From Rhodospirillales bacterium (GTDB lineage: Bacteria; Pseudomonadota; Alphaproteobacteria; Kiloniellales; JACOMY01): DNA of 64,000 nt. Shown piece after piece: positions 1 to 64,000 of this stretch. The stretch covers positions 2,336 to 66,335 of the forward strand of contig JACOMY010000015.1 in NCBI GenBank assembly GCA_014324045.1, given 5' to 3'. The notes beneath the pieces were generated by a model. The model was given only the letters and a program-made list of their open reading frames with translations. It searched no databases and was not told where the DNA came from. The translations under genes and the position numbers were made by a program. The first letter of the stretch is position 1. Each line of letters starts with the position of its first letter.

Positions 1-335
1 AGCCTCTGGCTGGAAACCCGCCGCAGGGCACCCGGAAAGATCGCTGGGCAACAAGAATAAATAGCGGCCGGGAATAAACGGCCGAGACGCAGAGCGGGCG
101 CTTTCGCGGCGCGGCCGGAAGGGCTATCGAGCGACCGGCGGCAGCCAAGGGAAGGCCAAAAGGGGATGATCGGCGGGGGGAGCGCCCGCGTCATAGCCCG
201 GCAAAAGATAGCTTGGCATAAAGTCCGTTTGGCAAAAGTATGGGCCGCTCCGGAACGGCGGTCCTCGCTTCGGAGTATCGAGTCCGGGATTGTATCCTAT
301 TTAGGAATCTGGCGTTTTAGGAGTCTGGCTTTCCC

Positions 336-1025
336 ATGCGCAACGGCACCGCACCGGCACGGCCGGCCCTCTCTCCCCTGCTCAAGCTTGTGCTGGAAGT
401 AGGACCGCTCGTCGTGTTCTTCGTCATGAACGCGCGCAGCGGCATCTTCGAGGCCACCGCCGCCTTCATGGTGGCGGTCGCCCTTGCCCTGGCGGCGACG
501 TACATCCTGGCCCGGCAAGTCCCGATTCTGCCGCTGGTCTCGGGCGTCTTCGTCTTGGCCTTCGGGGCGCTAACGCTCTCCCTGAACGACGAGCTCTTCA
601 TCAAGCTGAAGCCGACCGTCGTCAACCTCCTTTTCGGCGCCATCCTCTTCGCCGGACTGGCCTTTGGGCGGCCGCTGCTGCAGCCGCTGCTGGGCTCCAT
701 GCTGCGCTTGACCGGACAGGGCTGGCGGCGGCTGACGGCGATGTGGGCCGGCTTCTTCCTGGTCCTCGCGGTCCTTAACGAGATCGTTTGGCGCAGCTTC
801 CCGACCGACTTCTGGGTCAGCTTCAAGCTGTTCGGGATCATGCCGCTGACCTTGGTCTTCTCCGCCCTTGCCATCTACCTGGTCCGCAAGGAGACAATCC
901 CGGAAGGCGGGGAGCGCCCAGAAGAAAAACACGTGGAAGAAAAGCACGTGGAGGAAAGGCGCGTGAGGGGAAAGCGCCCGGAGGAAAAGCAAAATCCCCC
1001 CGCCGATCGAGGCCCGAAGCCATGA
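336..1025 (+). CDS. yciB: Intracellular septation protein A (YciB/IspZ family) with atypical charged C-terminal tail
   Basis: ORF track 229 aa. Multi-TM pattern (LLKLVLEVGPLVVFFVMN, FGAILFAGLAFGRPLL, WAGFFLVLAVLNEIVW) is typical of YciB. The last ~45 aa are an EEK/HV-rich low-complexity tail encoded by 15-nt tandem repeats. Confidence 0.8.
   Translation: MRNGTAPARPALSPLLKLVLEVGPLVVFFVMNARSGIFEATAAFMVAVALALAATYILARQVPILPLVSGVFVLAFGALTLSLNDELFIKLKPTVVNLLFGAILFAGLAFGRPLLQPLLGSMLRLTGQGWRRLTAMWAGFFLVLAVLNEIVWRSFPTDFWVSFKLFGIMPLTLVFSALAIYLVRKETIPEGGERPEEKHVEEKHVEERRVRGKRPEEKQNPPADRGPKP
921..990 (+). repeat. 15-nt tandem repeat (gaagaaaaacacgtg-like, ~4.5 units) inside the yciB tail
   Basis: Units read at 921-935, 936-950, 951-965 and 966-980, with a partial unit at 981-990. 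They encode EEKHV/EEKHV/EERRV/RGKRP. Confidence 0.7.
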
Positions 1026-1213
1026 CAGAGCCACAGTTCAAAGGAAAAGAGTTCGTCTACAACCGCCATCTGGCGGTGCCCTTCCGCCCGCTGCTGCCCG
1101 GTGAGCGCAAGGCGACCGGCCCGGTTGCGCGCGACGGCAACCCGATTGTCCAGATTGTCTATTTGTCCAGAGGGGACAATCTGCACGCGCTCAAGGCATT
1201 GTTGCCCCGATAG
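1023..1213 (+). pseudogene. Truncated duplicate of the 5' end of the Type III methyltransferase gene (mod stub, 63 codons)
   Basis: MTEPQFKGKEFVYNRHLAVPFRPLLP...GDNLHALKALLPR* parallels the N-terminus of the 4020..5879 product. It ends at TAG 1211-1213, before the DPPY motif, and carries an 18-nt internal duplication at ~1152-1170. Confidence 0.7.
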
Positions 1214-1287
1214 GCAGGTCCCCCGATAGGCCGACAAGGTGGCATGATGCCAGGCAGCGATGCGTCACGCGAAAGGCGGCAAGCGCA

Positions 1288-2667
1288 ATGACGAAGAGCG
1301 ACCTCCCCTTCGGTAGCGAGTTTTCTCCCTCGCAGATCGAGCTTCCCGGGATGCTGCAGCTGCTGGAAGATCGGGCCGGCGATCTGGCGGCCATCGAGGC
1401 GGCGATCCGCCAGACCTACTTCGCGTCACACGGCGGGAGCGACCCTTCGAGAGCGGTAAAGAATCAGAAGACCCTGGCCATGAACAGCCGCCTCGGTCTG
1501 CAAGCCTACGGCATCCTCGACGAAACCGGAAACCTCACCCCCTTCGGCAAAGAGCTTCTGGCAAAAAAGGACGACGAAGCCGATCTCTACAACCTCCTGG
1601 CCAAGCATATATTGCTCGATCTGCACGGTATGACGCTCGTCCGTTGCATCCAGGACATGGTGGCCGCAGGTGAGCAGGTGAACCTGACCACCCTTCGCCA
1701 GGCTCTGGCAGCACGGGGCCTGCACTACCCCCCGGGCGGCAAGCATCCAAGCATGATGCGTCTCTGGCTGGCAAAAGCAGGCGTTTTTTCGGGCAGGCGC
1801 TGGCGGGTCGATCCCCATCGCGTGCAAGCGGTCCTCGGGATCGGCCCGGACGAGTTTGAAGTTCTGGCAGATTTCACGGCCGAGCAGCGAGCGTTTCTTC
1901 GCGCGCTTGCCAACACGGGCGAGACCGCCCCGCAGCCTGCCAACGAGATTGTCCGGCTGGCCACGGCAACTTATGGGGTGCGGTTTCCTGAGAAGAGCCT
2001 TCCGAAGCTGGTACTGCAAGCTCTTGAAGAGGCTGGCTACATCACAGCGGCCAAGACCACGGCAGGACGGGGGGCCAAACCCTTTCTCGTGGCTCCTACA
2101 TCGAAGCTCATCGCGGATGTGATCGACCCCCTCTTGGAGCAGCTTAAAGGCCAGGCCGACCCGAAACTTCTGGCACTTCTGCGCCTGCCACTATCCCAGA
2201 TCCTCGAGGATCTGGACTCGGCAGATCGCTACAAAGCGGGGCTTGCCTTGGAAGCCCTGGCCTTCAAGATCATGCGCCTGCTCGACATGACTTATGTTGC
2301 AACCCGTCTGCGCGCCAATCAGACTGGGGGCGCGGAAGTCGATCTGGTCTTCGAGGCAGCGCGACTGGTGTTCTCACGCTGGCAGGTCCAGTGCAAGAAC
2401 ACCGCCCGTGTTTCCCTGGACGATGTAGCCAAGGAAGTTGGGCTTACGCATTTCATGAAATCGAACGTCATTGTCATGGTCACAACAGGCGAGATCGGCG
2501 GGGAGGCCCGCCGTTATGCCAACGGAATCATGGCCCAATCCAATCTTGCAATCGTCATGCTCGACGGCAAGGATCTAAGCGCAATCGGCACCAGCCCGCC
2601 GGCCATCCTACGCGCCTTCGAGAGAGAAGCGCGGCACGCCATGAGCCTGAAGAAGCTCGACCTCTAG
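1288..2667 (+). CDS. Restriction endonuclease, Mrr-like PD-(D/E)xK C-terminal domain with a long N-terminal helical/wHTH-like region
   Basis: C-terminal GGAEVDLVFEA...WQVQCKN fits the D-x(n)-(E/Q)-x-K nuclease core of the Mrr_cat type. The gene lies 12 nt upstream of a DNA methyltransferase gene. Confidence 0.65.
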   Translation: MTKSDLPFGSEFSPSQIELPGMLQLLEDRAGDLAAIEAAIRQTYFASHGGSDPSRAVKNQKTLAMNSRLGLQAYGILDETGNLTPFGKELLAKKDDEADLYNLLAKHILLDLHGMTLVRCIQDMVAAGEQVNLTTLRQALAARGLHYPPGGKHPSMMRLWLAKAGVFSGRRWRVDPHRVQAVLGIGPDEFEVLADFTAEQRAFLRALANTGETAPQPANEIVRLATATYGVRFPEKSLPKLVLQALEEAGYITAAKTTAGRGAKPFLVAPTSKLIADVIDPLLEQLKGQADPKLLALLRLPLSQILEDLDSADRYKAGLALEALAFKIMRLLDMTYVATRLRANQTGGAEVDLVFEAARLVFSRWQVQCKNTARVSLDDVAKEVGLTHFMKSNVIVMVTTGEIGGEARRYANGIMAQSNLAIVMLDGKDLSAIGTSPPAILRAFEREARHAMSLKKLDL

Positions 2668-2679
2668 GAGCCTGGGCCA

Positions 2680-3798
2680 GTGGAAAAAAACAACGAAGCA
2701 AAGAACGACAAACAGCCAAAAATCTATCGCCGCACGCGGCTTGGCCGGATCGTGCACGGCGATGCACTCGAGGTGATGGCAAAGATGGACGGCGCTTCCG
2801 TCAACCTCATCGTGACCAGCCCGCCCTTCGCGCTTACCCGCAAGAAGGATTACGGCAACGAGCAAGAGGAGGCCTATCTCGAATGGTTCAAGCCCTTCGC
2901 CAAGCAGTTCCATCGTATCCTGAAGGACGACGGGAGCCTGGCGATCGACCTTGGCGGCGCCTGGAAACCCGGACTCCCGGTGCGCAGTCTTTATCACTTC
3001 AAGCTTCTCATCGTACTCTGCGAAGAGTTCGGGTTTCACCTGGCGCAGGAGTTCTATTGGTGGAATCCCTCGAAACTGCCCAGCCCGGCAGAGTGGGTGA
3101 ACATCCGGCGCATCCGGGTGAAAGATGCGATCGACACCGTCTGGTGGCTTGCCAAGTCACCCTGGCCGCGGGCGAACAACCGGCGTGTTCTTCAGCCCTA
3201 CAGCGATAGCATGAAGCATCTTCTGGCAAAGGGGTACAAAGCGATGCTGCGCCCCTCGGGCCACGATATCAGCGAGAAATTCGCCATCGACAATGGGGCA
3301 TCCATCCCGCCCAATCTCATTGCGATCCCGAACACCGAGAGCAACAGCGCCTATCTGCGCTACTGCAAGGCCGGGGGCATCAAGGCACACCCAGCGCGGT
3401 TTCCGGCAGCTTTGCCCGAATACTTCATTCGCATGACGACCGATCCCGGCGACCTGGTGTTCGATCCCTTCGGCGGGAGCTGCGTCACCGGAGAGGTTGC
3501 CGAGCGTCTCGGGCGCAGATGGCTCTGTGCGGAGCTGATCGAGGACTACCTGAGAGGTGCGGTCGGACGCTTCGAGGCGCCGGCGGTGCCGGCAACAGCG
3601 GCCAGGCCCAAGACCAGGTCCAAGAAGGGAGAGGATGACGGCTACTATCGTATCCCGCATCCCGGTCTTCTGTGGAACGGCGGCGATGCGACAGCCTTCG
3701 CCCCCCTCCCGGAAGATGGCGGCTCGAAGCGACCCGCCAAGCACCGCGACAAAGACCGGCCTTCCCGGGATTCTGTTGTAGCCAAGGCTGCAGAATAG
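2680..3798 (+). CDS. Beta-class N4/N6 DNA methyltransferase (N6_N4_Mtase family)
   Basis: Motif IV is IVTSPPF. Motif I is FDPFGGSCVTGEVAERLGRRW, located C-terminal to it (beta-class order). ORF track 372 aa. Confidence 0.85.
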   Translation: MEKNNEAKNDKQPKIYRRTRLGRIVHGDALEVMAKMDGASVNLIVTSPPFALTRKKDYGNEQEEAYLEWFKPFAKQFHRILKDDGSLAIDLGGAWKPGLPVRSLYHFKLLIVLCEEFGFHLAQEFYWWNPSKLPSPAEWVNIRRIRVKDAIDTVWWLAKSPWPRANNRRVLQPYSDSMKHLLAKGYKAMLRPSGHDISEKFAIDNGASIPPNLIAIPNTESNSAYLRYCKAGGIKAHPARFPAALPEYFIRMTTDPGDLVFDPFGGSCVTGEVAERLGRRWLCAELIEDYLRGAVGRFEAPAVPATAARPKTRSKKGEDDGYYRIPHPGLLWNGGDATAFAPLPEDGGSKRPAKHRDKDRPSRDSVVAKAAE

Positions 3799-3826
3799 GC
3801 AGAATAGAGTGACCTTTTTTCGTTGT

Positions 3827-4205
3827 TCCGGGCCGGTTTCAAGCCGTTCCGGATCCTGCCGCCGGCCCCGGTCTGCTCCGCCCTTGCCCTCTACCCGGCC
3901 GGCAAGCAGACGATCCCGGAAGGCGGGAAGCGCCCGGCGGAAAAGCGCATGAGGGAAAGCCCGGAGGAAAGGCCCCCGGAGGAAAAGAAAAATCCCCCCG
4001 CCGATCGAGGCCCGAAGCCATGACAGAGCTACAGTTCAAGGGAAAAGAGTTCGTCTACAACCACCATCTGGCGGTGCCGTTCCGCCCGCTGCTGCCCGAC
4101 GAGCGCAAGGGGATCGGCCCGGTTGCGCTCGACGGCAACCTGATCGTCCAGGGGGATAATCTGCACGCGCTCAAGGCATTGCTGCCCCGCTACGCGGGCA
4201 AGGTG
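3827..4205 (+). repeat. Direct repeat copy B (yciB-tail fragment + 5' end of intact mod)
   Basis: Aligns with 811-1220. It contains the same ATGA stop/start junction at 4020-4023. Confidence 0.8.
3837..4023 (+). pseudogene. Orphan 3' fragment of a yciB-like gene
   Basis: FKPFRILPPAPVCSALALYPAGKQTIPEGGKRPAEK...NPPADRGPKP parallels YciB residues FKLFGIMPLTLVFSALAIYLVRKETIPEGGERPEEK...NPPADRGPKP. No N-terminal part is present. Confidence 0.6.
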
Positions 4206-5879
4206 GACTGTGTTTTCATCGATCCGCCCTACAACACCGGTAACGAAGGCTGGTGCTACAACGACAAGGTCAATGCGCCGATGATCCGCGAATGGCTCGA
4301 AGCCAATCCCATCGGGATCGACGACGGCCTGCGGCACGACAAGTGGTGCGCGATGATGTGGCCGCGGCTCCGGCTATTGCATGATTTGCTGAGCGAAGAC
4401 GGAGTTATCTTCGTAACAATAGATGACTATGAGGTGCACCGTCTGAGATCTCTGCTCGATGAGGTTTTCGGCGGCCAAAACCATGTGGCAACGGTTGTGG
4501 ATCGGCTAAACCCCAAAGGCCGGCACTTGGGAGAGTTTTTCGCAAAGACACACGAATACATCTTAGTTTACGCGAAGAATATCAGCTGGCTTCGACTTAA
4601 TGGCTTAGAAAAGTCAGAGGCGATGGTTTCGGAGTATAACAGAGAGGATGAGGTAGGGCCTTACCGGCCCATAGAGCTTAGAAACAGAAATTCAGCTTTT
4701 AACCCACAAACTAGGCCAAACCTATATTATCCGATCTATGTGAATTCCGAGGACGGCTCGGTCAGTCTCGCAGGGGACGCCGTTTATACCGAGGAAGCCT
4801 TGCCGCTCGATGGCAAGGGCCAACCGACATGCTGGACATGGGGTAAGGAGAAATTCAGGACGCAAAATAAGCTGCTGTTTGCCGAACAAACAAGGGCAGG
4901 CACATGGCGAGTATTCAGAAAAGACTATCTTCACGATGAAGACGGTTCGTCGAACACAACTAAGCCGAAATCTATCTGGTTGGACGATGATTTGAACATG
5001 GATGCGTCACGCTTGACCGTCCGGCAGGTTTTAGGCGAGAATGCTTTCGATTTTCCGAAACCTGTGCCCCTTGTCCAGAGGTGCATAGAGCTTGTTGGCA
5101 ATGAAAATGCTATAATCCTTGATTCTTTCGCCGGTTCGGGCACCACCGCGCACGCCGTCCTGGCAGCCAACAAGCGCGACGGCGGCAACCGGCGCTTTAT
5201 CCTGGTCGAAATGGAGGACTATGCCGACCGGCTGACGGCCGAGCGGGTGCGCCGGGCGATAAAGGGTTACGCCTTCTCGGGCAGGCAGCGCAGGGAGCTG
5301 TTGCGGGAAAAGATCACCTGGTCGGCGCTGCAAAAGGCCGGCAAGCTCATCGAAAGCGTCGAAAAGCTCGAAAACCTGCAGGCCCGCGAATACGACGCCA
5401 TCAAGAAAACCGTCAAGGACGGCGCGTTGATCGTCACCGGCGAAAAGGCCGTCGAGGAACGGGCGGAGGGCCTGGGCGGGCGCTTCACCTATTGCAGGCT
5501 CGGCGACCCGTTGGCGCTGGACAGGGTGCTGCAGGGAACAGGCTTGCCGTCCTATGGCGAGCTCGCTGCTGTGCTCTTCAACATGGCGACCAACGAGGCG
5601 CTCGATCCGGCCAGGGTGCGCGAAGCCGACTTCTATCTCGGCAAGACGGAAGGCCGGCAGGTTTGGTTGCTCTACAAGCCGGATCTGGATTGGCTCAAGT
5701 CGCATGACGCGGCGCTGACGCTGAAGAAGGCCGGGGAGATCGCCGCGGCCGATCCCGGCAGGCGCCATCTGGTGTTCGCGCCTGCCCGCCATGTAAGCCA
5801 GAGGATGCTGGCCGCGAAAAACCTTCCCGTCGAGTTCGTGCCCCTGCCCTTCGCGCTCTACCGCATCGACCGGAGTTGA
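4020..5879 (+). CDS. mod: Type III restriction-modification system methyltransferase (Mod)
   Basis: Motif IV is VFIDPPYNTGNEGW and motif I is ILDSFAGSGTTAHAV, with a variable central region between them. The gene is followed by an overlapping res gene. Confidence 0.9.
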   Translation: MTELQFKGKEFVYNHHLAVPFRPLLPDERKGIGPVALDGNLIVQGDNLHALKALLPRYAGKVDCVFIDPPYNTGNEGWCYNDKVNAPMIREWLEANPIGIDDGLRHDKWCAMMWPRLRLLHDLLSEDGVIFVTIDDYEVHRLRSLLDEVFGGQNHVATVVDRLNPKGRHLGEFFAKTHEYILVYAKNISWLRLNGLEKSEAMVSEYNREDEVGPYRPIELRNRNSAFNPQTRPNLYYPIYVNSEDGSVSLAGDAVYTEEALPLDGKGQPTCWTWGKEKFRTQNKLLFAEQTRAGTWRVFRKDYLHDEDGSSNTTKPKSIWLDDDLNMDASRLTVRQVLGENAFDFPKPVPLVQRCIELVGNENAIILDSFAGSGTTAHAVLAANKRDGGNRRFILVEMEDYADRLTAERVRRAIKGYAFSGRQRRELLREKITWSALQKAGKLIESVEKLENLQAREYDAIKKTVKDGALIVTGEKAVEERAEGLGGRFTYCRLGDPLALDRVLQGTGLPSYGELAAVLFNMATNEALDPARVREADFYLGKTEGRQVWLLYKPDLDWLKSHDAALTLKKAGEIAAADPGRRHLVFAPARHVSQRMLAAKNLPVEFVPLPFALYRIDRS

Positions 5880-8527
5880 CGCCGATGTTTCGCCAGCTCG
5901 ACTATCAGGACCGGGTGCTGACCGCAATCGACCGCTATCTCGACCGGCTGAAGACCGAAAAGCAGGCGGCCGAGGAGGTGGCGGAGCTTGCCGCGGGCAA
6001 GCCGCATCTGAAACTGCCGGTCCCCGACTTCGCACAAGCAACCTGGGCGGCCTTGCAGGCGGCAGGCCAGCTTCCCGCGTCGCGCGCCGCCATCGACTAT
6101 TCCGAACGCCGGGACGGCTGCGGCTATCCGGTCCCCAATATCGTGCTGAAGGTGCCGACCGGCGGCGGCAAGACCTGGCTCGCCGTCTCCGGGATCTCGC
6201 GGATCATGGGGCGCTATCTTGAGCGGAACAGCGGCTTCGTGCTGTGGATCGTGCCGAACGAGGCGATCTATAGCCAGACACTGAAGCAGCTGAAGGACCG
6301 CCAGCACCCTTACCGCCAGGCCCTCGACCGCACCGCCGCCGGGCGCGTGCGGATCATGCAAAAGAGCGACCGGCTCGACGCCCGCGATGTGGAGACCAAC
6401 CTTTGCGTCATGCTGCTGATGCTGCAATCGGCGAACCGGCAAACCCGGGAGACCCTGAAGATGTTCCGGGACCGGGGGGACGTGCAGGGGTTTTTCCCGG
6501 CCGAGGGCGAACAGCAGGCGCACAAGGCAGCGCTCGGCCAGACGCCGAACCTGGAGGCTTACGACGGCATCTTCCCGATGGTGAAGGACTCGCTCGGCAA
6601 CGCCTTGCGGATTATCCGGCCCGTGGTTGTGCTGGACGAAGGGCACCGGGCTATTTCCGATCTGGCCTTCCAGACGCTCTACGGCTTCAACCCCTGCTTT
6701 GTGCTCGAACTGACGGCCACGCCGCAGGACCTGCAAGCGCGCGGCGGCAGCAACCCGCGCAAAGACCGCTCCGCCAATCTGCTGGTAGAGGTGACCGGCC
6801 GCGAACTGGATCGCGAAGGCATGATCAAAATGCCGCTCAACCTCGATCCCAGACAGGGCAGCGACTGGAAGGCCACGCTCGACGCGGCGCTGGAGACCCT
6901 GCGGGCGCTGGAGGCATCGGCCGCGGCGCTGCGGGCCGACAGCGGCCGCTATATCCGCCCGATCATGCTGGTGCAGGTAGAGCGCACCGGCGCCGGGCAG
7001 CGCGACAGCAACCGCATTCACGCCGAAGATGTGAAGGACCGGCTGCTGACCGCCGGTTTCGGCGCCGCCGAGATCGCCATCAAGACGGCCGAACGGAACG
7101 ACCTTGCCCAGCCCGAAAACCAGGACCTGCTGTCGCCCGCCAACCGCGTGCGGGTCATCGTCACCAAGCAGGCGCTGCAGGAAGGCTGGGACTGCCCCTT
7201 CGCCTATGTGCTCTGCGCTCTGGCCGCGAGCAGCGACGCGAAGGCCATGACGCAGCTGGTGGGGCGCATTCTGCGCCAGCCGGGGGCGATGAAAACCGGC
7301 ATCGAGGCTCTGGACGAATGCCATGTTGTCACCCACCGCGCCGATACCGCCAGCGCGGTCGAGGCAATCAAACAGGGCCTGGAACAAGACGGGCTCGGGG
7401 ATTTGGTCTTGCGCCTGCGGCAGGAGGATAGCCAGGGCGCGGCCGGGGCGGCCCGGAAGATCGAGCGCCGCCCGGCATTCGCTTCGGCAAACATCCACCT
7501 GCCGCAAGTCATGCTTGCCGAAGACGGCGAGGTCCGCGAGCTGGACTATGAAACCGACATTCTCTCCGCCATCGACTGGCGCGGCTTCGATCCCGCCGGG
7601 ATCGCAAAGGGCATCCCGGACAACGCGCAAGCCGCCGATAGCCGGCGGCAGCGGATCGGACTGGCCCAGGAAGGAGCAGACAGGGGAGCAGATGCGGGAG
7701 CGGACGAGGAAGCGGCAGCCTTCGTAGCGGAAAGCCTCGACCGGAATGCGGAGGTCTTGCGCTTCGATCCGGTGCAGGCCGTCCTCATGCTGTCCGACCT
7801 TGTGCCCAACCCCTTTGTGGCGCGTGAGATTGTCGGGGCGCTGTTGCAGGCCCTGCGCGCCCGCGGTTTCGGCGAAGACAAGCTCGGCCGCTGTGCCGGC
7901 CTGATCCTGTCCGAACTGCGCCGGGGGCTGGACCGGGCGCAGACCGAACGCGCCGAGGCCCTGTTCAAGGCCGGGGTGGCCGCAGGCCGGATCCAGTTTC
8001 GTTTGCGCCTGGACGGGCGCAACTGGCGCATGCCGGACAGGATGGAAACGGCCGAAGCGGAGGGCGCGCGCCAGCTCTTGAGCAAGACCGGCGGGCCGCT
8101 GGCAAAAAGCCTCTTCGCCCCGGTCTACGAAGCCGGGTTGAACCGGGACGAACGGGAGGTAGCCCTATACCTCGACGCCGAACCAGCCCTGATCTGGTGG
8201 CATCGCAACCTAGCCCGCAGCCAATACGGCATTCAGGGTTGGAAGAAGGGCAAAATCTATCCCGACTTCATCTTCGCCCTGGAGCGCAAGGGGGGCGCCA
8301 AGCGCATCACCATTCTCGAAACCAAGGGGGACCAGCTCGACAATCTCGACAGCGCCTACAAGCGCAAGGTCCTGGACTTGCTTTCCGATCGTTTCGCCTG
8401 GGATAGTTGCATCCCGGCGGGCCAGTTCGAGCTTGTGCAGGACAATGGCGAGAGGGTGGAGGGCACCTTGATCCTGATGAGCGAATGGCGGACAAAACTG
8501 CCGAAGCATCTGCGTGCGGAAGCCTAA
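5876..8527 (+). CDS. res: Type III restriction enzyme, Res subunit (SF2 helicase + PD-(D/E)xK nuclease)
   Basis: Motifs seen: KVPTGGGKTW (Walker A), VVLDEGHRA (DExH), ELTATP, QEGWDCPF, VGRILR, and C-terminal YPDFIF...ILETKGD. A TTG at 5876 overlaps the mod stop; an alternative ATG lies at 5885. Confidence 0.9.
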   Translation: MTPMFRQLDYQDRVLTAIDRYLDRLKTEKQAAEEVAELAAGKPHLKLPVPDFAQATWAALQAAGQLPASRAAIDYSERRDGCGYPVPNIVLKVPTGGGKTWLAVSGISRIMGRYLERNSGFVLWIVPNEAIYSQTLKQLKDRQHPYRQALDRTAAGRVRIMQKSDRLDARDVETNLCVMLLMLQSANRQTRETLKMFRDRGDVQGFFPAEGEQQAHKAALGQTPNLEAYDGIFPMVKDSLGNALRIIRPVVVLDEGHRAISDLAFQTLYGFNPCFVLELTATPQDLQARGGSNPRKDRSANLLVEVTGRELDREGMIKMPLNLDPRQGSDWKATLDAALETLRALEASAAALRADSGRYIRPIMLVQVERTGAGQRDSNRIHAEDVKDRLLTAGFGAAEIAIKTAERNDLAQPENQDLLSPANRVRVIVTKQALQEGWDCPFAYVLCALAASSDAKAMTQLVGRILRQPGAMKTGIEALDECHVVTHRADTASAVEAIKQGLEQDGLGDLVLRLRQEDSQGAAGAARKIERRPAFASANIHLPQVMLAEDGEVRELDYETDILSAIDWRGFDPAGIAKGIPDNAQAADSRRQRIGLAQEGADRGADAGADEEAAAFVAESLDRNAEVLRFDPVQAVLMLSDLVPNPFVAREIVGALLQALRARGFGEDKLGRCAGLILSELRRGLDRAQTERAEALFKAGVAAGRIQFRLRLDGRNWRMPDRMETAEAEGARQLLSKTGGPLAKSLFAPVYEAGLNRDEREVALYLDAEPALIWWHRNLARSQYGIQGWKKGKIYPDFIFALERKGGAKRITILETKGDQLDNLDSAYKRKVLDLLSDRFAWDSCIPAGQFELVQDNGERVEGTLILMSEWRTKLPKHLRAEA

Positions 8528-8651
8528 ACGGGAAGACCGACTCTGCGGCCGGAGAGGGCGCCGCCTCCCGGGCCGAGCGGTCCGGTTCTGAGAAAGCCGT
8601 GGCCGCTGGAGCATAGCAGCGATAGAATGCAGGAGGAAGAAGGAGAAAGCT

Positions 8652-8924
8652 ATGAAACACTGTTTAATAGTAGCCGCCTGTCTCGGCGTGCTGGGTGGAT
8701 GTGATCGTACTCCGCTTAGAATAGCCGATCTGGGACCAAGCCAGGTCGTCGTGGAAGTTTCCGACCATTGGACGGCTCCTAAGGTGTCTCAAGCAGAAAT
8801 AGACCTTAAGGCAGAACAGGGATGTCAAGCTTATGGAAAAACGGCGCGTTTTTTAACAAAAAATGACCCCGACAGCTGGAGCATCCCATTCGGCCAACAT
8901 ATCTACGATTGCATAGATCCATGA
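8652..8924 (+). CDS. Small lipoprotein (hypothetical), paralog 1
   Basis: Signal peptide with lipobox: MKHCLIVAACLGVLGGC. SD aaggag lies upstream. GC is lower than in the neighbours. Confidence 0.6.
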   Translation: MKHCLIVAACLGVLGGCDRTPLRIADLGPSQVVVEVSDHWTAPKVSQAEIDLKAEQGCQAYGKTARFLTKNDPDSWSIPFGQHIYDCIDP

Positions 8925-9220
8925 TGAGCGAAAATCGGGAGAGGATCGTGAAATATCGTCCGATCACGGCAGTCCTTATAGTCTTACTGGGCGGGTGCGT
9001 CAATCCCTATCCTAAAATTATCAAGGTCAACGCTGATCAGGCGATCATTCAGACCCATCCGAGCGTATCGGAGGAGGCTGTCGAACGGAAGGCCGAGGAA
9101 GCCTGCGCGCTTTATGGGAAAAAGCCGCAGTTGGTGTATATTGAACTCACTAGTCTCCTCATACCGGAGCCTTCGGAGAGGAATCACTTCTTCGCCTGCG
9201 TCGAGCAAGCGGCGGAATGA
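8921..9220 (+). CDS. Small lipoprotein (hypothetical), paralog 2
   Basis: Lipobox IVLLGGC. The ATG at 8921 overlaps the TGA of the upstream gene (ATGA). It shares a KAE..C..YGK...H.F.C pattern with paralog 1. Confidence 0.55.
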   Translation: MMSENRERIVKYRPITAVLIVLLGGCVNPYPKIIKVNADQAIIQTHPSVSEEAVERKAEEACALYGKKPQLVYIELTSLLIPEPSERNHFFACVEQAAE

Positions 9221-9711
9221 CAGGCCGACTCTGGGCGGCTGCCGTCCTGGCGGTGCTGGCGCTTTCCGCCGGGCCGGCACAGGCACAATCCGGCGGCAGC
9301 GAAACCATCGAGGGCCCTGCCAGCGTTACCGACGGCGACAGCATCGAGATAGACGGCCGGCGGATCCGCCTGTACGGGATCGATGCGCCCGAGTTCGAAC
9401 AGAGCTGCCGCACCGCCGCGGGCCGTGTCTGGCGCTGCGGGCAGGAGGCTGCGGCGGCACTGGCCGGCAAGATCGGCAGCGCGCCGGTGACTTGCCAAGT
9501 CCGCGGCAACGATGGCCGCGCGGTCGCCGTTTGCCGGCAGGGCGGCGCCGATCTGAACGCCTGGCTGGTGCAGCAAGGGCTGGCACTGGCTTACCGCTAT
9601 TTTTCCACCGACTACCTGCCGGAAGAAGAGAACGCCCGGCGCGCCCGCCGCGGTCTGTGGCAAGGCGCCTTCGTCAAGCCTTGGAACTGGCGGCGGGGCA
9701 AGCGGCTTTAG
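9217..9711 (+). CDS. Secreted thermonuclease (staphylococcal nuclease/SNase family)
   Basis: Signal peptide AVLALSAGPAQAQ. VTDGDSIEIDGRRIRLYGIDAPE and the C-terminal ARRARRGLWQG are typical of the SNc fold. The ATG overlaps the upstream stop (ATGA). Confidence 0.8.
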   Translation: MTGRLWAAAVLAVLALSAGPAQAQSGGSETIEGPASVTDGDSIEIDGRRIRLYGIDAPEFEQSCRTAAGRVWRCGQEAAAALAGKIGSAPVTCQVRGNDGRAVAVCRQGGADLNAWLVQQGLALAYRYFSTDYLPEEENARRARRGLWQGAFVKPWNWRRGKRL

Positions 9712-9752
9712 GCCCGGCCGAACCGGCGGGAGGCAGACGCGGTGCTATCCAC

Positions 9753-11215
9753 CTGCGACTCGACGGAGAGGGTAGTCCATGAGTAACGACGAGCAGGAAG
9801 GATCTGTTGCGATGACCGGCAAGCCCAGCGAACGAAACATTCCGGTGGAGCGTCTTGTCCTCGACCTGGAGAACCCTAGGCATGGGGAATTGGACACGGA
9901 GCAGGAGGCAATCGAATTCCTCTGCTCCAACGAGGATGTGATCCCGCTTGTCCGCGATATTGCGCGATATGGGTTAAACCCGATAGATCGCTTGGCGGTC
10001 GTAATTGACAACGGCGACGATGGGCCGGAGGGTAACTTCGTTGTGGCCGAAGGCAACCGAAGGCTCTGCGCCATTAAACTCCTTACCGGCCCGGCTCTGG
10101 CGCCGAGCCAGCATAGGGATGCTGTCGAAAAAGCCGCCGCGGATTGGACGCCAATCACCGAAATCTCCTGTGTGGTTTTCGACGATAAAACTGCCGCTCG
10201 CCTCTGGCTTGCAAGACGCCACCAAGGATCCTTAGGCGGTGTCGGATTTAAGCCATGGAATGCCGAACAAAAGGCAAGGCACAGCGATGTATCTTCGCGA
10301 AATCGGGTGGCGCAGGCTTTTCTCGACTGGGCGGAGAAGAAAGGGTTGATAACTCCCGAAGACCGGTTGGGACGCCTGACCACAGTTCAGAGATATCTGA
10401 GCAATTCCACGATGCGCCAGGCGATGGGGATCGATGCGAGCGATCCGAACGATGTCCGCCGCACCCGGCCGGGAGGCGACATGAATTTACTGGCGCAGCG
10501 CTTCATCGGCGACCTGTTGAGCGGTGAGGTGACGTCGCGGCATAAAAAAGCCGATATCGAGCGTTATGCCGGGAAACTGGATTCACTTCCGGGACTGTCC
10601 TATAAACGGGTCGATCCACAGCTCTTGGCAAAAAAACCGCGAAATCTTAGAAAGATAAGCAGGCACCCTGAGATTGACCAAAAGCTTCAAGAACTGAACG
10701 ATCAGAAGCTATGCAGTCTCTATAATTCCATCACAACGATTTCGGCTAAGGCACACATGCCTCTTATTGCGGTTGGCGTCTGGGCGTTTTTCGAAACGCT
10801 GACGGCGCTCCTCGGCAGAGATCCGAAGACCAGTTTTTCAAGCTTCTTGAACAAGCAGTATCTGGAAAAACAGGGCCTCGATGCGGGCGACAACAGAGCG
10901 ATGCGCGAGGCAATTGGGCGCATTCATGCTTACGGAAACACGACCAAACATCATTACACATTAGCCGCTTTCAACGCAGAGCAGCTCGAAGACGACATGA
11001 CAACATTGAGCGGTCTAATCGCAAAATTGATCGAACGCGCGCCACGCGATTCATAACTCCGATCCCCATTGGCCGAAGGGATTTTCCGTTGCTATCGAGT
11101 GCTTGAACGGAAAACGTAAAAGGCGGCTGTCGTCCGGCTTCGCCTGCGGAAGATCGGTGGTTACGGTCCCATGGCAGGCATGGAGCGCCAGGCCCCGATA
11201 CTGCGCAGTGCGCCC
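9753..11215 (+). repeat. Tandem duplication unit 1 (ParB-like gene + downstream spacer)
   Basis: Collinear with 11334-12844, from ctgcgactcgacggaga through the ORF to ...catggcaggcatggagcgccaggcc..gatactgcgcag. Confidence 0.8.
9779..11056 (+). CDS. ParB/Srx-fold N-terminal domain protein with uncharacterised C-terminal domain (paralog 1)
   Basis: IPVERLVLDLENPRHG and FVVAEGNRRLCAIKLL match the ParB-like nuclease/NTPase domain signature (GxRR). ORF track 425 aa. Confidence 0.7.
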   Translation: MSNDEQEGSVAMTGKPSERNIPVERLVLDLENPRHGELDTEQEAIEFLCSNEDVIPLVRDIARYGLNPIDRLAVVIDNGDDGPEGNFVVAEGNRRLCAIKLLTGPALAPSQHRDAVEKAAADWTPITEISCVVFDDKTAARLWLARRHQGSLGGVGFKPWNAEQKARHSDVSSRNRVAQAFLDWAEKKGLITPEDRLGRLTTVQRYLSNSTMRQAMGIDASDPNDVRRTRPGGDMNLLAQRFIGDLLSGEVTSRHKKADIERYAGKLDSLPGLSYKRVDPQLLAKKPRNLRKISRHPEIDQKLQELNDQKLCSLYNSITTISAKAHMPLIAVGVWAFFETLTALLGRDPKTSFSSFLNKQYLEKQGLDAGDNRAMREAIGRIHAYGNTTKHHYTLAAFNAEQLEDDMTTLSGLIAKLIERAPRDS

Positions 11216-11300
11216 GGATCTCATCTTCACCGAAGAGTCCCTGTCCTGGCCGTTTGAGGAGGGCGAGGACGGCGTGTGGCGATTGAAGCCGGCAGAGTGA
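11197..11300 (+). pseudogene. 3'-terminal remnant of a pentapeptide-repeat gene
   Basis: Encodes ...SLSWPFEEGEDGVWRLKPAE*, nearly identical to the C-terminus of the 13039..13857 product (GLSWPFEEGEDGVWRLKPTE*). No repeat region is present. Confidence 0.65.
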
Positions 11301-11333
11301 TTAGGGGTCCTGCCGCAGGCGGCAGTGTCCCGG

Positions 11334-12844
11334 CTGCGACTCGACGGAGATGGTTAGTCTATGAGTAACAACGAGAAGGAAGGATCTGTTGCGATGACCG
11401 ACAAGCCCAGCGAACGAAACATTCCGGTAGAGCGTCTTTTCCTCGACCTAGAAAACCCTAGGCATGGGGAATTGAGGACAGAGGAAGAAGCAATCGAATT
11501 CCTCTGCTCCAACGAGGATGTGGCCAAGATTGCCGGCGATATTGCGGAGCATGGGCTAAGCCCGATAGATCGCTTGGCGGTCGTAATTGACAACGGCGAC
11601 GATGGGCTGGAGGGTAACTTCGTTGTGGCCGAAGGCAACCGAAGGCTCTGCGCCATTAAACTCCTTACCGACCCGGATCTGGCGCCGAGCGAGCATAGGG
11701 GTGCTGTCGAAAAGGCCGCCGCGGACTGGACGCCAATTGCCGAAATCTCCTGTGTGGTTTTCGACGATAAAACTGCCGCTCGCCTCTGGCTTGAAAGACG
11801 CCACCAAGGATCCTTAGGCGGTGTTGGATTGAGGCCATGGAATGCCGAACAAAAGGCAAGGCACAGCAGTGGATCTTCGCGAAATCGGGTGGCGCAGGCT
11901 TTTCTCGACTGGACGGAGAAAGAAGGGCTGATAACTCGCAAAGACCGCAAACGCCGTCTGACCACGGTCCAGAGATATCTGGGCAATCCCATCATGCGCC
12001 AGGCGATGGGGATTGATGCGAGCGATCCGAACGATGTCCGCCGCACCCGGCCGGAGGCTGACATGAAGTTACTGGCGCAGCGCTTCATCGGCGACCTGCT
12101 GAGCGGTGAGGTGACGTCGCGACATAACAAATCCGAAATCGAATCTTATGCTCGGATGCTGGAATCGCTCCAGGGATTATCCGGTGAAGAGGTTGATCCG
12201 CCGCTATCCTTGAACCCCCCTTCCGCTTCCCAGGACCCATCGGACCCGCCAGGAAAACCGAAAAAGCCCGAAAGATCTACAAAGATAAAGCGGGACCCCA
12301 AGATTGACGAAAAGCTTCAAGAACTGAACGATCAGAAGCTAAGCAGTCTCTATAATTCCATCACAACGGTTCCGGTTAATAAACACACACCCCTTGTTGC
12401 AATTGGCGTTTGGGCCTTCTTCGAAACGCTGACGGCGCGCCTCGGCAGAGATCCGAAGACCAGTTTTTCGAGCTTCTTAAGCAAGCAATACCTGGAAAAA
12501 CAGGGCCTCGATGCGAAGGAAATCGAAGGCTTGGACGAGCCAATTGGGCGCATTCATGCTTACGGAAACACGACCGAACATCATCACACAGTAGCCGCCT
12601 TCAATGCAGAGCAGCTCGAAAACGACATGGCGGCGTTGAGCGGTCCGATCGCAAAGTTGATCGAACGCGCGCCACGCGATCCATAACTTCGATTGCCGCC
12701 GGCCGAAGCGGTTTACCTTTGCTATCGAGTGCTTGAACGGAAAACACAAAAGGCGGCTGTCGTCCGGTTTCGCCTGCGGAAGATCGGTGGTCACGGTCCC
12801 ATGGCAGGCATGGAGCGCCAGGCCGATACTGCGCAGCGCGCCCC
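11334..12844 (+). repeat. Tandem duplication unit 2 (ParB-like gene + downstream spacer)
   Basis: See unit 1. In this copy the spacer continues into an intact pentapeptide-repeat gene. Confidence 0.8.
11361..12686 (+). CDS. ParB/Srx-fold N-terminal domain protein (paralog 2)
   Basis: Same motifs as paralog 1 (LENPRHG, AEGNRRLCAIKLL). It differs mainly by a Pro-rich insert (PPLSLNPPSASQDPSDPPGKPKKPERS) in the linker. 441 aa. Confidence 0.7.
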   Translation: MSNNEKEGSVAMTDKPSERNIPVERLFLDLENPRHGELRTEEEAIEFLCSNEDVAKIAGDIAEHGLSPIDRLAVVIDNGDDGLEGNFVVAEGNRRLCAIKLLTDPDLAPSEHRGAVEKAAADWTPIAEISCVVFDDKTAARLWLERRHQGSLGGVGLRPWNAEQKARHSSGSSRNRVAQAFLDWTEKEGLITRKDRKRRLTTVQRYLGNPIMRQAMGIDASDPNDVRRTRPEADMKLLAQRFIGDLLSGEVTSRHNKSEIESYARMLESLQGLSGEEVDPPLSLNPPSASQDPSDPPGKPKKPERSTKIKRDPKIDEKLQELNDQKLSSLYNSITTVPVNKHTPLVAIGVWAFFETLTARLGRDPKTSFSSFLSKQYLEKQGLDAKEIEGLDEPIGRIHAYGNTTEHHHTVAAFNAEQLENDMAALSGPIAKLIERAPRDP

Positions 12845-12941
12845 GGAGTTCCTTATGCCGATGCAGGATCGGAGGGGCTCCCGGTTCGGTCTGGCGGTGT
12901 ATCCATGCCATGGCTATGGCGCTGTCCGTAAAGCGGGTCGA

Positions 12942-12957
12942 GCGGACCATGGTCCGC
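12942..12957. repeat. Perfect 16-bp palindrome GCGGACCATGGTCCGC (copy 1)
   Basis: Read directly from the sequence; self-complementary. Confidence 0.9.
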
Positions 12958-13038
12958 TGCCTGCCAGGCTGTCAGGTTCGGGCCGCAGAATGCGGCGATG
13001 GTTGGAGCTTAATCGATAAGGCGGAAGGATGAGACGCT

Positions 13039-13857
13039 ATGAGAGCAATGACGTGGATGGCCGCTGCCTTGGCGGCGGCGCTGGCGGGGCCGGGCTCGGC
13101 GGCCGCACAGGAGACCTGGCGGGGCGCGGATCTCTCCTCCACGGACTTCTCCGACGCGATCCTCCGCGGCGTCGATCTCGCCTACGCGAACCTCGAAGGC
13201 GTGAACCTCGAAGGCGCGAACCTCGAAGGCGCGAACCTCGAAGGCACGTACCTCTCCGGCGCGGACCTTTCCATCGCTGACCTCGCCGGCGTGCAACTCC
13301 GCGGCGCGCACCTCGCTGACGCGGACCTCTCCGGCACGGACCTCTCCGGCGCGGATCTCGTTGTCGCGAACCTCGCTGACGCGGACCTCACCGGCGCGAA
13401 CCTCTCCGCCGCGGACCTTACTGTCGCGCACCTCTCCTCCGCGGATCTCACCGGCGCGGACCTCACCGGCGCGGACCTCACCGGCGCGTACTTCTACTCC
13501 GCGGACCTCGCTGACGCGGACCTCATCGACGCGAACCTCACCGGCGCGGATCTCATCGACGCGAACCTCTTCGCCGCGGACCTCGAAGGCGCGGACTTCT
13601 CCTCCGCGAACCTCTCCTCCGCGGACCTCGCTGACGCGATCTTCATCATCGCGAACTTCATCGACGCGAACCTCATCGACGCAAACCTCGAAGGCGCATA
13701 CCTTGAAGACGCGCGCCTCTACGGCGCGACCGGCCTGACGCAGGAGATGCTGCGCAGTGCCCGACCCTCGCCCCCGCCCTCCAGTCTGCCGGAGGGCTTG
13801 TCCTGGCCGTTCGAGGAAGGCGAAGACGGCGTGTGGCGATTGAAGCCGACGGAGTGA
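13039..13857 (+). CDS. Pentapeptide-repeat protein with N-terminal signal peptide
   Basis: MRAMTWMAAALAAALAGPGSAAAQ is followed by ~40 A(D/N)LxG-type pentapeptides. C-terminal ATGLTQEMLRSA...LSWPFEEGEDGVWRL. Confidence 0.85.
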   Translation: MRAMTWMAAALAAALAGPGSAAAQETWRGADLSSTDFSDAILRGVDLAYANLEGVNLEGANLEGANLEGTYLSGADLSIADLAGVQLRGAHLADADLSGTDLSGADLVVANLADADLTGANLSAADLTVAHLSSADLTGADLTGADLTGAYFYSADLADADLIDANLTGADLIDANLFAADLEGADFSSANLSSADLADAIFIIANFIDANLIDANLEGAYLEDARLYGATGLTQEMLRSARPSPPPSSLPEGLSWPFEEGEDGVWRLKPTE

Positions 13858-13868
13858 TCGCTTGCGGA

Positions 13869-13884
13869 GCCGACCATGGTCCGC
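13869..13884. repeat. Palindrome copy 2 (GCCGACCATGGTCCGC, one mismatch)
   Basis: Read directly. It lies 12 nt after the PRP stop. Confidence 0.8.
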
Positions 13885-13963
13885 TGCGTGCCGGGCGGTC
13901 TGGTTCGAGCCGGAGAAGGCCATGGTCGTCGAGGCGTAGCAGCGAGACAAGGATGGAGAAGGC

Positions 13964-14069
13964 TATGAAACATCATCTGATCGTGGTAATGATAGTGGCG
14001 GCGCGCGGCGGGAAGGTCTTCGTCGAAAGTGCCGACAAAACCGAAAAGACCGAGCTGGTAGTCCTGTGA
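13964..14069 (+). CDS. Small ORF (34 aa), possibly a degenerate lipoprotein-signal remnant
   Basis: MKHHLIVVMIVAARGGK... is preceded by the same leader and SD (ggagaaggctATG) as the lipoprotein at 8652. Its stop overlaps the GTG of the next ORF (GTGA). Confidence 0.25.
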
Positions 14070-14671
14070 GGCAGGCAATCGCCACAGTATTGCTGCAGGC
14101 ACTCGAAAGCGGTGCTTTTTGCCATGCCACACTGTTCCGGGGTATTGATCAGGACGGGCTTCGGGACATCGAAGAGCACTGGAAGCCGATGTTCGATGCC
14201 GCCGCTCCCGAGAACCGGCCTGAGGACGCGCACTGGGAATGGGCCGACAAGGTGTTGCGCGCTCAGACCAAGCCGCTTAACTGCGAGATCTTCGGGATTG
14301 AGGCAGACAACAAAACGCAGGGCATGATGCTTGTCATCAAGCTTGGCCGACAGTGCTTTAGCCGTCATCAGGAACATCCAGGCGCGCCGCTGGTCTACAT
14401 TGACTTTCTTGCGACAGCTCCATGGAATAGGCCGAGCATGGGTGACGCTCCAGCCTACAAGGGCGTCGGTGTGACCCTGTTTATGTAAGCAGTATCCCTG
14501 AGCTATGAGAAAGAAGCTTCAGGGCGTGTCGGCCTGCATTCACTGCCCGGTGCAGAGTCATTCTACCGCGAGCAGATGAACATGACCGATATGGGTAAAG
14601 ATGTGGGCTATGACAATTTGCGATACTTCGAGTTGTCCGCAACTCAGGCCAAGCAGCTGATCTCGTCCTAG
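14066..14671 (+). pseudogene. GNAT-like acetyltransferase gene interrupted by an in-frame TAA (14486-14488)
   Basis: The upstream part ends ...VYIDFLATAPWNR...YKGVGVTLFM*. The same frame continues AVSLSYEKEASGRVGLHSLPGAESFYREQMNMTDMG...* to TAG 14669-14671. Together they give a GNAT-like core (G.G..L...A..S, FY...M). Confidence 0.6.
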
Positions 14672-14703
14672 GCCCTGGTTGAGAAAAGAACTAGCTAAGA
14701 GAG

Positions 14704-15471
14704 ATGACCATGAAACTTTGCGTCGACGATAACTGGTTGCGCCGGAAGATCGCGAACGACCCGCTCGTCGAAGTCGAAGCCGGACGCAGCATCCGCTGTG
14801 CTGCTGACGTGGTGAAGGCTATCGAAGCGGCCGCACTCCATTCAGAATCTGCTCCAGGAAAACCGGTGCATACGGTCCCGCAGTGGGAGGAGCTGATTTT
14901 TAAGAAATTTGGCGAGCGTGTTCGCGGCGTTCACACTGGCCTGTTCGACGGCGCGGACCTCGCCGACGCAGACCTCGCCCGCGCGTTCCTCGTCGGCGCG
15001 AACCTCTCCGGCGCGGACCTCTCCGGCGCGAGCCTCGCCGACGCGATCCTCGCCCGCGCGTTCCTCGTCAACGCGGACCTCTCCGGCGCGAACCTCTCCG
15101 GCGCGAGCCTCACCGGCGCGAACCTCTCCGGCGCGAACCTCACCCGCGCGAGCCTCACCGGCGCGAACCTCAACGGCGCGAACCTCACCGACGCGCTTCT
15201 CTTCGATGCGGACCTCACCGGCATGGACTTCCCCGGCGCGAACCTCACCGGCGCAACCGGCCTGACGCAGGAGATGCTGCGCAGCGCCTGGCCATCACCT
15301 CGGCCGAAGAATCTGCCGACGCAGTTGTCCTGGCCGTTTGAGCATGGTGCGGACGACAAGTGGCGCCTGAGGCTCCAACGGCCGCAGACGGCACAGGCGG
15401 AAGTGCCTCAAGACCCCCGAGAGGGCTGGGCGGAGCCGGATAACCTTCTGGCTCTTCCTCGCTGCCGGTGA
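14704..15471 (+). CDS. Pentapeptide-repeat protein, no signal peptide, ~80-aa unique N-terminal domain
   Basis: ADLADADLARAFLVGANLSGADLSGASL... repeats. C-terminal ATGLTQEMLRSAWPSPRPKNLPTQLSWPFEHGADDKWRL is homologous to that of PRP 13039..13857. Confidence 0.8.
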   Translation: MTMKLCVDDNWLRRKIANDPLVEVEAGRSIRCAADVVKAIEAAALHSESAPGKPVHTVPQWEELIFKKFGERVRGVHTGLFDGADLADADLARAFLVGANLSGADLSGASLADAILARAFLVNADLSGANLSGASLTGANLSGANLTRASLTGANLNGANLTDALLFDADLTGMDFPGANLTGATGLTQEMLRSAWPSPRPKNLPTQLSWPFEHGADDKWRLRLQRPQTAQAEVPQDPREGWAEPDNLLALPRCR

Positions 15472-15759
15472 TCGCCTTGTCGGGCGGCATGACGTGGCTG
15501 GGGTCTTTCGCCTATTCGAGCGCGTTCATGGCGGCCTAGAGACAGGCAGGATTCGGGCCGTCTCTGTCGGCGGCCATGGCGGCCCGGAGTCTGTCGATGT
15601 CACGCTGGAGGAAGCTCAGGTTCGGTTGCTTTCGGTTTTGTAGCAGGTCCGCCTAGTTTCCCGGTCGTTAAAGGTCCATTCGGACCCCACCTTGCGGCTG
15701 GGGGGCAGACGCCCCCATCTTCGGTTTCGGGGGCAGCGTGCCGCCCGGGGCCTTGGGAA

Positions 15760-15775
15760 GCGGACCCTGGTCCGC
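15760..15775. repeat. Palindrome copy 3 (GCGGACCCTGGTCCGC)
   Basis: Read directly. The flanks (ggccttgggaa...ctggaggggg) resemble those of copy 4. Confidence 0.8.
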
Positions 15776-15795
15776 TGGAGGGGGACGGTGACAGG

Positions 15796-16060
15796 ATGAC
15801 GAGACTCTGGAACCTTTTGGCGAAGCTTGAGGGTTGGCGCTGGTGGCTTCTTGCGGAGCTGCTGCTGTTGCTGGCCATTCTGGCGGCGCTGTATTGGGAC
15901 GATATCCGCCACTGGGCCCATGGGGAGGAGGCATCCAACGGCGACAAGCCTGCGCAACCTGGTGCTGGGTGCCGGGGCTGTCTTCGGCCTAGGGCTGGCC
16001 GGATGGCGGAGTGTCACCGCTCATAGACAGGCAGAGGCTGCTAAAACATGTGGAAGCTGA
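15796..16060 (+). pseudogene. Possible frameshifted, truncated N-terminal fragment of a membrane-anchored pentapeptide-repeat protein
   Basis: Two overlapping frames give MTRLWNLLAKLEGWRWWLLAELLLLLAILAALYW... and then ...SLRNLVLGAGAVFGLGLAGWRSVTAHRQAEAA. This resembles the TM/RN..L...WR...Q N-termini I associate with some PRP families. It ends where the low-GC DNA begins. Confidence 0.3.
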
Positions 16061-16468
16061 GTGGGAGGTCGGGCTGTGAGCGGCAAAAACATTAGACAAT
16101 GGTTGATGACCCTGGCAACAATCGTGGCCTTGCTCATGACCTATTTTGAATTGCAGCGCACAGCCGATCAAATTGAGGGTGCCACATTATACCAGATAGC
16201 AAACGATGCTAGAAAGTTGACTCGAAGTTATTATGGACGAGAAAAAGCGGATCGGTGGGATGTTTTGAGTCATTTTCATTCGGTTTACTTGCTTAGTCAA
16301 CAGGATGTTATTGATGAGGCATCGTGGGTACTTTTTTGCCGGAGCCTCAAGATCTTTATCGAAAGACCTGACATTTCTTTCAACTTAGACAAGCATTCAA
16401 GCTTATACGATTCTGGCTTTGTGTCTCTGGTAGATAAGATGGAGAAGGGAGAGGTGAAATGCACATGA
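16061..16468 (+). CDS. Hypothetical membrane protein (low-GC gene)
   Basis: ORF track 135 aa with one TM segment (WLMTLATIVALLMTYF). The start is uncertain (GTG 16061/16076 or an internal ATG). No recognisable family. Confidence 0.4.
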   Translation: MGGRAVSGKNIRQWLMTLATIVALLMTYFELQRTADQIEGATLYQIANDARKLTRSYYGREKADRWDVLSHFHSVYLLSQQDVIDEASWVLFCRSLKIFIERPDISFNLDKHSSLYDSGFVSLVDKMEKGEVKCT

Positions 16469-17022
16469 AAACGTTAGCAGTTTTTCTAGTGGCAGTATTG
16501 CCGCAACACGCGCTCGCACAAGGGGCGTATTTTCCTCCGAAGGAGGAAGAGGCCGTAAAGGAACAGCCACCGGAAAAGGAACAGCCACCGGAAGGCAAAG
16601 AGTCTTTGGTCGGCCCAATCGTGGAGTGTGACAACGAAGCTGTGAGCAGACGCGTGACGCAAAACTTTAGCCAATTCGCCCGGGCGCGATGCCCGGGCGG
16701 AGGGTGTTTTCTGCGCTCGGGGGACTGCAATAAGCGAACGACAAATTTGGCTTATGAAGCGCCAAGTGGATACGAAATAGAAAGTTACGAGTTTATTCAG
16801 GAAGGCAACAACCACGGAACAAGCGGAGACCTTCAGGCCGCCAGAACTGCCGGGCGTATAGTGCGGATTTGGATCAGGCTGGAATGCGATCCGCCAGATT
16901 ATCCTGGTGCGCCTGGAGGATGGAACGAGGGTCGGCTCGTGGGGACAATCCGATATGTCGATATCGATAAACTGAAGGCTGAATCAATTGCTGAGTGCCG
17001 TTCAGCAATCATTGGGCAATGA
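16465..17022 (+). CDS. Hypothetical secreted Cys-containing protein (low-GC gene)
   Basis: MKTLAVFLVAVLPQHALAQG is a signal peptide. The ATG at 16465 overlaps the upstream TGA (ATGA). Contains an EQPPEKEQPPEGKE repeat. Confidence 0.5.
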   Translation: MKTLAVFLVAVLPQHALAQGAYFPPKEEEAVKEQPPEKEQPPEGKESLVGPIVECDNEAVSRRVTQNFSQFARARCPGGGCFLRSGDCNKRTTNLAYEAPSGYEIESYEFIQEGNNHGTSGDLQAARTAGRIVRIWIRLECDPPDYPGAPGGWNEGRLVGTIRYVDIDKLKAESIAECRSAIIGQ

Positions 17023-17079
17023 CTGACGTAGGGAGGGAGATCCCGGTTCGGGGTGTTGCTGCACCCCGGCCCCTGGGAA

Positions 17080-17095
17080 GCGGACCATGGTCCGC
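17080..17095. repeat. Perfect palindrome GCGGACCATGGTCCGC (copy 4)
   Basis: Read directly. It is preceded by the hairpin cggggtgttgctgcaccccg. Confidence 0.9.
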
Positions 17096-17340
17096 CGGAG
17101 AGGGTTCTAGGGCGAGCAGTCGTCCAGCATAGAAACTGTATAAAGCATGTTGACTTTGTAAAATCGCTCTGAAGGCGATCTAGGGCGCGCCGCAGACGGC
17201 TTTCCAGATATCCATAAACCGCGTCCCCTCGGCCTTGCTTCGCTCGCTATCGGCGCGGCTCCAGCTGAGCAGCGCCGGCCGGAGTGACAGGCGCGGGTGG
17301 GGTGCAGAGCAGGGCGGCGACGAGGGGTTGAACGCAACGG

Positions 17341-17754
17341 CTAGTCATCAAATGTAAGTGCTGCATTTTTCATATCGTAAAATTGCCCCGTTAGAAACGC
17401 AAAAACACGGCCGACACATTTGTCGCCAAACGTCATGATCTCATCGGAGCAATTGATGGGCTCGACTAGGTGGGGGACCAAACGACCCTGGCGAGATCCG
17501 GACGAAACTGCTTCCTGCAGTAGTCCATTGATTTTGCTGGGATTGGGCGGCCATGGCCCTCGCAAGATCTCTGTCAACTCAGGCCATTGTTTTGTCAGGA
17601 AACCAAAAACGGACGGCAAAAAGTTCGGAGAATCTTCTTCCAGCCAGGTTCCGCTTAGAAAATCTCCCTCTTCTTTTACATTGCCGATTTCGTCAATAAG
17701 TGCGTCCAATAAATTGGTGTAAGATTCTGATTTAGGCCGATAGTCAATAGTCAT
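17341..17754 (-). CDS. Hypothetical protein (low-GC gene)
   Basis: The ORF track frame is trimmed to MTIDYRPK..., where GGAGAG lies 5 nt upstream. No family recognised. Confidence 0.45.
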   Translation of the reverse strand: MTIDYRPKSESYTNLLDALIDEIGNVKEEGDFLSGTWLEEDSPNFLPSVFGFLTKQWPELTEILRGPWPPNPSKINGLLQEAVSSGSRQGRLVPHLVEPINCSDEIMTFGDKCVGRVFAFLTGQFYDMKNAALTFDD

Positions 17755-17941
17755 TCCGACTCTCCCCGTCTCTTCAGCACATCGTCGGGTAGCCAATTTA
17801 GCACCTAATCATCCCTGAGTTTCCCATGCTCGTCAAGCCGCTTGCGACGGGCCTGGTGTCGGCCTCGGATCGCCTCAGGGCCGCGTCGGCGCGCTTTCTG
17901 GTCTGAATGTAGGCATTAGCCGCCTCGGCGTGCGCAGCGGC

Positions 17942-18778
17942 CTAGCCCAAACGTTCCGAATGCCAGGCAACATGCTCGCCGATGAAGCTGGCGACGAAGT
18001 AGTAGGAGTGATCGTAGCCGGGCTGCATCCGCAAGGTCAGGGACACGCCAGCCGCCTTGCAGGCCGCAGCGAAACGCTGCGGCTGCAGGTTGCCGCCGAG
18101 GAAAGGATCGGCGTCGCCTTGGTCGATCAGGATGTCGCCCCTCCAGCCCTTGGCCTCGACCAGGGCGCTGGCGTCGTGCGCCCGCCAGAGCTCCGGGTTA
18201 TCGCCGAGATAGCCGGCGAGCGCCTTGCGGCCCCATGGTACCTCGCTGGGATTGACGATCGGCGCGAAGGCCGAGAGGGAGCGATAGCGGCCGGGGTTGG
18301 CAAGCGCCAGGGTTAGCGCGCCGTGGCCGCCCATCGAATGGCCGGCGATGCCACGCGCACCGTCCTGCACGGCAAAGCGTCCCTCCACCAGGGCCGGCAG
18401 CTCGTCGCGAATGTAGCTCCACATGCGGTAGTTGGCCGACCAGGGCGCCTGGGTGGCATCCAGGTAGAAGCCGGCCCCCTGGCCGAAGTCGTCGCTGTCG
18501 GCATCCGGCACGCCCTCGCCGCGCGGCGAGGTGTCGGGCAGCACCAACATAAGGCCGGTCTCGGCCGCATAGCGCTGCGCGCCGGCTTTCACCGTCGCAT
18601 TTTCCCAGCTGCAGGTCAGACCCGAGAGATAGTAGAGGACCGGCACCGGCCCCTCTCGCGCCTGCGGCGGCCGGTAGACGGCAAACTCCATCCGGGTGCC
18701 GGTAGAGGTGCTTTGGTGGGCATAGACGCCCTGCACGCCGCCGAAACAGGCCTGCTCGGCCAAGATCTCCAAGGTCAT
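17942..18778 (-). CDS. frmB: S-formylglutathione hydrolase (esterase D family)
   Basis: MTLEILAEQACFGGVQGVYAHQS..., GHSMGGHGAL nucleophile elbow, DQGDADPF, GYDHSYYF. Start chosen at MTLEIL (278 aa). Confidence 0.9.
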   Translation of the reverse strand: MTLEILAEQACFGGVQGVYAHQSTSTGTRMEFAVYRPPQAREGPVPVLYYLSGLTCSWENATVKAGAQRYAAETGLMLVLPDTSPRGEGVPDADSDDFGQGAGFYLDATQAPWSANYRMWSYIRDELPALVEGRFAVQDGARGIAGHSMGGHGALTLALANPGRYRSLSAFAPIVNPSEVPWGRKALAGYLGDNPELWRAHDASALVEAKGWRGDILIDQGDADPFLGGNLQPQRFAAACKAAGVSLTLRMQPGYDHSYYFVASFIGEHVAWHSERLG

Positions 18779-18952
18779 GCTCGCTCCTGCACAAATAAGC
18801 CCCTCCGGTCCCGGCAAGGCCCGAACCAGGCGATGGCGGAAAGAATAAGGGGGCCGTCCGGAGACATTCCCCAATCGGCGCCCCCGGCCGGCGCCCCCCA
18901 GCCCAACAGACGTACGGCCCAGCAGGCGTAACCGGGACTAGTAGACCCGGGA

Positions 18953-20062
18953 CTAGTAAACGACGACGCCGCGGATCGATTCGCCGCTGTGCATCAGCTC
19001 GAAGCCCCTGTTGATGTCTTCCAGCCCCATGACGTGGGTGATCATGGAGTCGATCTCGATCTTGCCGTTCATATACCAATCCACGATCTTCGGCACGTCG
19101 GTGCGGCCGCGGGCGCCACCGAAAGCGGTGCCGCGCCAGGACCGGCCGGTCACCAGCTGGAAGGGACGGGTGGAGATTTCCTGGCCGGCGCCGGCGACGC
19201 CGATGATGATGCTCTCGCCCCAGCCCTTGTGGGCACACTCCAACGCAGTTCGCATGACATCGACGTTACCGATGCACTCGAAGGTGTAGTCGGCACCACC
19301 GCCGGTCAGCCCGACCAAGTGCGCCACCAGGTCGCCCTCGACCTTGCCGGGGTTGACGAAGTGGGTCATGCCGTAGCGCTCGCCCCAGGGCTTCTTGGCC
19401 TGGTTCAGATCGACGCCGACGATCTGGGTGGCGCCGGCCAGGCGCAGACCCTGAATTACGTTCAGGCCGATGCCGCCCAAGCCGAAGACAATGCCGCTGC
19501 TGCCGGGCTCGACCTTGGCGGTGTTGATCACCGCGCCGATGCCGGTGGTCACGCCGCAACCGACGTAGCAGACCTTGTCGAACGGCGCCGCGGGATCGAT
19601 CTTCGCCAGGGCGATTTCCGGCAGGACGGTGAAATTGGCGAAGGTCGAACAGCCCATGTAGTGATGCAGGGTCCCGCCCTTGTAGGAGAAGCGCGAGGTT
19701 CCGTCCGGCATCAGCCCCTGCCCCTGGGTGCTGCGGATCGCCTGGCAGAGGTTGGTCTTGGGATTGGTGCAGTATTCGCACTGACGGCATTCCGGCGTGT
19801 AGAGCGGAATGACGTGATCGTCCGGCTGCAGGCTGGCGACGCCCGGGCCCGCCTCGCGCACGATGCCCGCGCCCTCGTGGCCCAGAATCGCCGGGAAGAG
19901 GCCCTCGGGATCGGCGCCGGAGCGGGTGAATTCGTCGGTGTGGCAGAGGCCGGTCGCCATGATCTCCACCAGGACCTCGCCCTCCCTGGGGCCGTCGAGG
20001 TCCACTTCGGTCACTTCGAGAGGCTTGCCGGCCTCGAATGCCACGGCGGCACGGGTTTTCAT
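18953..20062 (-). CDS. frmA: S-(hydroxymethyl)glutathione dehydrogenase / class III alcohol dehydrogenase
   Basis: MKTRAAVAFEAGKPLEVTEVDLDGP...GLCHTDEFT...GHEGAGIV...CRQCEYC...GLGGIGLNVIQG. Start chosen at MKTRAAV (369 aa). Confidence 0.9.
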   Translation of the reverse strand: MKTRAAVAFEAGKPLEVTEVDLDGPREGEVLVEIMATGLCHTDEFTRSGADPEGLFPAILGHEGAGIVREAGPGVASLQPDDHVIPLYTPECRQCEYCTNPKTNLCQAIRSTQGQGLMPDGTSRFSYKGGTLHHYMGCSTFANFTVLPEIALAKIDPAAPFDKVCYVGCGVTTGIGAVINTAKVEPGSSGIVFGLGGIGLNVIQGLRLAGATQIVGVDLNQAKKPWGERYGMTHFVNPGKVEGDLVAHLVGLTGGGADYTFECIGNVDVMRTALECAHKGWGESIIIGVAGAGQEISTRPFQLVTGRSWRGTAFGGARGRTDVPKIVDWYMNGKIEIDSMITHVMGLEDINRGFELMHSGESIRGVVVY

Positions 20063-20151
20063 CGTCAAGATTCTCCGAGCATTGCAACGATCCTCCCCGC
20101 AAGCCCTGCTCGCGGAGAGCGGTGCCGGCAGGCGCCAACCCCGAAGACCTT

Positions 20152-20202
20152 TATAGCGAAGAGCCCGGGTATAGCGAAGAGCCCCTGTTATAGCCAAGAG
20201 CC
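20152..20202. promoter_or_regulatory. Three tandem direct repeats TATAGC(G/C)AAGAGCC, spaced 18-19 bp, upstream of frmA
   Basis: Copies at 20152-20166, 20170-20184 and 20189-20202. They lie 90-140 bp upstream of the frmA start, between the AraC-type gene and frmA. Confidence 0.4.
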
Positions 20203-20279
20203 TGGGCGATGCAAAAGCACGGCCTCCGGATAGGGCCGCGCCGCGCCATCGGCGCACCGCCCTGTTATAAGTCTTCCTG

Positions 20280-21296
20280 TTACTGGCCGGGCTGGCCGGC
20301 CTCCAGGCCCAGGGGCTCCGGCCGGATGCCCATGCGGGTGCGCTGCGGCGACTGCTTGAAGCGTTCGCGGTAGCGCTTGGCGAAGTGCGAGGCCGAGAGG
20401 AAGCCGCAAGCCAGGCCGACCGCGGTCACCGAGAGGCTGGAATGGGTCAGGAGCCAATGCGCGCGGCACAGCCGCAGCTCGAGGTAATGCGCCCTGGGTG
20501 TGCGGCCCAGGTAGCGCTGGCAGAGCCGTTCCAGCTGGCGGACCGAGAGTTCCGAGCGGCTGGCCAGTTCCGCCGTCGACAAGGGCTCTTCGAGATTGGC
20601 CTCCATGAAGCGCACCGCCTCCAGGAGCTTCGGATGGCCGACGCCGACCCGCCGGCGCAGATCCATGCGCTGTTCCGCGTCCAGGCCGCGAATGCGCTCA
20701 TGCAGAAACTGCTCGGCCACTTCCAGGGCCAGGCCGTGGCCGTGGTCGCATTCGATCAGATGCAGCATCATGTCGAGCGAGGCGGTGCCGCCGGCACAGG
20801 TGAAGCGCGAACGATCCAGGCAATAGAGCGCGCTGTGCACGTCCAGCTGCGGGTGCATCTCCTCCAGGCTGGCCCGACAGCGCCAATGGATCGTGCAGGC
20901 GTAGCCCTCCAGCAAACCGGCGGCCGCCAGAACATGGGTCCCGTCCGAGATGGCCCCGATCCTGGCACCCTGTCTGGCATGGCGGCGGAGCCAGGCAATC
21001 GCCCCCTTGTCGTCGAAGCGATGGGCGTCGAGGCCGCCACAGACCACGACACTGTCGAAGTGCGTCCGATCCTCGATGCCGCCTTGGGCCTGCAGCGCGA
21101 TGCCGGTGGAACTGACGGCGCCGCCGCCGGCGGCGATCGCCCGCCAGTCGTAGAGCCGGCGCCCGGAAAGGCTGTTGGCGACCCGAAGCGGTTCCACGGC
21201 GGCGGTGAAGGCCAGCATGGCGAAGCGCGGCAAGAGCAGGAAGCCGAAGCGCTTTACCTCCTCGACCTCCTGGCGCTGCCGTGCTGCCTCCGTCAT
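20280..21296 (-). CDS. GlxA-family transcriptional regulator (DJ-1/PfpI-like domain + AraC HTH)
   Basis: FGFLLLPRFAMLAFTAAVEPLRVAN...VCGG...GTHVLAAAGLL, then AraC-type ...SVRQLERLCQRYLGRTP...GFLSASHFAKRYRERF. Start MTEAARQ at 21296. Confidence 0.85.
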   Translation of the reverse strand: MTEAARQRQEVEEVKRFGFLLLPRFAMLAFTAAVEPLRVANSLSGRRLYDWRAIAAGGGAVSSTGIALQAQGGIEDRTHFDSVVVCGGLDAHRFDDKGAIAWLRRHARQGARIGAISDGTHVLAAAGLLEGYACTIHWRCRASLEEMHPQLDVHSALYCLDRSRFTCAGGTASLDMMLHLIECDHGHGLALEVAEQFLHERIRGLDAEQRMDLRRRVGVGHPKLLEAVRFMEANLEEPLSTAELASRSELSVRQLERLCQRYLGRTPRAHYLELRLCRAHWLLTHSSLSVTAVGLACGFLSASHFAKRYRERFKQSPQRTRMGIRPEPLGLEAGQPGQ

Positions 21297-22261
21297 CGGC
21301 CTCTGTCCCGGCAGTCTGTAGCGGCCGCCAAGGCATGCCGGGCCGCCGCTCCATCGGCCTGCATCTGCGCCATCAGGGCGGGCAGGCCGTCGAAGCTCCG
21401 CTCCGGGCGCAAGCGCTCGACCAGCTGTACCCTGAGCCTGCGGCCGTAGAGATCGCCGGAAAAATCGAAGAGATGCGCTTCCAACAAGGGACGATCGTAC
21501 GCGAACATGGGACTGATGCCCAAATTGGCGACACCCGCATGCCAAGGGGGCCGGCCCGGATCGTCCAATGTCGCCCGCACGGCATAGACGCCGTAGGCCG
21601 GACGCAAGGCCGTGCCCAGATCGATGTTGGCCGTCGGCATACCGAGCGCGCGGCCGCGCCTGGCGCCGTGCAGCACCCGCCCCCGGATCTCCCAGGGCCG
21701 TCCCAGGATGCAGCAGGCGCCCGCCATGTCGCCCTCGCGCAGCCGCCGGCGCAAGGCGGTAGAGGAGTAGGCGCCGCCGGCCCCGCCGGTCCGCTCGATC
21801 ACCGTCGTCCCGAACCCCAGTGCCGCGCCCGAACGCTGCAGCAAGACCGGGTCGCCGCCGCGCCCGGCGCCGAAATAGAAGTTATCGCCGACCACGACAT
21901 GACCGACCCCCAGTCCCTCGACCAGAATGCGCTCGACGAAGGCTTCGGCCGGGAGGCTGTAGAGCGCCTTGCGGAAAGCCAGAACATAGAGCAGATCCAC
22001 GCCCAAGTCTTGCAGCATCCGGACCTTGGCGCGGAAAGGCGTCAGCCGGAAGGGCGGCAGCTGCGGCTCGAAGACCTGCCTGGGATGCGGCTCAAAGGTC
22101 AGGACGCCGCTGGCCCGGCCCCGGGCCGCAGCCTCCCTGCGGGCAGCGGCAATCGCGGCCCGATGGCCGCGATGCACGCCGTCGAAGTTGCCGATCGCCA
22201 GGACGGCGCCGCGCGCCTCCGGGGGCAGAGAGCGGGCGTGGCGATAGAGACGCATGCGCAT
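21293..22261 (-). CDS. ribF: Bifunctional riboflavin kinase / FMN adenylyltransferase
   Basis: AIGNFDGVHRGH, VLTFEPHP, VVGDNFYFG, GRPWEIRGRVLHGARRGRALGMPTAN. The start is uncertain (22261, 22255 or 22372). The stop overlaps the regulator start (ATGA). Confidence 0.85.
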   Translation of the reverse strand: MRMRLYRHARSLPPEARGAVLAIGNFDGVHRGHRAAIAAARREAAARGRASGVLTFEPHPRQVFEPQLPPFRLTPFRAKVRMLQDLGVDLLYVLAFRKALYSLPAEAFVERILVEGLGVGHVVVGDNFYFGAGRGGDPVLLQRSGAALGFGTTVIERTGGAGGAYSSTALRRRLREGDMAGACCILGRPWEIRGRVLHGARRGRALGMPTANIDLGTALRPAYGVYAVRATLDDPGRPPWHAGVANLGISPMFAYDRPLLEAHLFDFSGDLYGRRLRVQLVERLRPERSFDGLPALMAQMQADGAAARHALAAATDCRDRGR

Positions 22262-22470
22262 CAGGATGGCCAAAGCCAAGTGGCGCGTCCAGGCCTCCTG
22301 CAAGCGGCGGCGGTCTTTAGCGGCATGCAGCCCAACTGTCTTTCTTTTCGGCTTTTCGGCAGGGCCTGCCATAACCGATTTCAGGCCGTTTTCATAGCAG
22401 ATAGGACTCGCTATACGACAGCGGCTGCTATAGGCTCAAGCGCGGTTGGACGGCTTGAGGAGGGGCCCCG

Positions 22471-24852
22471 ATGGATGACAGCGGCAGCGACGGATCGGAG
22501 TTTCTAGCCAGCCTCGCGCGACCGCTTTCTTCCCTGCTGCCGCAGCCGGGGCTCAGGCGGCGCCTTCCCGGCCGGGAGCTCTATCGCGTGCCCGCCGGCG
22601 GCAGCCTGGTTCTGGCGCTGGCGGCCGGCGACCGCCTGACCCTGCAGGATCCCGAGGGCGCGCAGCCCGGCACGCTGACCGCCTTCAGCCTGGACGGCCG
22701 GCCGGCGCAAGCAGAGCTCGGCGCCAGGGACGACGGTCCGGCCAGCGCCCTGCAGGCGGCTCTGACCGACGGCAGCACGGCAGCGGCAAGCAGCCTCGGC
22801 AGGCTCGAACGCCGCGGCATCGAGGTCTCGGCAGCCCGCGCGCAAACTGTCTTCGGCAGGGACGGGGCGCCGGGAGCGGAAGCGCAGTTCACCGCGTCCG
22901 AAGCCTTGATCGTCGTGCTTGCGGCCCCCGGCCAGGACATGACGCCGGAGACGCAGCGGCCGCCGACCGACCTGGAGGCCTGCGTCGAACGGGCCAATCC
23001 GGTCGCCGTCAACGATCTGCCGCTCCCCGACCCCTTGGCCGATCCGCGCCTGGACCTGCGCGTCGAGGCGCGCACCGCGGCCGCCTACGAGGTCAGGGCC
23101 GGCGACTATATCCAGGTGATCGACGTGGCAGGGCGAGAGTGTTCCGACTTCGGCTGCTTCGCCAGCGCCGCCCTGGAGCGCGGCAAGGAGTTCATGCCGG
23201 ACATGATCGCCACCCGCTCGATCATGGGGCTGCAATACCCCCTGCCCGGCCTCTTCGATAAGTACTACGACTTCAACGCCCAGGCTATGCTGGAGGTAAT
23301 CCAGGACAGGGTCGGGCGCCACGATACTTTCGGCGCGGCCTGCACCGACAGGTACTACGACGACGTCGGCTATCCCGGCCATGCGAACTGCTCGGCCAAC
23401 TTCAACAGGGCCTTGGCTCCCTACGGCGTGGCGGCACGGCGCGCCTGGGCGACGATCAACTTCTTCTACAACACCGCGATCGACGACTCGCATCTCTATA
23501 CTCTGGACGAGCCCTGGAGCCGGCCGGGCGACTTTGTGCTGCTGCGCGCAACCCAGGACCTGGTCTGCTGCTCCTCTGCCTGTCCGGACGACATCTCCCC
23601 CGCCAACGGCTGGACCCCGACCGACATCCATATCCGTGTCTACGGACCCGAACAGCTCCATAAGAAATCGATGGCCTATCGCATGACTCCCGACGCAGCC
23701 CCGCGTGAGACGCGGGAGACCGGATTCCACCCCCGCACCTCGCAGCTGACCCGCCAGTTCGGCGAGTACCGGGGTTTCTGGCTGCCCAACCGCTTCCACA
23801 ACGAGGGCCCGCAAGCCGAGTATTGGGCCTGCCGCGAGGACGCCGTTGTCCTGGACCTTTCGGCCTTACGGAAGTTCGAGGTGCTGGGCCCCGACGCCGA
23901 GACCTTGATGCAGACCGCGCTGACCCGCAACGTGCGGAAGCTCTCGGAAGGCCAGGTGGTCTATTCCGCCATGTGCTACGAGAACGGCGGCATGGTCGAC
24001 GACGGCACCCTGTTCCGCATGGGGCCCGACGCCTTCCGCTGGATCTGCGGCGACGACTACTGCGGCCCCTGGCTGCGTAAGCTGGCCCGGGAACTGGATC
24101 TCAAGGTCTGGGTCAAGTCGGCCACCGACCAACTGCACAACCTTTCGGTCCAAGGCCCGAAGAGCCGGGATATTCTGGCCGGGGCAATCTGGACTCCGGA
24201 CACCCGCCCCTCCCTCACCGAGATCGGCTGGTTCCGCTTCACCGTCGGCCGCATCGGCGACCACAACGGCCCGCCGGTAGTGGTCAGCCGCACCGGCTAC
24301 ACCGGCGAGCTGGGCTATGAGATCTGGTGCCACCCGCGCGATGCGGTGGCCGTCTGGGACGCAGTTACGGAGGCCGGCGGGCCGCAGGGAATCAAGCCGC
24401 TGGGGCTAACTGCGCTGGACATCCTGCGCATCGAATCCGGCCTCATCTTCTACGGCTACGAGTTCGACGAGCAGACCGATCCCTTCGAGGCCGGCATCGG
24501 CTTCACCGTGCCGCTGACCTCCAAGCAGGAGGATTTCCTCGGCCGCGAGGCTCTGATCCGCCGCAAGGAACATCCACAGCGCCAGCTGGTGGGGCTGGAG
24601 ATCGCCGGCAACGAAGCGGTCGGCCACGGCGACTGCATCCACAGCGGCCGCCCGCAGATCGGCGCCGTCACCAGCGCCACCCGCTCGCCGATCCTGCGCA
24701 AGAACATCGCCCTCGCCCGTCTCGACGCCGCCTATGTCGCGCCCGGCACCGAGGTCGAGATCGGCAAGCTCGACGGCCATCAGAAGCGCATCCCGGCCAA
24801 GGTCGTGCCCTTCCCCTTCTACGACCCCAGGAAAGAAAGGCCGCGTTCTTAA
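22471..24852 (+). CDS. Fusion protein: DUF1989-like domain(s) + GcvT-type aminomethyltransferase domain
   Basis: The middle (AAYEVRAGDYIQVIDVAGRECSDFGCF...NCSANFN...) is DUF1989-like. The C-terminal ~350 aa (FEVLGPDA...GYTGELGYEIW...LDILRIESGL) is the GcvT fold. 793 aa. Confidence 0.75.
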   Translation: MDDSGSDGSEFLASLARPLSSLLPQPGLRRRLPGRELYRVPAGGSLVLALAAGDRLTLQDPEGAQPGTLTAFSLDGRPAQAELGARDDGPASALQAALTDGSTAAASSLGRLERRGIEVSAARAQTVFGRDGAPGAEAQFTASEALIVVLAAPGQDMTPETQRPPTDLEACVERANPVAVNDLPLPDPLADPRLDLRVEARTAAAYEVRAGDYIQVIDVAGRECSDFGCFASAALERGKEFMPDMIATRSIMGLQYPLPGLFDKYYDFNAQAMLEVIQDRVGRHDTFGAACTDRYYDDVGYPGHANCSANFNRALAPYGVAARRAWATINFFYNTAIDDSHLYTLDEPWSRPGDFVLLRATQDLVCCSSACPDDISPANGWTPTDIHIRVYGPEQLHKKSMAYRMTPDAAPRETRETGFHPRTSQLTRQFGEYRGFWLPNRFHNEGPQAEYWACREDAVVLDLSALRKFEVLGPDAETLMQTALTRNVRKLSEGQVVYSAMCYENGGMVDDGTLFRMGPDAFRWICGDDYCGPWLRKLARELDLKVWVKSATDQLHNLSVQGPKSRDILAGAIWTPDTRPSLTEIGWFRFTVGRIGDHNGPPVVVSRTGYTGELGYEIWCHPRDAVAVWDAVTEAGGPQGIKPLGLTALDILRIESGLIFYGYEFDEQTDPFEAGIGFTVPLTSKQEDFLGREALIRRKEHPQRQLVGLEIAGNEAVGHGDCIHSGRPQIGAVTSATRSPILRKNIALARLDAAYVAPGTEVEIGKLDGHQKRIPAKVVPFPFYDPRKERPRS

Positions 24853-25014
24853 GACCGCTTCGGCATCGGCGGCGTCGAACGCAGCCCTACGCAAGCGGCC
24901 AGGCGGGCCGAACGGGAGGCCGGCGGCAACCTCACCGGACGCTAGGACGGCACGATCATGCGGCCTCGGCAGCCGCGCGAGGGCATTGCACGACCCTTGC
25001 AAGCACCCTGTAAC

Positions 25015-25038
25015 CGCCCTGCACGAGGGCGCCTTTTT
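25015..25038 (+). terminator. Possible intrinsic terminator
   Basis: cgccct-gcacg-agggcg forms a 6-bp GC stem followed by ccTTTTT. It lies ~160 nt downstream of the 22471..24852 stop. The stem is weak. Confidence 0.3.
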
Positions 25039-25311
25039 CCGGCAAAACGAAGGCTGCGGAAGGTCCGGATTTTCCAAGCCTTCCGCACCCCCCGAAAAGT
25101 GACCTCCAAACCGCTTTTTCAGACGATTCCGCACCCCTGAAACCACTCGATTTCAAAGACCTCTGTCACTCCCCCCATGCCCTCTTCCCGGCCGGCGGCC
25201 GGTCCCGCGCGAGAGAAAAAGGCAAAGCGGGCTCGGAGCAGGGGCTTGAAGAAGGACGCTGCGCTACCGATGTGCAGACTCTAGGGTTCGCTAAAAGCGA
25301 AAGGCATATGC

Positions 25312-25395
25312 ATGCGGAGTGGCGGTATCAGATTCCTGGGCCTGGTCTTGCTGCTGGCGAGCTGCGGTCTGGTCGGTCTGCAATCCTGCACCTAG
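25312..25395 (+). CDS. Candidate 27-aa micro-lipoprotein
   Basis: Hand translation: MRSGGIRFLGLVLLLASCGLVGLQSCT*. It has a lipobox LLASC and lies below the ORF-track length cut-off. Confidence 0.25.
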   Translation: MRSGGIRFLGLVLLLASCGLVGLQSCT

Positions 25396-25443
25396 CCCCT
25401 CCCACGGCAGTCTTCCAGTGCTGGGCGGCAGCATAGAGGCGCG

Positions 25444-26379
25444 ATGACGCAGACAGCGGGGCGCAACCTGCGCGCACGCGGCTTCTGGCCTGGGGCGCTT
25501 ACCTTTCTCTTTGCCCTCTCTTCGCTGATACACCTGGTCGGCGGCGACATCATCGGCTTCGGACTGGGGATCGGCCTCACTGCGCTTCTCGGCGCCGGCA
25601 CCTGGTCGCTGCGCCGCGGCCTCGACTACCGGCGCGGCGAAGGCGGCTTTCCCGGCCGCACCCTGGGGGCCGGCCTCATTGCCTTGGCCACCGGCGGCAT
25701 GGCAGCGACGCTAGCCGGCCATGGCTTGATTGAGAGCAGCATCCTGGCGCTGGCCGCCGGGGCCGGCACCATCATGGCCTACGGCAGCGAATTGCTGGAA
25801 CCCAAACCGCGCCCCAAAACCCCGGCCACGCCCGACCGCAGCCAGGCCGGCGAGGCCCAGCGCCTGATCGCCGAAGCCAAGGCCAAGCGCGACCGGCTGA
25901 TCGGGGCGCGCCATCGGCTGCGCTCGACGACCGGCGGGCCGCTGCGCGATCAGGTCGGGCGGATGGCCGCTGCGGCCGACACGATGCTCGATGCCGTGGG
26001 CCAGGACCGCAAGGAGCTGCGCGGCACCCGCAAGGCGCTGGCCGGCTACATCCTGGGCCAACGCATCGACCGCGTGGTGGCGCTGACGGACCGTATCCTG
26101 GACCGCATCCGCGAGGATCCTCGCGACCTGCGCCGCGCGCGCAAGTTCATGAAGGTTTACCTGGACGGCGCCGTGCAGGTGGCCGAGCGCCTGGTGCGCC
26201 TGCAGAGCAACGACGAGGCTGCCGCCGCCCAGATAGCGCCGCGCATGGTGGCCCTGCTGGCGGCCATGGAGCGGGCCGCCGAAGAACTGCACCAAAAGCT
26301 GCTGGCCAAGGATACCCTGGACCTCGACGTGCAGATGGAGGTGCTGGAACAGCGCATCCAGCGCGAGGGCCTCTGCTAA
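25444..26379 (+). CDS. XpaC-like (5-bromo-4-chloroindolyl phosphate hydrolysis family) membrane protein
   Basis: N-terminal TM helices, then a helical region (RKALAGYILGQRIDRVVALTDRILDRIREDPRDLRRARKFMKVYLDGAVQV). It lies directly upstream of telA, a pairing I recall from other bacteria. Confidence 0.55.
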   Translation: MTQTAGRNLRARGFWPGALTFLFALSSLIHLVGGDIIGFGLGIGLTALLGAGTWSLRRGLDYRRGEGGFPGRTLGAGLIALATGGMAATLAGHGLIESSILALAAGAGTIMAYGSELLEPKPRPKTPATPDRSQAGEAQRLIAEAKAKRDRLIGARHRLRSTTGGPLRDQVGRMAAAADTMLDAVGQDRKELRGTRKALAGYILGQRIDRVVALTDRILDRIREDPRDLRRARKFMKVYLDGAVQVAERLVRLQSNDEAAAAQIAPRMVALLAAMERAAEELHQKLLAKDTLDLDVQMEVLEQRIQREGLC

Positions 26380-26406
26380 AACCGACCCGATAGAGAGAGC
26401 GATGCC

Positions 26407-27564
26407 ATGAGCGAAGGCACCGAACGGCAGACCGGGACCCGAAAGGCCGTCATCCCGCCACCGGGCGATCTGTCGGCCCTGGAGATTAAGGAAAGCGCCG
26501 TGGTGCCGCTGACCGAGGCGCCGCCCGAGCGCCGCCAGCGCATCCGCCAGCTGATGTGCGCTATCGACCTCAACGACAGCGGTTCCATCCTGTTCTTCGG
26601 CGCCAAGGCGCAGGAGCAGGTGACCGAAGTCTCCGACAGCATGCTGGACGGCGTGCGCAACAAGGACACCGGCCCCGCCGGCGGCGCACTGAACGACATG
26701 CTGGCGACGATCCGCGGCTTCGACGTCTCCGACATCGATCCCAATGACAAGCCTGGCTTCTTCGGCCGCCTGTTGGGCAAGGCGAAGCCGGCGGCCAAGC
26801 TGATTCAGCGCTACGAGACGGTGAAGGGGCAGATCGACGACATCGCCGACCGCCTGGACCGCCACACCACCGAGTTGCTGACCGACATCGCCACCTTAGA
26901 CAGGCTCTACGAGGCGACCCTCGCCTACTTCCACGATCTGGCCGACTACATCGCCGCCGGAGAGACACGGCTGGCAGAACTGGACAGTACCGAACTGCCG
27001 GCCAGGGAGCAGCAGGCAAAGGACGGCGAGCTGCTGGCCGCCCAAGCCCTGCGCGACCTGCGCCAGGCCCGGGACGAGCTGGAGCGCCGGGTGCACGACC
27101 TCAAGCTCACCCGCCAGGTGGCCATGCAGGCACTGCCCTCCATCCGCCTGGTGCAGGAGAACGACAAAAGCCTGACCGCCAGGATTCGCTCCACCGTCAC
27201 CAACACGGTGCCGCTGTGGCGTCAGCAGCTGGCGATCGCCGTAACCCTGGCGCGCGCGGCCGAGGCCGGCGGCACGCTCAAGGAAGCGAGCGATCTTACC
27301 AACCAGCTCCTGACGGCCAATGCCGAGTCTTTGCGCAGCTCCAACCGGGGCATCCGCACCCAGGTCGAGCGCGGCGTCTTCGACATCGAGGCGGTGGAGC
27401 AGGCCAATGCCAATCTGACGGCCACCATCGAGGACTCCCTGCGCATCGCCGACGAGGGCAAGGCCAAGCGGGCCGATGCCGAAGCGCGCCTCGCCGCCTG
27501 CGAGTCCGATCTGAAGCAGGCTTTGGCGGCGGCCAAGGCCCGCGCCGCGGGCATCGAGACCTAG
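26407..27564 (+). CDS. telA: Toxic anion resistance protein (TelA family)
   Basis: ILFFGAKAQEQVTEVSDSMLDGVRNKDTGPAGGALNDMLATIRGFD...KLIQRYETVKGQIDDI...LDRLYEATLAYF is the typical TelA profile. Confidence 0.8.
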   Translation: MSEGTERQTGTRKAVIPPPGDLSALEIKESAVVPLTEAPPERRQRIRQLMCAIDLNDSGSILFFGAKAQEQVTEVSDSMLDGVRNKDTGPAGGALNDMLATIRGFDVSDIDPNDKPGFFGRLLGKAKPAAKLIQRYETVKGQIDDIADRLDRHTTELLTDIATLDRLYEATLAYFHDLADYIAAGETRLAELDSTELPAREQQAKDGELLAAQALRDLRQARDELERRVHDLKLTRQVAMQALPSIRLVQENDKSLTARIRSTVTNTVPLWRQQLAIAVTLARAAEAGGTLKEASDLTNQLLTANAESLRSSNRGIRTQVERGVFDIEAVEQANANLTATIEDSLRIADEGKAKRADAEARLAACESDLKQALAAAKARAAGIET

Positions 27565-27730
27565 AGGCAGGCTCAAGACTTGGAGGCAGACCATGAGCGG
27601 CCCCGGCAAGCCCCCCGCGGCAGCACCTTCGAGAACATGCCGGCCGGCAGCGGCGCGGTCGTCGATGTCACCCGCAGCTACGGCCTTTATCGAGGGCCTT
27701 TATCGAGACAGGCTGAAAGTGGCGGGGCGC

Positions 27731-29044
27731 TCAAGCGGCCGCCGCAAGGCCCTTGGGCAGAGGGCCGCCGGTGGCCCAGTCGAGGAAGGCGACGCTGTGC
27801 AAGACCGGTAGCGCCGTCCCCGCCGCGATCTGCGTCATGCAGCCGATGTTTCCGGTCGCGACTGCATGCGCACCGGTAGCCTCAATGTTCGCAATTTTGC
27901 GATCGCGCAAGCGGCCGGCAATCTGCGGCTGCATCAGGTTGTAAGTGCCGGCGGATCCGCAGCAGAGATGGCCCTCGGCCACTTCGCGGAGGCTGAATCC
28001 CGCTTGGCGCAACAGGGCCTTAGGCGGATCTTTCACCTGTTGGCCATGCTGCAGCGAACAGGCGGCATGATAGGCCAGCACCAGCCCGCCGCGCCCCGGC
28101 AGAGGCGGTTGCAAGCCGATCTCGCTCATAACCTCGCTGACATCCTTGGCCAGGCCCGCGACCCGCGCCGCACGATCCGCCCATTCCGGATCGCTGCGCA
28201 GCATGAAACCGTAATCCTTAACCGTGGTACCGCAGCCCGAGGCATTGATTACCACGGCATCCAAGCCACCGGCCTCCAGCTCCCGCGTCCAGGCGACAAG
28301 GTTGCGTTTCGCCGCAGCCAAGGCCGGAACCTCGTCGCCCATGTGGTGGGCCAGGGCCCCGCAGCAGCCCATGCCCCTCGCCACCACCACCTCGACGCCG
28401 TGGCGGGTCAAGAGCCGGATCGTGGCCTCATTGATTTCCGGGGCCAGGACCTGCTGGGCGCAGCCGGTCATCAGCGCCATGCGATAGCGGCGCGGCCCCT
28501 CGGCCGGAAAGACCTGCGGCCGATCTACCGGAGAGGGCGCAAGAATGGACTTGGGCGCCAGGGCCAGCATAGCCCGCGCGCGCGCCTGCAAGAAGCCTGC
28601 CGGCACCAGGCCGGCCAAGGGCTTTGCCAAAGCTGCCCCGGCAAGCGCCAGGCGGAAGCGTGCGGGATGGGGCAAGAGCCAGATCAAGAGCCGACGCAGC
28701 CAGCGGTCGGCAAAGGGCCGCCGATAGGTTGCGTGGATGTGTTTTCGCGCATGATCGACCAGATGCATGTAGTGAACGCCCGAGGGGCAGGTGGACATGC
28801 AAGAGAGGCAAGAGAGACAGCGATCGATATGCTTGGTCACGCGTTCGCTGGCCGGCCGGCCGTTCTCCAGCATGTCCTTGATCAGGTAGATGCGCCCGCG
28901 CGGGCTATCCAACTCGTCGCCCAGCAGCACATAGGTCGGACAGGTTGCGGTGCAGAAGCCGCAATGCACGCAGCTGCGCAGGATCTTCTCCGATTCCTGC
29001 GTATCGGGATCGGCCAACTGCGCCAGCGTGAAGTTCGTCTGCAT
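27731..29044 (-). CDS. glcF: Glycolate oxidase iron-sulfur subunit
   Basis: CVHCGFCTATCPTY and CLSCLSCMSTCPSGV 4Fe-4S motifs, two CCG domains, and the glcD/E context. Confidence 0.9.
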   Translation of the reverse strand: MQTNFTLAQLADPDTQESEKILRSCVHCGFCTATCPTYVLLGDELDSPRGRIYLIKDMLENGRPASERVTKHIDRCLSCLSCMSTCPSGVHYMHLVDHARKHIHATYRRPFADRWLRRLLIWLLPHPARFRLALAGAALAKPLAGLVPAGFLQARARAMLALAPKSILAPSPVDRPQVFPAEGPRRYRMALMTGCAQQVLAPEINEATIRLLTRHGVEVVVARGMGCCGALAHHMGDEVPALAAAKRNLVAWTRELEAGGLDAVVINASGCGTTVKDYGFMLRSDPEWADRAARVAGLAKDVSEVMSEIGLQPPLPGRGGLVLAYHAACSLQHGQQVKDPPKALLRQAGFSLREVAEGHLCCGSAGTYNLMQPQIAGRLRDRKIANIEATGAHAVATGNIGCMTQIAAGTALPVLHSVAFLDWATGGPLPKGLAAAA

Positions 29045-29124
29045 CGCGTCGGGTCCTCCGGGCCTTGGCTGGCAGCTATGAGGAGCAATGCAGCGCTTTC
29101 CAGCAAGCCTCCTCCTAGGTTAGC

Positions 29125-30186
29125 TTACCCCAGCCGGTCACGCAGGGCCTCGTAGACGAGGCCCATCGGTTGTCTACGCAGCGACCGCAGGGCTTGACCG
29201 CTGCTGTCGCGGCTTTGCACTTCTTTGGCTAAGCCCTCGAACTTTTGACGATAGGCCGTCACCATATCGGCCGCGCCCGACTCCTGCAAGGCGAGGGCCG
29301 TTCGATTGCGCGAGCTGCGCCGCAGATGCTCCCAAAGCACCGCAAAGAAGGCATCCTTCTGTCCGCCGTTGTAGGCAGACAGCGCGGATGCGTGATCCTT
29401 CTCGCTGCGCAGACAGAACACCAAATCGTTGGCCAAGGCGTTCAGATCTCGCTTGGTCGCATCGACCAATGCCTCCATCTGACCGAGAACCGGAGCGCCC
29501 GAACCGGCTGCCGCCTGTGCCTTTGGCGGTGCCGGCCGTGGAGTCTTCGCCATGGAGAGCGCAGGCTCCTTGGCCGGGCCAGGTGCCGACTTCGGCGCCT
29601 CTGCCGCAACCTTCGGAGCTTGAGCCGCCGGCTTCGCAGCCGGGGCGGGGGCTGGCTTGGGCGCAGGCTCCTTGGCCGGGCCAGGGGCCGGCTTCGGCGT
29701 CTCGGCCGCAACCTCTGGAGCTTGAGCCGCCGGCTTCGTAGCCGGTGCCGGAGCGGGGGCCGCCGCTTCTGCACCTTCGCTGTGCTCCTGTACGGGCGTG
29801 GTCACCCTCTCCAACGACTTCATGACCTTGCGCACATCGTCCGGTCTTGGAGTAGGGGTCGTAGAGGCCGCCGACGGCATGGGTTTGGACTGCTGGCTGC
29901 CAGCCATCCGACTTCCCTCGAAGGCAGATGGCGGTGCCACACGTACGACCAAGGCCCTTAGCGCACGCACCTCCCGACGCAGCGCCCGCAGCTTCAGGCC
30001 GTTGCCGATCCAGGTCGTCAAGATCCAAAGCAGGCAGAGCGGGGCGGAGAGTCCGGCAAGGATCATCGCCTGTTCGAAGGGCGAGAAGGCCATCAGATTC
30101 TGCAGCCCGGCATAGCGATCCAGAAAATAGGCTGAGGCGGCGAGCCAGGCGACGGAAAGCAGCAAGGCGATAAAGCCGGAAATCAT
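29125..30186 (-). CDS. Hypothetical membrane protein with Pro/Ala/Lys-rich repeat region, inserted between glcE and glcF
   Basis: ORF track 353 aa. Two N-terminal TM helices, two 34-aa repeats (KPAAQAP.VAAE.PK.APGPAKEPA), and a unique C-terminal domain. Confidence 0.6.
   Translation of the reverse strand: MISGFIALLLSVAWLAASAYFLDRYAGLQNLMAFSPFEQAMILAGLSAPLCLLWILTTWIGNGLKLRALRREVRALRALVVRVAPPSAFEGSRMAGSQQSKPMPSAASTTPTPRPDDVRKVMKSLERVTTPVQEHSEGAEAAAPAPAPATKPAAQAPEVAAETPKPAPGPAKEPAPKPAPAPAAKPAAQAPKVAAEAPKSAPGPAKEPALSMAKTPRPAPPKAQAAAGSGAPVLGQMEALVDATKRDLNALANDLVFCLRSEKDHASALSAYNGGQKDAFFAVLWEHLRRSSRNRTALALQESGAADMVTAYRQKFEGLAKEVQSRDSSGQALRSLRRQPMGLVYEALRDRLG
29559..29762. repeat. 102-bp tandem repeat, 2 units (coding)
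   Basis: gcgcaggctccttggccgggccagg... restarts at 29559 and 29661. This is in-frame (34 codons per unit). Confidence 0.7.
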
Positions 30187-30444
30187 CGTTGTTTTCTCTC
30201 TTCCCGCGGTTGCGAGACCTCGGCCGGCCTTGCCCGGTCCGGACCGATCCCCTCGAATTGGCGTGTTCTTAGAAAACTTGTAGCGCAGCGTCTGCCGTCA
30301 TTCCAAGCTTTCGCATGGTCTTCATGCCGCACAAGACGGCCGTGCGCACCTCGGTGGATTCCTCCAAACTGCCCCCTTCGCTTTTTAGCACAGTGTTCTT
30401 GAGCCGAAAACGACGCCACTCCCTGCACACTGGCACCCGATCGC

Positions 30445-31671
30445 CTATAAGCCGGAATAAAGACGCCCTGGATTGAGAACCCGTTTTGGGTCGAACGACT
30501 GCTTTATCCGTTCGGCCAAGAGCGTAGTTGCCGGCAACCGCGGTAGGAAGAAAGGCTGAGCGGCGCGCACGGCCGCATCGGCCTTCACCAGAGTGGCGTG
30601 GATGCCGAGCGCCGCCAACAAGGCTTCGCCCCCAGGGATCTCAGGCAGCTGTTGCGGCCGTGCCAACCAGAGCAGCCCCCCGCCCCAATCGAGAAAGGCA
30701 TCGGCGGGCGCCGGCGCCAGGGCTGCCAAGGCCTCAACTGCCTTGGCCGGCGGCAGGGACAGGCGCCAGATCGCGCAATCGCTGCGGCCGACGAAGGGGT
30801 GGCAGTCGCGGATCTCCCGCCAGAACTGCAGCGAGCGCTGCGCATGCAGCTCGCCGCCCAGCGCCGCCAGGTCGCCCAGCAACCGCCTCAGACCCGCTTG
30901 ACGCGCCATCACCGAAGGGGTCGGTCCCTCCAGTCTGACGGCTGTCACCGAGCCTCCTGCCTCGCGTATCGGATCGACCCGGCTTACAGCGGCAAGCGGC
31001 TCCGGCAGATGGGCAGCGGCCGAGACCTCGTAGGCGGAGCCCATGGCCCGGGTGAAGAGGGCCGTCGCCGTCGAAGCCTCCAGGCCGAAGAACAGCAAGG
31101 TCCGGGTCTTCTCCGCCCGCGGCAGCACCTTCAAGGTGATCCACGTCATCGCCGCCAAGGTCCCGAACGAGCCGCTGAGCAGTTTGCAGAGATCATAGCC
31201 GGTGACGTTCTTCACCACCCGGCCACCGGTCTTGAAGCGCGCACCCTCGCCGCTGACGCCCTCGACGCCCAGCACGTGATCCCGCGCCGCCCCGGCTTTC
31301 GGCCGCCTCGGTCCGGCCAGATTGCAGGCGACGACGCCACCGATCGAGTCCGTGCGCCGCTCCGCCATCGCCCCCGACAGCAGCGGCGCCAGGTCCATCG
31401 GCTCGAAGGCCAGCAGCTGCTTTTGGGTATCCAGCAGCGTCTCGATCTCAGCCATCGGCGTGGCCGCGCCGACGGACAGGACCAACTCCTCCGGTTCGTA
31501 AAAGCGAACCCCGGAGAAGGCCTCCAGCTGGACCGAACCCTCCACCTGCAGCGGACGCCCGTAGTCCCGCTTGCTAGCGCGACCGATCACCTCCAGCGGG
31601 CGTTCCTCCTTGCTGGCCTCTTCCAGCAGCGCGGAGAGTTCGGACTCGTCCTGTGGCTGGGCTGGCTGCAT
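30445..31671 (-). CDS. glcE: Glycolate oxidase FAD-binding subunit
   Basis: FAD_binding_4-like N-terminus (VIGRASKRDYGRPL...), KNVTGYDL motif, position between glcD and glcF. Confidence 0.85.
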   Translation of the reverse strand: MQPAQPQDESELSALLEEASKEERPLEVIGRASKRDYGRPLQVEGSVQLEAFSGVRFYEPEELVLSVGAATPMAEIETLLDTQKQLLAFEPMDLAPLLSGAMAERRTDSIGGVVACNLAGPRRPKAGAARDHVLGVEGVSGEGARFKTGGRVVKNVTGYDLCKLLSGSFGTLAAMTWITLKVLPRAEKTRTLLFFGLEASTATALFTRAMGSAYEVSAAAHLPEPLAAVSRVDPIREAGGSVTAVRLEGPTPSVMARQAGLRRLLGDLAALGGELHAQRSLQFWREIRDCHPFVGRSDCAIWRLSLPPAKAVEALAALAPAPADAFLDWGGGLLWLARPQQLPEIPGGEALLAALGIHATLVKADAAVRAAQPFFLPRLPATTLLAERIKQSFDPKRVLNPGRLYSGL

Positions 31672-31686
31672 GGCGTGCGTGGTCTC

Positions 31687-33180
31687 CTAGAAGCGAGGCA
31701 AATCCGGAAAGCGCAGTTGGCCGCGATGCACATGCATACGCCCTAGCTCCGCACAGCGATGCAGTTCCGGGAAGACCTTGCCCGGATTGAGCAATCCGTC
31801 GGGATCGAAGGCACACTTCACCTTCTGCTGCACCGCCAGGTCGGTCGCGTTGAACATCTGCCCCATCAGATCGCGCTTCTCCACGCCGACGCCGTGCTCG
31901 CCGGTCAGCACGCCACCGACCTCGACGCAGAGCGTCAGGATGTCGGCGCCGAAGGCCTCGGCCCGCTCCAGTTCGCCTTCGCGATTGGCATCGTAGAGGA
32001 TCAAGGGATGCAGGTTGCCGTCGCCGGCATGGAAAACGTTGGCGACCTCCAGCCGGTGCTTGGCGCTCATCTCGCGCATGCGCTCTAACACCAGCGGCAG
32101 CGCCTTGCGCGGGATGGTGCCATCCATGCAGTAGTAATCGGGGCTGATGCGTCCCACCGCGGGAAAGGCCGCCTTGCGGCCGGCCCAAAAGCTCTGGCGT
32201 TCGCTCTCATCGGCAGAGATACGGGAGTAGCTAGCCCCCTTCTCTTCGGCGATATCCCCGACCTCACCCACCAGGTGCTCCACTTCGGCCTCGGGCCCGT
32301 CCAATTCCACGATCAGTAAGGCTTCGACATCTAGGGGATAGCCAGCCTTGACGAAGGCCTCGGCAGCGTGGATCGCCGGGCGGTCCATCATCTCCATGCC
32401 GCCGGGGACGATGCCGGCGGCGATAATCGCGCCGACGCAATCGCCGGCTTGTTCGCTGGCGGGAAAGCCCAGCAGCAGGGCCTTGGCGGTGCTGGGCTTG
32501 GGCAAGATGCGGACCGTGACCTCGGTCACGACGCCCAGCAAGCCCTCCGAGCCGGTCATGACGCCCAACAGGTCATAGCCCGGCGCGTCCATCGCCTTGC
32601 CGCCGATCCGCAAGACCGTGCCGTCCATCAGCACGACCTCCAGGCCCAGGATGTTGTTCGTGGTCAACCCGTACTTCAGGCAATGCACACCGCCCGAGTT
32701 CTCGGCCACATTACCGCCGATGGTACAGGCTATCTGACTGGAGGGATCGGGGGCGTAGTAGAAACCCTCGGCCTGTACCGCATTGGTGATGCCCAGATTG
32801 GTCACCCCCGGCTGCACCACGACGCAGCGATTGTCATAGTCGATCTCCAGCACGCGATTGAACTTGCCGAGCCCCAAGACAATGCCGTCGGCCAGCGGCA
32901 AAGCCCCGCCGGACAGCGAGGTGCCGGCCCCGCGCGGCACCACCTTCACACCTTCCCGCTTGCAGTAGGTCAAGATCTGGGATACCTGCTGCGTCGTTTC
33001 CGGCAAAACCACCAGCAGCGGCAGTTGTCTATAGGCGGTCAGACCGTCGGTCTCGTAGACCTTCAACTCGTCGGCCTGATCGATCACCCCCTCGCCGGGC
33101 ACAATGCTGCGCAAGGCCTCGGCCAAGGCACCGCGCCGGGCCACGATGGATCCGTCAGGCTTCGGCATGACAAGGCTCAT
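31687..33180 (-). CDS. glcD: Glycolate oxidase subunit GlcD (FAD-linked oxidase)
   Basis: VVPRGAGTSLSGGALP, GGNVAENSGG, HAGDGNLHP, GEHGVG motifs. Start chosen at MSLVMPKP. Confidence 0.9.
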   Translation of the reverse strand: MSLVMPKPDGSIVARRGALAEALRSIVPGEGVIDQADELKVYETDGLTAYRQLPLLVVLPETTQQVSQILTYCKREGVKVVPRGAGTSLSGGALPLADGIVLGLGKFNRVLEIDYDNRCVVVQPGVTNLGITNAVQAEGFYYAPDPSSQIACTIGGNVAENSGGVHCLKYGLTTNNILGLEVVLMDGTVLRIGGKAMDAPGYDLLGVMTGSEGLLGVVTEVTVRILPKPSTAKALLLGFPASEQAGDCVGAIIAAGIVPGGMEMMDRPAIHAAEAFVKAGYPLDVEALLIVELDGPEAEVEHLVGEVGDIAEEKGASYSRISADESERQSFWAGRKAAFPAVGRISPDYYCMDGTIPRKALPLVLERMREMSAKHRLEVANVFHAGDGNLHPLILYDANREGELERAEAFGADILTLCVEVGGVLTGEHGVGVEKRDLMGQMFNATDLAVQQKVKCAFDPDGLLNPGKVFPELHRCAELGRMHVHRGQLRFPDLPRF

Positions 33181-33476
33181 GACAGGGCTCCCTATCCGCA
33201 CTCTTTGGTTTCAAGTTCTCAGCAAACTGGCAGCCCGGAGGCCGCGAGACAAGCCGCACGGCGTCCCGGCAAGAGCCCGCAAGAGATGGAGTACGGGGTT
33301 CGATGCGCGCAAGTATTCTGGTCGCGCATAGAAGACGCTTTGTTCCCCTAAGGCGTCACTACGACCGGGATCTACTGCCGGACCGGCTGTCCCAGCGCCT
33401 CGCTGCAGCGCCGCAACGCGGTCTTCTTGGCGACGGCTGCTGCCGCTGAGCAAGCCGGTCTCTGCGCCGGCCGCAG

Positions 33477-34094
33477 CTAAGCCGGTTCCTTTCGATAGCA
33501 GAGCATGAGATTGTTGGCCGGCATGCCCAGCCGTTCGACCGCCACCAAGCCGGCAGCCTCCGCTAGGGAGTCGATGGCGTCTGCCTGACGTAAGCCCCAA
33601 GCCGGATCCTGTTGCCGCAAACTGCGATCGAAGGCCAGGTTCGAGGGCGCTGTCTCCTTATTCCGCTCGAAAAAGGGACCGTAGAGGAAAAGGCAGGCTT
33701 CATTCTGCAGGGCCGCAGCCACCCCTGCAATCAGTCCTTGCGTGACCGTCCAAGGCGAAATGTGGGTCACGTTGGCGGCAAAGGCGGCGGCAGGCGGCTC
33801 GGACAGGTCGTGCCACCAGCCTTCTCCGACCAAATCGATCGGCAAGGGCGTCAACAGGTTCGCCAGCCCGGCGTCCGAGCGCCGGGCACGGATTGAGGCC
33901 AGTGCCCGTGGGTCGCAATCGCTGGGCAGCCAGCGCAGTGCCGGAAAGCGCTCGGCGAAAGCCACCGCGTGTTGTCCCGCCCCGCTGGCCAGTTCCAGCA
34001 CCAGGCCCCGGCCCGGTAAGCGCGGCGCCAGCGCCGCAGCGATAGGCAGCAGATTGCGTTCCGCCGCCGGGAAGGTGAGGCGATCGTCGGTCAC
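33477..34094 (-). CDS. DUF938-family class I SAM-dependent methyltransferase
   Basis: FPAAERNLLPI...VLELASGAGQH...LRWLPSD...ANVTHISPW...LYGPF is the DUF938 profile. Confidence 0.7.
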   Translation of the reverse strand: MTDDRLTFPAAERNLLPIAAALAPRLPGRGLVLELASGAGQHAVAFAERFPALRWLPSDCDPRALASIRARRSDAGLANLLTPLPIDLVGEGWWHDLSEPPAAAFAANVTHISPWTVTQGLIAGVAAALQNEACLFLYGPFFERNKETAPSNLAFDRSLRQQDPAWGLRQADAIDSLAEAAGLVAVERLGMPANNLMLCYRKEPA

Positions 34095-34326
34095 GCTCGT
34101 CTGCTATAGATGGAGATGGGGCCCAGCAGATGGAACCGGGCACTGCGATTGCCAGCCTTGCGCTCGAACAAGGCGCTTCCCCGCGTGTTGGCGGCGATTT
34201 CGGTTGACCGCTTGCCGGCAAGATTCCAGAATGACATCCGAAGGATTATGCTTCCAAACGTGAAAGAGAGCAACCGGAACCGAAGGGCGTTCCGGCGGGG
34301 CGTTCTGCGGAGAGGTACATTTGCGC

Positions 34327-34692
34327 ATGGCCACCTATTACACCGAAGATCACGAGTGGATCCACGTCGAGGACGGCAAGGCAAGGGTCGGAATCACCGC
34401 CCATGCGGCAGAGCAGTTGGGCGAGGTGGTCTACGTCGAGCTGAAGGAAGCCGGAGAGCGCTTCGCCAAAGGCGACGAACTGGGCGTGATCGAGAGCGTC
34501 AAGGCCGCCAGCGAAGTCTATGCGCCGGTCAGCGGCGAGATTGTAGAAGCAAATTCCGCCGTCGTGGACAGGCCGAACTTGCTGAACGATACGCCAGAGG
34601 GGGACGCCTGGCTATACAAGATCTCCCTTGCCGATAGCAGCGAGCTTGCGGCACTGATGGATCTGGACAGCTACAAGGCCTCCCTCGCCTAG
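34327..34692 (+). CDS. gcvH: Glycine cleavage system protein H
   Basis: MATYYTEDHEWIHVEDGKARVGITAHAAEQLGEVVYVELK...VIESVKAASEVYAPVSGEIVE contains the lipoyl-lysine motif ESVKA. Confidence 0.92.
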   Translation: MATYYTEDHEWIHVEDGKARVGITAHAAEQLGEVVYVELKEAGERFAKGDELGVIESVKAASEVYAPVSGEIVEANSAVVDRPNLLNDTPEGDAWLYKISLADSSELAALMDLDSYKASLA

Positions 34693-34868
34693 CGGATTTT
34701 GCTGGCGAAGGCTCTGTGTTCGGCAGCATGGCTCGCTATATCGGCATTAGATATGCAGACCGCTGTCGTTCCGCCTAGAGCTGTCGGGTCCGGTTCTCCA
34801 AGCCCGGCAGGCTTTGGGCCGTTCGGTAGCTGGGCCGGTTCTAGTGCCGGCTGACCGGGGAGGAACGC

Positions 34869-37718
34869 ATGACCTTCGAACTGACCGACTATCTGCCTTA
34901 CGACTTCGCCAACCGCCGCCACATCGGCCCCTCTCCGCAGGAGATGGAAGAGATGCTGGCTGCGGTCGGCGTATCCTCCTTGGATCAACTGGTCGAGGAG
35001 GCCCTGCCAAAGGATATCCGGCGCGAAGACAAGCTCGACTGGGGGCGTCCCCTGTCGGAACGCGAGATGCTCTATCGTATCCGCCAGGTGGCCCGGAAGA
35101 ACCAGGTCCTGACCTCGCTGATCGGTCAGGGCTACTACGCCGCCATGACACCGCCGGCAATCCAACGCAACATTCTGGAGAACCCGGCTTGGTATACGGC
35201 CTACACCCCCTACCAGCCGGAGATCAGCCAGGGACGGCTAGAAGCGCTGTTGAATTATCAGACGATGGTCAGCGACCTGACCGGGCTGGCGGTTGCCAAC
35301 GCCTCGCTTCTGGACGAGGCAACTGCCGCCGCCGAGGCCATGACCATGGCCCACCGCGTGTCCAAGTCAAAATCCAAGCGCTTCTTCGTCGATGCGAACT
35401 GCCACCCGCAGAACATCGCCGTCATGGAGACGCGCGCGGCCCCGCTGGGGATCGAGATCCGGGTCGGCGATCCGGCCGCAGACCTAGATCCGGGGACGGT
35501 CTTCGGCGCAATCTTCCAGTACCCTGGCACCTACGGCCATGTCGAGGATCACAGCGCGCGCATCGCAAGACTGCATGCCGCGCAGGCCATCGCCGTCATG
35601 ATCGCTGATCTCCTGGCGCTGGCGCTGTTGAAGCCGCCGGGCGAGATGGGCGCCGACATCGCCGTTGGATCGACCCAGCGTTTCGGCGTACCGGTCGGCT
35701 ACGGCGGGCCGCATGCCGCCTATATGGCGACCAAGGACGCCTATAAGCGCAGCATGCCGGGCCGCATCGTCGGCGTCTCCATCGATTCCCGCGGCAACAA
35801 GGCCTATCGCCTGTCGCTGCAGACCCGCGAACAGCACATCCGGCGCGAGAAGGCGACCTCAAACGTCTGCACCGCCCAGGCGCTGCTGGCCGTCATGGCC
35901 TCCATGTATGCCGTCTTCCACGGACCCGACGGTCTTAAGGCCATCGCCCAACGTATTCACCGCAAGACGGTGCGCCTGGCCAAGGGGTTGGAGGAGCTGG
36001 GCTTCACCGTCTCGCCCAAGAGCTTCTTCGACACCGTCACGGTGGAGGTCGGTGCCCTCCAAGGCGTCATCCTCAATGCCGCAGTCGCCAATGGCATCAA
36101 CCTGCGCCGCATCGGCAGCACAGCTATCGGCATCAGCCTCGACGAGCGGACCCGGCCGGCGACCCTGGAAGCCGTCTGGCGCGCCTTCGGCGGCAAGCGG
36201 CGCGACGACCTCTCGCAGGACTACCGCCTTCCGCAAGAACTCCTGCGTGAGAGCCGCTATCTGGAGCATCCCATCTTCCACATGAACCGGGCCGAGGCCG
36301 AGATGACCCGCTACATGCGCCGTCTCGCCGACCGCGACTTGGCGCTCGACCGAGCCATGATCCCGCTCGGCTCCTGCACCATGAAGCTGAATGCGACGGC
36401 CGAGATGCTGCCGATCACCTGGCGGGAGTTCGCCCACATCCATCCCTTCGCCCCGCCCGAGCAGACCGAGGGCTACCGCGAGCTGATTGAGACGCTGTCG
36501 GAAAAGCTGTGTGCCATCACCGGCTACGACGCCCTCTCGATGCAGCCCAACTCCGGCGCGCAAGGCGAATATGCCGGCCTGATGACCATCCGCGGCTATC
36601 ACCATGCCCGCGGCGATAGCCAGCGCGATGTCTGCCTGATCCCGACCTCGGCACACGGCACCAACCCCGCCTCGGCGCAGATGGCCGGCATGAAGGTCGT
36701 GGTGGTAAAGTCGGCCGAGAACGGCGACATCGACATCGACGACTTCCGGGCCAAGGCAGAGGCCAACAGCGAACGCCTGGCGGCTTGCATGATCACCTAT
36801 CCCTCCACCCACGGCGTGTTCGAGGACAGCGTGCGCGAGATCTGCGCGATCACCCACGAGCACGGCGGGCAGGTCTATCTGGACGGCGCCAACATGAACG
36901 CCATGGTCGGTCTCTGCGCCCCCGGTCACATCGGCTCCGACGTCAGCCATCTGAACCTGCACAAGACCTTCTGCATTCCGCATGGCGGCGGCGGTCCGGG
37001 CATGGGACCGATCGGCGTGAAGGCGCATCTGGCCCCCTATATTCCGGGCCATCCGGAAACCAACGGACGGGCCGGCGCGGTCTCGGCCGCACCCTACGGA
37101 TCGCCCTCGATCCTGCCGATTTCCTGGGCTTACTGCCTCTTGATGGGCGGCGAGGGCCTTACCCAGGCCACCAAGGTGGCCATTCTCAATGCCAACTACA
37201 TCGCTAGGCGCCTGGAAGGTGCTTACAATATCCTCTTCAAGGGCGAGCAGGGGCGGGTCGCGCACGAATGTATCCTCGACACCCGCCCACTGAACGAGAC
37301 AGCCGGCGTCAGTGTCGACGACGTCGCCAAGCGCTTGGTAGATTGCGGCTTTCACGCCCCGACCATGAGTTGGCCAGTAGCCGGGACCTTGATGGTGGAA
37401 CCGACGGAATCGGAGCCCAAGGCCGAACTGGACCGCTTCTGCGACGCCATGCTGGCAATACGCCAAGAGGCCAGGGACATCGAAGAGGGGCGGATCGACG
37501 CCCGGAACAATCCCCTAAAGAATGCTCCCCACACGGTTGAGGATCTGGTCGGCCATTGGGATCGGCCTTACAGCCGCGAACAGGCCTGCTATCCGCCGGG
37601 TGCTTTCCGGGTGGACAAGTACTGGCCACCGGTCAACCGAGTGGACAATGCATACGGCGATCGCTATCTGGTGTGCAGCTGTCCGCCGCTGGAGACTTAC
37701 GACGAGGCAGCAGAGTAG
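34869..37718 (+). CDS. gcvP: Glycine dehydrogenase (decarboxylating), single-chain P protein
   Basis: 949 aa. [38 protein letters not shown] (PLP lysine region). Confidence 0.95.
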
Positions 37719-37750
37719 CGCCTTGCGCCGCTCCTCCCCCGCCCGCACAG

Positions 37751-37798
37751 ATAGGCACGGGTAGGAACAGATAGGCACACTTCAGGCAGAATAGGCAC
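37751..37798. promoter_or_regulatory. Three ATAGGCAC direct repeats with exact 20-bp phasing upstream of sdaA
   Basis: ataggcac occurs at 37751, 37771 and 37791. The array is flanked by two ccgctcctccccc boxes (37729 and 37798). Confidence 0.35.
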
Positions 37799-37899
37799 CG
37801 CTCCTCCCCCCCAAACCAGTATCCTATCGAATGGCCGGAAGGAGGAAGGAAGCGATAGGGGTTGGTCAGAAAAACCTTTAAAGAATTAAGGTCTCAGAG

Positions 37900-39300
37900 T
37901 TGTTCCTCAGCGTGTTCGATGTCTTCAAGATCGGTGTCGGCCCCTCCTCCTCCCACACCATGGGGCCGATGAGTGCAGGCCTCCGTTTCCTCGATATGCT
38001 GCGCAGCGGCGCGGGCCGTGTGGATACCTTTGGGCCGCCGGCCCGCCTGCGGGCGACGCTCTACGGCTCGCTCGCCTTTACCGGCAAGGGACACGCCAGC
38101 GACCGGGCCGTGGCCCTGGGCTTGCTGGGCATCACGCCGGCCGCGCTGAATCCGGATCTCGCCGAAGTGCAGTTGCAGAGCTTGGCAAGCGAACGCTGCT
38201 TGCAACACGACGGCCTGCCGACCCTGGCATTCGATCCCGAATGCGACATCGTTTTCAACTACAACGGGCCGCTGCCCGGCCATCCCAATGGTCTGCTGTT
38301 GGAAGCCTTCGACGCCAAGGGCGGACTGGTGCTGCGCAGCGTTTTCTACTCCATCGGCGGCGGTTTCGTCGTGACTGAGGAAGAACTGGAGGCAAGCCGC
38401 GACGGTAGCATCGCCGAGGAAGACACCGATTGCCCCTACCCCTATGGCTCCGCCGGTGAGATGCTGCAGATCTGTCGTCAGACCGGAAAGTCGATTGCTC
38501 AGATCACCCGCGAGAACGAGCACGCGGTGCATGGTCAGACAGGACTCGACGACGGGCTGCGTGCCATCTGGCAGGCCATGAACAGTTGCATGGAACGCGG
38601 CCTCAAGGGCGAAGGCATCCTGCCCGGCGGACTCAAGGTACGGCGTCGTGCCGGCCCGATCCACCACGCGCTGCTGGAGGAGACCGGCAAGAACGACGCT
38701 CAGCCGCACGTGGTCAATGACTGGATCTCGGTCTATGCCATGGCGGTCAACGAAGAGAATGCGGCGGGTGGACGGGTAGTGACGGCACCGACCAACGGGG
38801 CAGCCGGCGTGGTGCCGGCGGTGCTGCGCTACTACCTTGACCACTGCATCACCGCCGACCGTAACAAGATCGGCGATTTCCTGCTTACTGCTGCAGCCAT
38901 CGGCGCGCTGATCAAGCGCAACGCCTCCATCTCCGGCGCGGAAGTTGGGTGTCAGGGTGAGGTTGGCTCCGCTTCCGCTATGGCCGCTGCAGGTCTCTGC
39001 GCCGTCTTAGGCGGCACGCCGACGCAGGTTGAGAACGCCGCGGAGATCGCCCTGGAACATCACTTGGGCATGACCTGCGATCCCGCCGGCGGCCTGGTTC
39101 AGGTCCCCTGCATTGAGCGCAACGGCCTGGGCGCCATCAAGGCGGTCGCGGCGGCCTCTTTGGCCTTGCGCGGCGACGGCACCCACTTCATGCCACTCGA
39201 TAACTGCGTGGAGACCATGCGCCAGACCGGCCTGGAAATGAGCGAGAAGTACAAGGAAACCAGCCTCGGCGGGCTCGCCGTAAACCTGCCGGAGTGCTAG
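37900..39300 (+). CDS. sdaA: L-serine ammonia-lyase (iron-sulfur-dependent, single chain)
   Basis: (M)[24 protein letters not shown]-terminus. C-terminal [19 protein letters not shown]...[19 protein letters not shown] start at 37900. Confidence 0.9.
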
Positions 39301-39379
39301 AGTGGAGACCGCAGCCCCTTGGTGGTCTATACTAGGAAGCGATAGAAGTAGGTTATTGAATTAGTGGGAGACCTATCCA

Positions 39380-41734
39380 ATGGCTGGAGCGACCGGCGCT
39401 TGGAGGTGCAGCGTCCCAGCCTTGTTCGCTTTCGTTCTCCTATTGCTTGCTGCCGCACCGCTGGCTGCGCAGGGTGAGAATCGGTCCGAAGGTAAAGGGC
39501 TCCCCGGCGCGGAAGCACAGTTGCTGGCCGAGATCCTGCGCAACCCCGAGACACGCGATGCCTTCATAGCAGAGTTGGAGCGTCTTGGCCAAGGCGAGGG
39601 CAAAGCAACTGACCAAGGAACCGAGACGGAAAAAGACGTCTCGGCCAAGGCTCCGGCGACCACCGGGAAACCAATTCCCCACGCCTTGGCACCGGTCCCA
39701 ATCGTGATAAAAATTGCGGAGATCTCCCAGAGCTTTGCCGAGACGGCGGCGGAAAGGGCCGCATTGCTCTGGCAACTCTTGTTGGCAGCTCCCAGCCGTT
39801 TCTCCGCGCTCAGTCAGTTGGAACCCGAAGTGATTGCCAAAGCGCTTTGGAACCTGGGTCTGGCGATAATCGGCACCCTTTCCGTACTGATTGCGTTGCG
39901 TCTAGCCTCGAACCGCTTCGACCTCTACTTGGGAGGAATTACAAGCGGTTCGGGGCTCATCAAAACACTGTTGCTGGTCTCTCTCAGTATTTTGGGCGGT
40001 GTTCTCTCAGTCGTTCTGGCATGGGCTGCCGGCTACCTCATGACCTTGATGGTTTTCGGTCAGTTCGGCAGCATCGGGATCCGGCAATCGCTTTATCTGA
40101 ACGCCTTCCTCGTCGTGGAACTGATACGCTTGGCCTTTAGGACTTTGCTGTCACCGAACTCCGTCTCCCTGCGACTGCTGCCGATCCCCGATCACGCAGC
40201 GCGGATGCTTTATCTCTGGCTGGGCGCGGTACTCACCATCATCGGCTACGGCACCCTTGTGGTCGAGCCGATTTTCAGGCAGGATATAGGCTTCTTCGCG
40301 GGGCGCAGTGCTTCCGCCCTCTTGGTGCTTATCGGCCTTGTTATCCTGACCGCGCTTGCCCTGTCCAACCGGCGCCGGGTCGCCGATTGGCTCTGCGAGA
40401 GCCTGCAAGCAACCGAGCATCGCACGGCAGGTTTCATCCTGCGGCGCTGGAACCTGCCGCTGCTGCTGTACCTCGCCTTCCTCTTCGCCATCGTGGTCAC
40501 TAGGCCGGGGAATCTGCTGATAACAGTGCTGATTGCTACGGCCGAAATCGTGGCTGCAGTCTTGGTTGGCACCATCATCATGCGTGGCCTGAAGAAATCA
40601 GTCCGACGCGGTCTACGGCTGCCGCCGCCGATCACCCAACGCCTGCCGGCCTTGGAAGACCGGCTGAATGTTTTTGTACCGAAGTTGTTAGTGCTGGTCC
40701 GCCTGCTGATTTTCGTCGTGGTCTTGGGCTTTATCGTCCACACCGTCGATTTGATCGACGTCCGTATTTTGCTGTCCAGCCAGTTTGGTGTGAAAGTGGC
40801 ATCGCACATCATTTCGGTCAGCGTAATCGTCATTATGAACTTCATCCTCTGGCTGGTCGTCGCCTCCTGGGTCGACTATCGCCTCAATCCGGAGTTTGGT
40901 TCGGTGCCCACGGCGCGCGAAAAGACGCTGCTGACGCTGCTGCGCAATGCCTTTACGATCGTGTCGATCGTCTTCACCATAATGTTCTCGCTGTCCGAAA
41001 TCGGGATCGACATCGCCCCCCTGATCGCCTCGGCCGGCGTCTTTGGTCTGGCGATCGGTTTTGGCGCCCAGAAGCTGGTGCAAGACATCATCACCGGCAT
41101 CTTCATCCAGTTCGAGAACGCTATCGACGTCGGCGACGTGGTAACGGTGGGCGGTACCACCGGTACGGCGGAACGCCTCACCATTCGCTCAGTCAGCCTG
41201 CGCGATCTGAACGGTGTTTTCCACATCGTGCCCTTTTCTTCGGTCGACATGGTGTCGAACTTCATGCGCGGTTTCAGCTACCACGTCGCCGAAATGGGCA
41301 TTGCCTATCGGGAAAGCGTGGACGAAGCCAAACAGGCCATGCACGACGCCTTCGATCAGTTAAAAGATCTGCCGGAGTGGAAGTACGAGATCCTCGGCCC
41401 ACTGGAATGGTTCGGCCTGGTCTCCTTCGGCGACAGCGCTGTGGTTCTTCGTGCCCGAATCAAGTGCCGGCCGGGCAATCAGTGGGCAATCGGACGGGCC
41501 TACAATGAGATCATAAAGCGCATATTTGACGAGCGCGGCATCGAAATCCCCTTCCCGCATCAGACCGTCTACTTCGGTGAAGACAAAGAAGGAAAAGCTC
41601 CACCTGCCCACATTGCCTTGCGCCAAGAGCCGACGCCCGTGCGGTCAGCGCGGAAGGATAGCGACAAGGATCAGAACAGACTGGACAGCAGCCCGCCGCA
41701 AGCCCTCGATATCGAACAATCTCAGGAACGCTAG
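39380..41734 (+). CDS. Mechanosensitive ion channel, MscS family (large MscK/MscM-like)
   Basis: Signal peptide, about 10 TM helices, and the MscS core GFGAQKLVQDIITGIFIQFENAIDVGDVV...LRDLNGVFHIVPF. Confidence 0.85.
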   Translation: MAGATGAWRCSVPALFAFVLLLLAAAPLAAQGENRSEGKGLPGAEAQLLAEILRNPETRDAFIAELERLGQGEGKATDQGTETEKDVSAKAPATTGKPIPHALAPVPIVIKIAEISQSFAETAAERAALLWQLLLAAPSRFSALSQLEPEVIAKALWNLGLAIIGTLSVLIALRLASNRFDLYLGGITSGSGLIKTLLLVSLSILGGVLSVVLAWAAGYLMTLMVFGQFGSIGIRQSLYLNAFLVVELIRLAFRTLLSPNSVSLRLLPIPDHAARMLYLWLGAVLTIIGYGTLVVEPIFRQDIGFFAGRSASALLVLIGLVILTALALSNRRRVADWLCESLQATEHRTAGFILRRWNLPLLLYLAFLFAIVVTRPGNLLITVLIATAEIVAAVLVGTIIMRGLKKSVRRGLRLPPPITQRLPALEDRLNVFVPKLLVLVRLLIFVVVLGFIVHTVDLIDVRILLSSQFGVKVASHIISVSVIVIMNFILWLVVASWVDYRLNPEFGSVPTAREKTLLTLLRNAFTIVSIVFTIMFSLSEIGIDIAPLIASAGVFGLAIGFGAQKLVQDIITGIFIQFENAIDVGDVVTVGGTTGTAERLTIRSVSLRDLNGVFHIVPFSSVDMVSNFMRGFSYHVAEMGIAYRESVDEAKQAMHDAFDQLKDLPEWKYEILGPLEWFGLVSFGDSAVVLRARIKCRPGNQWAIGRAYNEIIKRIFDERGIEIPFPHQTVYFGEDKEGKAPPAHIALRQEPTPVRSARKDSDKDQNRLDSSPPQALDIEQSQER

Positions 41735-41774
41735 CGAAAACAGCGCTCAATCGGACTTGAGGGGTTTTGTGTGC

Positions 41775-43064
41775 CTATCCGGCCAGACCCTCGCTGCGCG
41801 GATCGAAGGCGCGGAACAGCAGCGCCGCATTAACCCCGCCGAAGCCGAAGCCGTTGCAAAGCGCCGCCCGCAACTGGCGGGCGCGGGCCTTCAGGGGCAC
41901 GAAATCCAGGTCCTCTGCACCTTCGTCGGGCTCGTGCATGTTCAAGGTCGGCGGCATCAGGCCGCTGCGGATGGCCATGGCGGTGAAGATGGCCTCCACC
42001 CCGCCAGCGGCCCCCAGCAGGTGACCGATCGCCGACTTGGTAGAGGAGATCGCGACGTCTCTGATGCGGTTACCGAAGAGAGCACGCAGCGCTGCAATCT
42101 CGCCTTTGTCGCCGACCGGCGTCGAGGTTGCGTGGGCATTGATGTAGTCGACTTCTCCGCCGTCGCTCTCGGCCATCGAGAGGCAGGAGCGCATGGCCTG
42201 CGCCGCGCCCGTACCGTCCTCGGGGCCCGCGGTCAGGTGATAGGCATCAGCTGAAGTACCGTAGCCGGCCACTTCGATCAGCGGAGTCGCGCCGCGAGCC
42301 AGGGCCGAGTCCAAAGTCTCCAGCACCACGAGCCCGGCGCCCTCGCTCATGACGAAGCCGTCCCGATTGCGGTCGAAGGGGCGCGAGGCCTCCTCCGGTA
42401 CCTCGTTGCGCGTGGAAAGCGCACGGGCCGCTGCGAAGCCGCCGATGGCGAGGCGGTCGATGCAGGCTTCTGCACCGCCGGCCAAGACGACCTCAGCCTC
42501 ACCGGACTTCAGCAGGCGCATACCGTCGCCGATGGCCTGCAGACCGGCAGCACAGGCCGTCACCGGCGTGCCGATGGGCCCGCGGAAGCCGTAGCGGATC
42601 GAGACGTTACCGGCCGCGAGATTCGCCAGAAATACGGGCACCACGAAGGGCGAGAGACGGCGATAGCCGCGCCGGTCCAGGGTCACTTTGCTCTCGGTGA
42701 TGGTCGGAAAGCCACCGATCCCGGTGGCGATGACGGTCGCCGTCCTCGCCTTTTGCTCATCAGTCTCAGCCTTCCAGCCCGCCTGCTGCAAGGCCTCTTC
42801 CGCGGCCGCCAGAGCATAAACGGTAAAGAGATCCACCTTGCGGCGCTCTTTGATGGAGACCACGGAGTCGATGTCCAACCCGATAGAATCTTCGGAAACG
42901 TCCGGGACTAGGCCTGCCATCTTCGAGGGCAGATCGTCCACCGAAATGCGGGTGTTGGTCTTGATGCCAGATCTGCCGGCCGTCAAGCGTTCCCACACCG
43001 CTTCGACGCCGCAGCCCAACGGCGAAACCATCCCCATACCGGTGATAACAATTCTCTTCTTCAC
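41775..43064 (-). CDS. fabF: Beta-ketoacyl-ACP synthase II-like (KAS II)
   Basis: MKKRIVITGMGMVSPLG..., active-site TACAAG, HATSTPVGD, NGFGFGGVNA. It lies outside any fab cluster. Confidence 0.8.
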   Translation of the reverse strand: MKKRIVITGMGMVSPLGCGVEAVWERLTAGRSGIKTNTRISVDDLPSKMAGLVPDVSEDSIGLDIDSVVSIKERRKVDLFTVYALAAAEEALQQAGWKAETDEQKARTATVIATGIGGFPTITESKVTLDRRGYRRLSPFVVPVFLANLAAGNVSIRYGFRGPIGTPVTACAAGLQAIGDGMRLLKSGEAEVVLAGGAEACIDRLAIGGFAAARALSTRNEVPEEASRPFDRNRDGFVMSEGAGLVVLETLDSALARGATPLIEVAGYGTSADAYHLTAGPEDGTGAAQAMRSCLSMAESDGGEVDYINAHATSTPVGDKGEIAALRALFGNRIRDVAISSTKSAIGHLLGAAGGVEAIFTAMAIRSGLMPPTLNMHEPDEGAEDLDFVPLKARARQLRAALCNGFGFGGVNAALLFRAFDPRSEGLAG

Positions 43065-43299
43065 GTAAAATCCTTCCCATCAAGAGCAGACACGCACCGG
43101 GCAACACCGTTCAATACCCGATTTCGTTCGCACATGCGAGCATCGCAAGAGCGGCTAATGCAGCTCTGCGAGGCCCATCCTTTCAACTGCCGATAGGTGA
43201 CGGCCGATTCTGCGAGAGGCAGTTTCAACACGATGTGGAGCCGCAGGAAGTGGTGTGTCTACATCCGGTGGTTCGGTTCGATTGTTGGCGTACCGTCGA

Positions 43300-43600
43300 C
43301 CAGCGGTCCATTGGAATGACGGTTTCCGGTGCAGGTGGCTGATATTTCAAGGAGAGCTGTGGCTTGACAGTGTTGTCGTGGCCGCGCCATTGCCCGATCA
43401 GGATTATGGCTTCTCTGAGGCTGTAGAAGATTTCACCGTTTAGTCGCCCACCCCTGAAGCGGGTGTCGAGATTCCTGCAATAGCCATTTCCTAGCCCTGC
43501 TCCCAAGGCGATCCAGGCGCGATATAAGCGGTCCCGGCACCGAGGCAATTTAGTCTCGCATCTTCTGTGCAGCGAACGCCGGGTCGTGCCGCCCGCCGAG
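43300..43600 (-). mobile_element. Degraded 3' remnant of an rve (DDE integrase-core) IS transposase gene
   Basis: Two frames carry ...TAYIAPGSPWEQG and GNGYCRNLDTRFRGGRLNGEIFYSLREAIILIGQWRGHDNTVKPQLSLKYQPPAPE. These resemble the conserved PGSPW.NGY.ESFN...LRDE.LNGEIFYSL.EA......WR..YN..RPHS.LGY.PPAPE tail of IS3/IS481-type transposases. No N-terminal part and no inverted repeats were identified. Confidence 0.6.
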
Positions 43601-43653
43601 CGCAACGGTACTGGGCATCGGCAGCACAACGGCAATGACGACAAGGCAAAGCC

Positions 43654-44787
43654 CTAGCCAGCCCGTTCCACATCGACCCAGTCCGAGGAGGCGATGAAAC
43701 CGCCGCCCAAGAGGCGCGCACCCTCGTAGACGACCGCCGCCTGGCCAGGCGCCACAGCCCCCTGCTGGGAGAGCAAGCGCAATTCAGCTGCCCCCGCCTC
43801 AAGCGATTCTAGCCGCGCCGGCGCGGGCAGCTGACGGGATCGCAGTTTCACATGCAGGTCACGGCCAAGGGCAATGTCGGCCAACCAGTTTGTCTCCCGC
43901 AGAATCACACGGTTCTGCGCCAACGCCGCCGCCGGCCCCACCACCACTTGACGACGTTTCGCATCGAGACGCACCACGTAGAGCGGCCCCGCCTTATGAT
44001 CCAGACCCAGCCCTCGGCGCTGGCCGACGGTGTAATGGACGATGCCGCGATGGCTGCCGAGAACGCGGCCTGAGAGATCGACGATCTCACCCGGCTCGCC
44101 GGCGCCCGGCCGCAACGCATCGATCACTTTGGTGTAGCGTCCCTCGGGTACGAAGCAGATGTCCTGGCTGTCCGGCTTATCGGCCACAATCAGGCCGCGC
44201 TCGGCCGCCATAAGGCGTACCTCGGTTTTCGACAGACCGCCGAGCGGGAAGCGCAGGAAGTCCAGTTGATCGCGTGTGGTGGTGAAGAGGAAATAGCTCT
44301 GGTCGCGCTCCAAATCTCTTGCCCGGTGCAGTTCCGCACCCTTCGGTCCGACAACCCGCAGGGCATAGTGGCCGGTCATCAAGGCCGCTGCCCCCAGTTC
44401 GCGCGCACTCTCCAAGAGATCGGCAAACTTGATCTTCTGATTGCAGCGCACGCAGGGAATCGGTGTCTCGCCGCGGGCGTAGCTTGCCCCGAAGTCTTCG
44501 ATCACTTGGCAGCGAAAGCGCTCCTCGTAGTCCAAGACATAGTGGGCAAAGCCCAAGCGCGCAGCGACCGTGCGGGCGTCGCGCAGATCTTGGCCGGCAC
44601 AGCAGCTGCCGGGCTTCCCGGCCGCACGGCCATGGTCGTGGAGGTGCAGAGTCACACCCACGACCTCATAGCCTGCCTCGTAGCAAAGCGCTGCCGTCAG
44701 CGCGGAATCCACCCCGCCGGACATGGCCACGACGACCCTAGCCCCCGCTTCGGGGGCGTCGTCTCCAAGTAGCATTGTCATGATCAT
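43654..44787 (-). CDS. mnmA: tRNA 2-thiouridine(34) synthase
   Basis: [15 protein letters not shown] (PP-loop), [17 protein letters not shown]. Start chosen at MIMTML. Confidence 0.9.
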
Positions 44788-45227
44788 GCCACTAGAACGG
44801 CTGCGGTACAAATACAAGGTCTTGACGCGGGAAACCTTCCGCTGGGCCATCGGCGGTACAGGTGCGATGACGACCAGATCCGATTGCGCATGAGGCGATC
44901 CTGCACAAAAGCGCCATGCCGGCACAAGCGCAATGGCGCTGTCGACCTCTCTGAGGGGAGTTCGGAAACCATCGAGGCGGAAGGAGCAGCCCTCCGAAAC
45001 TAAGGGAGTGCGCAACCGCTTGACGTCCAACCGCTCCAAGACTGTCCGCGTCAGGGCCTCGTCGCCCTCAAATGTAGCCGCTCCCAAACATATTGGCGCC
45101 AGTGCCAGCCCATCAGGCAGCGGCGGTACGAATGCCATTCCGCCGGCATGGCTCCCCACTGGGTGTGCTCATGCTCTCCTACTTTGCCGACAGTTTCGCT
45201 CAAGCGAGGTCGAACGACAAGCAGACA

Positions 45228-47018
45228 CTAGATTCCAGCCATCTTCGGCGGTATGCGCACATCCAGATGCAGTTCGCGCAGGCGCTCGGGCGCCAGTTCG
45301 GCCGGCGCGCCCATCAAGAGGTCCTCGGCCCGCTGGTTCATTGGAAAGGCCACGATCTCGCGCAAATTGGGCTCGTCAGCCAGCAGCATCGCGATGCGGT
45401 CGATGCCCGGTGCGGAGCCGCCATGCGGCGGCGCGCCGAAGCGCAGGGCCTTGAAGAGGCCGGCAAAACGCGCCTCCACCTCGTCCGCGCCATAGCCGGC
45501 AATCTCAAATGCCTTAATCATGACGTCGGGCAGATGGTTCCGGATCGCGCCGGAGGACAGCTCCACGCCGTTGCAGACGATATCGTACTGATAGGCCTTG
45601 ACGGTCAGCGGGTCTTGCGTCGCCAACGCCTCCATCCCGCCCTGCGGCATGGAAAAGGGATTGTGGCTGAACTCAATCTGGCCGGTGTCCTCGTTCAGCT
45701 CGTAGAGCGGGAAGTCAACGATCCAGCAGAAGGCAAAGCGATTCCGGTCGATCAGGTCCAGGTCTTCGCCCAAGCGGGAGCGCACGGTACCGGCGAAGGC
45801 GGCCGCAAGCTTCGGCGCATCGCAGACGAAGAAGATCGCGTCGCCGGCTTTCGCACCGCTGATCTCCTGCAAACGCACCAAGCGTTCCCTGTCCAGGTTT
45901 TTGGCGATCGGACCCTTGGCGCCCCCTGCTTCGGGGAAGGCAATGTAGCCTAGGCCCGCCTTGCCTTCGGACTGCGCCCAAGAGTTCAGCTTATCGAAGA
46001 AGGAGCGCGGCCGCCTGGCGGCACCGGGGGCCGGTATCGCCCGAACCACGGAGCCCCGCTCCACCAGCTCGGCGAAGACCGCAAATCCGCTGCCGGCAAA
46101 GACCTCGCTAACGTCCGCAATCTCAATGGGATTACGCAAGTCGGGCTTATCGCTGCCGTACTTCAGCATGGCCTCGTCGAAGGCAATCCGCGGGAAAGGC
46201 GGCGGCGAGACTTGGCGCGCACCAGCAAATTCCTCGAAGACACCGGCGAGCACCGGTTCGATCGCCGCGAAGACATCCTCTTGCGTGACGAAGCTCATCT
46301 CGAAGTCGAGTTGGTAGAATTCTCCCGGCGAGCGGTCGGCACGTCCGTCCTCGTCGCGGAAGCAGGGCGCAATCTGGAAATAGCGGTCGAAGCCGGCGAT
46401 CATCAGTAGCTGCTTGAACATCTGCGGCGCCTGCGGCAGAGCGTAGAACGTGCCGGGATGCACCCTGGAGGGCACCACGTAGGCCCGCGCGCCCTCCGGA
46501 CTGTCGGCCGTCAGGATCGGCGTCTGCATTTCAAGAAAACCGCTCTCGATCATACGGTGGCGGATCGAGGCAATCAGCTGCGAACGCAGGACGATGTTGT
46601 TGTGCAGACGCTGGCGGCGCAGGTCCAGAAAGCGGTAGGTCAGGCGGGTCTCTTCGCCTGCGTCCTCCTCGCCCGCTACCTGCAGCGGAGTGACCTCGGC
46701 GTGCGACAGCAATGCCAGGGTCTCGACTGCCACCTCGATTTCTCCGGTGGGAAGCTTGGGATTGACCGTCTCCGCAGTGCGCTCTACCACGCGGCCAGTG
46801 ACGGTGATCACGCTCTCCGGCCGGATCGCCTCCAGCTCCTTGAAGATCGGATTGGAAACGTCGGCCACACACTGGGTTAGGCCGTAATGGTCGCGCAGAT
46901 CGACGAAGAGCAGTTGGCCGTGATCGCGCTTGCGGTGGATCCAGCCCGACAGGCGCACCTGCTGGCCGATCTCCGCGCGGCGCAGCACGCCGCAGTTGTG
47001 AGTGCGATAGGCATGCAT
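45228..47018 (-). CDS. aspS: Aspartate--tRNA ligase
   Basis: [13 protein letters not shown]..., [16 protein letters not shown], class II motifs ([21 protein letters not shown]). 596 aa. Confidence 0.95.
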
Positions 47019-47421
47019 TGTGGATTCTACCTCATTTTTCCATGCCGGAGACTGGGCAACTCACTCTCCGAGCCAACCCGATCCGGCGCTATCCATTCGC
47101 AAGGCCACCCGCAGCGGCCTCGCGCTTCAACCGATTCCCGGGTCGGACAAGTGTTGCGTTATCTGTTGGGTCTCCCTCTCTGCCCAAGGCTTCGCCTCGT
47201 CCGCGATACTGTCGCTGGCGGCCATTGCCGATCCTTCCGCTTGCAAATTTCCCCTTGCAAAATCGCCTCGTTGTTCAGTCAAGCAGGGGTGCACCTGCCT
47301 TCTCCCGCATTCTAATGCCCTCTCCTCGGGCTGCGGTCCAGACCGTGCAGTGGGGTCTCTTCTGTCTGCGATGACGAAGCCCCCCTTGCTGAAGGGATTT
47401 TACACCTCTAGCCTTGGAGGC

Positions 47422-48687
47422 ATGCTTGTCATCCGCGATAATAATGCCCTCTTCTCCTTCGTTGAAGGTCACAAGAACGCCCCCTACCTCTTGATCGACA
47501 CGGAGTTTCTGCGCGAACAGACCTACTATCCGAAACTCTGCCTCATTCAGTTGGCGGGCCCCGAGGATGCCGCCATCGTCGACGTCCTGGCGGAGGGTCT
47601 GGAGTTCGATCTGCTGCGCCCGCTGCTGGCCGACGAGGCCATCGTCAAGGTCTTCCATGCCGGCCGGCAGGACCTGGAGATCTTCCTGAACCTCTACGGC
47701 TTCGTCCCGCATCCGCTGTTCGACACGCAGGTGGCGGCTATGGTCTGCGGCCATGGCGAACAGGTGGCCTTCGACACCTTGGTCCGACGCATTGCCGGGA
47801 TATCGCTCGATAAGATGTCGCGTTTTACCGACTGGGCCCGCCGGCCCTTAAGCGAGCGGCAGCTGGACTACGCCCTGGCCGACGTCGTCCATCTACGACC
47901 GGTCTACTTGGCATTGGCTGCCAAATTGAAGACGCTTGGCCGCGAGCATTGGATCGAAAGCGATCTGGCGACACTAGGTGATCCGGGGCTCTATCGGATC
48001 GACCCCGACCGGGCCTGGGAGCGGCTCAAAGTGCGCAGCCGCGATCCCGCCTTTCTCGGTCGTCTCCAGGCGCTTGCCGCCTGGCGCGAACGCGAGGCGC
48101 AGAGTCGCGACTTGCCGCGTCAGCATCTCTTGAAGGATGAACAGCTGCAAGAGATCGCGGCAAACAATCCGGCCAACGCCGGACAACTGTCGTACGCACG
48201 CGGCATCAGTCCGCAAACCGCCAAGGGCAAGTTAGGCCAACGCATCCTGGCAGCACTGGCTGAGGCCCAGCCGCTGGCAGTCCCGCGGCCGCCGCGCCGA
48301 CCGGAGTCGGTCTCCTCAGCCAACTCGGGCGCTCGCTCGGATCTTTTGCGCGTCCTGCTGCGCATGGCCGCCGAACGTCATGGCGTCGCCGCCCGCCTGA
48401 TCGCCAGCAGCAGCGAGGTCGAGCGCCTAGCTAATTGCGAGCGCGATGGCCTCGAGGTCTTGATCGGCTGGCGCGCGGAGGTTTTCGGCAACGACGCTCT
48501 CGCCCTGCTGGACGGCCGCTTGGCGCTCTGCAGCACCAAGGACGAGGTCAAGGTGCTGCGGCAGCAGGACGATGGCAGCTGGCAAGAGCGACCGGCCGCT
48601 GGGGATCTCCGCCCTACTCGATCAGACTTGAGAGGGAGCGGCGAAGGACCACCAAGGCAGACACCCCCGGGTCGGCCAGGCTCTTGA
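47422..48687 (+). CDS. rnd: Ribonuclease D
   Basis: LLIDTEFLREQTYYPKLCLIQL, KVFHAGRQDLE, LDYALADVVHL (DEDDy exonuclease motifs), HRDC-like C-terminus. The start is uncertain (47422 preferred, 47371 possible). Confidence 0.8.
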   Translation: MLVIRDNNALFSFVEGHKNAPYLLIDTEFLREQTYYPKLCLIQLAGPEDAAIVDVLAEGLEFDLLRPLLADEAIVKVFHAGRQDLEIFLNLYGFVPHPLFDTQVAAMVCGHGEQVAFDTLVRRIAGISLDKMSRFTDWARRPLSERQLDYALADVVHLRPVYLALAAKLKTLGREHWIESDLATLGDPGLYRIDPDRAWERLKVRSRDPAFLGRLQALAAWREREAQSRDLPRQHLLKDEQLQEIAANNPANAGQLSYARGISPQTAKGKLGQRILAALAEAQPLAVPRPPRRPESVSSANSGARSDLLRVLLRMAAERHGVAARLIASSSEVERLANCERDGLEVLIGWRAEVFGNDALALLDGRLALCSTKDEVKVLRQQDDGSWQERPAAGDLRPTRSDLRGSGEGPPRQTPPGRPGS

Positions 48688-51600
48688 TCTCCTCAAGCAG
48701 GCTCTCAACCCCGGCGAAGGCAGTGGCGTTGGCCTTCAACCACACCGTCACCATGGATTCAGCCGAATCTCTGTCGTCGGCTTGAGCCCAGATGGAGGCT
48801 GTCGCCTCCGCCTGCAGATCGAGGAGGTCGGCGGTGAGCGCTTCAGTTGCACGGGCAGTCCATGGGTCGTCGGAGTGGAGGTGCTTCACCAGACTGTGCA
48901 GCGCTGCGAAGCCCACCTTCTCTTCCACAGCAAAATGCAGCTTGGCCAGGCTATCGACCGAGCGCTCCGTACGTTCCGCCAAGGGCGAGAGGTCGAGCGC
49001 GCAGGCGAGATCCGACAGCGCCGCAATCTCACCCGACAGCGCCGCCGGAACGCCCTCTGCAGTTAGTTCTCCCGCCGCAGCGGCCAGCGCCTCCGCCCGC
49101 GCATCGGGCATGGCGGCGATCATACCGGACCGAAGGCTCTCGGTCGCAGGGCGGAAGCGCGCGACACTGCCGGCCATATTGATCGGACTGGGCAGGTGGC
49201 TCAAAAGCCAGTAGGTCGTGCGCTCCAAGAGCCGCATGGTCGCCTGCAGCATGCGCAGCTGACATGCGGCCGGGACCTTGTTGTCCAAAGCCTCAATGGC
49301 CGACCAGGTCTTACGCAGACCGAAGACATCGCGGGCAACGACATAGGCGCGGGCGATATCGGCCGACTTGGCGCCGCTGCGATCGCTCATGCGCGCGACG
49401 AACAGTGAGCCTACCCGGTTCACCATGGAATTGACCACCGCAGTAGCGACGATCTCCCGCCGTAGCCGATGATCGTCGCGCGAAGGCCCGAAGCGCTCCG
49501 ATAGAACCTCGGGGAAGTAGTGCTTCAGTTCGGCTGCCAGGAGCGGATCGTCCGGTAGGCTGGATTCTACAAGCTCATCGAACAGCAGCAGCTTGCTGTA
49601 GGCTAAGATCACGTAGAGTTCGGGACGGGTCAGCCCCTGCCCCTTGGCCCGGCGCGCCCGCACCGAATCGCTGTCCGGCAGGAACTCGACAGCGCGATTG
49701 AGGCGCCCGGAGCGCTCCAGACGACGCATGAGGCGCACATGAGCGTCCAGGTCCTGGGCCGCCGTGATCTCGGCGAGCGAAATGGCTTGGCTCTGCTGGT
49801 AATTGTCGCGCAGAACCAGTCCGGCCGCCTCGTCGGTCATGTCCTCCAACAGGGCGTCACGCGCTTCGGCCTCCAGATTGCCTCGTCCGATCGCGCCGCG
49901 CAGCAGAATCTTGATGTTGACCTCGTGGTCAGAACAGTCGACGCCAGCGGAGTTGTCCAGAGCGTCGGTATTGACCTTGATGCCTGCCAGGCTGGCCTCG
50001 ATGCGTGCGCGCTGGGTCATCCCCAGGTTGGCGCCCTCGCCCACAACCTTGACCCGCAGAGCCTTGGCATCGACGCGGACGAGATCGTTGTTGCGGTCGT
50101 CCGCATCGGCATGGCTCTCGCTTGTTGCCTTCACATAGGTGCCGATCCCGCCGAACCACAGCAGATCGGCCGGTGTCTTCAAGATGGCCGAGATCAACTC
50201 GCCCGGCGAGAGCCGTTCCGCTTCGATGCCCAAGACGGCGCGCACCTCAGGGCTAGGGCGGATCACCTTGAGGCTACACGAATAGATCCCGCCGCCCTTG
50301 GACAGCAGCGACTTGTCATAGTTGTCCCAGGTCGACCGCGGCATGGTGAACAACCGCCGCCGCTCGGCAAAGGATGCCGCAGGATCGGGATCGGGATCCA
50401 GGAAGATGTGCAAATGATTGAAGACCGCAACCAACTTGATCTGCTCGGACAGCAGCATACCGTTGCCGAAGACGTCGCCCGACATATCGCCGATGCCGAC
50501 CACGGTGAAAGGCCGGCTTTGGGTATCGTGCCCAAGTTCGCGGAAGTGGCGCTTCACGCTTTCCCAGGCACCGCGGGCAGTGATGCCCATCTTCTTGTGG
50601 TCGTAACCCGCCGATCCGCCCGAAGCGAAGGCGTCGTCCAGCCAGAAACCATATTCCCGGGCGATGCCATTGGCAATGTCGGAGAAGGTGGCCGTTCCCT
50701 TGTCAGCCGCCACCACCAGATAGGGGTCGTCCCCGTCGCGCCGAACCACTGCAGATGGCGGTACCACTTCTGTATCCACGAGGTTGTCGGTGATATCCAG
50801 CAGGCCCTGCATCAACAGGCGATAGCAGGCAATGCCTTCCTGCTGAATCTCTTCGCGGCTACCGCCTTTGGGCGGCTGTTTGACGATGAACCCGCCCTTC
50901 GAGCCTACCGGGACGATCACGACGTTCTTCACCATCTGCGCCTTCATGAGGCCCAGAATCTCGGTGCGGAAGTCCTCGGGCCGATCCGACCAGCGGATGC
51001 CGCCGCGAGCCACCTTGCCGCCGCGCAAGTGGATACCCTCCATGCGCGGACTGTAGACGAAGACCTCGACTAGGGGCCGGGGTTCCGGCAAGCCCTGCAA
51101 TGTCTTGGAATCGAGCTTGAAGGAGATGTAGCTCTTCCGTATACCCGCTTCGTCGAGCTGGAAGAAATTGGTCCGCAAGGTGCTGTCGATGGCATTCCAG
51201 AAACGCCTGAGGATGCGATCTTCATCCAAACTGGCGACCCGGTCCAATCCCTCGGTCAAGGCCCGCTCGATCTCTTGAGCGCGCTCCGCAGGCTTGCCCT
51301 GGGCAGCTGGATCGAAGCGAAGATAGAAGAGCGCGGTCAGCAAGCGCGCGATTGCAGCATTGCGCACCAAGGCCTGGCAGACATAGGAGAGGCTTAACAT
51401 GCTGCGCGTCTGCAGCAGATATTTCATGTAGGCACGCAGCAAAGCCACGTCGCGGATAGCGAGTCCCCCCACCGTTACCAGAGTGTTGAGGGTGTCATCC
51501 TCCACCTGCTGTGACCAGAGGTTGCTCATCGCCTCTTCGAACAGCGGCCGCATCTCCCTGACCGGTACCGCGCCCTCGGGCGCCTCGAGCGCCAGATCGT

Positions 51601-53449
51601 GCAGCCAGATCGTACGCACGCCCTCACCCAGCATGGCCTTTACCCGATAGGGGCCGTCATCGCGCAGAACCCGAAAGCCCATGTTCTCCAACATCGGCAA
51701 CAGATCGCTCAAGGGGAGCGGTTCATCGATGCGGCCCGCACGCATATGGAAAAGATCGCTTTCCCGTTCGTAACCCAAGCGGACGGTAAGCGCTTTCCCT
51801 CCCGTCAGGCGCTCGAAGTCCTTGAAGTCGGCAACGGCGCGGCTCGGCGGGAAGCGTTCCGAGTAGGCAACGTCGATATCGCTGCAGTAGCGGCGGAACA
51901 GCCGCTGACCCTCCGCCTCGCCCAGATCGGCGATCAGAGCCTTGCGCAGGCGATCACTCCATGAGCGAGCGGCATCGGCCAGCATTACCTCCAAGGCACG
52001 GCGATCCGGAACGACCTCGCCGTTGCCGGTGCGACGAAGGATGTAGTGCAGACGCGCCAAGCGCGAATCGTCGGGCAGATAGGAGGTGGAAGAGGAGACT
52101 GTCGCCCTCAGTTGCTTGGCCAGCATGTCACCCAGGCGCCGACGCAGGGCACCGGAGTAGCCGTCCCTGGGGATGTAAACCATCGCCGTCACATAGCGAT
52201 CGAAGGGATCGCGCCGCAGGAAGAGGGTAGTCTTAGCCCGATCTTGCAGGGCCAGAATGCCCATGGCGGTGTCGTTCAATTCGTCTTCCGAGGCCTGCAG
52301 CAGCTCGTCGCGCGGATAGGTCTCCAGTATGTGCAGCAAGGCCTTGCCGTCATGGCTGCGCGGATCAAGGCCGGCACGGTCGATAACCCGCTCAACCTTA
52401 CCCTTCAGGAGTGGAACCTGCCGCGGCGAGGCATAATAAGCGGTTGAGGTCAGAAGACCGACGAAGCGCACCTCGCCCTCCAGTCGCCCATCTTCGTCGA
52501 AGGTCTTGATGATCAAGACGTCCATCGGGATGCGCCGGTGCACCCTGGAAGGGCGGTCGCTCTTGGTTATCAACAACTGGTCGTGGCTGTCGTGAAAGGC
52601 CCTGATTTCCGCCGGCACCCGATCGCCGGTCTGGGCGCTGTCGAAGAGTTTGAAGTCCGGAGAGGCCGCGAGGCCCAAACCGCTGTCTCGAACCCTATGA
52701 TAGAAGACCTCACCGTCTCTCTCCTCATAGGAGTATGCCCGGTAGCCGAGAAAGGTGAAGTGATCGGCCACCAGCCAGGTGAGGAATGAGGCGGCCTCCG
52801 CCGCGGCGCGGTCGCTCTTATCCGCAATGCCGACGCTGCGCCGGGCCAGCTCCAAGGCGACGGATTCGGCGCGCTGCAGCATCGGCCGCCAGTCGATCAC
52901 CACGCGGCGAACGTCTTCCAACACACTGGTGACCTGCGCCACCGCCTCGGTTTCGCGGTCCGGACCGGGCAGTCGGTCGATGAAGATCATCATCCAGGAT
53001 TCGCGCCGCTCGCAGCCATCCTCCTCCAAACCGATCAACTGCCCATCCCTGTCGCGGTCGACCCGCAGGATCGGATGTAACACGTAGGTTACCCCAATTC
53101 CCAACGCGGTCAGTTCCGAAGTTAGGGAGTCGACAAGAAAGGGCATGTCGTCGTTGACGACATACAAAATGGAAACTTTTTCCGTTTGGACCGGCAAGGC
53201 TGCGGGGCAGAGAACGGTCGGCTGGCGGTAGGTGCGGCTGGCGGCCGCCTGCAACAGACCGATTGCAGCCAGCGCCAACATCTCGGGACCGCGCTCCTCC
53301 ATGTCCTCGGCGGCGACGCCGGCATAGAGCTTTCCGATCAGACGCTCGACGCGCTGCTTGTCTTGTCCTTCGCTGTGCTCCGCCGCTGCAGCGACAATGG
53401 TCTGCATAAGCACAGCTTCCCTCCCGTGACCTCGATCTCGCACGGTCAA
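48614..53449 (-). CDS. gdhB: NAD-specific glutamate dehydrogenase, large (~180 kDa) Bac_GDH type
   Basis: ORF of 1611 aa. HLRGGKVARGGIRWSDR, VVAADKGTATFSD, GDMSGDVFGNGML are typical of large NAD-GDH. The start may be the internal MQTIV. Confidence 0.9.
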   Translation of the reverse strand: MTVRDRGHGREAVLMQTIVAAAAEHSEGQDKQRVERLIGKLYAGVAAEDMEERGPEMLALAAIGLLQAAASRTYRQPTVLCPAALPVQTEKVSILYVVNDDMPFLVDSLTSELTALGIGVTYVLHPILRVDRDRDGQLIGLEEDGCERRESWMMIFIDRLPGPDRETEAVAQVTSVLEDVRRVVIDWRPMLQRAESVALELARRSVGIADKSDRAAAEAASFLTWLVADHFTFLGYRAYSYEERDGEVFYHRVRDSGLGLAASPDFKLFDSAQTGDRVPAEIRAFHDSHDQLLITKSDRPSRVHRRIPMDVLIIKTFDEDGRLEGEVRFVGLLTSTAYYASPRQVPLLKGKVERVIDRAGLDPRSHDGKALLHILETYPRDELLQASEDELNDTAMGILALQDRAKTTLFLRRDPFDRYVTAMVYIPRDGYSGALRRRLGDMLAKQLRATVSSSTSYLPDDSRLARLHYILRRTGNGEVVPDRRALEVMLADAARSWSDRLRKALIADLGEAEGQRLFRRYCSDIDVAYSERFPPSRAVADFKDFERLTGGKALTVRLGYERESDLFHMRAGRIDEPLPLSDLLPMLENMGFRVLRDDGPYRVKAMLGEGVRTIWLHDLALEAPEGAVPVREMRPLFEEAMSNLWSQQVEDDTLNTLVTVGGLAIRDVALLRAYMKYLLQTRSMLSLSYVCQALVRNAAIARLLTALFYLRFDPAAQGKPAERAQEIERALTEGLDRVASLDEDRILRRFWNAIDSTLRTNFFQLDEAGIRKSYISFKLDSKTLQGLPEPRPLVEVFVYSPRMEGIHLRGGKVARGGIRWSDRPEDFRTEILGLMKAQMVKNVVIVPVGSKGGFIVKQPPKGGSREEIQQEGIACYRLLMQGLLDITDNLVDTEVVPPSAVVRRDGDDPYLVVAADKGTATFSDIANGIAREYGFWLDDAFASGGSAGYDHKKMGITARGAWESVKRHFRELGHDTQSRPFTVVGIGDMSGDVFGNGMLLSEQIKLVAVFNHLHIFLDPDPDPAASFAERRRLFTMPRSTWDNYDKSLLSKGGGIYSCSLKVIRPSPEVRAVLGIEAERLSPGELISAILKTPADLLWFGGIGTYVKATSESHADADDRNNDLVRVDAKALRVKVVGEGANLGMTQRARIEASLAGIKVNTDALDNSAGVDCSDHEVNIKILLRGAIGRGNLEAEARDALLEDMTDEAAGLVLRDNYQQSQAISLAEITAAQDLDAHVRLMRRLERSGRLNRAVEFLPDSDSVRARRAKGQGLTRPELYVILAYSKLLLFDELVESSLPDDPLLAAELKHYFPEVLSERFGPSRDDHRLRREIVATAVVNSMVNRVGSLFVARMSDRSGAKSADIARAYVVARDVFGLRKTWSAIEALDNKVPAACQLRMLQATMRLLERTTYWLLSHLPSPINMAGSVARFRPATESLRSGMIAAMPDARAEALAAAAGELTAEGVPAALSGEIAALSDLACALDLSPLAERTERSVDSLAKLHFAVEEKVGFAALHSLVKHLHSDDPWTARATEALTADLLDLQAEATASIWAQADDRDSAESMVTVWLKANATAFAGVESLLEEIKSLADPGVSALVVLRRSLSSLIE

Positions 53450-53604
53450 TCCTCCGTATGCCTGACGCGCTTCTCGTTACCGGGGCTCATTGCCGCCTCC
53501 CAATCACTACAACGCCTTGTGTGACCTCTCTGCAATCGGAAAACCTTAAATGCGCGTTGCGATGACGTCCGCGCGCGCGGCGGCAGCGTAGACAGAAGGA
53601 AACG

Positions 53605-54180
53605 ATGCGGAGAGACGATATGAAACTCAAGAGTCTGCAGCTTGCCCTCCTCCTTTTGTTCCTGCCGGCGATCGCTTGGGGCCAAGAGCGCGATCCCCTG
53701 GTACTCTTGGCCGAAGCAAAGGCCGTCTTGATCCTGCGGCATGCCCAGACGGTACCGGGCACCGGAGACCCGGCCGGCTTCGATCCCGGCGACTGCAGCA
53801 CCCAACGAAACTTGAGCGACGCTGGGCGCCAAGAAGCTCAGCGGCTGGGTGCCATGCTGCGCGACGCCGGCCTGGGCCGTGCCCGCCTTTTCTCCTCCCC
53901 CTGGTGCCGCGCGCAGGAAACGGCGCGTCTCCTAGCGCTCGGACCGGTTGAGATCTCCCCCTTGTTGGCTAGCATCTGGAACGATCGCCTGCAGTATCCC
54001 GATCGCAGCGCCGAACTGCGCCAAGCGATTGCCGACTGGTCGGAGCCAGAGCCGCTCATCTTGGTCACGCACGGCGTCAACATTTCAGCGCTTTTAGGGA
54101 AGAGCGCAGCACAAGGCAGCGGCTACATCCTCGTTCCAGAGGCCAAGGGCACCGTCGCCGCGGTTGGCCGCGTCCCTTAG
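53605..54180 (+). CDS. Histidine phosphatase family protein (SixA/PGAM-like), exported
   Basis: Signal peptide LLLLFLPAIAWG. The RHAQT catalytic RHG-type motif is followed by LSDAGRQEA..L and SSPWCRAQETA. Confidence 0.7.
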   Translation: MRRDDMKLKSLQLALLLLFLPAIAWGQERDPLVLLAEAKAVLILRHAQTVPGTGDPAGFDPGDCSTQRNLSDAGRQEAQRLGAMLRDAGLGRARLFSSPWCRAQETARLLALGPVEISPLLASIWNDRLQYPDRSAELRQAIADWSEPEPLILVTHGVNISALLGKSAAQGSGYILVPEAKGTVAAVGRVP

Positions 54181-54331
54181 TGCGCGATCGATCTTGTCGC
54201 ATATTGGATCGCAAAACAGATCGCGAGCACTGCGCAATACACTGAAAAATAATGCATTAAACTCACGCGGCTGGAGGGAAAATCGGCAGTTCTACGACAG
54301 GACTATGGCAGAGTCGTCGCGAATGCATAGA

Positions 54332-54348
54332 TATATCGAATCGATATA
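54332..54348. promoter_or_regulatory. Perfect 17-bp palindrome TATATCGA-A-TCGATATA upstream of padR (candidate operator)
   Basis: Read directly. It lies 87 bp upstream of the padR start, in an AT-rich intergenic region. Confidence 0.4.
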
Positions 54349-54434
54349 GGGCTGCACTTCCGGTCGCACGACGGCAAGCGAAAGCGGCGGCCTCGGCAGC
54401 CGACGCCCTGCCGTCTCGGGACTGCGATAGACCT

Positions 54435-55034
54435 ATGGACACAAGAACCCTTTGCCTGGTAGCGCTTCTCGGTCGCGACAGCAGCGATTACGAGATCAAG
54501 AAGCGGCTCGATGATCCGCCCTTCTGCCATTTCCAAAACACTGGCTTCGGCTCAATCTACCCAGCGCTGACGCGGTTTTATGCTGAGGGACTGATCGAGG
54601 GTAGGGAGCAGGCGCAGGAGAAGCGGCCCGACAAGCTGGTGTTCAGCCTGACGGAGACCGGCCGTACGCAGTTGCTGCAGGCCCTCATGCGCCCGCTGGC
54701 CCCCGACCGCCTGCGCTCGGCTTTCTACTTCTGCCTTTTCATGTCGGAACTGTTGCCGCGCCGCCATGTGCTGGGGCTGATCGACGACCGCATCGCGCAG
54801 CTGGACGCAAACCCGGAGCATATGGCAAGCTGCGAGGCAAAGATCCTCTCTCGCGGCCATCGCTTCCTGTTCGATCTGGGCAAGAGCCAATATAGTAACG
54901 AACATGCCTTCCTCGCCGAGAACCGGCAAAGTATGCTCGAAGAGCAGGACGTAGACTGCACCGCTCTGCCGAGCACAGGCGAGGCGGCGGAACTCAGATG
55001 GACACAGACTCCTAAGGGAGCGCAAACGCCATGA
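54435..55034 (+). CDS. PadR-family transcriptional regulator
   Basis: YEIKKRLDD...GSIYPALTRFYAEGLIEGREQ...KLVFSLTETGRTQL is a winged-helix PadR signature. Confidence 0.75.
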   Translation: MDTRTLCLVALLGRDSSDYEIKKRLDDPPFCHFQNTGFGSIYPALTRFYAEGLIEGREQAQEKRPDKLVFSLTETGRTQLLQALMRPLAPDRLRSAFYFCLFMSELLPRRHVLGLIDDRIAQLDANPEHMASCEAKILSRGHRFLFDLGKSQYSNEHAFLAENRQSMLEEQDVDCTALPSTGEAAELRWTQTPKGAQTP

Positions 55035-56140
55035 GAACATCTCTCGTCATCGCGGTCGTAATCGCGGTCGGCGTTGGCGTTTGGGTGCTGTCTGGCCAAT
55101 TGGATCCAGACGCGAGCGCACCGGAGATACAAAAGCCTTCGGCCATCATCGCCCATCTGGACGAGCTTCCCAGCGTACGCATCCGCGACGTGACGGCCGT
55201 CCCGCACGAGCGCATGATCGAACTGCGCGGCTCCACCGAACCCAGACGCGCGGTCGATCTGAAGAGCGAGACCAGCGGTACGGTCGTGGAGATCTATGTG
55301 CCGGAGAGCACCTTGGTCCAGCTCGACGATCCGCTGCTGCGCCTCGACGAGGCAGAGCGCGGCGCCCAATTGCGTCAAGCCAAGGCGCTGCTGCGCCAGC
55401 GCCAGATTGAGTACGAGGCCTCGCGCAAGCTGGCCACCAAGGGCTATCGCTCGGAGACCGAGCGTGCCGCGGCGGCGGCCGCATTGGAAGCGGCCCAGGC
55501 CGCAGTGGAAGCAGCGGAGATTGAATTCTCCCACGTGCTGGTCCAGGCCCCTTTCGCAGGCTTCCTGGAGCGGCATCTGATGGAGGTCGGCGACTACACC
55601 GACAGCGGCGAGGCCCTAGCCCGGCTCGTGGAGATGAACCCACTGCGCATCGTCGCTTATGCCGACGAGAAGCAGATCCTGGATCTGAGTCTCGGTATGC
55701 AAGGTCAGGCACGGCTGAGCGACGGGCGTATGCTGTTCGGGCAGATGGCCTTCGTGGCCCAAGAGGCAGAGCCAACCACACGGACCTTCCGAATCGAGTT
55801 GGAGGTGCCCAATCGGGATTTCAGCGTGCCGGCCGGCATCGCCGCCGACATCGTTGTGCCGCTGTCCAGCACCCCGGCCCACAAGGTCTCTCCTGCACTT
55901 CTCTCCCTGGACGACGCCGGCAGATTGGGCGTCAAGATCCTCGACCAGAACAATCGTGTCCGCTTCGTGCCGGTGCAGATCCTCGACGCCGAGCAGGACG
56001 GCATCTGGCTGACCGGCCTTCCTTACAAAACCCGCGTCATCACGGTCGGACAGGAGTTCGTCGGCGACGGCGAAGAGGTCCGGCCGATCGTGGAACGCGA
56101 CGCGGCGGACACTGCGCAGCCGGATCAAGAGGCATCATGA
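55031..56140 (+). CDS. Efflux RND transporter periplasmic adaptor subunit (MFP/HlyD family)
   Basis: N-terminal TM helix, coiled-coil (AQLRQAKALLRQRQIEYEASRKL...AALEAAQAAVEAAEIEF), and a beta-barrel region. ATGA overlaps with both neighbours. Confidence 0.85.
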   Translation: MRTSLVIAVVIAVGVGVWVLSGQLDPDASAPEIQKPSAIIAHLDELPSVRIRDVTAVPHERMIELRGSTEPRRAVDLKSETSGTVVEIYVPESTLVQLDDPLLRLDEAERGAQLRQAKALLRQRQIEYEASRKLATKGYRSETERAAAAAALEAAQAAVEAAEIEFSHVLVQAPFAGFLERHLMEVGDYTDSGEALARLVEMNPLRIVAYADEKQILDLSLGMQGQARLSDGRMLFGQMAFVAQEAEPTTRTFRIELEVPNRDFSVPAGIAADIVVPLSSTPAHKVSPALLSLDDAGRLGVKILDQNNRVRFVPVQILDAEQDGIWLTGLPYKTRVITVGQEFVGDGEEVRPIVERDAADTAQPDQEAS

Positions 56141-59100
56141 GTCCTCCCGGAGCAAACGACGGCGGTCCTTTCGGCTGGGCGATTCGTCACGCCCGACTGG
56201 TGATCGCCATCCTCTGCTTCTTGTTGCTGGCCGGCTCGATCGCCTATCGGCAGATCCCGAAGGAAGCCGATCCGGACATCAACATCCCCAACATCTATGT
56301 CTCCATGAGCCTCGAAGGCATCTCTCCGGAGGATGCCGAGCGCCTGCTGATAAAACCCATGGAGCAGCAGTTGACCGGCATCGAAGGCGTGAAGGAGGTC
56401 GCGTCGACTGCCTATCAGGGTGGCGCCAACGTGCTGTTGGAGTTCCAGGCCGGTTTCGATGCAGACCAGGCCTTGCTGGACGTGCGCGAGAAAGTCGATC
56501 TGGCCAGGCCCGAACTGCCCGAGGACGCCGACGAGCCGATCGTGCAAGAGATCAACCTCAGCCTCTTCCCCGTAGTCATCGTGATCCTGTCCGGCCAGGT
56601 CTCGGAACGCACGCTGGTCAACACCGCGGAGATCCTGAAAGACCGGATCGAGAGCCTGCCCGACGTTCTGGAAGTGCAGATCGGCGGCGACCGCGAGGAT
56701 GTGGTCGAACTGATCGCCGATCCCTTGCATCTCGACACCTACGACCTTGAGATCCTGGAGCTTGCCAGCGAATTCGTCCGCGGCAACCAACTGGTGGCGG
56801 CCGGATCGCTGGATACCGGCGCCGGCCGCTTTCCGGTCAAGGTGCCGGGCCTGATCGAGACCTACGACGAACTGATATCCATGCCGGTGAAGACCAACGG
56901 TTCCTCCGTCGTCACCCTCGGCGATCTGGTGCGCGTCCAACGCACCTACAAAGACCCGACCACCTTCGCCCGGGTCAATGGCGAACCGGCGGTGACCCTT
57001 GAGGTCTCGAAACGCATCGGCGCCAACATTATCCAGACCATCGAGGGCGTCCGCAGCATCTTGGGCGAGGCCAAACCCAACCTGCCTGAGGGCATAAACG
57101 TCTCGATTAGCCAAGACAAGTCCTCCGACATCCGACGCATGCTGAACGACCTGCAAAACAACGTCCTCTCGGCCGTGGTGCTGGTCATGATCGTGGTCGT
57201 CGGGGTGTTGGGGATCCGCTCCGGTCTGCTGGTAGGCGTTGCCATTCCCGGCTCCTTCCTCACCGGCATTCTGGTGCTGGCCGCCGCCGGACTGACCGTT
57301 AATGTCGTGGTGCTGTTCAGCCTGATCATGGCCACCGGCATGCTGGTCGACGGCGCTATCATCGTCGTGGAGTATGCCGAGCGACGCATGCGGGAAGGAG
57401 CGACCCGCGCCCGCGCCTTTGCCGAGGCGGCCCGGCGCATGTGCTCGCCGATCGTTACCGCCACCGCGACGACCCTGTCGGCCTTTCTGCCTCTGGTGTT
57501 CTGGCCCGGCGTGGTCGGCGAGTTCATGAAGTATTTGCCCATCACCTTGCTGGCCACGCTCTCGGCCTCGCTGCTCATGGCGCTGATCTTCGTGCCTACC
57601 CTGGGTGCGTCCCTGGGCCGCCGCGAGACCGGGAGCAGCCCGCTTGCGGATGTCGACGAGACCGAGGCCAACCGGCAAGCGGATCTCGCCAAGCAACGCG
57701 GAGCGATCAAAACCTACCTCGGCGTACTCTCTTTCTGCTTGAAGCACCCTTTCAAGATCGTGCTGGCAGGCTTGGCGATTCTGATCGGCGTGCAGGTGCT
57801 CTACGGCACCTATGGGCGTGGCGTGGAGTTCTTCCCCGATATCGAACCCGACAACACCGCATTGCAGATCCACGCACGCGGCAATCTTTCCATCTGGGAA
57901 CGCGACGCCTTGGTGCGGGAGGTCGAATCCAGGGTCTTCGACATTCAGCGCGAGTACGGCGAGTTTCATAGTATCTACGGCTTTTCGCAAGCCTCCTCCG
58001 GAACCCGCGGCGACGAGGCTGAGGACATCATCGGCTACGTCCGCCTGGAGTTCGTCGATTGGTTCAAGCGCCGCCCGGCGGACGCAATCATCGAGGACAT
58101 ACGCGCCCGAACGGCGGATCTGGCCGGCATCCAGGTTGAGCCGCGCAAGGAGGAAGCCGGCCCGCCGGTCGGCAAGCCGGTGCAGCTTCGGATCTCCGCC
58201 TTGAACCCGACTCAGCTGGCGCCGATGGCAGACAAGATCATAGCCGCCATGGAGCGGGTCGGCGGCTTCGTCGACATCGAAGACGGCAAGTCGGCCCCCG
58301 GCATCGAATGGGTTCTGGACATCGACCGCGAAGAGGCTGCCAAATACGATGCCGACATCGCCCTGGTCGGCGCCTACGTGCGGATGCTGACCAATGGCAT
58401 GGCGGTCACCAACTATCGCCCCTTCTGGGCTAGCGACGAGGTCGAGGTTCTGCTGCGCCTCCCGGAGCACTACCGCAACCTCTCACACATGGACAGCATC
58501 CGCATCGAGACGCCGGCCGGCAGCATACCGCTGTCCAAGTTCGCGACGCGCAAGCCGCAGCCCAAGGTCTCGCTGCTGAAACGCGTCGACGGCTACCGCA
58601 CCATCACGGTGAAGGCCGATGTCGGCACGGATCCGGCCACGGGCGAGCCCTATCTGGTCGCCGACAAGGTGGCGGCGCTGGCCGCCGAGCTGGCGATCGA
58701 GACGCCGCCGCAAGGGGTCTTCATCGATTTCAGCGGCGAGCATGAAGAGCAAGCCGAGGCCCAGGCCTTCCTGATGCAAGCCTTCATGGCGGCGCTCTTC
58801 CTGATCGCCATCGTCCTCCTGGCACAGTTCAACTCCTTCTTCTCGGTCTTCCTGATCCTGACCTCGATCGTCATGTCGACCATCGGCGTCTTCATCGGCC
58901 TATTGGTCACCGATCGGCCCTTCGGCATCGTCATGTGCGGTATCGGCGTAATCGCGCTGGCCGGTATCGTGGTGAACAACAACATCGTCCTGATCGACAC
59001 CTTCGACAAGCTGGCCGCTCTGGGCGACGGCAGCCGCGAGAGCCGCCGCGACGCCATCCTGCGCACCGGCGCCCAACGCTTGCGTCCGGTAATCCTGACC

Positions 59101-59460
59101 ACCGTCACCACCGTGTTGGGTCTGATGCCCATGGTATTGTCGATGAACATCGACTTCTTCACCCGCAACGTCTCGATCGGCGCGCCGTCCACGCAGTGGT
59201 GGACACAGCTGGCCACGGCAATCGCCTTCGGTCTGATCTTTGCAACCTTGCTGACCCTCCTCTTCACGCCCTCGGCGCTGATGGTCCGCGAGAACCTGCG
59301 TGACTGGCGCAGCCGCCGCCAGGCACGCCGCCGGCTGCGCAAGATAGGCATCTACGGTAACGACCCCGACGAGGAATTGCCCGACTGGCCGGAACTGCAC
59401 CCGGACAGCAACCTGGCCCTGCCGGATCCCAGCCACGGCCCGCGGCCGGCGGCCGAGTAG
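56137..59460 (+). CDS. Efflux RND transporter permease (AcrB/AcrD/AcrF family)
   Basis: 1107 aa with 12-TM architecture and two large periplasmic loops. Typical FLPLVFWPG...ATL.ASL..ALIFVP segments. Confidence 0.9.
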   Translation: MSPPGANDGGPFGWAIRHARLVIAILCFLLLAGSIAYRQIPKEADPDINIPNIYVSMSLEGISPEDAERLLIKPMEQQLTGIEGVKEVASTAYQGGANVLLEFQAGFDADQALLDVREKVDLARPELPEDADEPIVQEINLSLFPVVIVILSGQVSERTLVNTAEILKDRIESLPDVLEVQIGGDREDVVELIADPLHLDTYDLEILELASEFVRGNQLVAAGSLDTGAGRFPVKVPGLIETYDELISMPVKTNGSSVVTLGDLVRVQRTYKDPTTFARVNGEPAVTLEVSKRIGANIIQTIEGVRSILGEAKPNLPEGINVSISQDKSSDIRRMLNDLQNNVLSAVVLVMIVVVGVLGIRSGLLVGVAIPGSFLTGILVLAAAGLTVNVVVLFSLIMATGMLVDGAIIVVEYAERRMREGATRARAFAEAARRMCSPIVTATATTLSAFLPLVFWPGVVGEFMKYLPITLLATLSASLLMALIFVPTLGASLGRRETGSSPLADVDETEANRQADLAKQRGAIKTYLGVLSFCLKHPFKIVLAGLAILIGVQVLYGTYGRGVEFFPDIEPDNTALQIHARGNLSIWERDALVREVESRVFDIQREYGEFHSIYGFSQASSGTRGDEAEDIIGYVRLEFVDWFKRRPADAIIEDIRARTADLAGIQVEPRKEEAGPPVGKPVQLRISALNPTQLAPMADKIIAAMERVGGFVDIEDGKSAPGIEWVLDIDREEAAKYDADIALVGAYVRMLTNGMAVTNYRPFWASDEVEVLLRLPEHYRNLSHMDSIRIETPAGSIPLSKFATRKPQPKVSLLKRVDGYRTITVKADVGTDPATGEPYLVADKVAALAAELAIETPPQGVFIDFSGEHEEQAEAQAFLMQAFMAALFLIAIVLLAQFNSFFSVFLILTSIVMSTIGVFIGLLVTDRPFGIVMCGIGVIALAGIVVNNNIVLIDTFDKLAALGDGSRESRRDAILRTGAQRLRPVILTTVTTVLGLMPMVLSMNIDFFTRNVSIGAPSTQWWTQLATAIAFGLIFATLLTLLFTPSALMVRENLRDWRSRRQARRRLRKIGIYGNDPDEELPDWPELHPDSNLALPDPSHGPRPAAE

Positions 59461-59461
59461 C

Positions 59462-60082
59462 CTAAGCCCGTCCGAAGGCGCGCCAGGCCGCAAGAACGCG
59501 CCCCAAGGTGGTGATTGCGCAGAGGCCGGCGAAGACCCAAGCCAGGATCGGGAAGAGTGTAGGGAAGAGCAGGCAGACGGCGAAAAAGAGAATGGTCTCG
59601 GTTCCCTCCGCCAGCCCGCCCAGGTAATAGAAGCTCTTGCGGCCTTGGCGCACGTGCGGATCGCTCCGCTTGGCCGCCAGGATGGCGTAGGCCAAGAAGG
59701 TGGTCCCGGTGCCAGCAAAGCTGAGCAGCAAGAACAGCCCCGGCAGCATCGCCTGCGAATCGGCCAGAGCAAAGGCCACCGCCAAGGCGTTGTAGACAAT
59801 GAAGTCGCAAACGATGTCCAGGTAGCCGCCGAAGACGGTCATGCCCCTGATGCGTGCAACTGCCCCGTCCAGCCCGTCGGCCAGGCGATTACCGGCCAAC
59901 AGCCCCAGACCCAGCCAGTAGTGACCCAAGGCAACCGCCAAGCAGCCCAGGAGACCCAGCAGAAAGCCGACCAGGGTAATCGCATTGGCTTGCGCCCCGA
60001 GAGCCACCAAATGGCGTGCACTGCGCTCCAGTGGCGGGTCGATCAGGGGCCGCAGCCGGGCATCCAGCATCGGGATCTCCAA
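59462..60082 (-). CDS. CDP-alcohol phosphatidyltransferase family protein
   Basis: DGLDGAVAR...GGYLDIVCDFIVY matches D-G-x2-A-R...G-x3-D-x3-D. Confidence 0.8.
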   Translation of the reverse strand: MEIPMLDARLRPLIDPPLERSARHLVALGAQANAITLVGFLLGLLGCLAVALGHYWLGLGLLAGNRLADGLDGAVARIRGMTVFGGYLDIVCDFIVYNALAVAFALADSQAMLPGLFLLLSFAGTGTTFLAYAILAAKRSDPHVRQGRKSFYYLGGLAEGTETILFFAVCLLFPTLFPILAWVFAGLCAITTLGRVLAAWRAFGRA

Positions 60083-60156
60083 GTCCAGACGGTCCGGTCC
60101 AGCATGCGTATAGCCCGGAGGTCCAGACTACTCACACTCCCGTTAGCGGTGCCTGC

Positions 60157-62010
60157 TCACTGGATTGTCGGGAGGAGGAAGACCTGCCCCGGGTAGATCA
60201 GATCGGGGTCGCGGATCTGATCTTCGTTCGCGGCATAAATCGCATGATAGAGAATGCCGCGGCCATAGCTGCGGCGGGCAATTACCCAGAGCGAATTGCC
60301 GGGCTGAACCACCACGAAGTTTTCATTGTCCGGTACTATTGGAGGAGCAATCCGGACGAAGGGCGTCTCCACCCGTGCCAAGACCTTGCCTGCAGAATCG
60401 ACCCAGTCGGCCCGCAGACTGTGAAGCCCCGGTGCAACGGTCGCGTCGGGTACATAGACCCACTGTCCGGCAGGGTCGGCCTTAATGCGTCCGAAGAACT
60501 CGTTGTCGAGATAGACCTGGATAAGGCCGCCCGGCGGCGCCTGCCCCGAGATGCGCATCCGGCCTTCCAGATCGTAGTCGACCGCCAGAATCCGCAAGGC
60601 ACCGCTCTCCAGTTGGGTCCGGCCAGGCGCCTGCACCACCCTGGTGGGGGCCGCCGGCGCATCTGCCTTGGGCGCTAGGACCACGAGAGGCTCCTTTGGC
60701 GCATTGGATTGGTTCGGCGCATCGGATTGGGGCGCACCCGCCCAGATCTGCGATTGCTGATTGGGTACATAGACCACCAGGGCGTCACGCGCCTCCAGGA
60801 TTCTGCCGTCGCCCGTGTAAGCTACCAGCTGCAAGGTGCGGCTGCCCGGACGCAACGGGAGTTCGGGGATCATCACCCAGTTGCCGTCGAAGTCGGCCGC
60901 CGCTTCTCCGATCTTCCCTTTGTCGTCGCTCAAGACCACCCTGGACTCCGGCGGCGCCCGGCCAGCGATAACCGCGGAGCCGTCCGGCTCGACCCGCACG
61001 ATAGAGAAAGTCGGCTGCTCCGCCTTCTCCCGCGGCCGTTCGGACTTGGCCTTCCGATTTTCCCTTACTTCGGCCTCCCCAACCTTCTTGTCGGCAAAGA
61101 GTGCAAGCTCCGTCGCGGCTTTAGGCTTCTCTTCCTCCGCTTTTGTCTTTGCGGCTTCCTTCCCGGACACGGCTGTGCGGGCAGACCCCGATTCTTCGGT
61201 TGCGCTATCGTCAGCAACTGCAGCAACGCGAGACGTCGCGGCCGGCTCAGGTTCGGCGATCTGTAGCGCCGAAGACGAAGACCCCACCTCGACAGGCTCG
61301 CGCGCCGCCGTTTCCGACTGGTCAGACTGGGCTTCGGCGGACTGGGTCCGGGGCGGCTCGCCGGAAGCGTTCTGCGCGCTCGATGCCTCCTTGGCAGCGG
61401 GCACATCGTCGTGCGGTGCCGCCTTCGGCACTGCGGCGACGGCCTGAACCTCCACCTTCGTTTCCCCGGAGGCGAAGAGCCTGTCGTCGAGGGTTCCTGC
61501 GGAGACGTCCTGTTCCCAAGCGCCAAGCGGCACGATCGTTAAGGGCGTGGGCGCTGCTGCCGTTTCCGGCGTTTCTGCGGCTGCATGTCCGGATCCTGCA
61601 TCCGTAGCCCTTTGGGTTGTTTGGTCTTCATCATCTTCCTCTGCGACATGAACAGTCGAAGCGCCATCCTGATCAACATAGTCGGATTCATTCTCATGCT
61701 CCTCCTTCGCATAGGCGGGATTCTCGTCCCCCCCTTCCGCAGCGGTGTCGGACTGTGCCTCGGCAGCCTCGCTCGGCACTGCCGTGAGATCCGTCGTGAC
61801 AATCGCCGTCTCCCTGCTATCGCTGTCGGCGGCGGGCTCTTGCCGGGCGATCTCTTGTCTTGCACTCTTGCCACTATCGGCGGATGCCGTTTCCGTCTCG
61901 TTGCCTTGCGTGGCGACAGGCGTCGGCGACGCCTCCCGCTCAGTTCTGAAGATATAGAAGCCGGCACCTATCAAGCCGGCCAACAACAAAGCAGCAAGCA
62001 AACTTCGCAA
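60157..62010 (-). CDS. LysM peptidoglycan-binding domain protein with N-terminal membrane anchor and long acidic low-complexity region
   Basis: C-terminal VVQPGNSLWVIARRSYG.GILYHAIYAANEDQIRDPDLIYPGQVFLLP is a LysM domain. N-terminal TM LLAALLLAGLIGAGFYIF. Confidence 0.75.
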   Translation of the reverse strand: MRSLLAALLLAGLIGAGFYIFRTEREASPTPVATQGNETETASADSGKSARQEIARQEPAADSDSRETAIVTTDLTAVPSEAAEAQSDTAAEGGDENPAYAKEEHENESDYVDQDGASTVHVAEEDDEDQTTQRATDAGSGHAAAETPETAAAPTPLTIVPLGAWEQDVSAGTLDDRLFASGETKVEVQAVAAVPKAAPHDDVPAAKEASSAQNASGEPPRTQSAEAQSDQSETAAREPVEVGSSSSALQIAEPEPAATSRVAAVADDSATEESGSARTAVSGKEAAKTKAEEEKPKAATELALFADKKVGEAEVRENRKAKSERPREKAEQPTFSIVRVEPDGSAVIAGRAPPESRVVLSDDKGKIGEAAADFDGNWVMIPELPLRPGSRTLQLVAYTGDGRILEARDALVVYVPNQQSQIWAGAPQSDAPNQSNAPKEPLVVLAPKADAPAAPTRVVQAPGRTQLESGALRILAVDYDLEGRMRISGQAPPGGLIQVYLDNEFFGRIKADPAGQWVYVPDATVAPGLHSLRADWVDSAGKVLARVETPFVRIAPPIVPDNENFVVVQPGNSLWVIARRSYGRGILYHAIYAANEDQIRDPDLIYPGQVFLLPTIQ

Positions 62011-62316
62011 GATCGAGGGCTTTCCCTTACAGCCAGCCTAGACATGGGTATCGGTGCCCAATCTGCGCGATTTCACGACCACCATGGGTGGCACCGCCAG
62101 ATCACGGACACTCGGTAGAGAATGACTTGTACCTTTGTTGCATGCAGTGCAAGGATTTTCGAGCTTGGACCAACGCCACAAACCACGATGGCAGCTAGTA
62201 AAATCTTTATTGTCGAAAAGTCCTGTGTATCTGCGTGGACCGCTTTCCTCTGCATTTCCCTGCGGTCCGGATCCGGGATGCCGCGCCGTAATCCTCAAGG
62301 AGTCATGACTGTTAGA

Positions 62317-62679
62317 TCACTCACAGGAAAAATTCGGCTTACGGTAACCGTCAACAATGTAATCATTACCCTGTTTTATGGCCGCAAGTGTGTAAATGCA
62401 GCTGTTTGAGTAGGGCACGTAGCTGGTGCTGCTAGTATAAGCGGTATAGGAGCTACCCATCCCATATAGCGTGGTCGTGGATGGCGTATAGAGAGCGGTG
62501 TAACCGCTTCTATCGATACGCCATTGAAAGGCTCTTCGGTCTCAGCCTAGGTCCACCTCATTTATGGGCGGTCCATAGTCCAGAATTGGCTCCCGGATCG
62601 ACTTGCCGATATAGTCTGCCATGATCTGGCTGGCGCAGCCCGCGACAAAGACGGCCAATACGAGAACAATCCCCTTCAT
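62317..62679 (-). pseudogene. Lipoprotein gene interrupted by an in-frame TGA (62542-62544)
   Basis: Hand translation: MKGIVLVLAVFVAGCASQIMADYIGKSIREPILDYGPPINEVDLG*DRRAFQWRIDRSGYTALYTPSTTTLYGMGSSYTAYTSSTSYVPYSNSCIYTLAAIKQGNDYIVDGYRKPNFSCE*. Low-GC patch. Confidence 0.5.
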
Positions 62680-62969
62680 TCTTCGATCTCACCAAATGCC
62701 CGTAATCTCTTTCCGGGTCGTGTTAGCAGGACGGGCAGACCGGCCGGAGTATCTCGCTGCGGCTCTGACCGCCGAAAGGCGCGCGTCGTGTAGCTTTGGA
62801 GGGCCAGGATGTCTAGATAAGGCATCTCGACCCGGTTTTATACCACCTGGATCGAACCTGATGCAGAGCAAAGCAGCTTCGATCTTGCACTGCAGCAAAA
62901 GGCTGCTAATGTCCGGCTGGCGCGAGGCTGCGGCTGCCGGACTGGGAAAACTTGGGCAAGGACTGCAAA

Positions 62970-64000
62970 ATGGCGAAGATCGAAGTTAAGAATCCGATCG
63001 TGGAACTCGACGGCGACGAGATGACCCGGATCATCTGGACCATGATCAAGGAGAAGCTGATCTTCCCGTACCTCGACGTCAACCTCGACTATTACGATCT
63101 CGGCATCGAGCATCGCGACGCCACCGACGATCAGGTGACGGTCGAGGCCGCCAATGCCATCAAGCAGCACGGCGTCGGCGTCAAATGTGCCACCATTACC
63201 CCCGACGAAGCCCGTGTCGAGGAGTTCGGGCTGAAGCGCATGTACCGCTCGCCCAACGGCACCATCCGCAACATCCTGGGCGGCACCATTTTCCGCGAGC
63301 CTATCATCTGCTCCAACGTGCCGCGCCTGGTGCCGGGCTGGACCCAGCCGATCATCGTCGGCCGTCACGCCTTCGGCGACCAGTATCGGGCCACCGACTT
63401 CGTCGTGCCCGGCAAGGGAGATCTCACCGTCACCTTCAAGGGCGAGGACGGCCGGACCATTGAGCGCAAGATCTACAACTTCCCCGGCAGCGGCGTGGCC
63501 TTGTCGATGTACAACCTCGACAGTTCGATCAAGGATTTCGCGCGCGCCTGCATGAACTACGGCCTGCAGCGCGGCGTACCGGTTTACCTCTCGACCAAGA
63601 ACACCATTCTCAAGGCCTACGACGGCCGATTCAAGGACCTCTTCCAAGAGGTCTTCGATCGAGAGTATGCTGAGCCTTTCAAGCAGGCCGGCATTACCTA
63701 CGAACATCGCCTGATCGACGACATGGTGGCCTGCGCGATGAAATGGTCCGGCGGCTATGTCTGGGCCTGTAAGAACTACGACGGCGACGTACAATCCGAT
63801 ACTGTCGCCCAAGGCTTCGGCTCCCTGGGCCTGATGACCTCGGTGTTGATGACTCCGGACGGGAACACGATCGAGGCCGAGGCCGCGCACGGCACCGTCA
63901 CCAGGCACTATCGCGAGCATCGCAAGGGCAAGGCGACTTCGACCAACCCCATCGCCTCGATCTTCGCCTGGACCCGGGCTCTCACCTTCCGCGCCCGCCA
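62970..64000 (+). CDS. icd: NADP-dependent isocitrate dehydrogenase (dimeric, eukaryote-like type), 3'-truncated by window end
   Basis: Hand translation: [36 protein letters not shown]...[15 protein letters not shown]...[19 protein letters not shown]...GRHAFGDQY. The ORF is open to the window end, so it is absent from the ORF track. Confidence 0.9.

What the first reader, a model, noticed from the sequence alone, without database searches (positions are those of the whole stretch)
811..4205. Type II R-M gene pair bracketed by diverged ~0.4-kb direct repeats that duplicate the yciB-3'/mod-5' junction
Seen: 811-1220 and 3827-4205 align over their full length. By eye they are roughly 80-90% identical; this was not computed. 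Each copy holds the end of a YciB-like ORF, the ATGA stop/start overlap, and the first ~60 codons of a Type III mod gene. Copy A has the intact yciB but only a mod stub (TAG at 1211). Copy B has only a yciB tail but the intact mod. The 2.6 kb between them is exactly one REase gene plus one MTase gene. Short direct repeats sit at both inner junctions: ccccgataggc at 1205 and 1221, and cagaatag at 3791 and 3800. Established: R-M units inserted with long target duplication were described from Helicobacter pylori genome comparisons (Kobayashi laboratory). Inference: a mobile Type II unit invaded the junction of a resident Type III locus, or recombined in from a diverged homologous locus. The divergence between the copies argues against a recent simple duplication.
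Basis: partly seen in the sequence, partly recalled or inferred. Interest (0 to 1): 0.62.

Follow-up and report, generated by a model that had tools for sequence, protein, structure and literature searches.

The report
Old restriction-modification insertion with duplicated target
A two-gene DNA restriction-modification cassette sits between two decayed ~0.4-kb copies of the junction of two host genes in a sponge-symbiont bacterium; this is an old, well-preserved example of a known way such cassettes enter genomes, not a new kind of element.

Summary
Window 810-1242 and 3826-4206 are direct repeats. The core local alignment (810-1218 vs 3826-4198) has 409 columns, with 88% identity over aligned bases and 80% with gaps. 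It scores 434 against at most 29 for shuffles. Each copy spans the yciB 3' end, the ATGA stop/start overlap and about 63 codons of a Type III mod gene.

Between the copies lie an Mrr-type REase and an M.PvuII-like m4C MTase. They are a left-truncated copy of a widespread, partly plasmid-borne RHH-REase-MTase unit.

Divergence between the copies is polarised. The redundant halves (mod stub in copy A, yciB tail in copy B) carry the radical, mostly AT>GC changes, indels and a stop. The functional halves match outgroups.

A sister lineage (genes 92-95% identical) has the same yciB-stub-REase arrangement, and a third strain has the same stub/insert junction. So the insertion is old, and age plus relaxed selection explains the divergence without a diverged donor locus.

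No empty-site allele was found, so the defining comparison could not be made.

[quoted passage not shown] It is a new member of a known kind, of moderate to low interest.

The parts
336..1025 (+). yciB/ispZ (septation protein A), intact. Its 3' 216 nt lie in repeat copy A. It has a C-terminal low-complexity tail about 30 aa longer than in relatives.
   Evidence: Pfam IspA E 4e-55. NCBIfam NF001323 scores 245 bits against a cutoff of 196. Alignment with relatives.
810..1242 (+). Direct repeat copy A: a functional yciB 3' end, the ATGA overlap and a decayed mod 5' stub.
1022..1213 (+). Mod stub, a pseudogene of 63 codons ending in TAG at 1211-1213. Homology to mod continues to 1242. It contains an 18-nt insertion (1154-1171) and a 16-nt tandem duplication (1219-1234).
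   Evidence: The stub is 50/63 identical to the resident Mod and 44-46/62 to any other Mod homologue. Its changes hit residues conserved in all homologues. The TAG is specific to this strain.
1238..1291 (+). Remnant of the last ~17 codons of an RHH (CopG-like) gene. Its stop overlaps the REase ATG (ATGA). This is the left end of the inserted unit.
   Evidence: 9/17 identical to the RHH C-terminus of L088, in the right position and frame. The sister lineage remnant is 8/14 identical, E 0.001, in frame. RHH is intact upstream of the REase in L088, L089 and L178. The evidence in the window alone is weak.
1288..2667 (+). Type II REase candidate: a C-terminal Mrr_cat PD-(D/E)XK nuclease domain and a ~300-aa N-terminal region of unknown fold.
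   Evidence: Pfam Mrr_cat E 8e-10, residues 320-431. 72-91% identical homologues are always followed by the same MTase. No PDB or PADLOC hit.
2680..3798 (+). Type II DNA methyltransferase, M.PvuII-like (N4-cytosine class, SPPF motif).
   Evidence: PDB 1boo (M.PvuII) E 8e-105 over residues 18-298. PADLOC MTase_II E 1.5e-120. Pfam N6_N4_Mtase.
3790..3825 (+). Right end of the insert: a 9-nt tandem duplication GCAGAATAG x2 (3790-3807, includes the MTase stop) followed by an 18-nt spacer of unknown origin.
   Evidence: DNA homology to other copies of the unit ends at 3799.
3826..4206 (+). Direct repeat copy B: a decayed yciB 3' remnant, the ATGA overlap and a functional mod 5' end.
3826..4023 (+). 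yciB 3' remnant, a pseudogene fragment still open as a 66-codon ORF from TTG at 3823. It carries 17 nonsynonymous codon changes in 40 codons, mostly L>P, V>A and W>R at conserved transmembrane residues.
991..1031 (+). Longest identical stretch between the copies (41 nt, equal to 3989-4029). It spans the yciB stop and mod start and appears as a single shared unitig in the assembly graph.
4020..5879 (+). Type III mod, intact at 619 aa, with a DPPY motif.
   Evidence: PADLOC MTase_III E 1e-204. Full-length homologues of 605-650 aa, the best at 69% identity.
5876..8527 (+). Type III res, intact.
   Evidence: PADLOC REase_III E 3.5e-179, covering profile positions 5-857 of 883. Pfam ResIII.

Best explanation
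In an ancestor of this sponge-associated alphaproteobacterium, a resident Type III mod-res operon directly followed yciB, with an ATGA stop/start overlap. A linear fragment of a horizontally mobile RHH-REase-MTase unit then inserted at that junction. The unit's MTase is M.PvuII-like (m4C) and its REase has an Mrr-type nuclease domain. The fragment's left end lay inside the RHH gene.

The insertion duplicated about 0.4 kb of target, from yciB codon 159 to mod codon ~63, so that one copy flanks each side. Because the duplicated segment spans the stop of yciB and the start of mod, both host genes stayed intact. The left copy completes yciB and the right copy starts mod.

The two redundant halves, the mod stub on the left and the yciB tail on the right, have since decayed under relaxed selection. 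They show GC-biased substitutions, slippage indels and, in this strain, a stop codon.

The cassette has no terminator or recognisable promoter of its own. It lies co-oriented in an operon-like array: yciB, stub, R, M, remnant, mod, res.

Shown: the anatomy, the foreign origin and truncation of the unit, the polarity of decay, and the age of the event. Inferred: the joining mechanism (illegitimate end joining at two sites about 0.4 kb apart, or on sister chromatids) and the current activity of the R-M system.
For: - **Repeats.** They are real and highly significant, and not confined to low-complexity sequence.
- **The unit is foreign and mobile.**
  - REase homologues at 72-91% identity occur with the same MTase in unrelated contexts. 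These include a Roseivivax plasmid and a site between ribD and ribE in another organism.
  - The host's own YciB finds nothing above 84% identity.
  - GC3 is 0.72-0.75 in the unit, against 0.83-0.85 for yciB and res.
- **The left end is not an element terminus.** DNA homology to other copies runs only from 1271 to 3799. The RHH gene, intact in L088, L089 and L178, is reduced to its last ~17 codons.
- **The junction is lineage-specific.** None of 160 yciB loci from relatives has mod, res or the R-M unit nearby. The closest Mod (69%) sits in another context. Both repeat copies must therefore derive from this lineage.
- **The stub derives from the resident mod.** It is closest to the resident Mod (50/63, against at most 46/62 for other homologues).
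- **Polarity of divergence.**
  - In the yciB part, copy A equals the sister lineage at 22 sites where copy B differs; only 3 sites go the other way. Of those 22 changes, 16 are AT>GC, and they hit conserved residues.
  - In the mod part, all stub amino-acid changes hit positions conserved across homologues.
- **Nested history.**
  - The sister lineage L179-L181 has the same yciB-stub-REase arrangement. It shares the 18-nt insertion site and D27G with the window stub, and lacks the TAG.
  - Strain X2 shares some window-specific stub changes and lacks others.
- **Precedent.** Repeat length, repeats spanning start or stop codons, and a Type III M gene as target are all reported in PMC2853133.
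Against: - No empty-site allele was found, so the 'target' is inferred and not observed.
- All three lineages known to carry the yciB-mod junction also carry the insert.
- Three stub sites (1081, 1202, 1210) in strain X2 show the mod state where the window and the sister share a derived state. This needs homoplasy or gene conversion.
- The yciB part (about 19-21% divergent) is more diverged than the mod part (about 7-11%). I attribute this to AT-rich second codon positions relaxing toward high GC, but unequal histories of the two halves are not excluded.
- The molecular mechanism that creates long target duplications is unknown, in the literature as well.
Confidence: 0.7

Rival explanations
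1. Campbell-type integration. A circular molecule carrying the R-M unit plus one copy of the yciB/mod junction integrated by a single homologous crossover into an empty yciB-mod site of a related strain. Such a circle could arise by recombination between the repeats in another strain of the same lineage. The copy-to-copy divergence would then partly reflect donor-recipient divergence.
For: - It would give the same X-insert-X structure, with the non-functional halves both donor-derived.
- A 41-nt identical core spans the junction where a crossover could have occurred.
- Kobayashi's hypothesised life cycle includes release and re-invasion.
- Three X2 stub sites conflict with a simple tree.
Against: - The redundant halves carry radical changes (L>P in transmembrane helices, an in-frame insertion, losses of conserved residues) that a functional donor junction would not have.
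- 12 of 17 polarised stub-mod differences arose after the split from the sister lineage, so the ancestral stub was much closer to mod.
- The yciB-mod junction is known only in this lineage. A long-target-duplication event in the lineage is therefore still required first.
Confidence: 0.12
2. Two steps. The R-M unit first inserted simply into mod at about codon 63, inactivating it. Later an intact yciB'-mod-res segment from a sibling cell was joined in, by homology on the right and illegitimately on the left. This restored mod and created the apparent duplication.
For: It gives the same final structure. The 18-nt spacer of unknown origin at 3808-3825 could be filler from an illegitimate join.
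Against: It needs two rare events where one suffices. There is no trace of a mod 3' part or a second res copy left of copy B. There is no obvious selection to restore a Type III mod.
Confidence: 0.08
3. Chance insertion between pre-existing repeats. A ~0.4-kb tandem duplication of the junction arose first, and the R-M unit later landed exactly at its novel joint.
For: 'Chance insertions between repeated sequences' is a recognised class of flanking repeats.
Against: Tandem duplications of this size are unstable. Hitting the joint exactly is improbable. The segment has only these two copies in 64 kb.
Confidence: 0.04
4. Assembly artefact or chimera of two strains.
For: The source is a metagenome. 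The copies share a 41-nt unitig, and one contig begins at the repeat (L005).
Against: - Three independent assemblies are identical.
- Unitigs of even ~11x depth link each diverged copy to its own unique flank.
- A sister lineage and strain X2 independently show the stub-insert junction.
Confidence: 0.01

Closest known systems
[quoted passage not shown] 2000, Gene 259:99; Furuta, Abe & Kobayashi 2010, NAR 38:2428, PMC2853133)
   Same: - An R+M gene pair without integrase or transposase.
- Flanked by long direct repeats (46-423 bp reported) that derive from the target.
- Repeats span a gene start or stop, so the target genes stay intact.
- Insertion into operon-like arrays.
- One reported target is a Type III M gene.
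   Different: - The copies here are much more diverged (80-88% against 93-100% in the published tables).
- The event is old enough to be shared by lineages 5-8% apart.
- The decay can be polarised.
- The host is an uncultured sponge-associated alphaproteobacterium.
- No empty-site genome is available, whereas the published cases were defined by one.
PvuII R-M system (M.PvuII, PDB 1BOO)
   Same: The MTase is a close sequence relative of M.PvuII (E 8e-105). It has the SPPF motif typical of N4-cytosine MTases (own knowledge). A small upstream regulator gene is present in intact copies of the unit.
   Different: The REase is not R.PvuII-like. It is a 459-aa protein with a C-terminal Mrr_cat domain and no solved relative. 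The upstream regulator is an RHH protein, not an HTH C protein (own knowledge of C.PvuII). Specificity is unknown.
Mrr-family Type IV restriction enzymes
   Same: The C-terminal Mrr_cat PD-(D/E)XK domain. The sequence shows a D...QxK-like motif (VDLV...VQCK; read from the translation, interpreted from own knowledge).
   Different: Here the nuclease is always paired with a cognate-looking MTase 10-14 nt downstream, and in intact copies it is preceded by a regulator. That is the organisation of a Type II system, not of a solitary methyl-dependent Type IV enzyme.
Transposon or IS insertion with target-site duplication
   Same: An insert flanked by direct repeats of target sequence.
   Different: The repeats are about 0.4 kb, not 2-14 bp. 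There is no transposase and no terminal inverted repeats. The left end of the insert lies inside a truncated gene.

Membership tests
[quoted passage not shown] 2010) | The inserted sequence contains both R and M gene homologues. | tested here: met
   Mrr_cat REase at 1288-2667 and M.PvuII-like MTase at 2680-3798.
[quoted passage not shown] 2010) | The insert is shorter than 20 kb and has no other mobile-element genes (integrase, transposase, prophage, tRNA target). | tested here: met
   The insert is about 2.6 kb and holds only R, M and an RHH remnant. No tRNA in 1-22 kb. No long inverted repeats.
[quoted passage not shown] 2010) | Flanking direct repeats are longer than 30 bp. | tested here: met
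   810-1242 vs 3826-4206. Score 434 against a shuffle maximum of 29.
[quoted passage not shown] 2010) | Both repeats align to a single-copy sequence at an empty site in a related genome. | tested here: inconclusive
   - No relative with an uninterrupted yciB-mod junction was found. Searches covered the GTDB species set, JGI metagenomes, the 5.8-billion-protein database and the sponge runs.
- The sister lineage and strain X2 both carry the insert.
- More distant relatives lack the whole R-M region.
[quoted passage not shown] 2010) | The repeat is not a multicopy genomic repeat. | tested here: inconclusive
   Only two copies in the 64-kb window. The rest of the genome was not available.
Type II restriction-modification system | Separate, adjacent REase and MTase genes that are conserved as a unit. 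| tested here: met
   The same pair occurs in L088, L089, L090-L097 and L178, with gaps of 10-14 nt.
Type II restriction-modification system | The REase cleaves at a defined site that the cognate MTase protects. | not testable with these tools
   This needs enzymology or methylome data. Only domain-level evidence is available.
Type III restriction-modification system (mod-res) | A Mod MTase with a Type III architecture, followed by an overlapping Res helicase-nuclease. | tested here: met
   PADLOC MTase_III E 1e-204 and REase_III E 3.5e-179. The mod stop at 5879 overlaps the res start at 5876. Full-length alignment to homologues.
YciB/IspZ septation protein A | A match to the equivalog model above its curated cutoff. 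| tested here: met
   NF001323 scores 245.1 bits against a cutoff of 196.
DNA transposon / IS with target-site duplication | A transposase gene, terminal inverted repeats and short target-site duplications at the insert ends. | tested here: not met
   No transposase domain and no inverted repeats. The short direct repeats are tandem duplications inside the stub and at the MTase stop.

The most novel reading that the evidence does not exclude
The cassette may not be a passive passenger. In the sister lineage the mod stub is fused in frame to the RHH tail and ends in an ATGA overlap with the REase start. This gives an unbroken chain of stop/start overlaps: yciB, then the stub::RHH' fusion, then the REase. 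The same unit sits promoter-less and co-oriented inside a riboflavin operon elsewhere, again with a truncated RHH.

This family of R-M units might habitually enter at gene junctions of host operons, shed its own regulator and plug into host transcription and translation. Long target duplication would be the means of doing so without killing the host genes. The conserved 41-nt core across the junction would allow precise excision.
Probability: 0.1. Interest if true: 0.55.

Novelty: new member of a known kind. Interest (0 to 1): 0.35.

Why it matters
- **An old example with a readable history.** Published cases have nearly identical repeats. Here three lineages give a time series. The redundant halves decay with a strong AT>GC bias and slippage indels. 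The regulator gene is lost. In one strain the REase is cleanly deleted while the MTase stays.
- **Use in studying pseudogene relaxation.** The locus is a natural illustration of how a high-GC genome relaxes a newly redundant sequence.
- **Use in studying R-M fate.** It shows how an invading R-M system is domesticated or eroded inside a defence island.
- **Limits.** It does not change how R-M mobility is understood.

Tried and rejected
1. **Empty-site search.**
   - A YciB scan of the GTDB species genomes gave at best 63-68% identity and no R-M next to yciB.
   - An exact 26-nt junction pattern gave 0 hits in JGI metagenomes.
   - A YciB scan of metagenomes gave at most 63% identity and no R-M.
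   - The protein database yielded only one closer lineage, and it also carries the insert.
2. **Excision product in reads.** An apparent joint from 1051 to 4050 in run X1 is explained by short unitigs through the shared 41-nt core and by foreign mod homologues from other symbionts. I rejected it as evidence of excision. Contig-level data cannot resolve this question.
3. **Foreign origin of the stub.** Other mod genes in the same sponge metagenome are 84-89% identical in this region. Three or four stub sites coincide with their states. However, the stub is closest to the resident mod (92% nt; 50/63 aa). I rejected a foreign origin.
4. **Short junction repeats as target-site duplications.** Rejected.
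5. **Long flanking repeats around other copies of the unit.** None in L089, L090 or L178. L088 has only a 42-nt hairpin-containing repeat. Long target duplication is therefore not a constant property of this unit.
6. **Fetching runs for the sister lineage.** The aim was to see its MTase, remnant and mod.
7. **Promoter and terminator scan.** Nothing convincing on the + strand in 1-9000.

Full report
**1. Observation.**
A local alignment of 700-1300 against 3750-4300 recovers 810-1218 vs 3826-4198. It has 409 columns: 328 identities, 45 mismatches and 36 gap columns. The score is 434, against a mean of 21 and a maximum of 29 for 300 shuffles. BLASTN gives 83.4% over 344 nt.

The similarity is not confined to the GA-rich tail:
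- yciB transmembrane part: 78/96.
- Junction plus mod part: 164/176.
- Part after the indel: 42/47.

A global alignment shows that homology resumes after a 16-nt insertion in copy A and runs to 1242, which equals 4206 in copy B. The longest identical run is 41 nt (991-1031 = 3989-4029) and spans the ATGA overlap.

**2. Genes.**
- yciB (336-1025) passes the NCBIfam equivalog cutoff.
- 1022-1213 is a 63-codon mod stub ending in TAG.
- 1288-2667 encodes a 459-aa protein with a C-terminal Mrr_cat nuclease domain.
- 2680-3798 encodes a close relative of M.PvuII, the N4-cytosine MTase (PDB 1boo, E 8e-105; PADLOC MTase_II).
- 3826-4023 is a yciB tail remnant.
- mod (4020-5879) and res (5876-8527) are full-length Type III genes.

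All lie on the + strand. No + strand terminator-like sites and no convincing promoter were found in 1-9000.

**3. The short 'junction' repeats.**
- CCCCGATAGGC at 1205 and 1221 is a 16-nt tandem duplication inside the stub. Mod homology (CAAGGTGG) follows it.
- GCAGAATAG at 3790 and 3799 duplicates the last two MTase codons and the stop. Other copies of the unit end ...GCGGAGTAG once.
- Both are slippage events, not target-site duplications.

**4. The insert is a truncated copy of a mobile three-gene unit.**
The REase has many homologues at 72-91% identity across Alphaproteobacteria and beyond. By contrast, the host's YciB finds nothing above 84%.

The REase-MTase pair recurs in unrelated contexts:
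- Next to a resolvase (L089).
- Between ribD and ribE of a riboflavin operon (L090-L097).
- On an 18.8-kb Roseivivax marinus plasmid (L178).

In L088, L089 and L178 an intact RHH gene precedes the REase and overlaps it. L090 has a partial copy.

In the window, DNA homology to the closest unit runs only from 1271 to 3799. Only the last ~17 RHH codons remain (1238-1291), ending in the native ATGA overlap. The sister lineage supports this reading (E 0.001, in frame). The left end of the insert is therefore a break inside a gene, not an element terminus.

GC3 of the unit is 0.72-0.75, below yciB and res at 0.83-0.85.

**5. Polarity of the divergence.**
- *Mod part.* Every amino-acid difference of the stub (L4P, H15R, D27G, G31A, I32T, L37R, L41P, a 6-codon insertion, Y>stop) falls on a residue conserved among Mod homologues, and copy B keeps the consensus. 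The stub is nevertheless closest to the resident Mod (50/63, against at most 46/62).
- *yciB part.* Copy A matches the conserved YciB C-terminus. Copy B has W>R, four L>P, V>A, F>C and others. That is 17 nonsynonymous and 3 synonymous codon changes in 40 codons.
- *Spectrum.* With the sister lineage as third sequence, 22 sites have copy A = sister ≠ copy B, against 3 the other way. Of the 22, 16 are AT>GC. This is what relaxation of formerly constrained first and second codon positions should look like in a genome with GC3 around 0.85. It also explains why the T-rich transmembrane part diverged faster than the mod part.

**6. Relatives and age.**
The organism comes from sponge metagenomes.

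A sister lineage is known from three sources: L179-L181, that is JGI 3300012788, ENA ERZ23486361 and NCBI MAG GCA_014323885.1. It is 92-95% identical in genes and syntenic upstream. It has the same yciB - mod stub - REase arrangement, although its contigs end 153 nt into the REase.

Its stub compares with the window stub as follows:
- It shares the 18-nt insertion site and D27G.
- It keeps TAC where the window has TAG.
- It is fused in frame to the RHH tail.

In the mod part 1022-1218, 12 differences are specific to the window stub and 9 to the sister stub. Only 5 separate both stubs from mod. The insertion therefore predates the split of these lineages, by roughly 1.4-2.5 times the split age on these small counts. 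That figure is an inference.

Run X2 holds a third strain, about 97% identical. Its stub contig crosses the stub/insert junction. It has a further 18-nt insertion. It shares some window-specific changes (1116, 1131, 1143, 1177) but not others (1102, 1113, 1213, 1216). Three sites (1081, 1202, 1210) conflict and need homoplasy or gene conversion.

More distant relatives (YciB at most 73%) have no R-M genes after yciB. Synteny with them resumes only at about 17.9 kb.

No uninterrupted yciB-mod junction was found anywhere.

**7. Population variation.**
In X2 a contig joins 1338 to about 2661, and depth is zero over 1362-2631 while the MTase is covered. This is an in-frame deletion of REase codons 18-458 that leaves the MTase. 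It rests on one low-depth Logan contig plus the coverage gap.

No reliable evidence for excision of the cassette was obtained. The shared 41-nt unitig makes contig data uninformative.

**8. Context.**
The ~17 kb between yciB and the next syntenic gene is a defence island. It holds the two R-M systems, an SNase-like nuclease, two tandem PD-Lambda-5_A paralogues and pentapeptide-repeat proteins.

**9. Mechanism and rivals.**
The most economical account is a single illegitimate insertion of a linear R-M fragment with about 0.4 kb of target duplication, followed by neutral decay of the redundant halves (confidence 0.7).

Campbell-type re-integration of an excised circle from a related strain gives the same structure and cannot be excluded. 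But it still requires a prior long-target-duplication event in this lineage. It is also disfavoured by the post-split accumulation of most stub changes (0.12).

A two-step insertion-then-repair route (0.08), chance insertion between pre-existing repeats (0.04) and artefact (0.01) are less likely.

**10. Comparison with the known.**
Furuta, Abe and Kobayashi (PMC2853133) describe exactly this class:
- R-M genes without other mobility genes.
- Flanked by 46-423-bp direct repeats at 93-100% identity.
- Often spanning a start or stop so that target genes survive.
- Including insertion into operon-like arrays and into a Type III M gene.
- The mechanism is unknown and is suspected to involve double-strand breaks.

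The present case meets the structural criteria. The empty-site criterion could not be tested.

What differs is age and state. The repeats are only 80-88% identical. The event is shared by diverged lineages. The unit has lost its regulator and, in one strain, its nuclease.

Verdict: a new member of a known kind.

Noticed in passing
window 1339-2660 (run X2): A sister strain in a second sponge run appears to have an in-frame deletion of REase codons 18-458, with the MTase retained. One contig joins 1338 to ~2661, and depth is zero across 1362-2631. This would turn the Type II system into a solitary m4C MTase.
   Followed up: partly
L179 4612-4890 (also L180, L181): In the sister lineage the mod stub is a 92-codon ORF fused in frame to the RHH C-terminal remnant. 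ATGA overlaps link yciB to the stub and the stub to the REase, forming a chain of translational-coupling signals. All three assemblies break 153 nt into the REase.
   Followed up: partly
window 4200-5100: The central part of mod, presumably the target-recognition domain, has 49-52% GC against 60-66% in the rest of mod and in res. This suggests a separately acquired or swapped recognition domain.
   Followed up: no
window 8500-17900: The rest of the island after res contains:
- An SNase-like nuclease (9217-9711).
- Two tandem paralogues matching PD-Lambda-5_A (9779-11056 and 11361-12686, 83-90% nt identity in blocks).
- Pentapeptide-repeat proteins (13039-13857 and 14704-15471, with 15-nt periodic repeats).
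- Several ORFs with no family.

Synteny with relatives resumes at the esterase gene at 17942-18874.
   Followed up: partly
window 900-1020: YciB here has a C-terminal low-complexity extension (EEKHVEEKHVEERRV...) about 30 aa longer than in relatives with 63-73% identity. Its 15-nt repeats vary between lineages: 15 nt are missing in X2 and 45 nt in the sister. The tail runs into the mod start, as if the native yciB stop was lost when mod-res arrived.
   Followed up: partly
L088 50-91 and 3281-3322: The closest copy of the R-M unit (REase 91% identical) is flanked by a 42-nt direct repeat at 90% identity that contains a hairpin (ACCCCTnnTAGGGGT). The repeats enclose RHH, R, M and a 70-aa ORF. 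Whether this is a target duplication, an att-like site or a REP element is unknown.
   Followed up: partly
L090 9536-12922 (and L091-L097): The same R-M unit (78% REase identity), with a truncated RHH remnant, is inserted co-oriented between ribD and ribE of a riboflavin operon in another organism. It has no detectable flanking repeats.
   Followed up: partly
window 4019-4400 (runs X1, X2): The same sponge metagenomes hold other, more abundant contigs with mod genes 84-89% identical to this mod 5' region but with different upstream sequence. Related Type III systems therefore circulate among co-resident symbionts.
   Followed up: no
window 29559-29757: A tandem pair of 97-nt repeats (89% identity) in a GC-rich, probably coding region. 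Not examined.
   Followed up: no

Follow-up and report, generated by a model that had tools for sequence, protein, structure and literature searches.

We hold with moderate confidence that the region described here consists of two tandem, diverged copies of the gene for subunit A of the anti-phage system PD-lambda-5, that the methylase gene of the system was replaced before the duplication, that the pentapeptide-repeat protein (PRP) gene found beside the copies is a bystander, and that the A copies probably still work. The region lies in a stretch of 64,000 nucleotides, called the window below, which was analysed as a whole. The A, PRP and upstream defence genes, with the spacers, repeats and relics described, are all on the + strand.

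Subunit A and its domains

The two proteins, A1 (425 aa, positions 9779-11056) and A2 (441 aa, 11361-12686), are 77% identical. Both match the PADLOC family PD-Lambda-5_A over their full length, with PDLC04000 as the best profile (E 3.6e-148 for A1, covering profile positions 4-424 of 428, and 3.3e-156 for A2). Other PD-Lambda-5_A profiles mostly cover only the N-terminal ~200-350 residues of the window proteins, and PDLC04006 also matches the C-terminal region. The first-pass annotation of this DNA had placed these reading frames, and that of the PRP at 13039-13857, correctly. It had described the ParB-like protein as uncharacterised, which has to be revised, as this is a subunit of a known defence system. 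A1 is identical to a protein of a Rhodospirillales MAG (P0002), and homologues are found mostly in Sphingomonadales and other Alphaproteobacteria.

A ParB/Srx fold had been proposed for the N-terminus, with a Foldseek search as one way to check it, and the search bears this out. An AF2 model of A2 (pLDDT 77) was compared with the PDB, and the CTP/CDP complexes of ParB and Noc (7bnk, 7bm8, 7nfu) were found at probability 1.0 and E 2e-4 to 5e-4, in alignments spanning about 265-275 columns, followed by sulfiredoxin (Srx) at probability 0.93-0.96. ParB and Noc are CTP-gated DNA clamps. In the model, the N-terminal half of subunit A combines a nucleotide-binding domain of the ParB/Srx type with a helical region behind it, which is also the layout of these clamps. 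The motifs LENPRHG, AEGNRRLCAIKLL and RIHAYGNTT(K/E)HH, noticed already at first reading, are present and all fall on invariant or near-invariant columns of the family; a box-I-like NPRH and a box-II-like EGNRR of the ParB type are conserved in the family alignment. The window proteins retain all 70 invariant columns of a 16-sequence alignment. Of 49 columns with at least 90% conservation in a set of 66 canonical members, they deviate at only 3; the canonical members themselves deviate at 0-11.

In a confident model (pLDDT 88, pTM 0.84) the C-terminal domain folds as a helical bundle; it carries the invariant motif R-x4-GN-x-T-x-H. Among PDB structures it is closest to YutE (1ylm), a DUF86/HEPN protein, at probability 0.66 and a weak E of 0.6, with TT1696 (1ufb) at rank 7; no match was found in BFVD or Pfam. 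The spacing R-x4-GN-x3-H, that is R-x9-H, differs from the canonical HEPN R-x4-6-H. Subunit A of PD-lambda-5 has been published as 'ParB/HEPN' (Vassallo 2022 supplement; PMC9519451), and the earlier guess of a HEPN-like C-terminus agrees with this label, for which the original paper gives a weak HHpred match to DUF4145 (probability 35.6%). The HEPN assignment of this domain is a weak one.

Loss of the methyltransferase and duplication of the A gene

The D12 (Dam-type) methyltransferase PD-Lambda-5_B is the invariant partner of A, found with it in every other checkable locus. Its gene directly follows A, in the same orientation, at 77 of the 80 genome loci and in 12 of 13 viral contigs; the five closest relatives (L001-L005) and Paracoccus phage Pkon1 have a D12 methylase in this position too. 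There are four exceptions to the pairing: three loci stop at the contig end and one is a partial match. Partner methylases match PD-Lambda-5_B at 1e-117 to 1e-119. The homologous loci have no third conserved partner; only an IS1595 transposase recurs, in 17 loci, and the A family travels with the methylase in prophages and beside IS elements. A tblastn search of the 64-kb window, for which four methylases of the B or D12 type served as queries, detected no D12 methyltransferase, and PADLOC gave no PD-Lambda-5_B match among the neighbouring genes. No entry with the locus-tag prefix of the MAG occurs among the best 120 B homologues.

What is left of the canonical arrangement is the spacer between A and B. 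In copy 1 its relic (11070-11127) shares 72-78% identity with the corresponding spacers of L001 and L003-L005 and has a promoter-like element with the -35 TGGCCG at 11070-11075 and an extended -10 TGCTATCGA at 11090-11098, followed by a ribosome-binding-site (RBS)-like AAAGG at 11119-11123. The relic in copy 2 (12687-12757) keeps this former methylase promoter-like element as CGGCCG (12700-12705, with a T-to-C change in the -35), TGCTATCGA (12720-12728) and AAAGG (12749-12753). The promoter-like motif is conserved in A-B spacers across the genome loci. Homology to L001 and L003 spans the stop codon and a spacer of ~70 nt and breaks off after the RBS, before the methylase ATG is reached. Both A copies have this same breakpoint, so that replacement of the methylase must have preceded the duplication. 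Past it, the sequence in place of the methyltransferase gene (11128-11215) has no homology to the canonical loci and is 92% identical to 12758-12843 of copy 2.

The tandem repeat starts ~27 nt 5' of each ATG (9752; 11335) and ends ~160 nt beyond the stops (~11215; 12843). Its left edge in copy 1 is the leader with the ribosome-binding site (9752-9778), 92% identical to 11334-11359. Farther on, 67 nt at 11235-11301 are 88-92% identical to the 3' end of the PRP gene (13792-13858) and encode its last ~21 codons and stop; the translation is the PRP tail (tblastn, 90% over 21 aa). The history of duplication suggested at first reading, with a PRP relic after copy 1, is thereby confirmed. Taken together, the alignments show the order of events. 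First, unrelated sequence bearing a PRP gene took the place of the methylase gene, beginning just 5' of the start codon; the unit of A, former methylase promoter and PRP was then duplicated in tandem; and most of the first PRP copy was deleted. The A1-A2-PRP arrangement recurs in three independent sponge-metagenome assemblies (L006, L007, L008) and the A copies differ at 13% of nucleotides, so that the locus is not an assembly artefact.

The pentapeptide-repeat proteins and the surrounding island

PRP1 (272 aa, 13039-13857; Pfam PF00805, 4.4e-61) is preceded by replacement sequence (12758-13038) that contains the palindrome GCGGACCATGGTCCGC (12942-12957) within a repeat, 12940-12993. A direct copy of this repeat (85%; 13867-13920), having the palindrome with one mismatch, lies in the 3' flank of PRP1. 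The N-terminus of PRP1, MRAMTWMAAALAAALAGPGSAAA followed by QE, has Sec-type n-, h- and c-regions when checked crudely for hydropathy and an AXA site (R2, hydrophobic core at residues 7-16, AAA before Q at 21-23). This agrees with a signal peptide already raised as a caveat, and the protein is probably exported. Some PRPs, such as Qnr and MfpA, are DNA mimics. PRP1 was compared with both families and does not resemble them: it scores 64.9 bits against Qnr, where the NCBIfam cut-off is 240, and 54.6 bits against MfpA, where it is 360. The database proteins nearest to it are generic matches, driven by the repeats. A second paralogue, PRP2 (255 aa, 14704-15471), which the first-pass annotation does not mention, has no signal peptide and has the C-terminal tail GATGLTQEMLRSA..LSWPFE..WRL in common with PRP1. 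Apart from the relic at 11235-11301, neither the window nor the homologous loci fetched for comparison contain this lineage-specific tail anywhere else.

The first-pass annotation had paired the ParB-like protein with the PRP as a functional unit and had named failure of the two to co-occur among homologues as part of what would refute it. No PRP lies near A in any of the 93 homologous loci (80 genome and 13 viral), and the proposed pair is thus refuted. PRP1 is a bystander among several exported accessory proteins of the island, not an antidote or DNA-mimic partner.

The defence context recognised earlier holds: upstream lie genes for an Mrr_cat nuclease (1288-2667), an N6_N4 methyltransferase (2680-3798) and Type III mod (4020-5879) and res (5876-8527), all assigned by PADLOC and Pfam. 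SNase, PRP and small exported proteins are encoded next to the A genes. An interrupted GNAT-like ORF at 14066-14660 is a further case of decay within the island.

Are the A genes still functional?

Both A copies look selected. The pattern of substitutions points to purifying selection since the loss of the methylase, and therefore they probably still work. Between the copies dN is below dS (Fisher p = 3e-4), dN/dS is 0.53 as compared to 0.49 for the canonical methylase-linked pair L001/L003, and the chance of both ORFs remaining stop-free under random substitution is ~0.005. Both copies retain the RBS leader. However, part of the apparent constraint could come from gene conversion or recent orphaning, because dS is low (0.22) and uneven along the gene, with 0.07 over codons 60-180. 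The same patchiness is what would be seen if the A genes were leftovers of a PD-lambda-5 module that fell silent or inactive after the methylase loss and now serve no function, their frames kept open by recency and gene conversion. We regard such a decaying remnant as possible, and clearly less probable than working genes. Since A is linked to the methylase in every other checkable locus, A without it is expected to be self-toxic or else useless; the PRP relic and the GNAT-like ORF are other signs of decay in the island, and the -35 element of the copy-2 promoter relic is altered. Simple decay does not account well for the significant deficit of dN and the two open frames, for a dN/dS on a par with that of methylase-linked orthologues, for the leaders kept by both copies, or for motif residues that are all retained and conserved-column deviations no commoner than in canonical members.

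Selection that still acts on the A genes, though their methylase is gone, would also fit a PRP that has replaced it, as a DNA-mimic antidote expressed from the former methylase promoter and restraining the ParB/HEPN-like effector in a new methylase-free variant of PD-lambda-5. PRP1 sits exactly in the place of the methylase, with the promoter-like element kept 5' of it; A and PRP were duplicated together, as one unit; and Qnr and MfpA provide a precedent. That the former promoter now faces the PRP would likewise be expected had the PRP taken over a role. We nevertheless consider this antidote very improbable. The PRP is absent from all homologous loci, and its signal-peptide-like N-terminus makes export probable. 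Deletion of the first PRP copy left A1 intact, so one PRP per A is not needed; PRP1 starts 352 nt past the A stop, as compared to ~77 nt for the methylase in L001; and its scores (65 bits vs 240, 55 vs 360) and generic, repeat-driven relatives do not place it with Qnr or MfpA. Only slightly less improbable is the broader idea of a methylase-free derivative that still defends, either with the PRP as DNA-mimic protector or with A as a stand-alone sensor-effector whose copies have diverged in specificity. If either form is true, the methyltransferase is dispensable for effector control. We give practically no credence to a housekeeping or plasmid-type ParB serving DNA partition or nucleoid organisation. 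The fold does resemble the CTP-binding N-terminal and DNA-binding domains of ParB/Noc, but identity to these is only 12-16%, Pfam ParBc is not matched even at E 10, a ParA-type gene was not found among the neighbours, and the family is a validated defence component that moves with its methylase in prophages and beside IS elements.

Returning to the reading that we favour, with working A copies and a bystander PRP, a mechanism can be outlined. The published account of PD-lambda-5 goes no further than 'compact RM+Abi'. In the canonical system B, as a Dam-family N6-adenine methyltransferase, would mark host DNA, the ParB-like module of A would sense unmarked invader DNA and the effector domain would then fire, perhaps as an RNase acting by abortive infection or as a nickase. 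A1 and A2 may be kept from harming their own cell by a methylase whose gene lies in another part of the genome or in a resident prophage, or A may be harmless until it receives a phage cue.

Comparison with known systems

Like Qnr and MfpA, PRP1 and PRP2 are repeat proteins of the right-handed-quadrilateral-helix type (Pfam). Unlike them, both score far under the family cut-offs and have a lineage-specific C-terminal tail, and PRP1 bears a signal-peptide-like N-terminus. The N-terminal half of the window protein superimposes on CTP/CDP-bound ParB and Noc and on Srx. It differs from ParB/Noc in having no Pfam ParBc match, no ParA or parS context and an extra C-terminal effector-like domain, and its role is in defence rather than segregation.

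ParB-HEPN fusions of the Swt1-like HEPN clade (Saro_3948 type) have been described computationally (Anantharaman et al. 2013; PMC3710099). Set beside the window proteins by description, they have the same combination of ParB-like and HEPN-type domains in R-M-like contexts, with the caveat that the HEPN fold has weak support in the window protein. The taxonomic range is similar, with Sphingomonadales and other Alphaproteobacteria dominating the homologues of the window proteins.

The closest counterpart is PD-lambda-5 itself, which consists of two genes carried by a prophage of E. coli ECOR7. It was validated as an anti-phage defence in E. coli (Vassallo et al. 2022, Nat Microbiol; PMC9519451), has the published composition 'ParB/HEPN, methyltransferase' and was cloned in a delta-mrr host. 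The window differs from it in lacking PD-Lambda-5_B or any other D12 methyltransferase over 64 kb, in the tandem duplication of the A gene with a PRP gene in the methylase slot, and in the location of the locus on the chromosome of a Rhodospirillales MAG associated with a sponge. The two A proteins of the window are also members of a subfamily of ~430 aa; for the E. coli prototype, HHpred matches extend to residue 498. In both systems the ParB-like part of A is N-terminal and the HEPN-labelled part C-terminal, and close relatives of the window proteins are prophage-borne and accompanied by the B methylase, as in PD-lambda-5.

Tandem A genes of a known anti-phage family

Two ParB-like genes stand in tandem on the forward strand of the window, A1 (9779-11056, 425 aa) and A2 (11361-12686, 441 aa), and are followed on the same strand by a gene for a pentapeptide-repeat protein, PRP1 (13039-13857, 272 aa). 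The first-pass annotation had read this order as a duplicated, uncharacterised cassette. The order and the duplication are borne out, and 67 nt downstream of A1 (11235-11301, forward strand) match the last codons of PRP1 with 88-92% identity. The proteins themselves are not new: both match the PD-Lambda-5_A profiles of PADLOC over their full length (E-values 3.6e-148 for A1 and 3.3e-156 for A2; profile positions 4-424 of 428). This also upholds the proposed defence role, as PD-Lambda-5_A is a subunit of an anti-phage system. Pfam and NCBIfam give no match to the A proteins even at an E-value of 10, and a profile search against PDB sequences gives none.

PD-lambda-5 was obtained by functional selection in E. 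coli as a two-gene system annotated 'ParB/HEPN, methyltransferase'; its cloning required a ∆mrr host, and the authors described it as a compact prophage RM+Abi system (PMC9519451). The published HHpred probabilities are 96.4% for ParBc and 35.6% for DUF4145 (HEPN-type) in subunit A and 99.9% for MethyltransfD12 in subunit B (PMC9519451). Later literature repeats the 'dual RM/Abi' idea and adds nothing beyond it. ParB-HEPN fusions have been on record since 2013 (PMC3710099).

The AlphaFold model of A2 (pLDDT 77) is matched by Foldseek to CTP- and CDP-bound ParB and Noc with probability 1.0 over about 265-275 columns, followed by sulfiredoxin, which confirms the predicted ParB/Srx fold in the N-terminal half. 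The motifs NPRH and EGNRR, which correspond to ParB nucleotide-binding boxes I and II, are invariant across the A family. The C-terminal 136 residues, modelled alone with AF2, form a helical bundle (pLDDT 88, pTM 0.84) whose best PDB match in Foldseek is the DUF86/HEPN protein YutE, weakly (E-value 0.6). No match to this domain is found in BFVD by Foldseek or in Pfam, where all 16 members were scanned. The HEPN label is plausible but tentative.

The repeated DNA starts about 27 nt 5′ of each A start codon (9752 and 11335) and ends about 160 nt beyond the stop codon of A1 and of A2. The proteins are 77% identical, with a single 16-codon indel in the linker. An assembly artefact is ruled out as the source of the duplication, because the two copies show 13% nucleotide divergence and the A1-A2-PRP arrangement recurs in three independent assemblies of one sponge metagenome. 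Coding DNA of A1 and A2 is less similar (87.1% identity) than the non-coding spacer 3′ of the copies (90.4%). Synonymous divergence is patchy, 0.07 in codons 60-180 as compared to 0.3-0.5 in codons 180-360, which suggests gene conversion across the ParB core or mosaic recombination.

The partner of A in other genomes

The A family comprises 787 matches, none of them named. Its neighbourhood was surveyed at 93 loci, 80 of them each from a different genome and 13 from viral contigs. A D12 methyltransferase gene starts within about 100 nt 3′ of A on the same strand at 77 of the 80 genome loci; of the remaining three, two stop at the contig end and one is a partial match. This methylase is PD-Lambda-5_B (1e-117 to 1e-119), hereafter B. 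It follows A directly in the five closest relatives as well (67-68% identity), in 12 of the 13 viral contigs (the thirteenth locus stops at a contig end) and in the cultured Paracoccus phage Pkon1. A and B are linked wherever the check was possible, at 89 loci in total. Clustering of all neighbouring ORFs yields no third conserved gene, the sole recurrent extra neighbour being an IS1595 transposase at 17 loci. In these 17 of the 80 loci (L015, L022 and 15 others) the IS1595-family gene lies just 3′ of B, mostly on the opposite strand. Other A-B copies are found in prophages (the sponge-metagenome loci L001 and L002, phage Pkon1 and 13 IMG/VR contigs). Because of the IS1595 neighbours and the prophage copies, the two-gene module is evidently mobile.

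It had been proposed that the ParB-like and pentapeptide-repeat proteins form a functional pair, a view to be given up if the two never co-occurred. A pentapeptide-repeat gene is present within 4-6 kb of A at 0 of the 93 loci, and the pairing is therefore abandoned.

In the same sets of loci B is 60-70% identical to the copy in L001 (prophage contig JGI 3300012945 Ga0164229_100170), as compared to 45-52% identity of A to A2. Such stronger conservation of B is as expected if A is a fast-evolving sensor/effector. The five closest loci, L001-L005, all from sponge metagenomes, carry besides B a second D12 methyltransferase gene, located 5′ of A and transcribed divergently from it. This second enzyme differs in type from PD-Lambda-5_B, its best PADLOC match being MTase_II PDLC03253. 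A weak GmrSD_C-domain gene is located nearby in L001.

Loss of the methylase

No D12 methylase is found in the 64-kb window by tblastn with four D12 methylase queries, and none of the neighbours of A in the window matches PD-Lambda-5_B. In both window copies, homology to L001 and L003 extends past the stop codon into the A-B spacer for about 70 nt and breaks off at the same point, after an RBS-like AAAGG but before the site where the methylase ATG would stand. The spacer of canonical loci contains the element TGGCCG-N17-TGnTA, with a −35-like part and an extended −10, conserved across many genera (L009-L088). This conserved promoter-like element suggests that B is transcribed independently of A. 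Both window copies have kept the element (11070-11098 and 12700-12728); it now faces A2 in copy 1 and PRP1 in copy 2. Scanned for promoter and terminator consensus sequences, the region 8.4-17.4 kb gave nothing above background.

Since the breakpoint is common to both copies and the spacer is homologous to that of canonical loci, the order of events follows. A canonical A-B module was present at the start; unrelated DNA with a PRP gene then took the place of the methylase gene, the A-PRP unit was duplicated in tandem, and the first PRP was mostly deleted. Scans of metagenome contigs found no close relatives or intermediate states of the locus.

Are the orphan A genes functional?

As the breakpoint is common to A1 and A2, their divergence arose without an adjacent methylase. 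Their dN/dS is 0.53, similar to 0.49 for the canonical pair L001/L003, and dN is smaller than dS (p = 3e-4). The chance that both ORFs would stay open under random substitution is about 0.5%. In 66 methylase-linked A members, 49 columns reach 90% conservation or more; A1 and A2 each depart from the family at three of these, which is within the canonical range. Taken together, the selection, the open ORFs and the kept columns argue for continued function of both genes, with two caveats: dS is low and patchy, which suggests gene conversion, and the B homologues listed showed no methylase that could act in trans.

We are therefore inclined, by a modest margin of belief, to regard A1 and A2 as orphaned but functional PD-lambda-5 effector/sensor genes. 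That they are a decaying remnant is a lesser but real possibility; loss of the methylase and the caveat on dS leave room for it, and the constraint on both copies speaks for the functional reading. It is improbable that the PRP now fills the role of the methylase. It does occupy the methylase's place, at a different distance (PRP1 starts 352 nt after the A stop codon, the methylase of L001 about 77 nt after it), and no canonical locus pairs A with such a gene. A partition-type ParB, to which the fold alone might point, is scarcely credible for a protein matching PD-Lambda-5_A over its full length and linked to B elsewhere.

If A1 and A2 are functional, the question of self-protection arises. 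From the folds, motifs and gene linkage we infer how the canonical system would work: A would sense, through its ParB-like and nucleotide-gated DNA-binding module, how B has methylated the DNA, and this would then trigger the C-terminal effector. In the window, protection may come from a methylase encoded elsewhere, or A may be harmless until triggered. A trans-acting methylase from the same MAG was sought among the B homologues: of the 120 listed out of 7,997, none carries the locus-tag prefix of this MAG (GDA41_), though one may still be encoded there. Tetranucleotide and GC composition do not discriminate whether L001 belongs to the same host as the window.

Pentapeptide-repeat proteins

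PRP1 matches Pfam PF00805 (4.4e-61). A paralogue missing from the first-pass annotation, PRP2, lies at 14704-15471 on the forward strand. A Qnr- or MfpA-like DNA mimic had been suggested as the partner of A; this finds no support, as both PRPs score far under the Qnr and MfpA cut-offs and the N-terminus of PRP1 is signal-peptide-like, a feature that PRP2, A1 and A2 do not have. Homology search with PRP1 returns thousands of generic, repeat-driven matches and no specific orthologue group, so the PRP side offers no usable neighbourhood test. The sequence fits best with one more exported accessory protein, rather than a cytosolic antidote.

On either side of PRP1 lies one copy of a direct repeat (12940-12993 and 13867-13920; 85% identity) that holds a 16-nt palindrome. 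PRP2 and PRP1 have a common, lineage-specific C-terminal tail (at 13723-13854 in PRP1), GATGLTQEMLRSA.PSP.P..LP..LSWPFE.G.D..WRL, which is found neither in the rest of the window nor in the homologous loci compared from other genomes. In place of a signal peptide PRP2 has an 80-aa non-repeat N-terminal domain.

The surrounding island

The A genes are located in a defence/accessory island that spans roughly 16 kb (about 1.3-17.8 kb), lower in GC than the surrounding DNA and flanked by ordinary chromosomal genes, including GcvP, GcvT, NAD-GDH, AspRS and AcrB. A Type III R-M system is also present in the island, as is an Mrr_cat nuclease accompanied by an N6_N4 methylase. The nuclease domain is at the C-terminus of a 459-aa protein encoded directly 5′ of the N6_N4 methyltransferase, and the two, which together span 1288-3798, are probably a Type II R-M pair. 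Note that an Mrr-type nuclease thus shares the island with methylase-less A, and that PD-lambda-5 itself needed a ∆mrr cloning host.

A cluster of exported proteins adjoins the defence genes (8652-9711 and 16459-17022). It contains two small paralogous lipoprotein-like ORFs with lipoboxes LGGC and LLGGC, a signal-peptide-bearing homologue of staphylococcal nuclease (SNase; 9217-9711) and a 187-aa protein that has a signal peptide but no assigned family. The ORF at 14066-14488 (140 aa) has no match in Pfam, PADLOC or NCBIfam; read through its stop codon to 14660, it shows a GNAT-acetyltransferase-like C-terminal motif, ..GAESFYREQMNMTD.., and 14066-14660 is probably an interrupted pseudogene.

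The window contains GCGGACCATGGTCCGC, a perfect 16-nt palindrome, in four copies with no more than one mismatch (12942-12957, 13869-13884, 15760-15775 and 17080-17095), the chance expectation being 0.08. All copies are intergenic and within the island, and conservation is confined to a core of about 20 nt. Two further copies (3353-3368 and 7916-7931) are present in L001, a prophage contig that comes from the same metagenome and carries a complete PD-lambda-5. The palindrome could serve as an operator or a REP-like element, or mark the boundary of a cassette. Integron cassettes, as same-strand small genes punctuated by GCGGACCATGGTCCGC might suggest, are not favoured, as the palindrome has no attC core sites. 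No integrase was seen among the ORFs scanned, no tRNA was found, and there are no Rfam features in the window.

Comparison with PD-lambda-5

The defence role and the fold read from the sequence at first pass stand; the PRP partner and the claim of novelty do not. As the PRP shows, adjacency to a defence gene does not necessarily make a gene its partner. Annotation is affected too, as rule-based tools that demand both A and B will overlook such loci. The protein family is known, but its arrangement here is atypical, with A duplicated and the methylase absent: at least one natural lineage retains two intact, selected A genes in this state. If they are protected in trans, this would be a case of defence effectors reliant on a methylase encoded elsewhere, for example in a prophage. 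If the orphan A genes are active, the methylase would not be a simple antidote of a restriction-like toxin, and the model of PD-lambda-5 would change.
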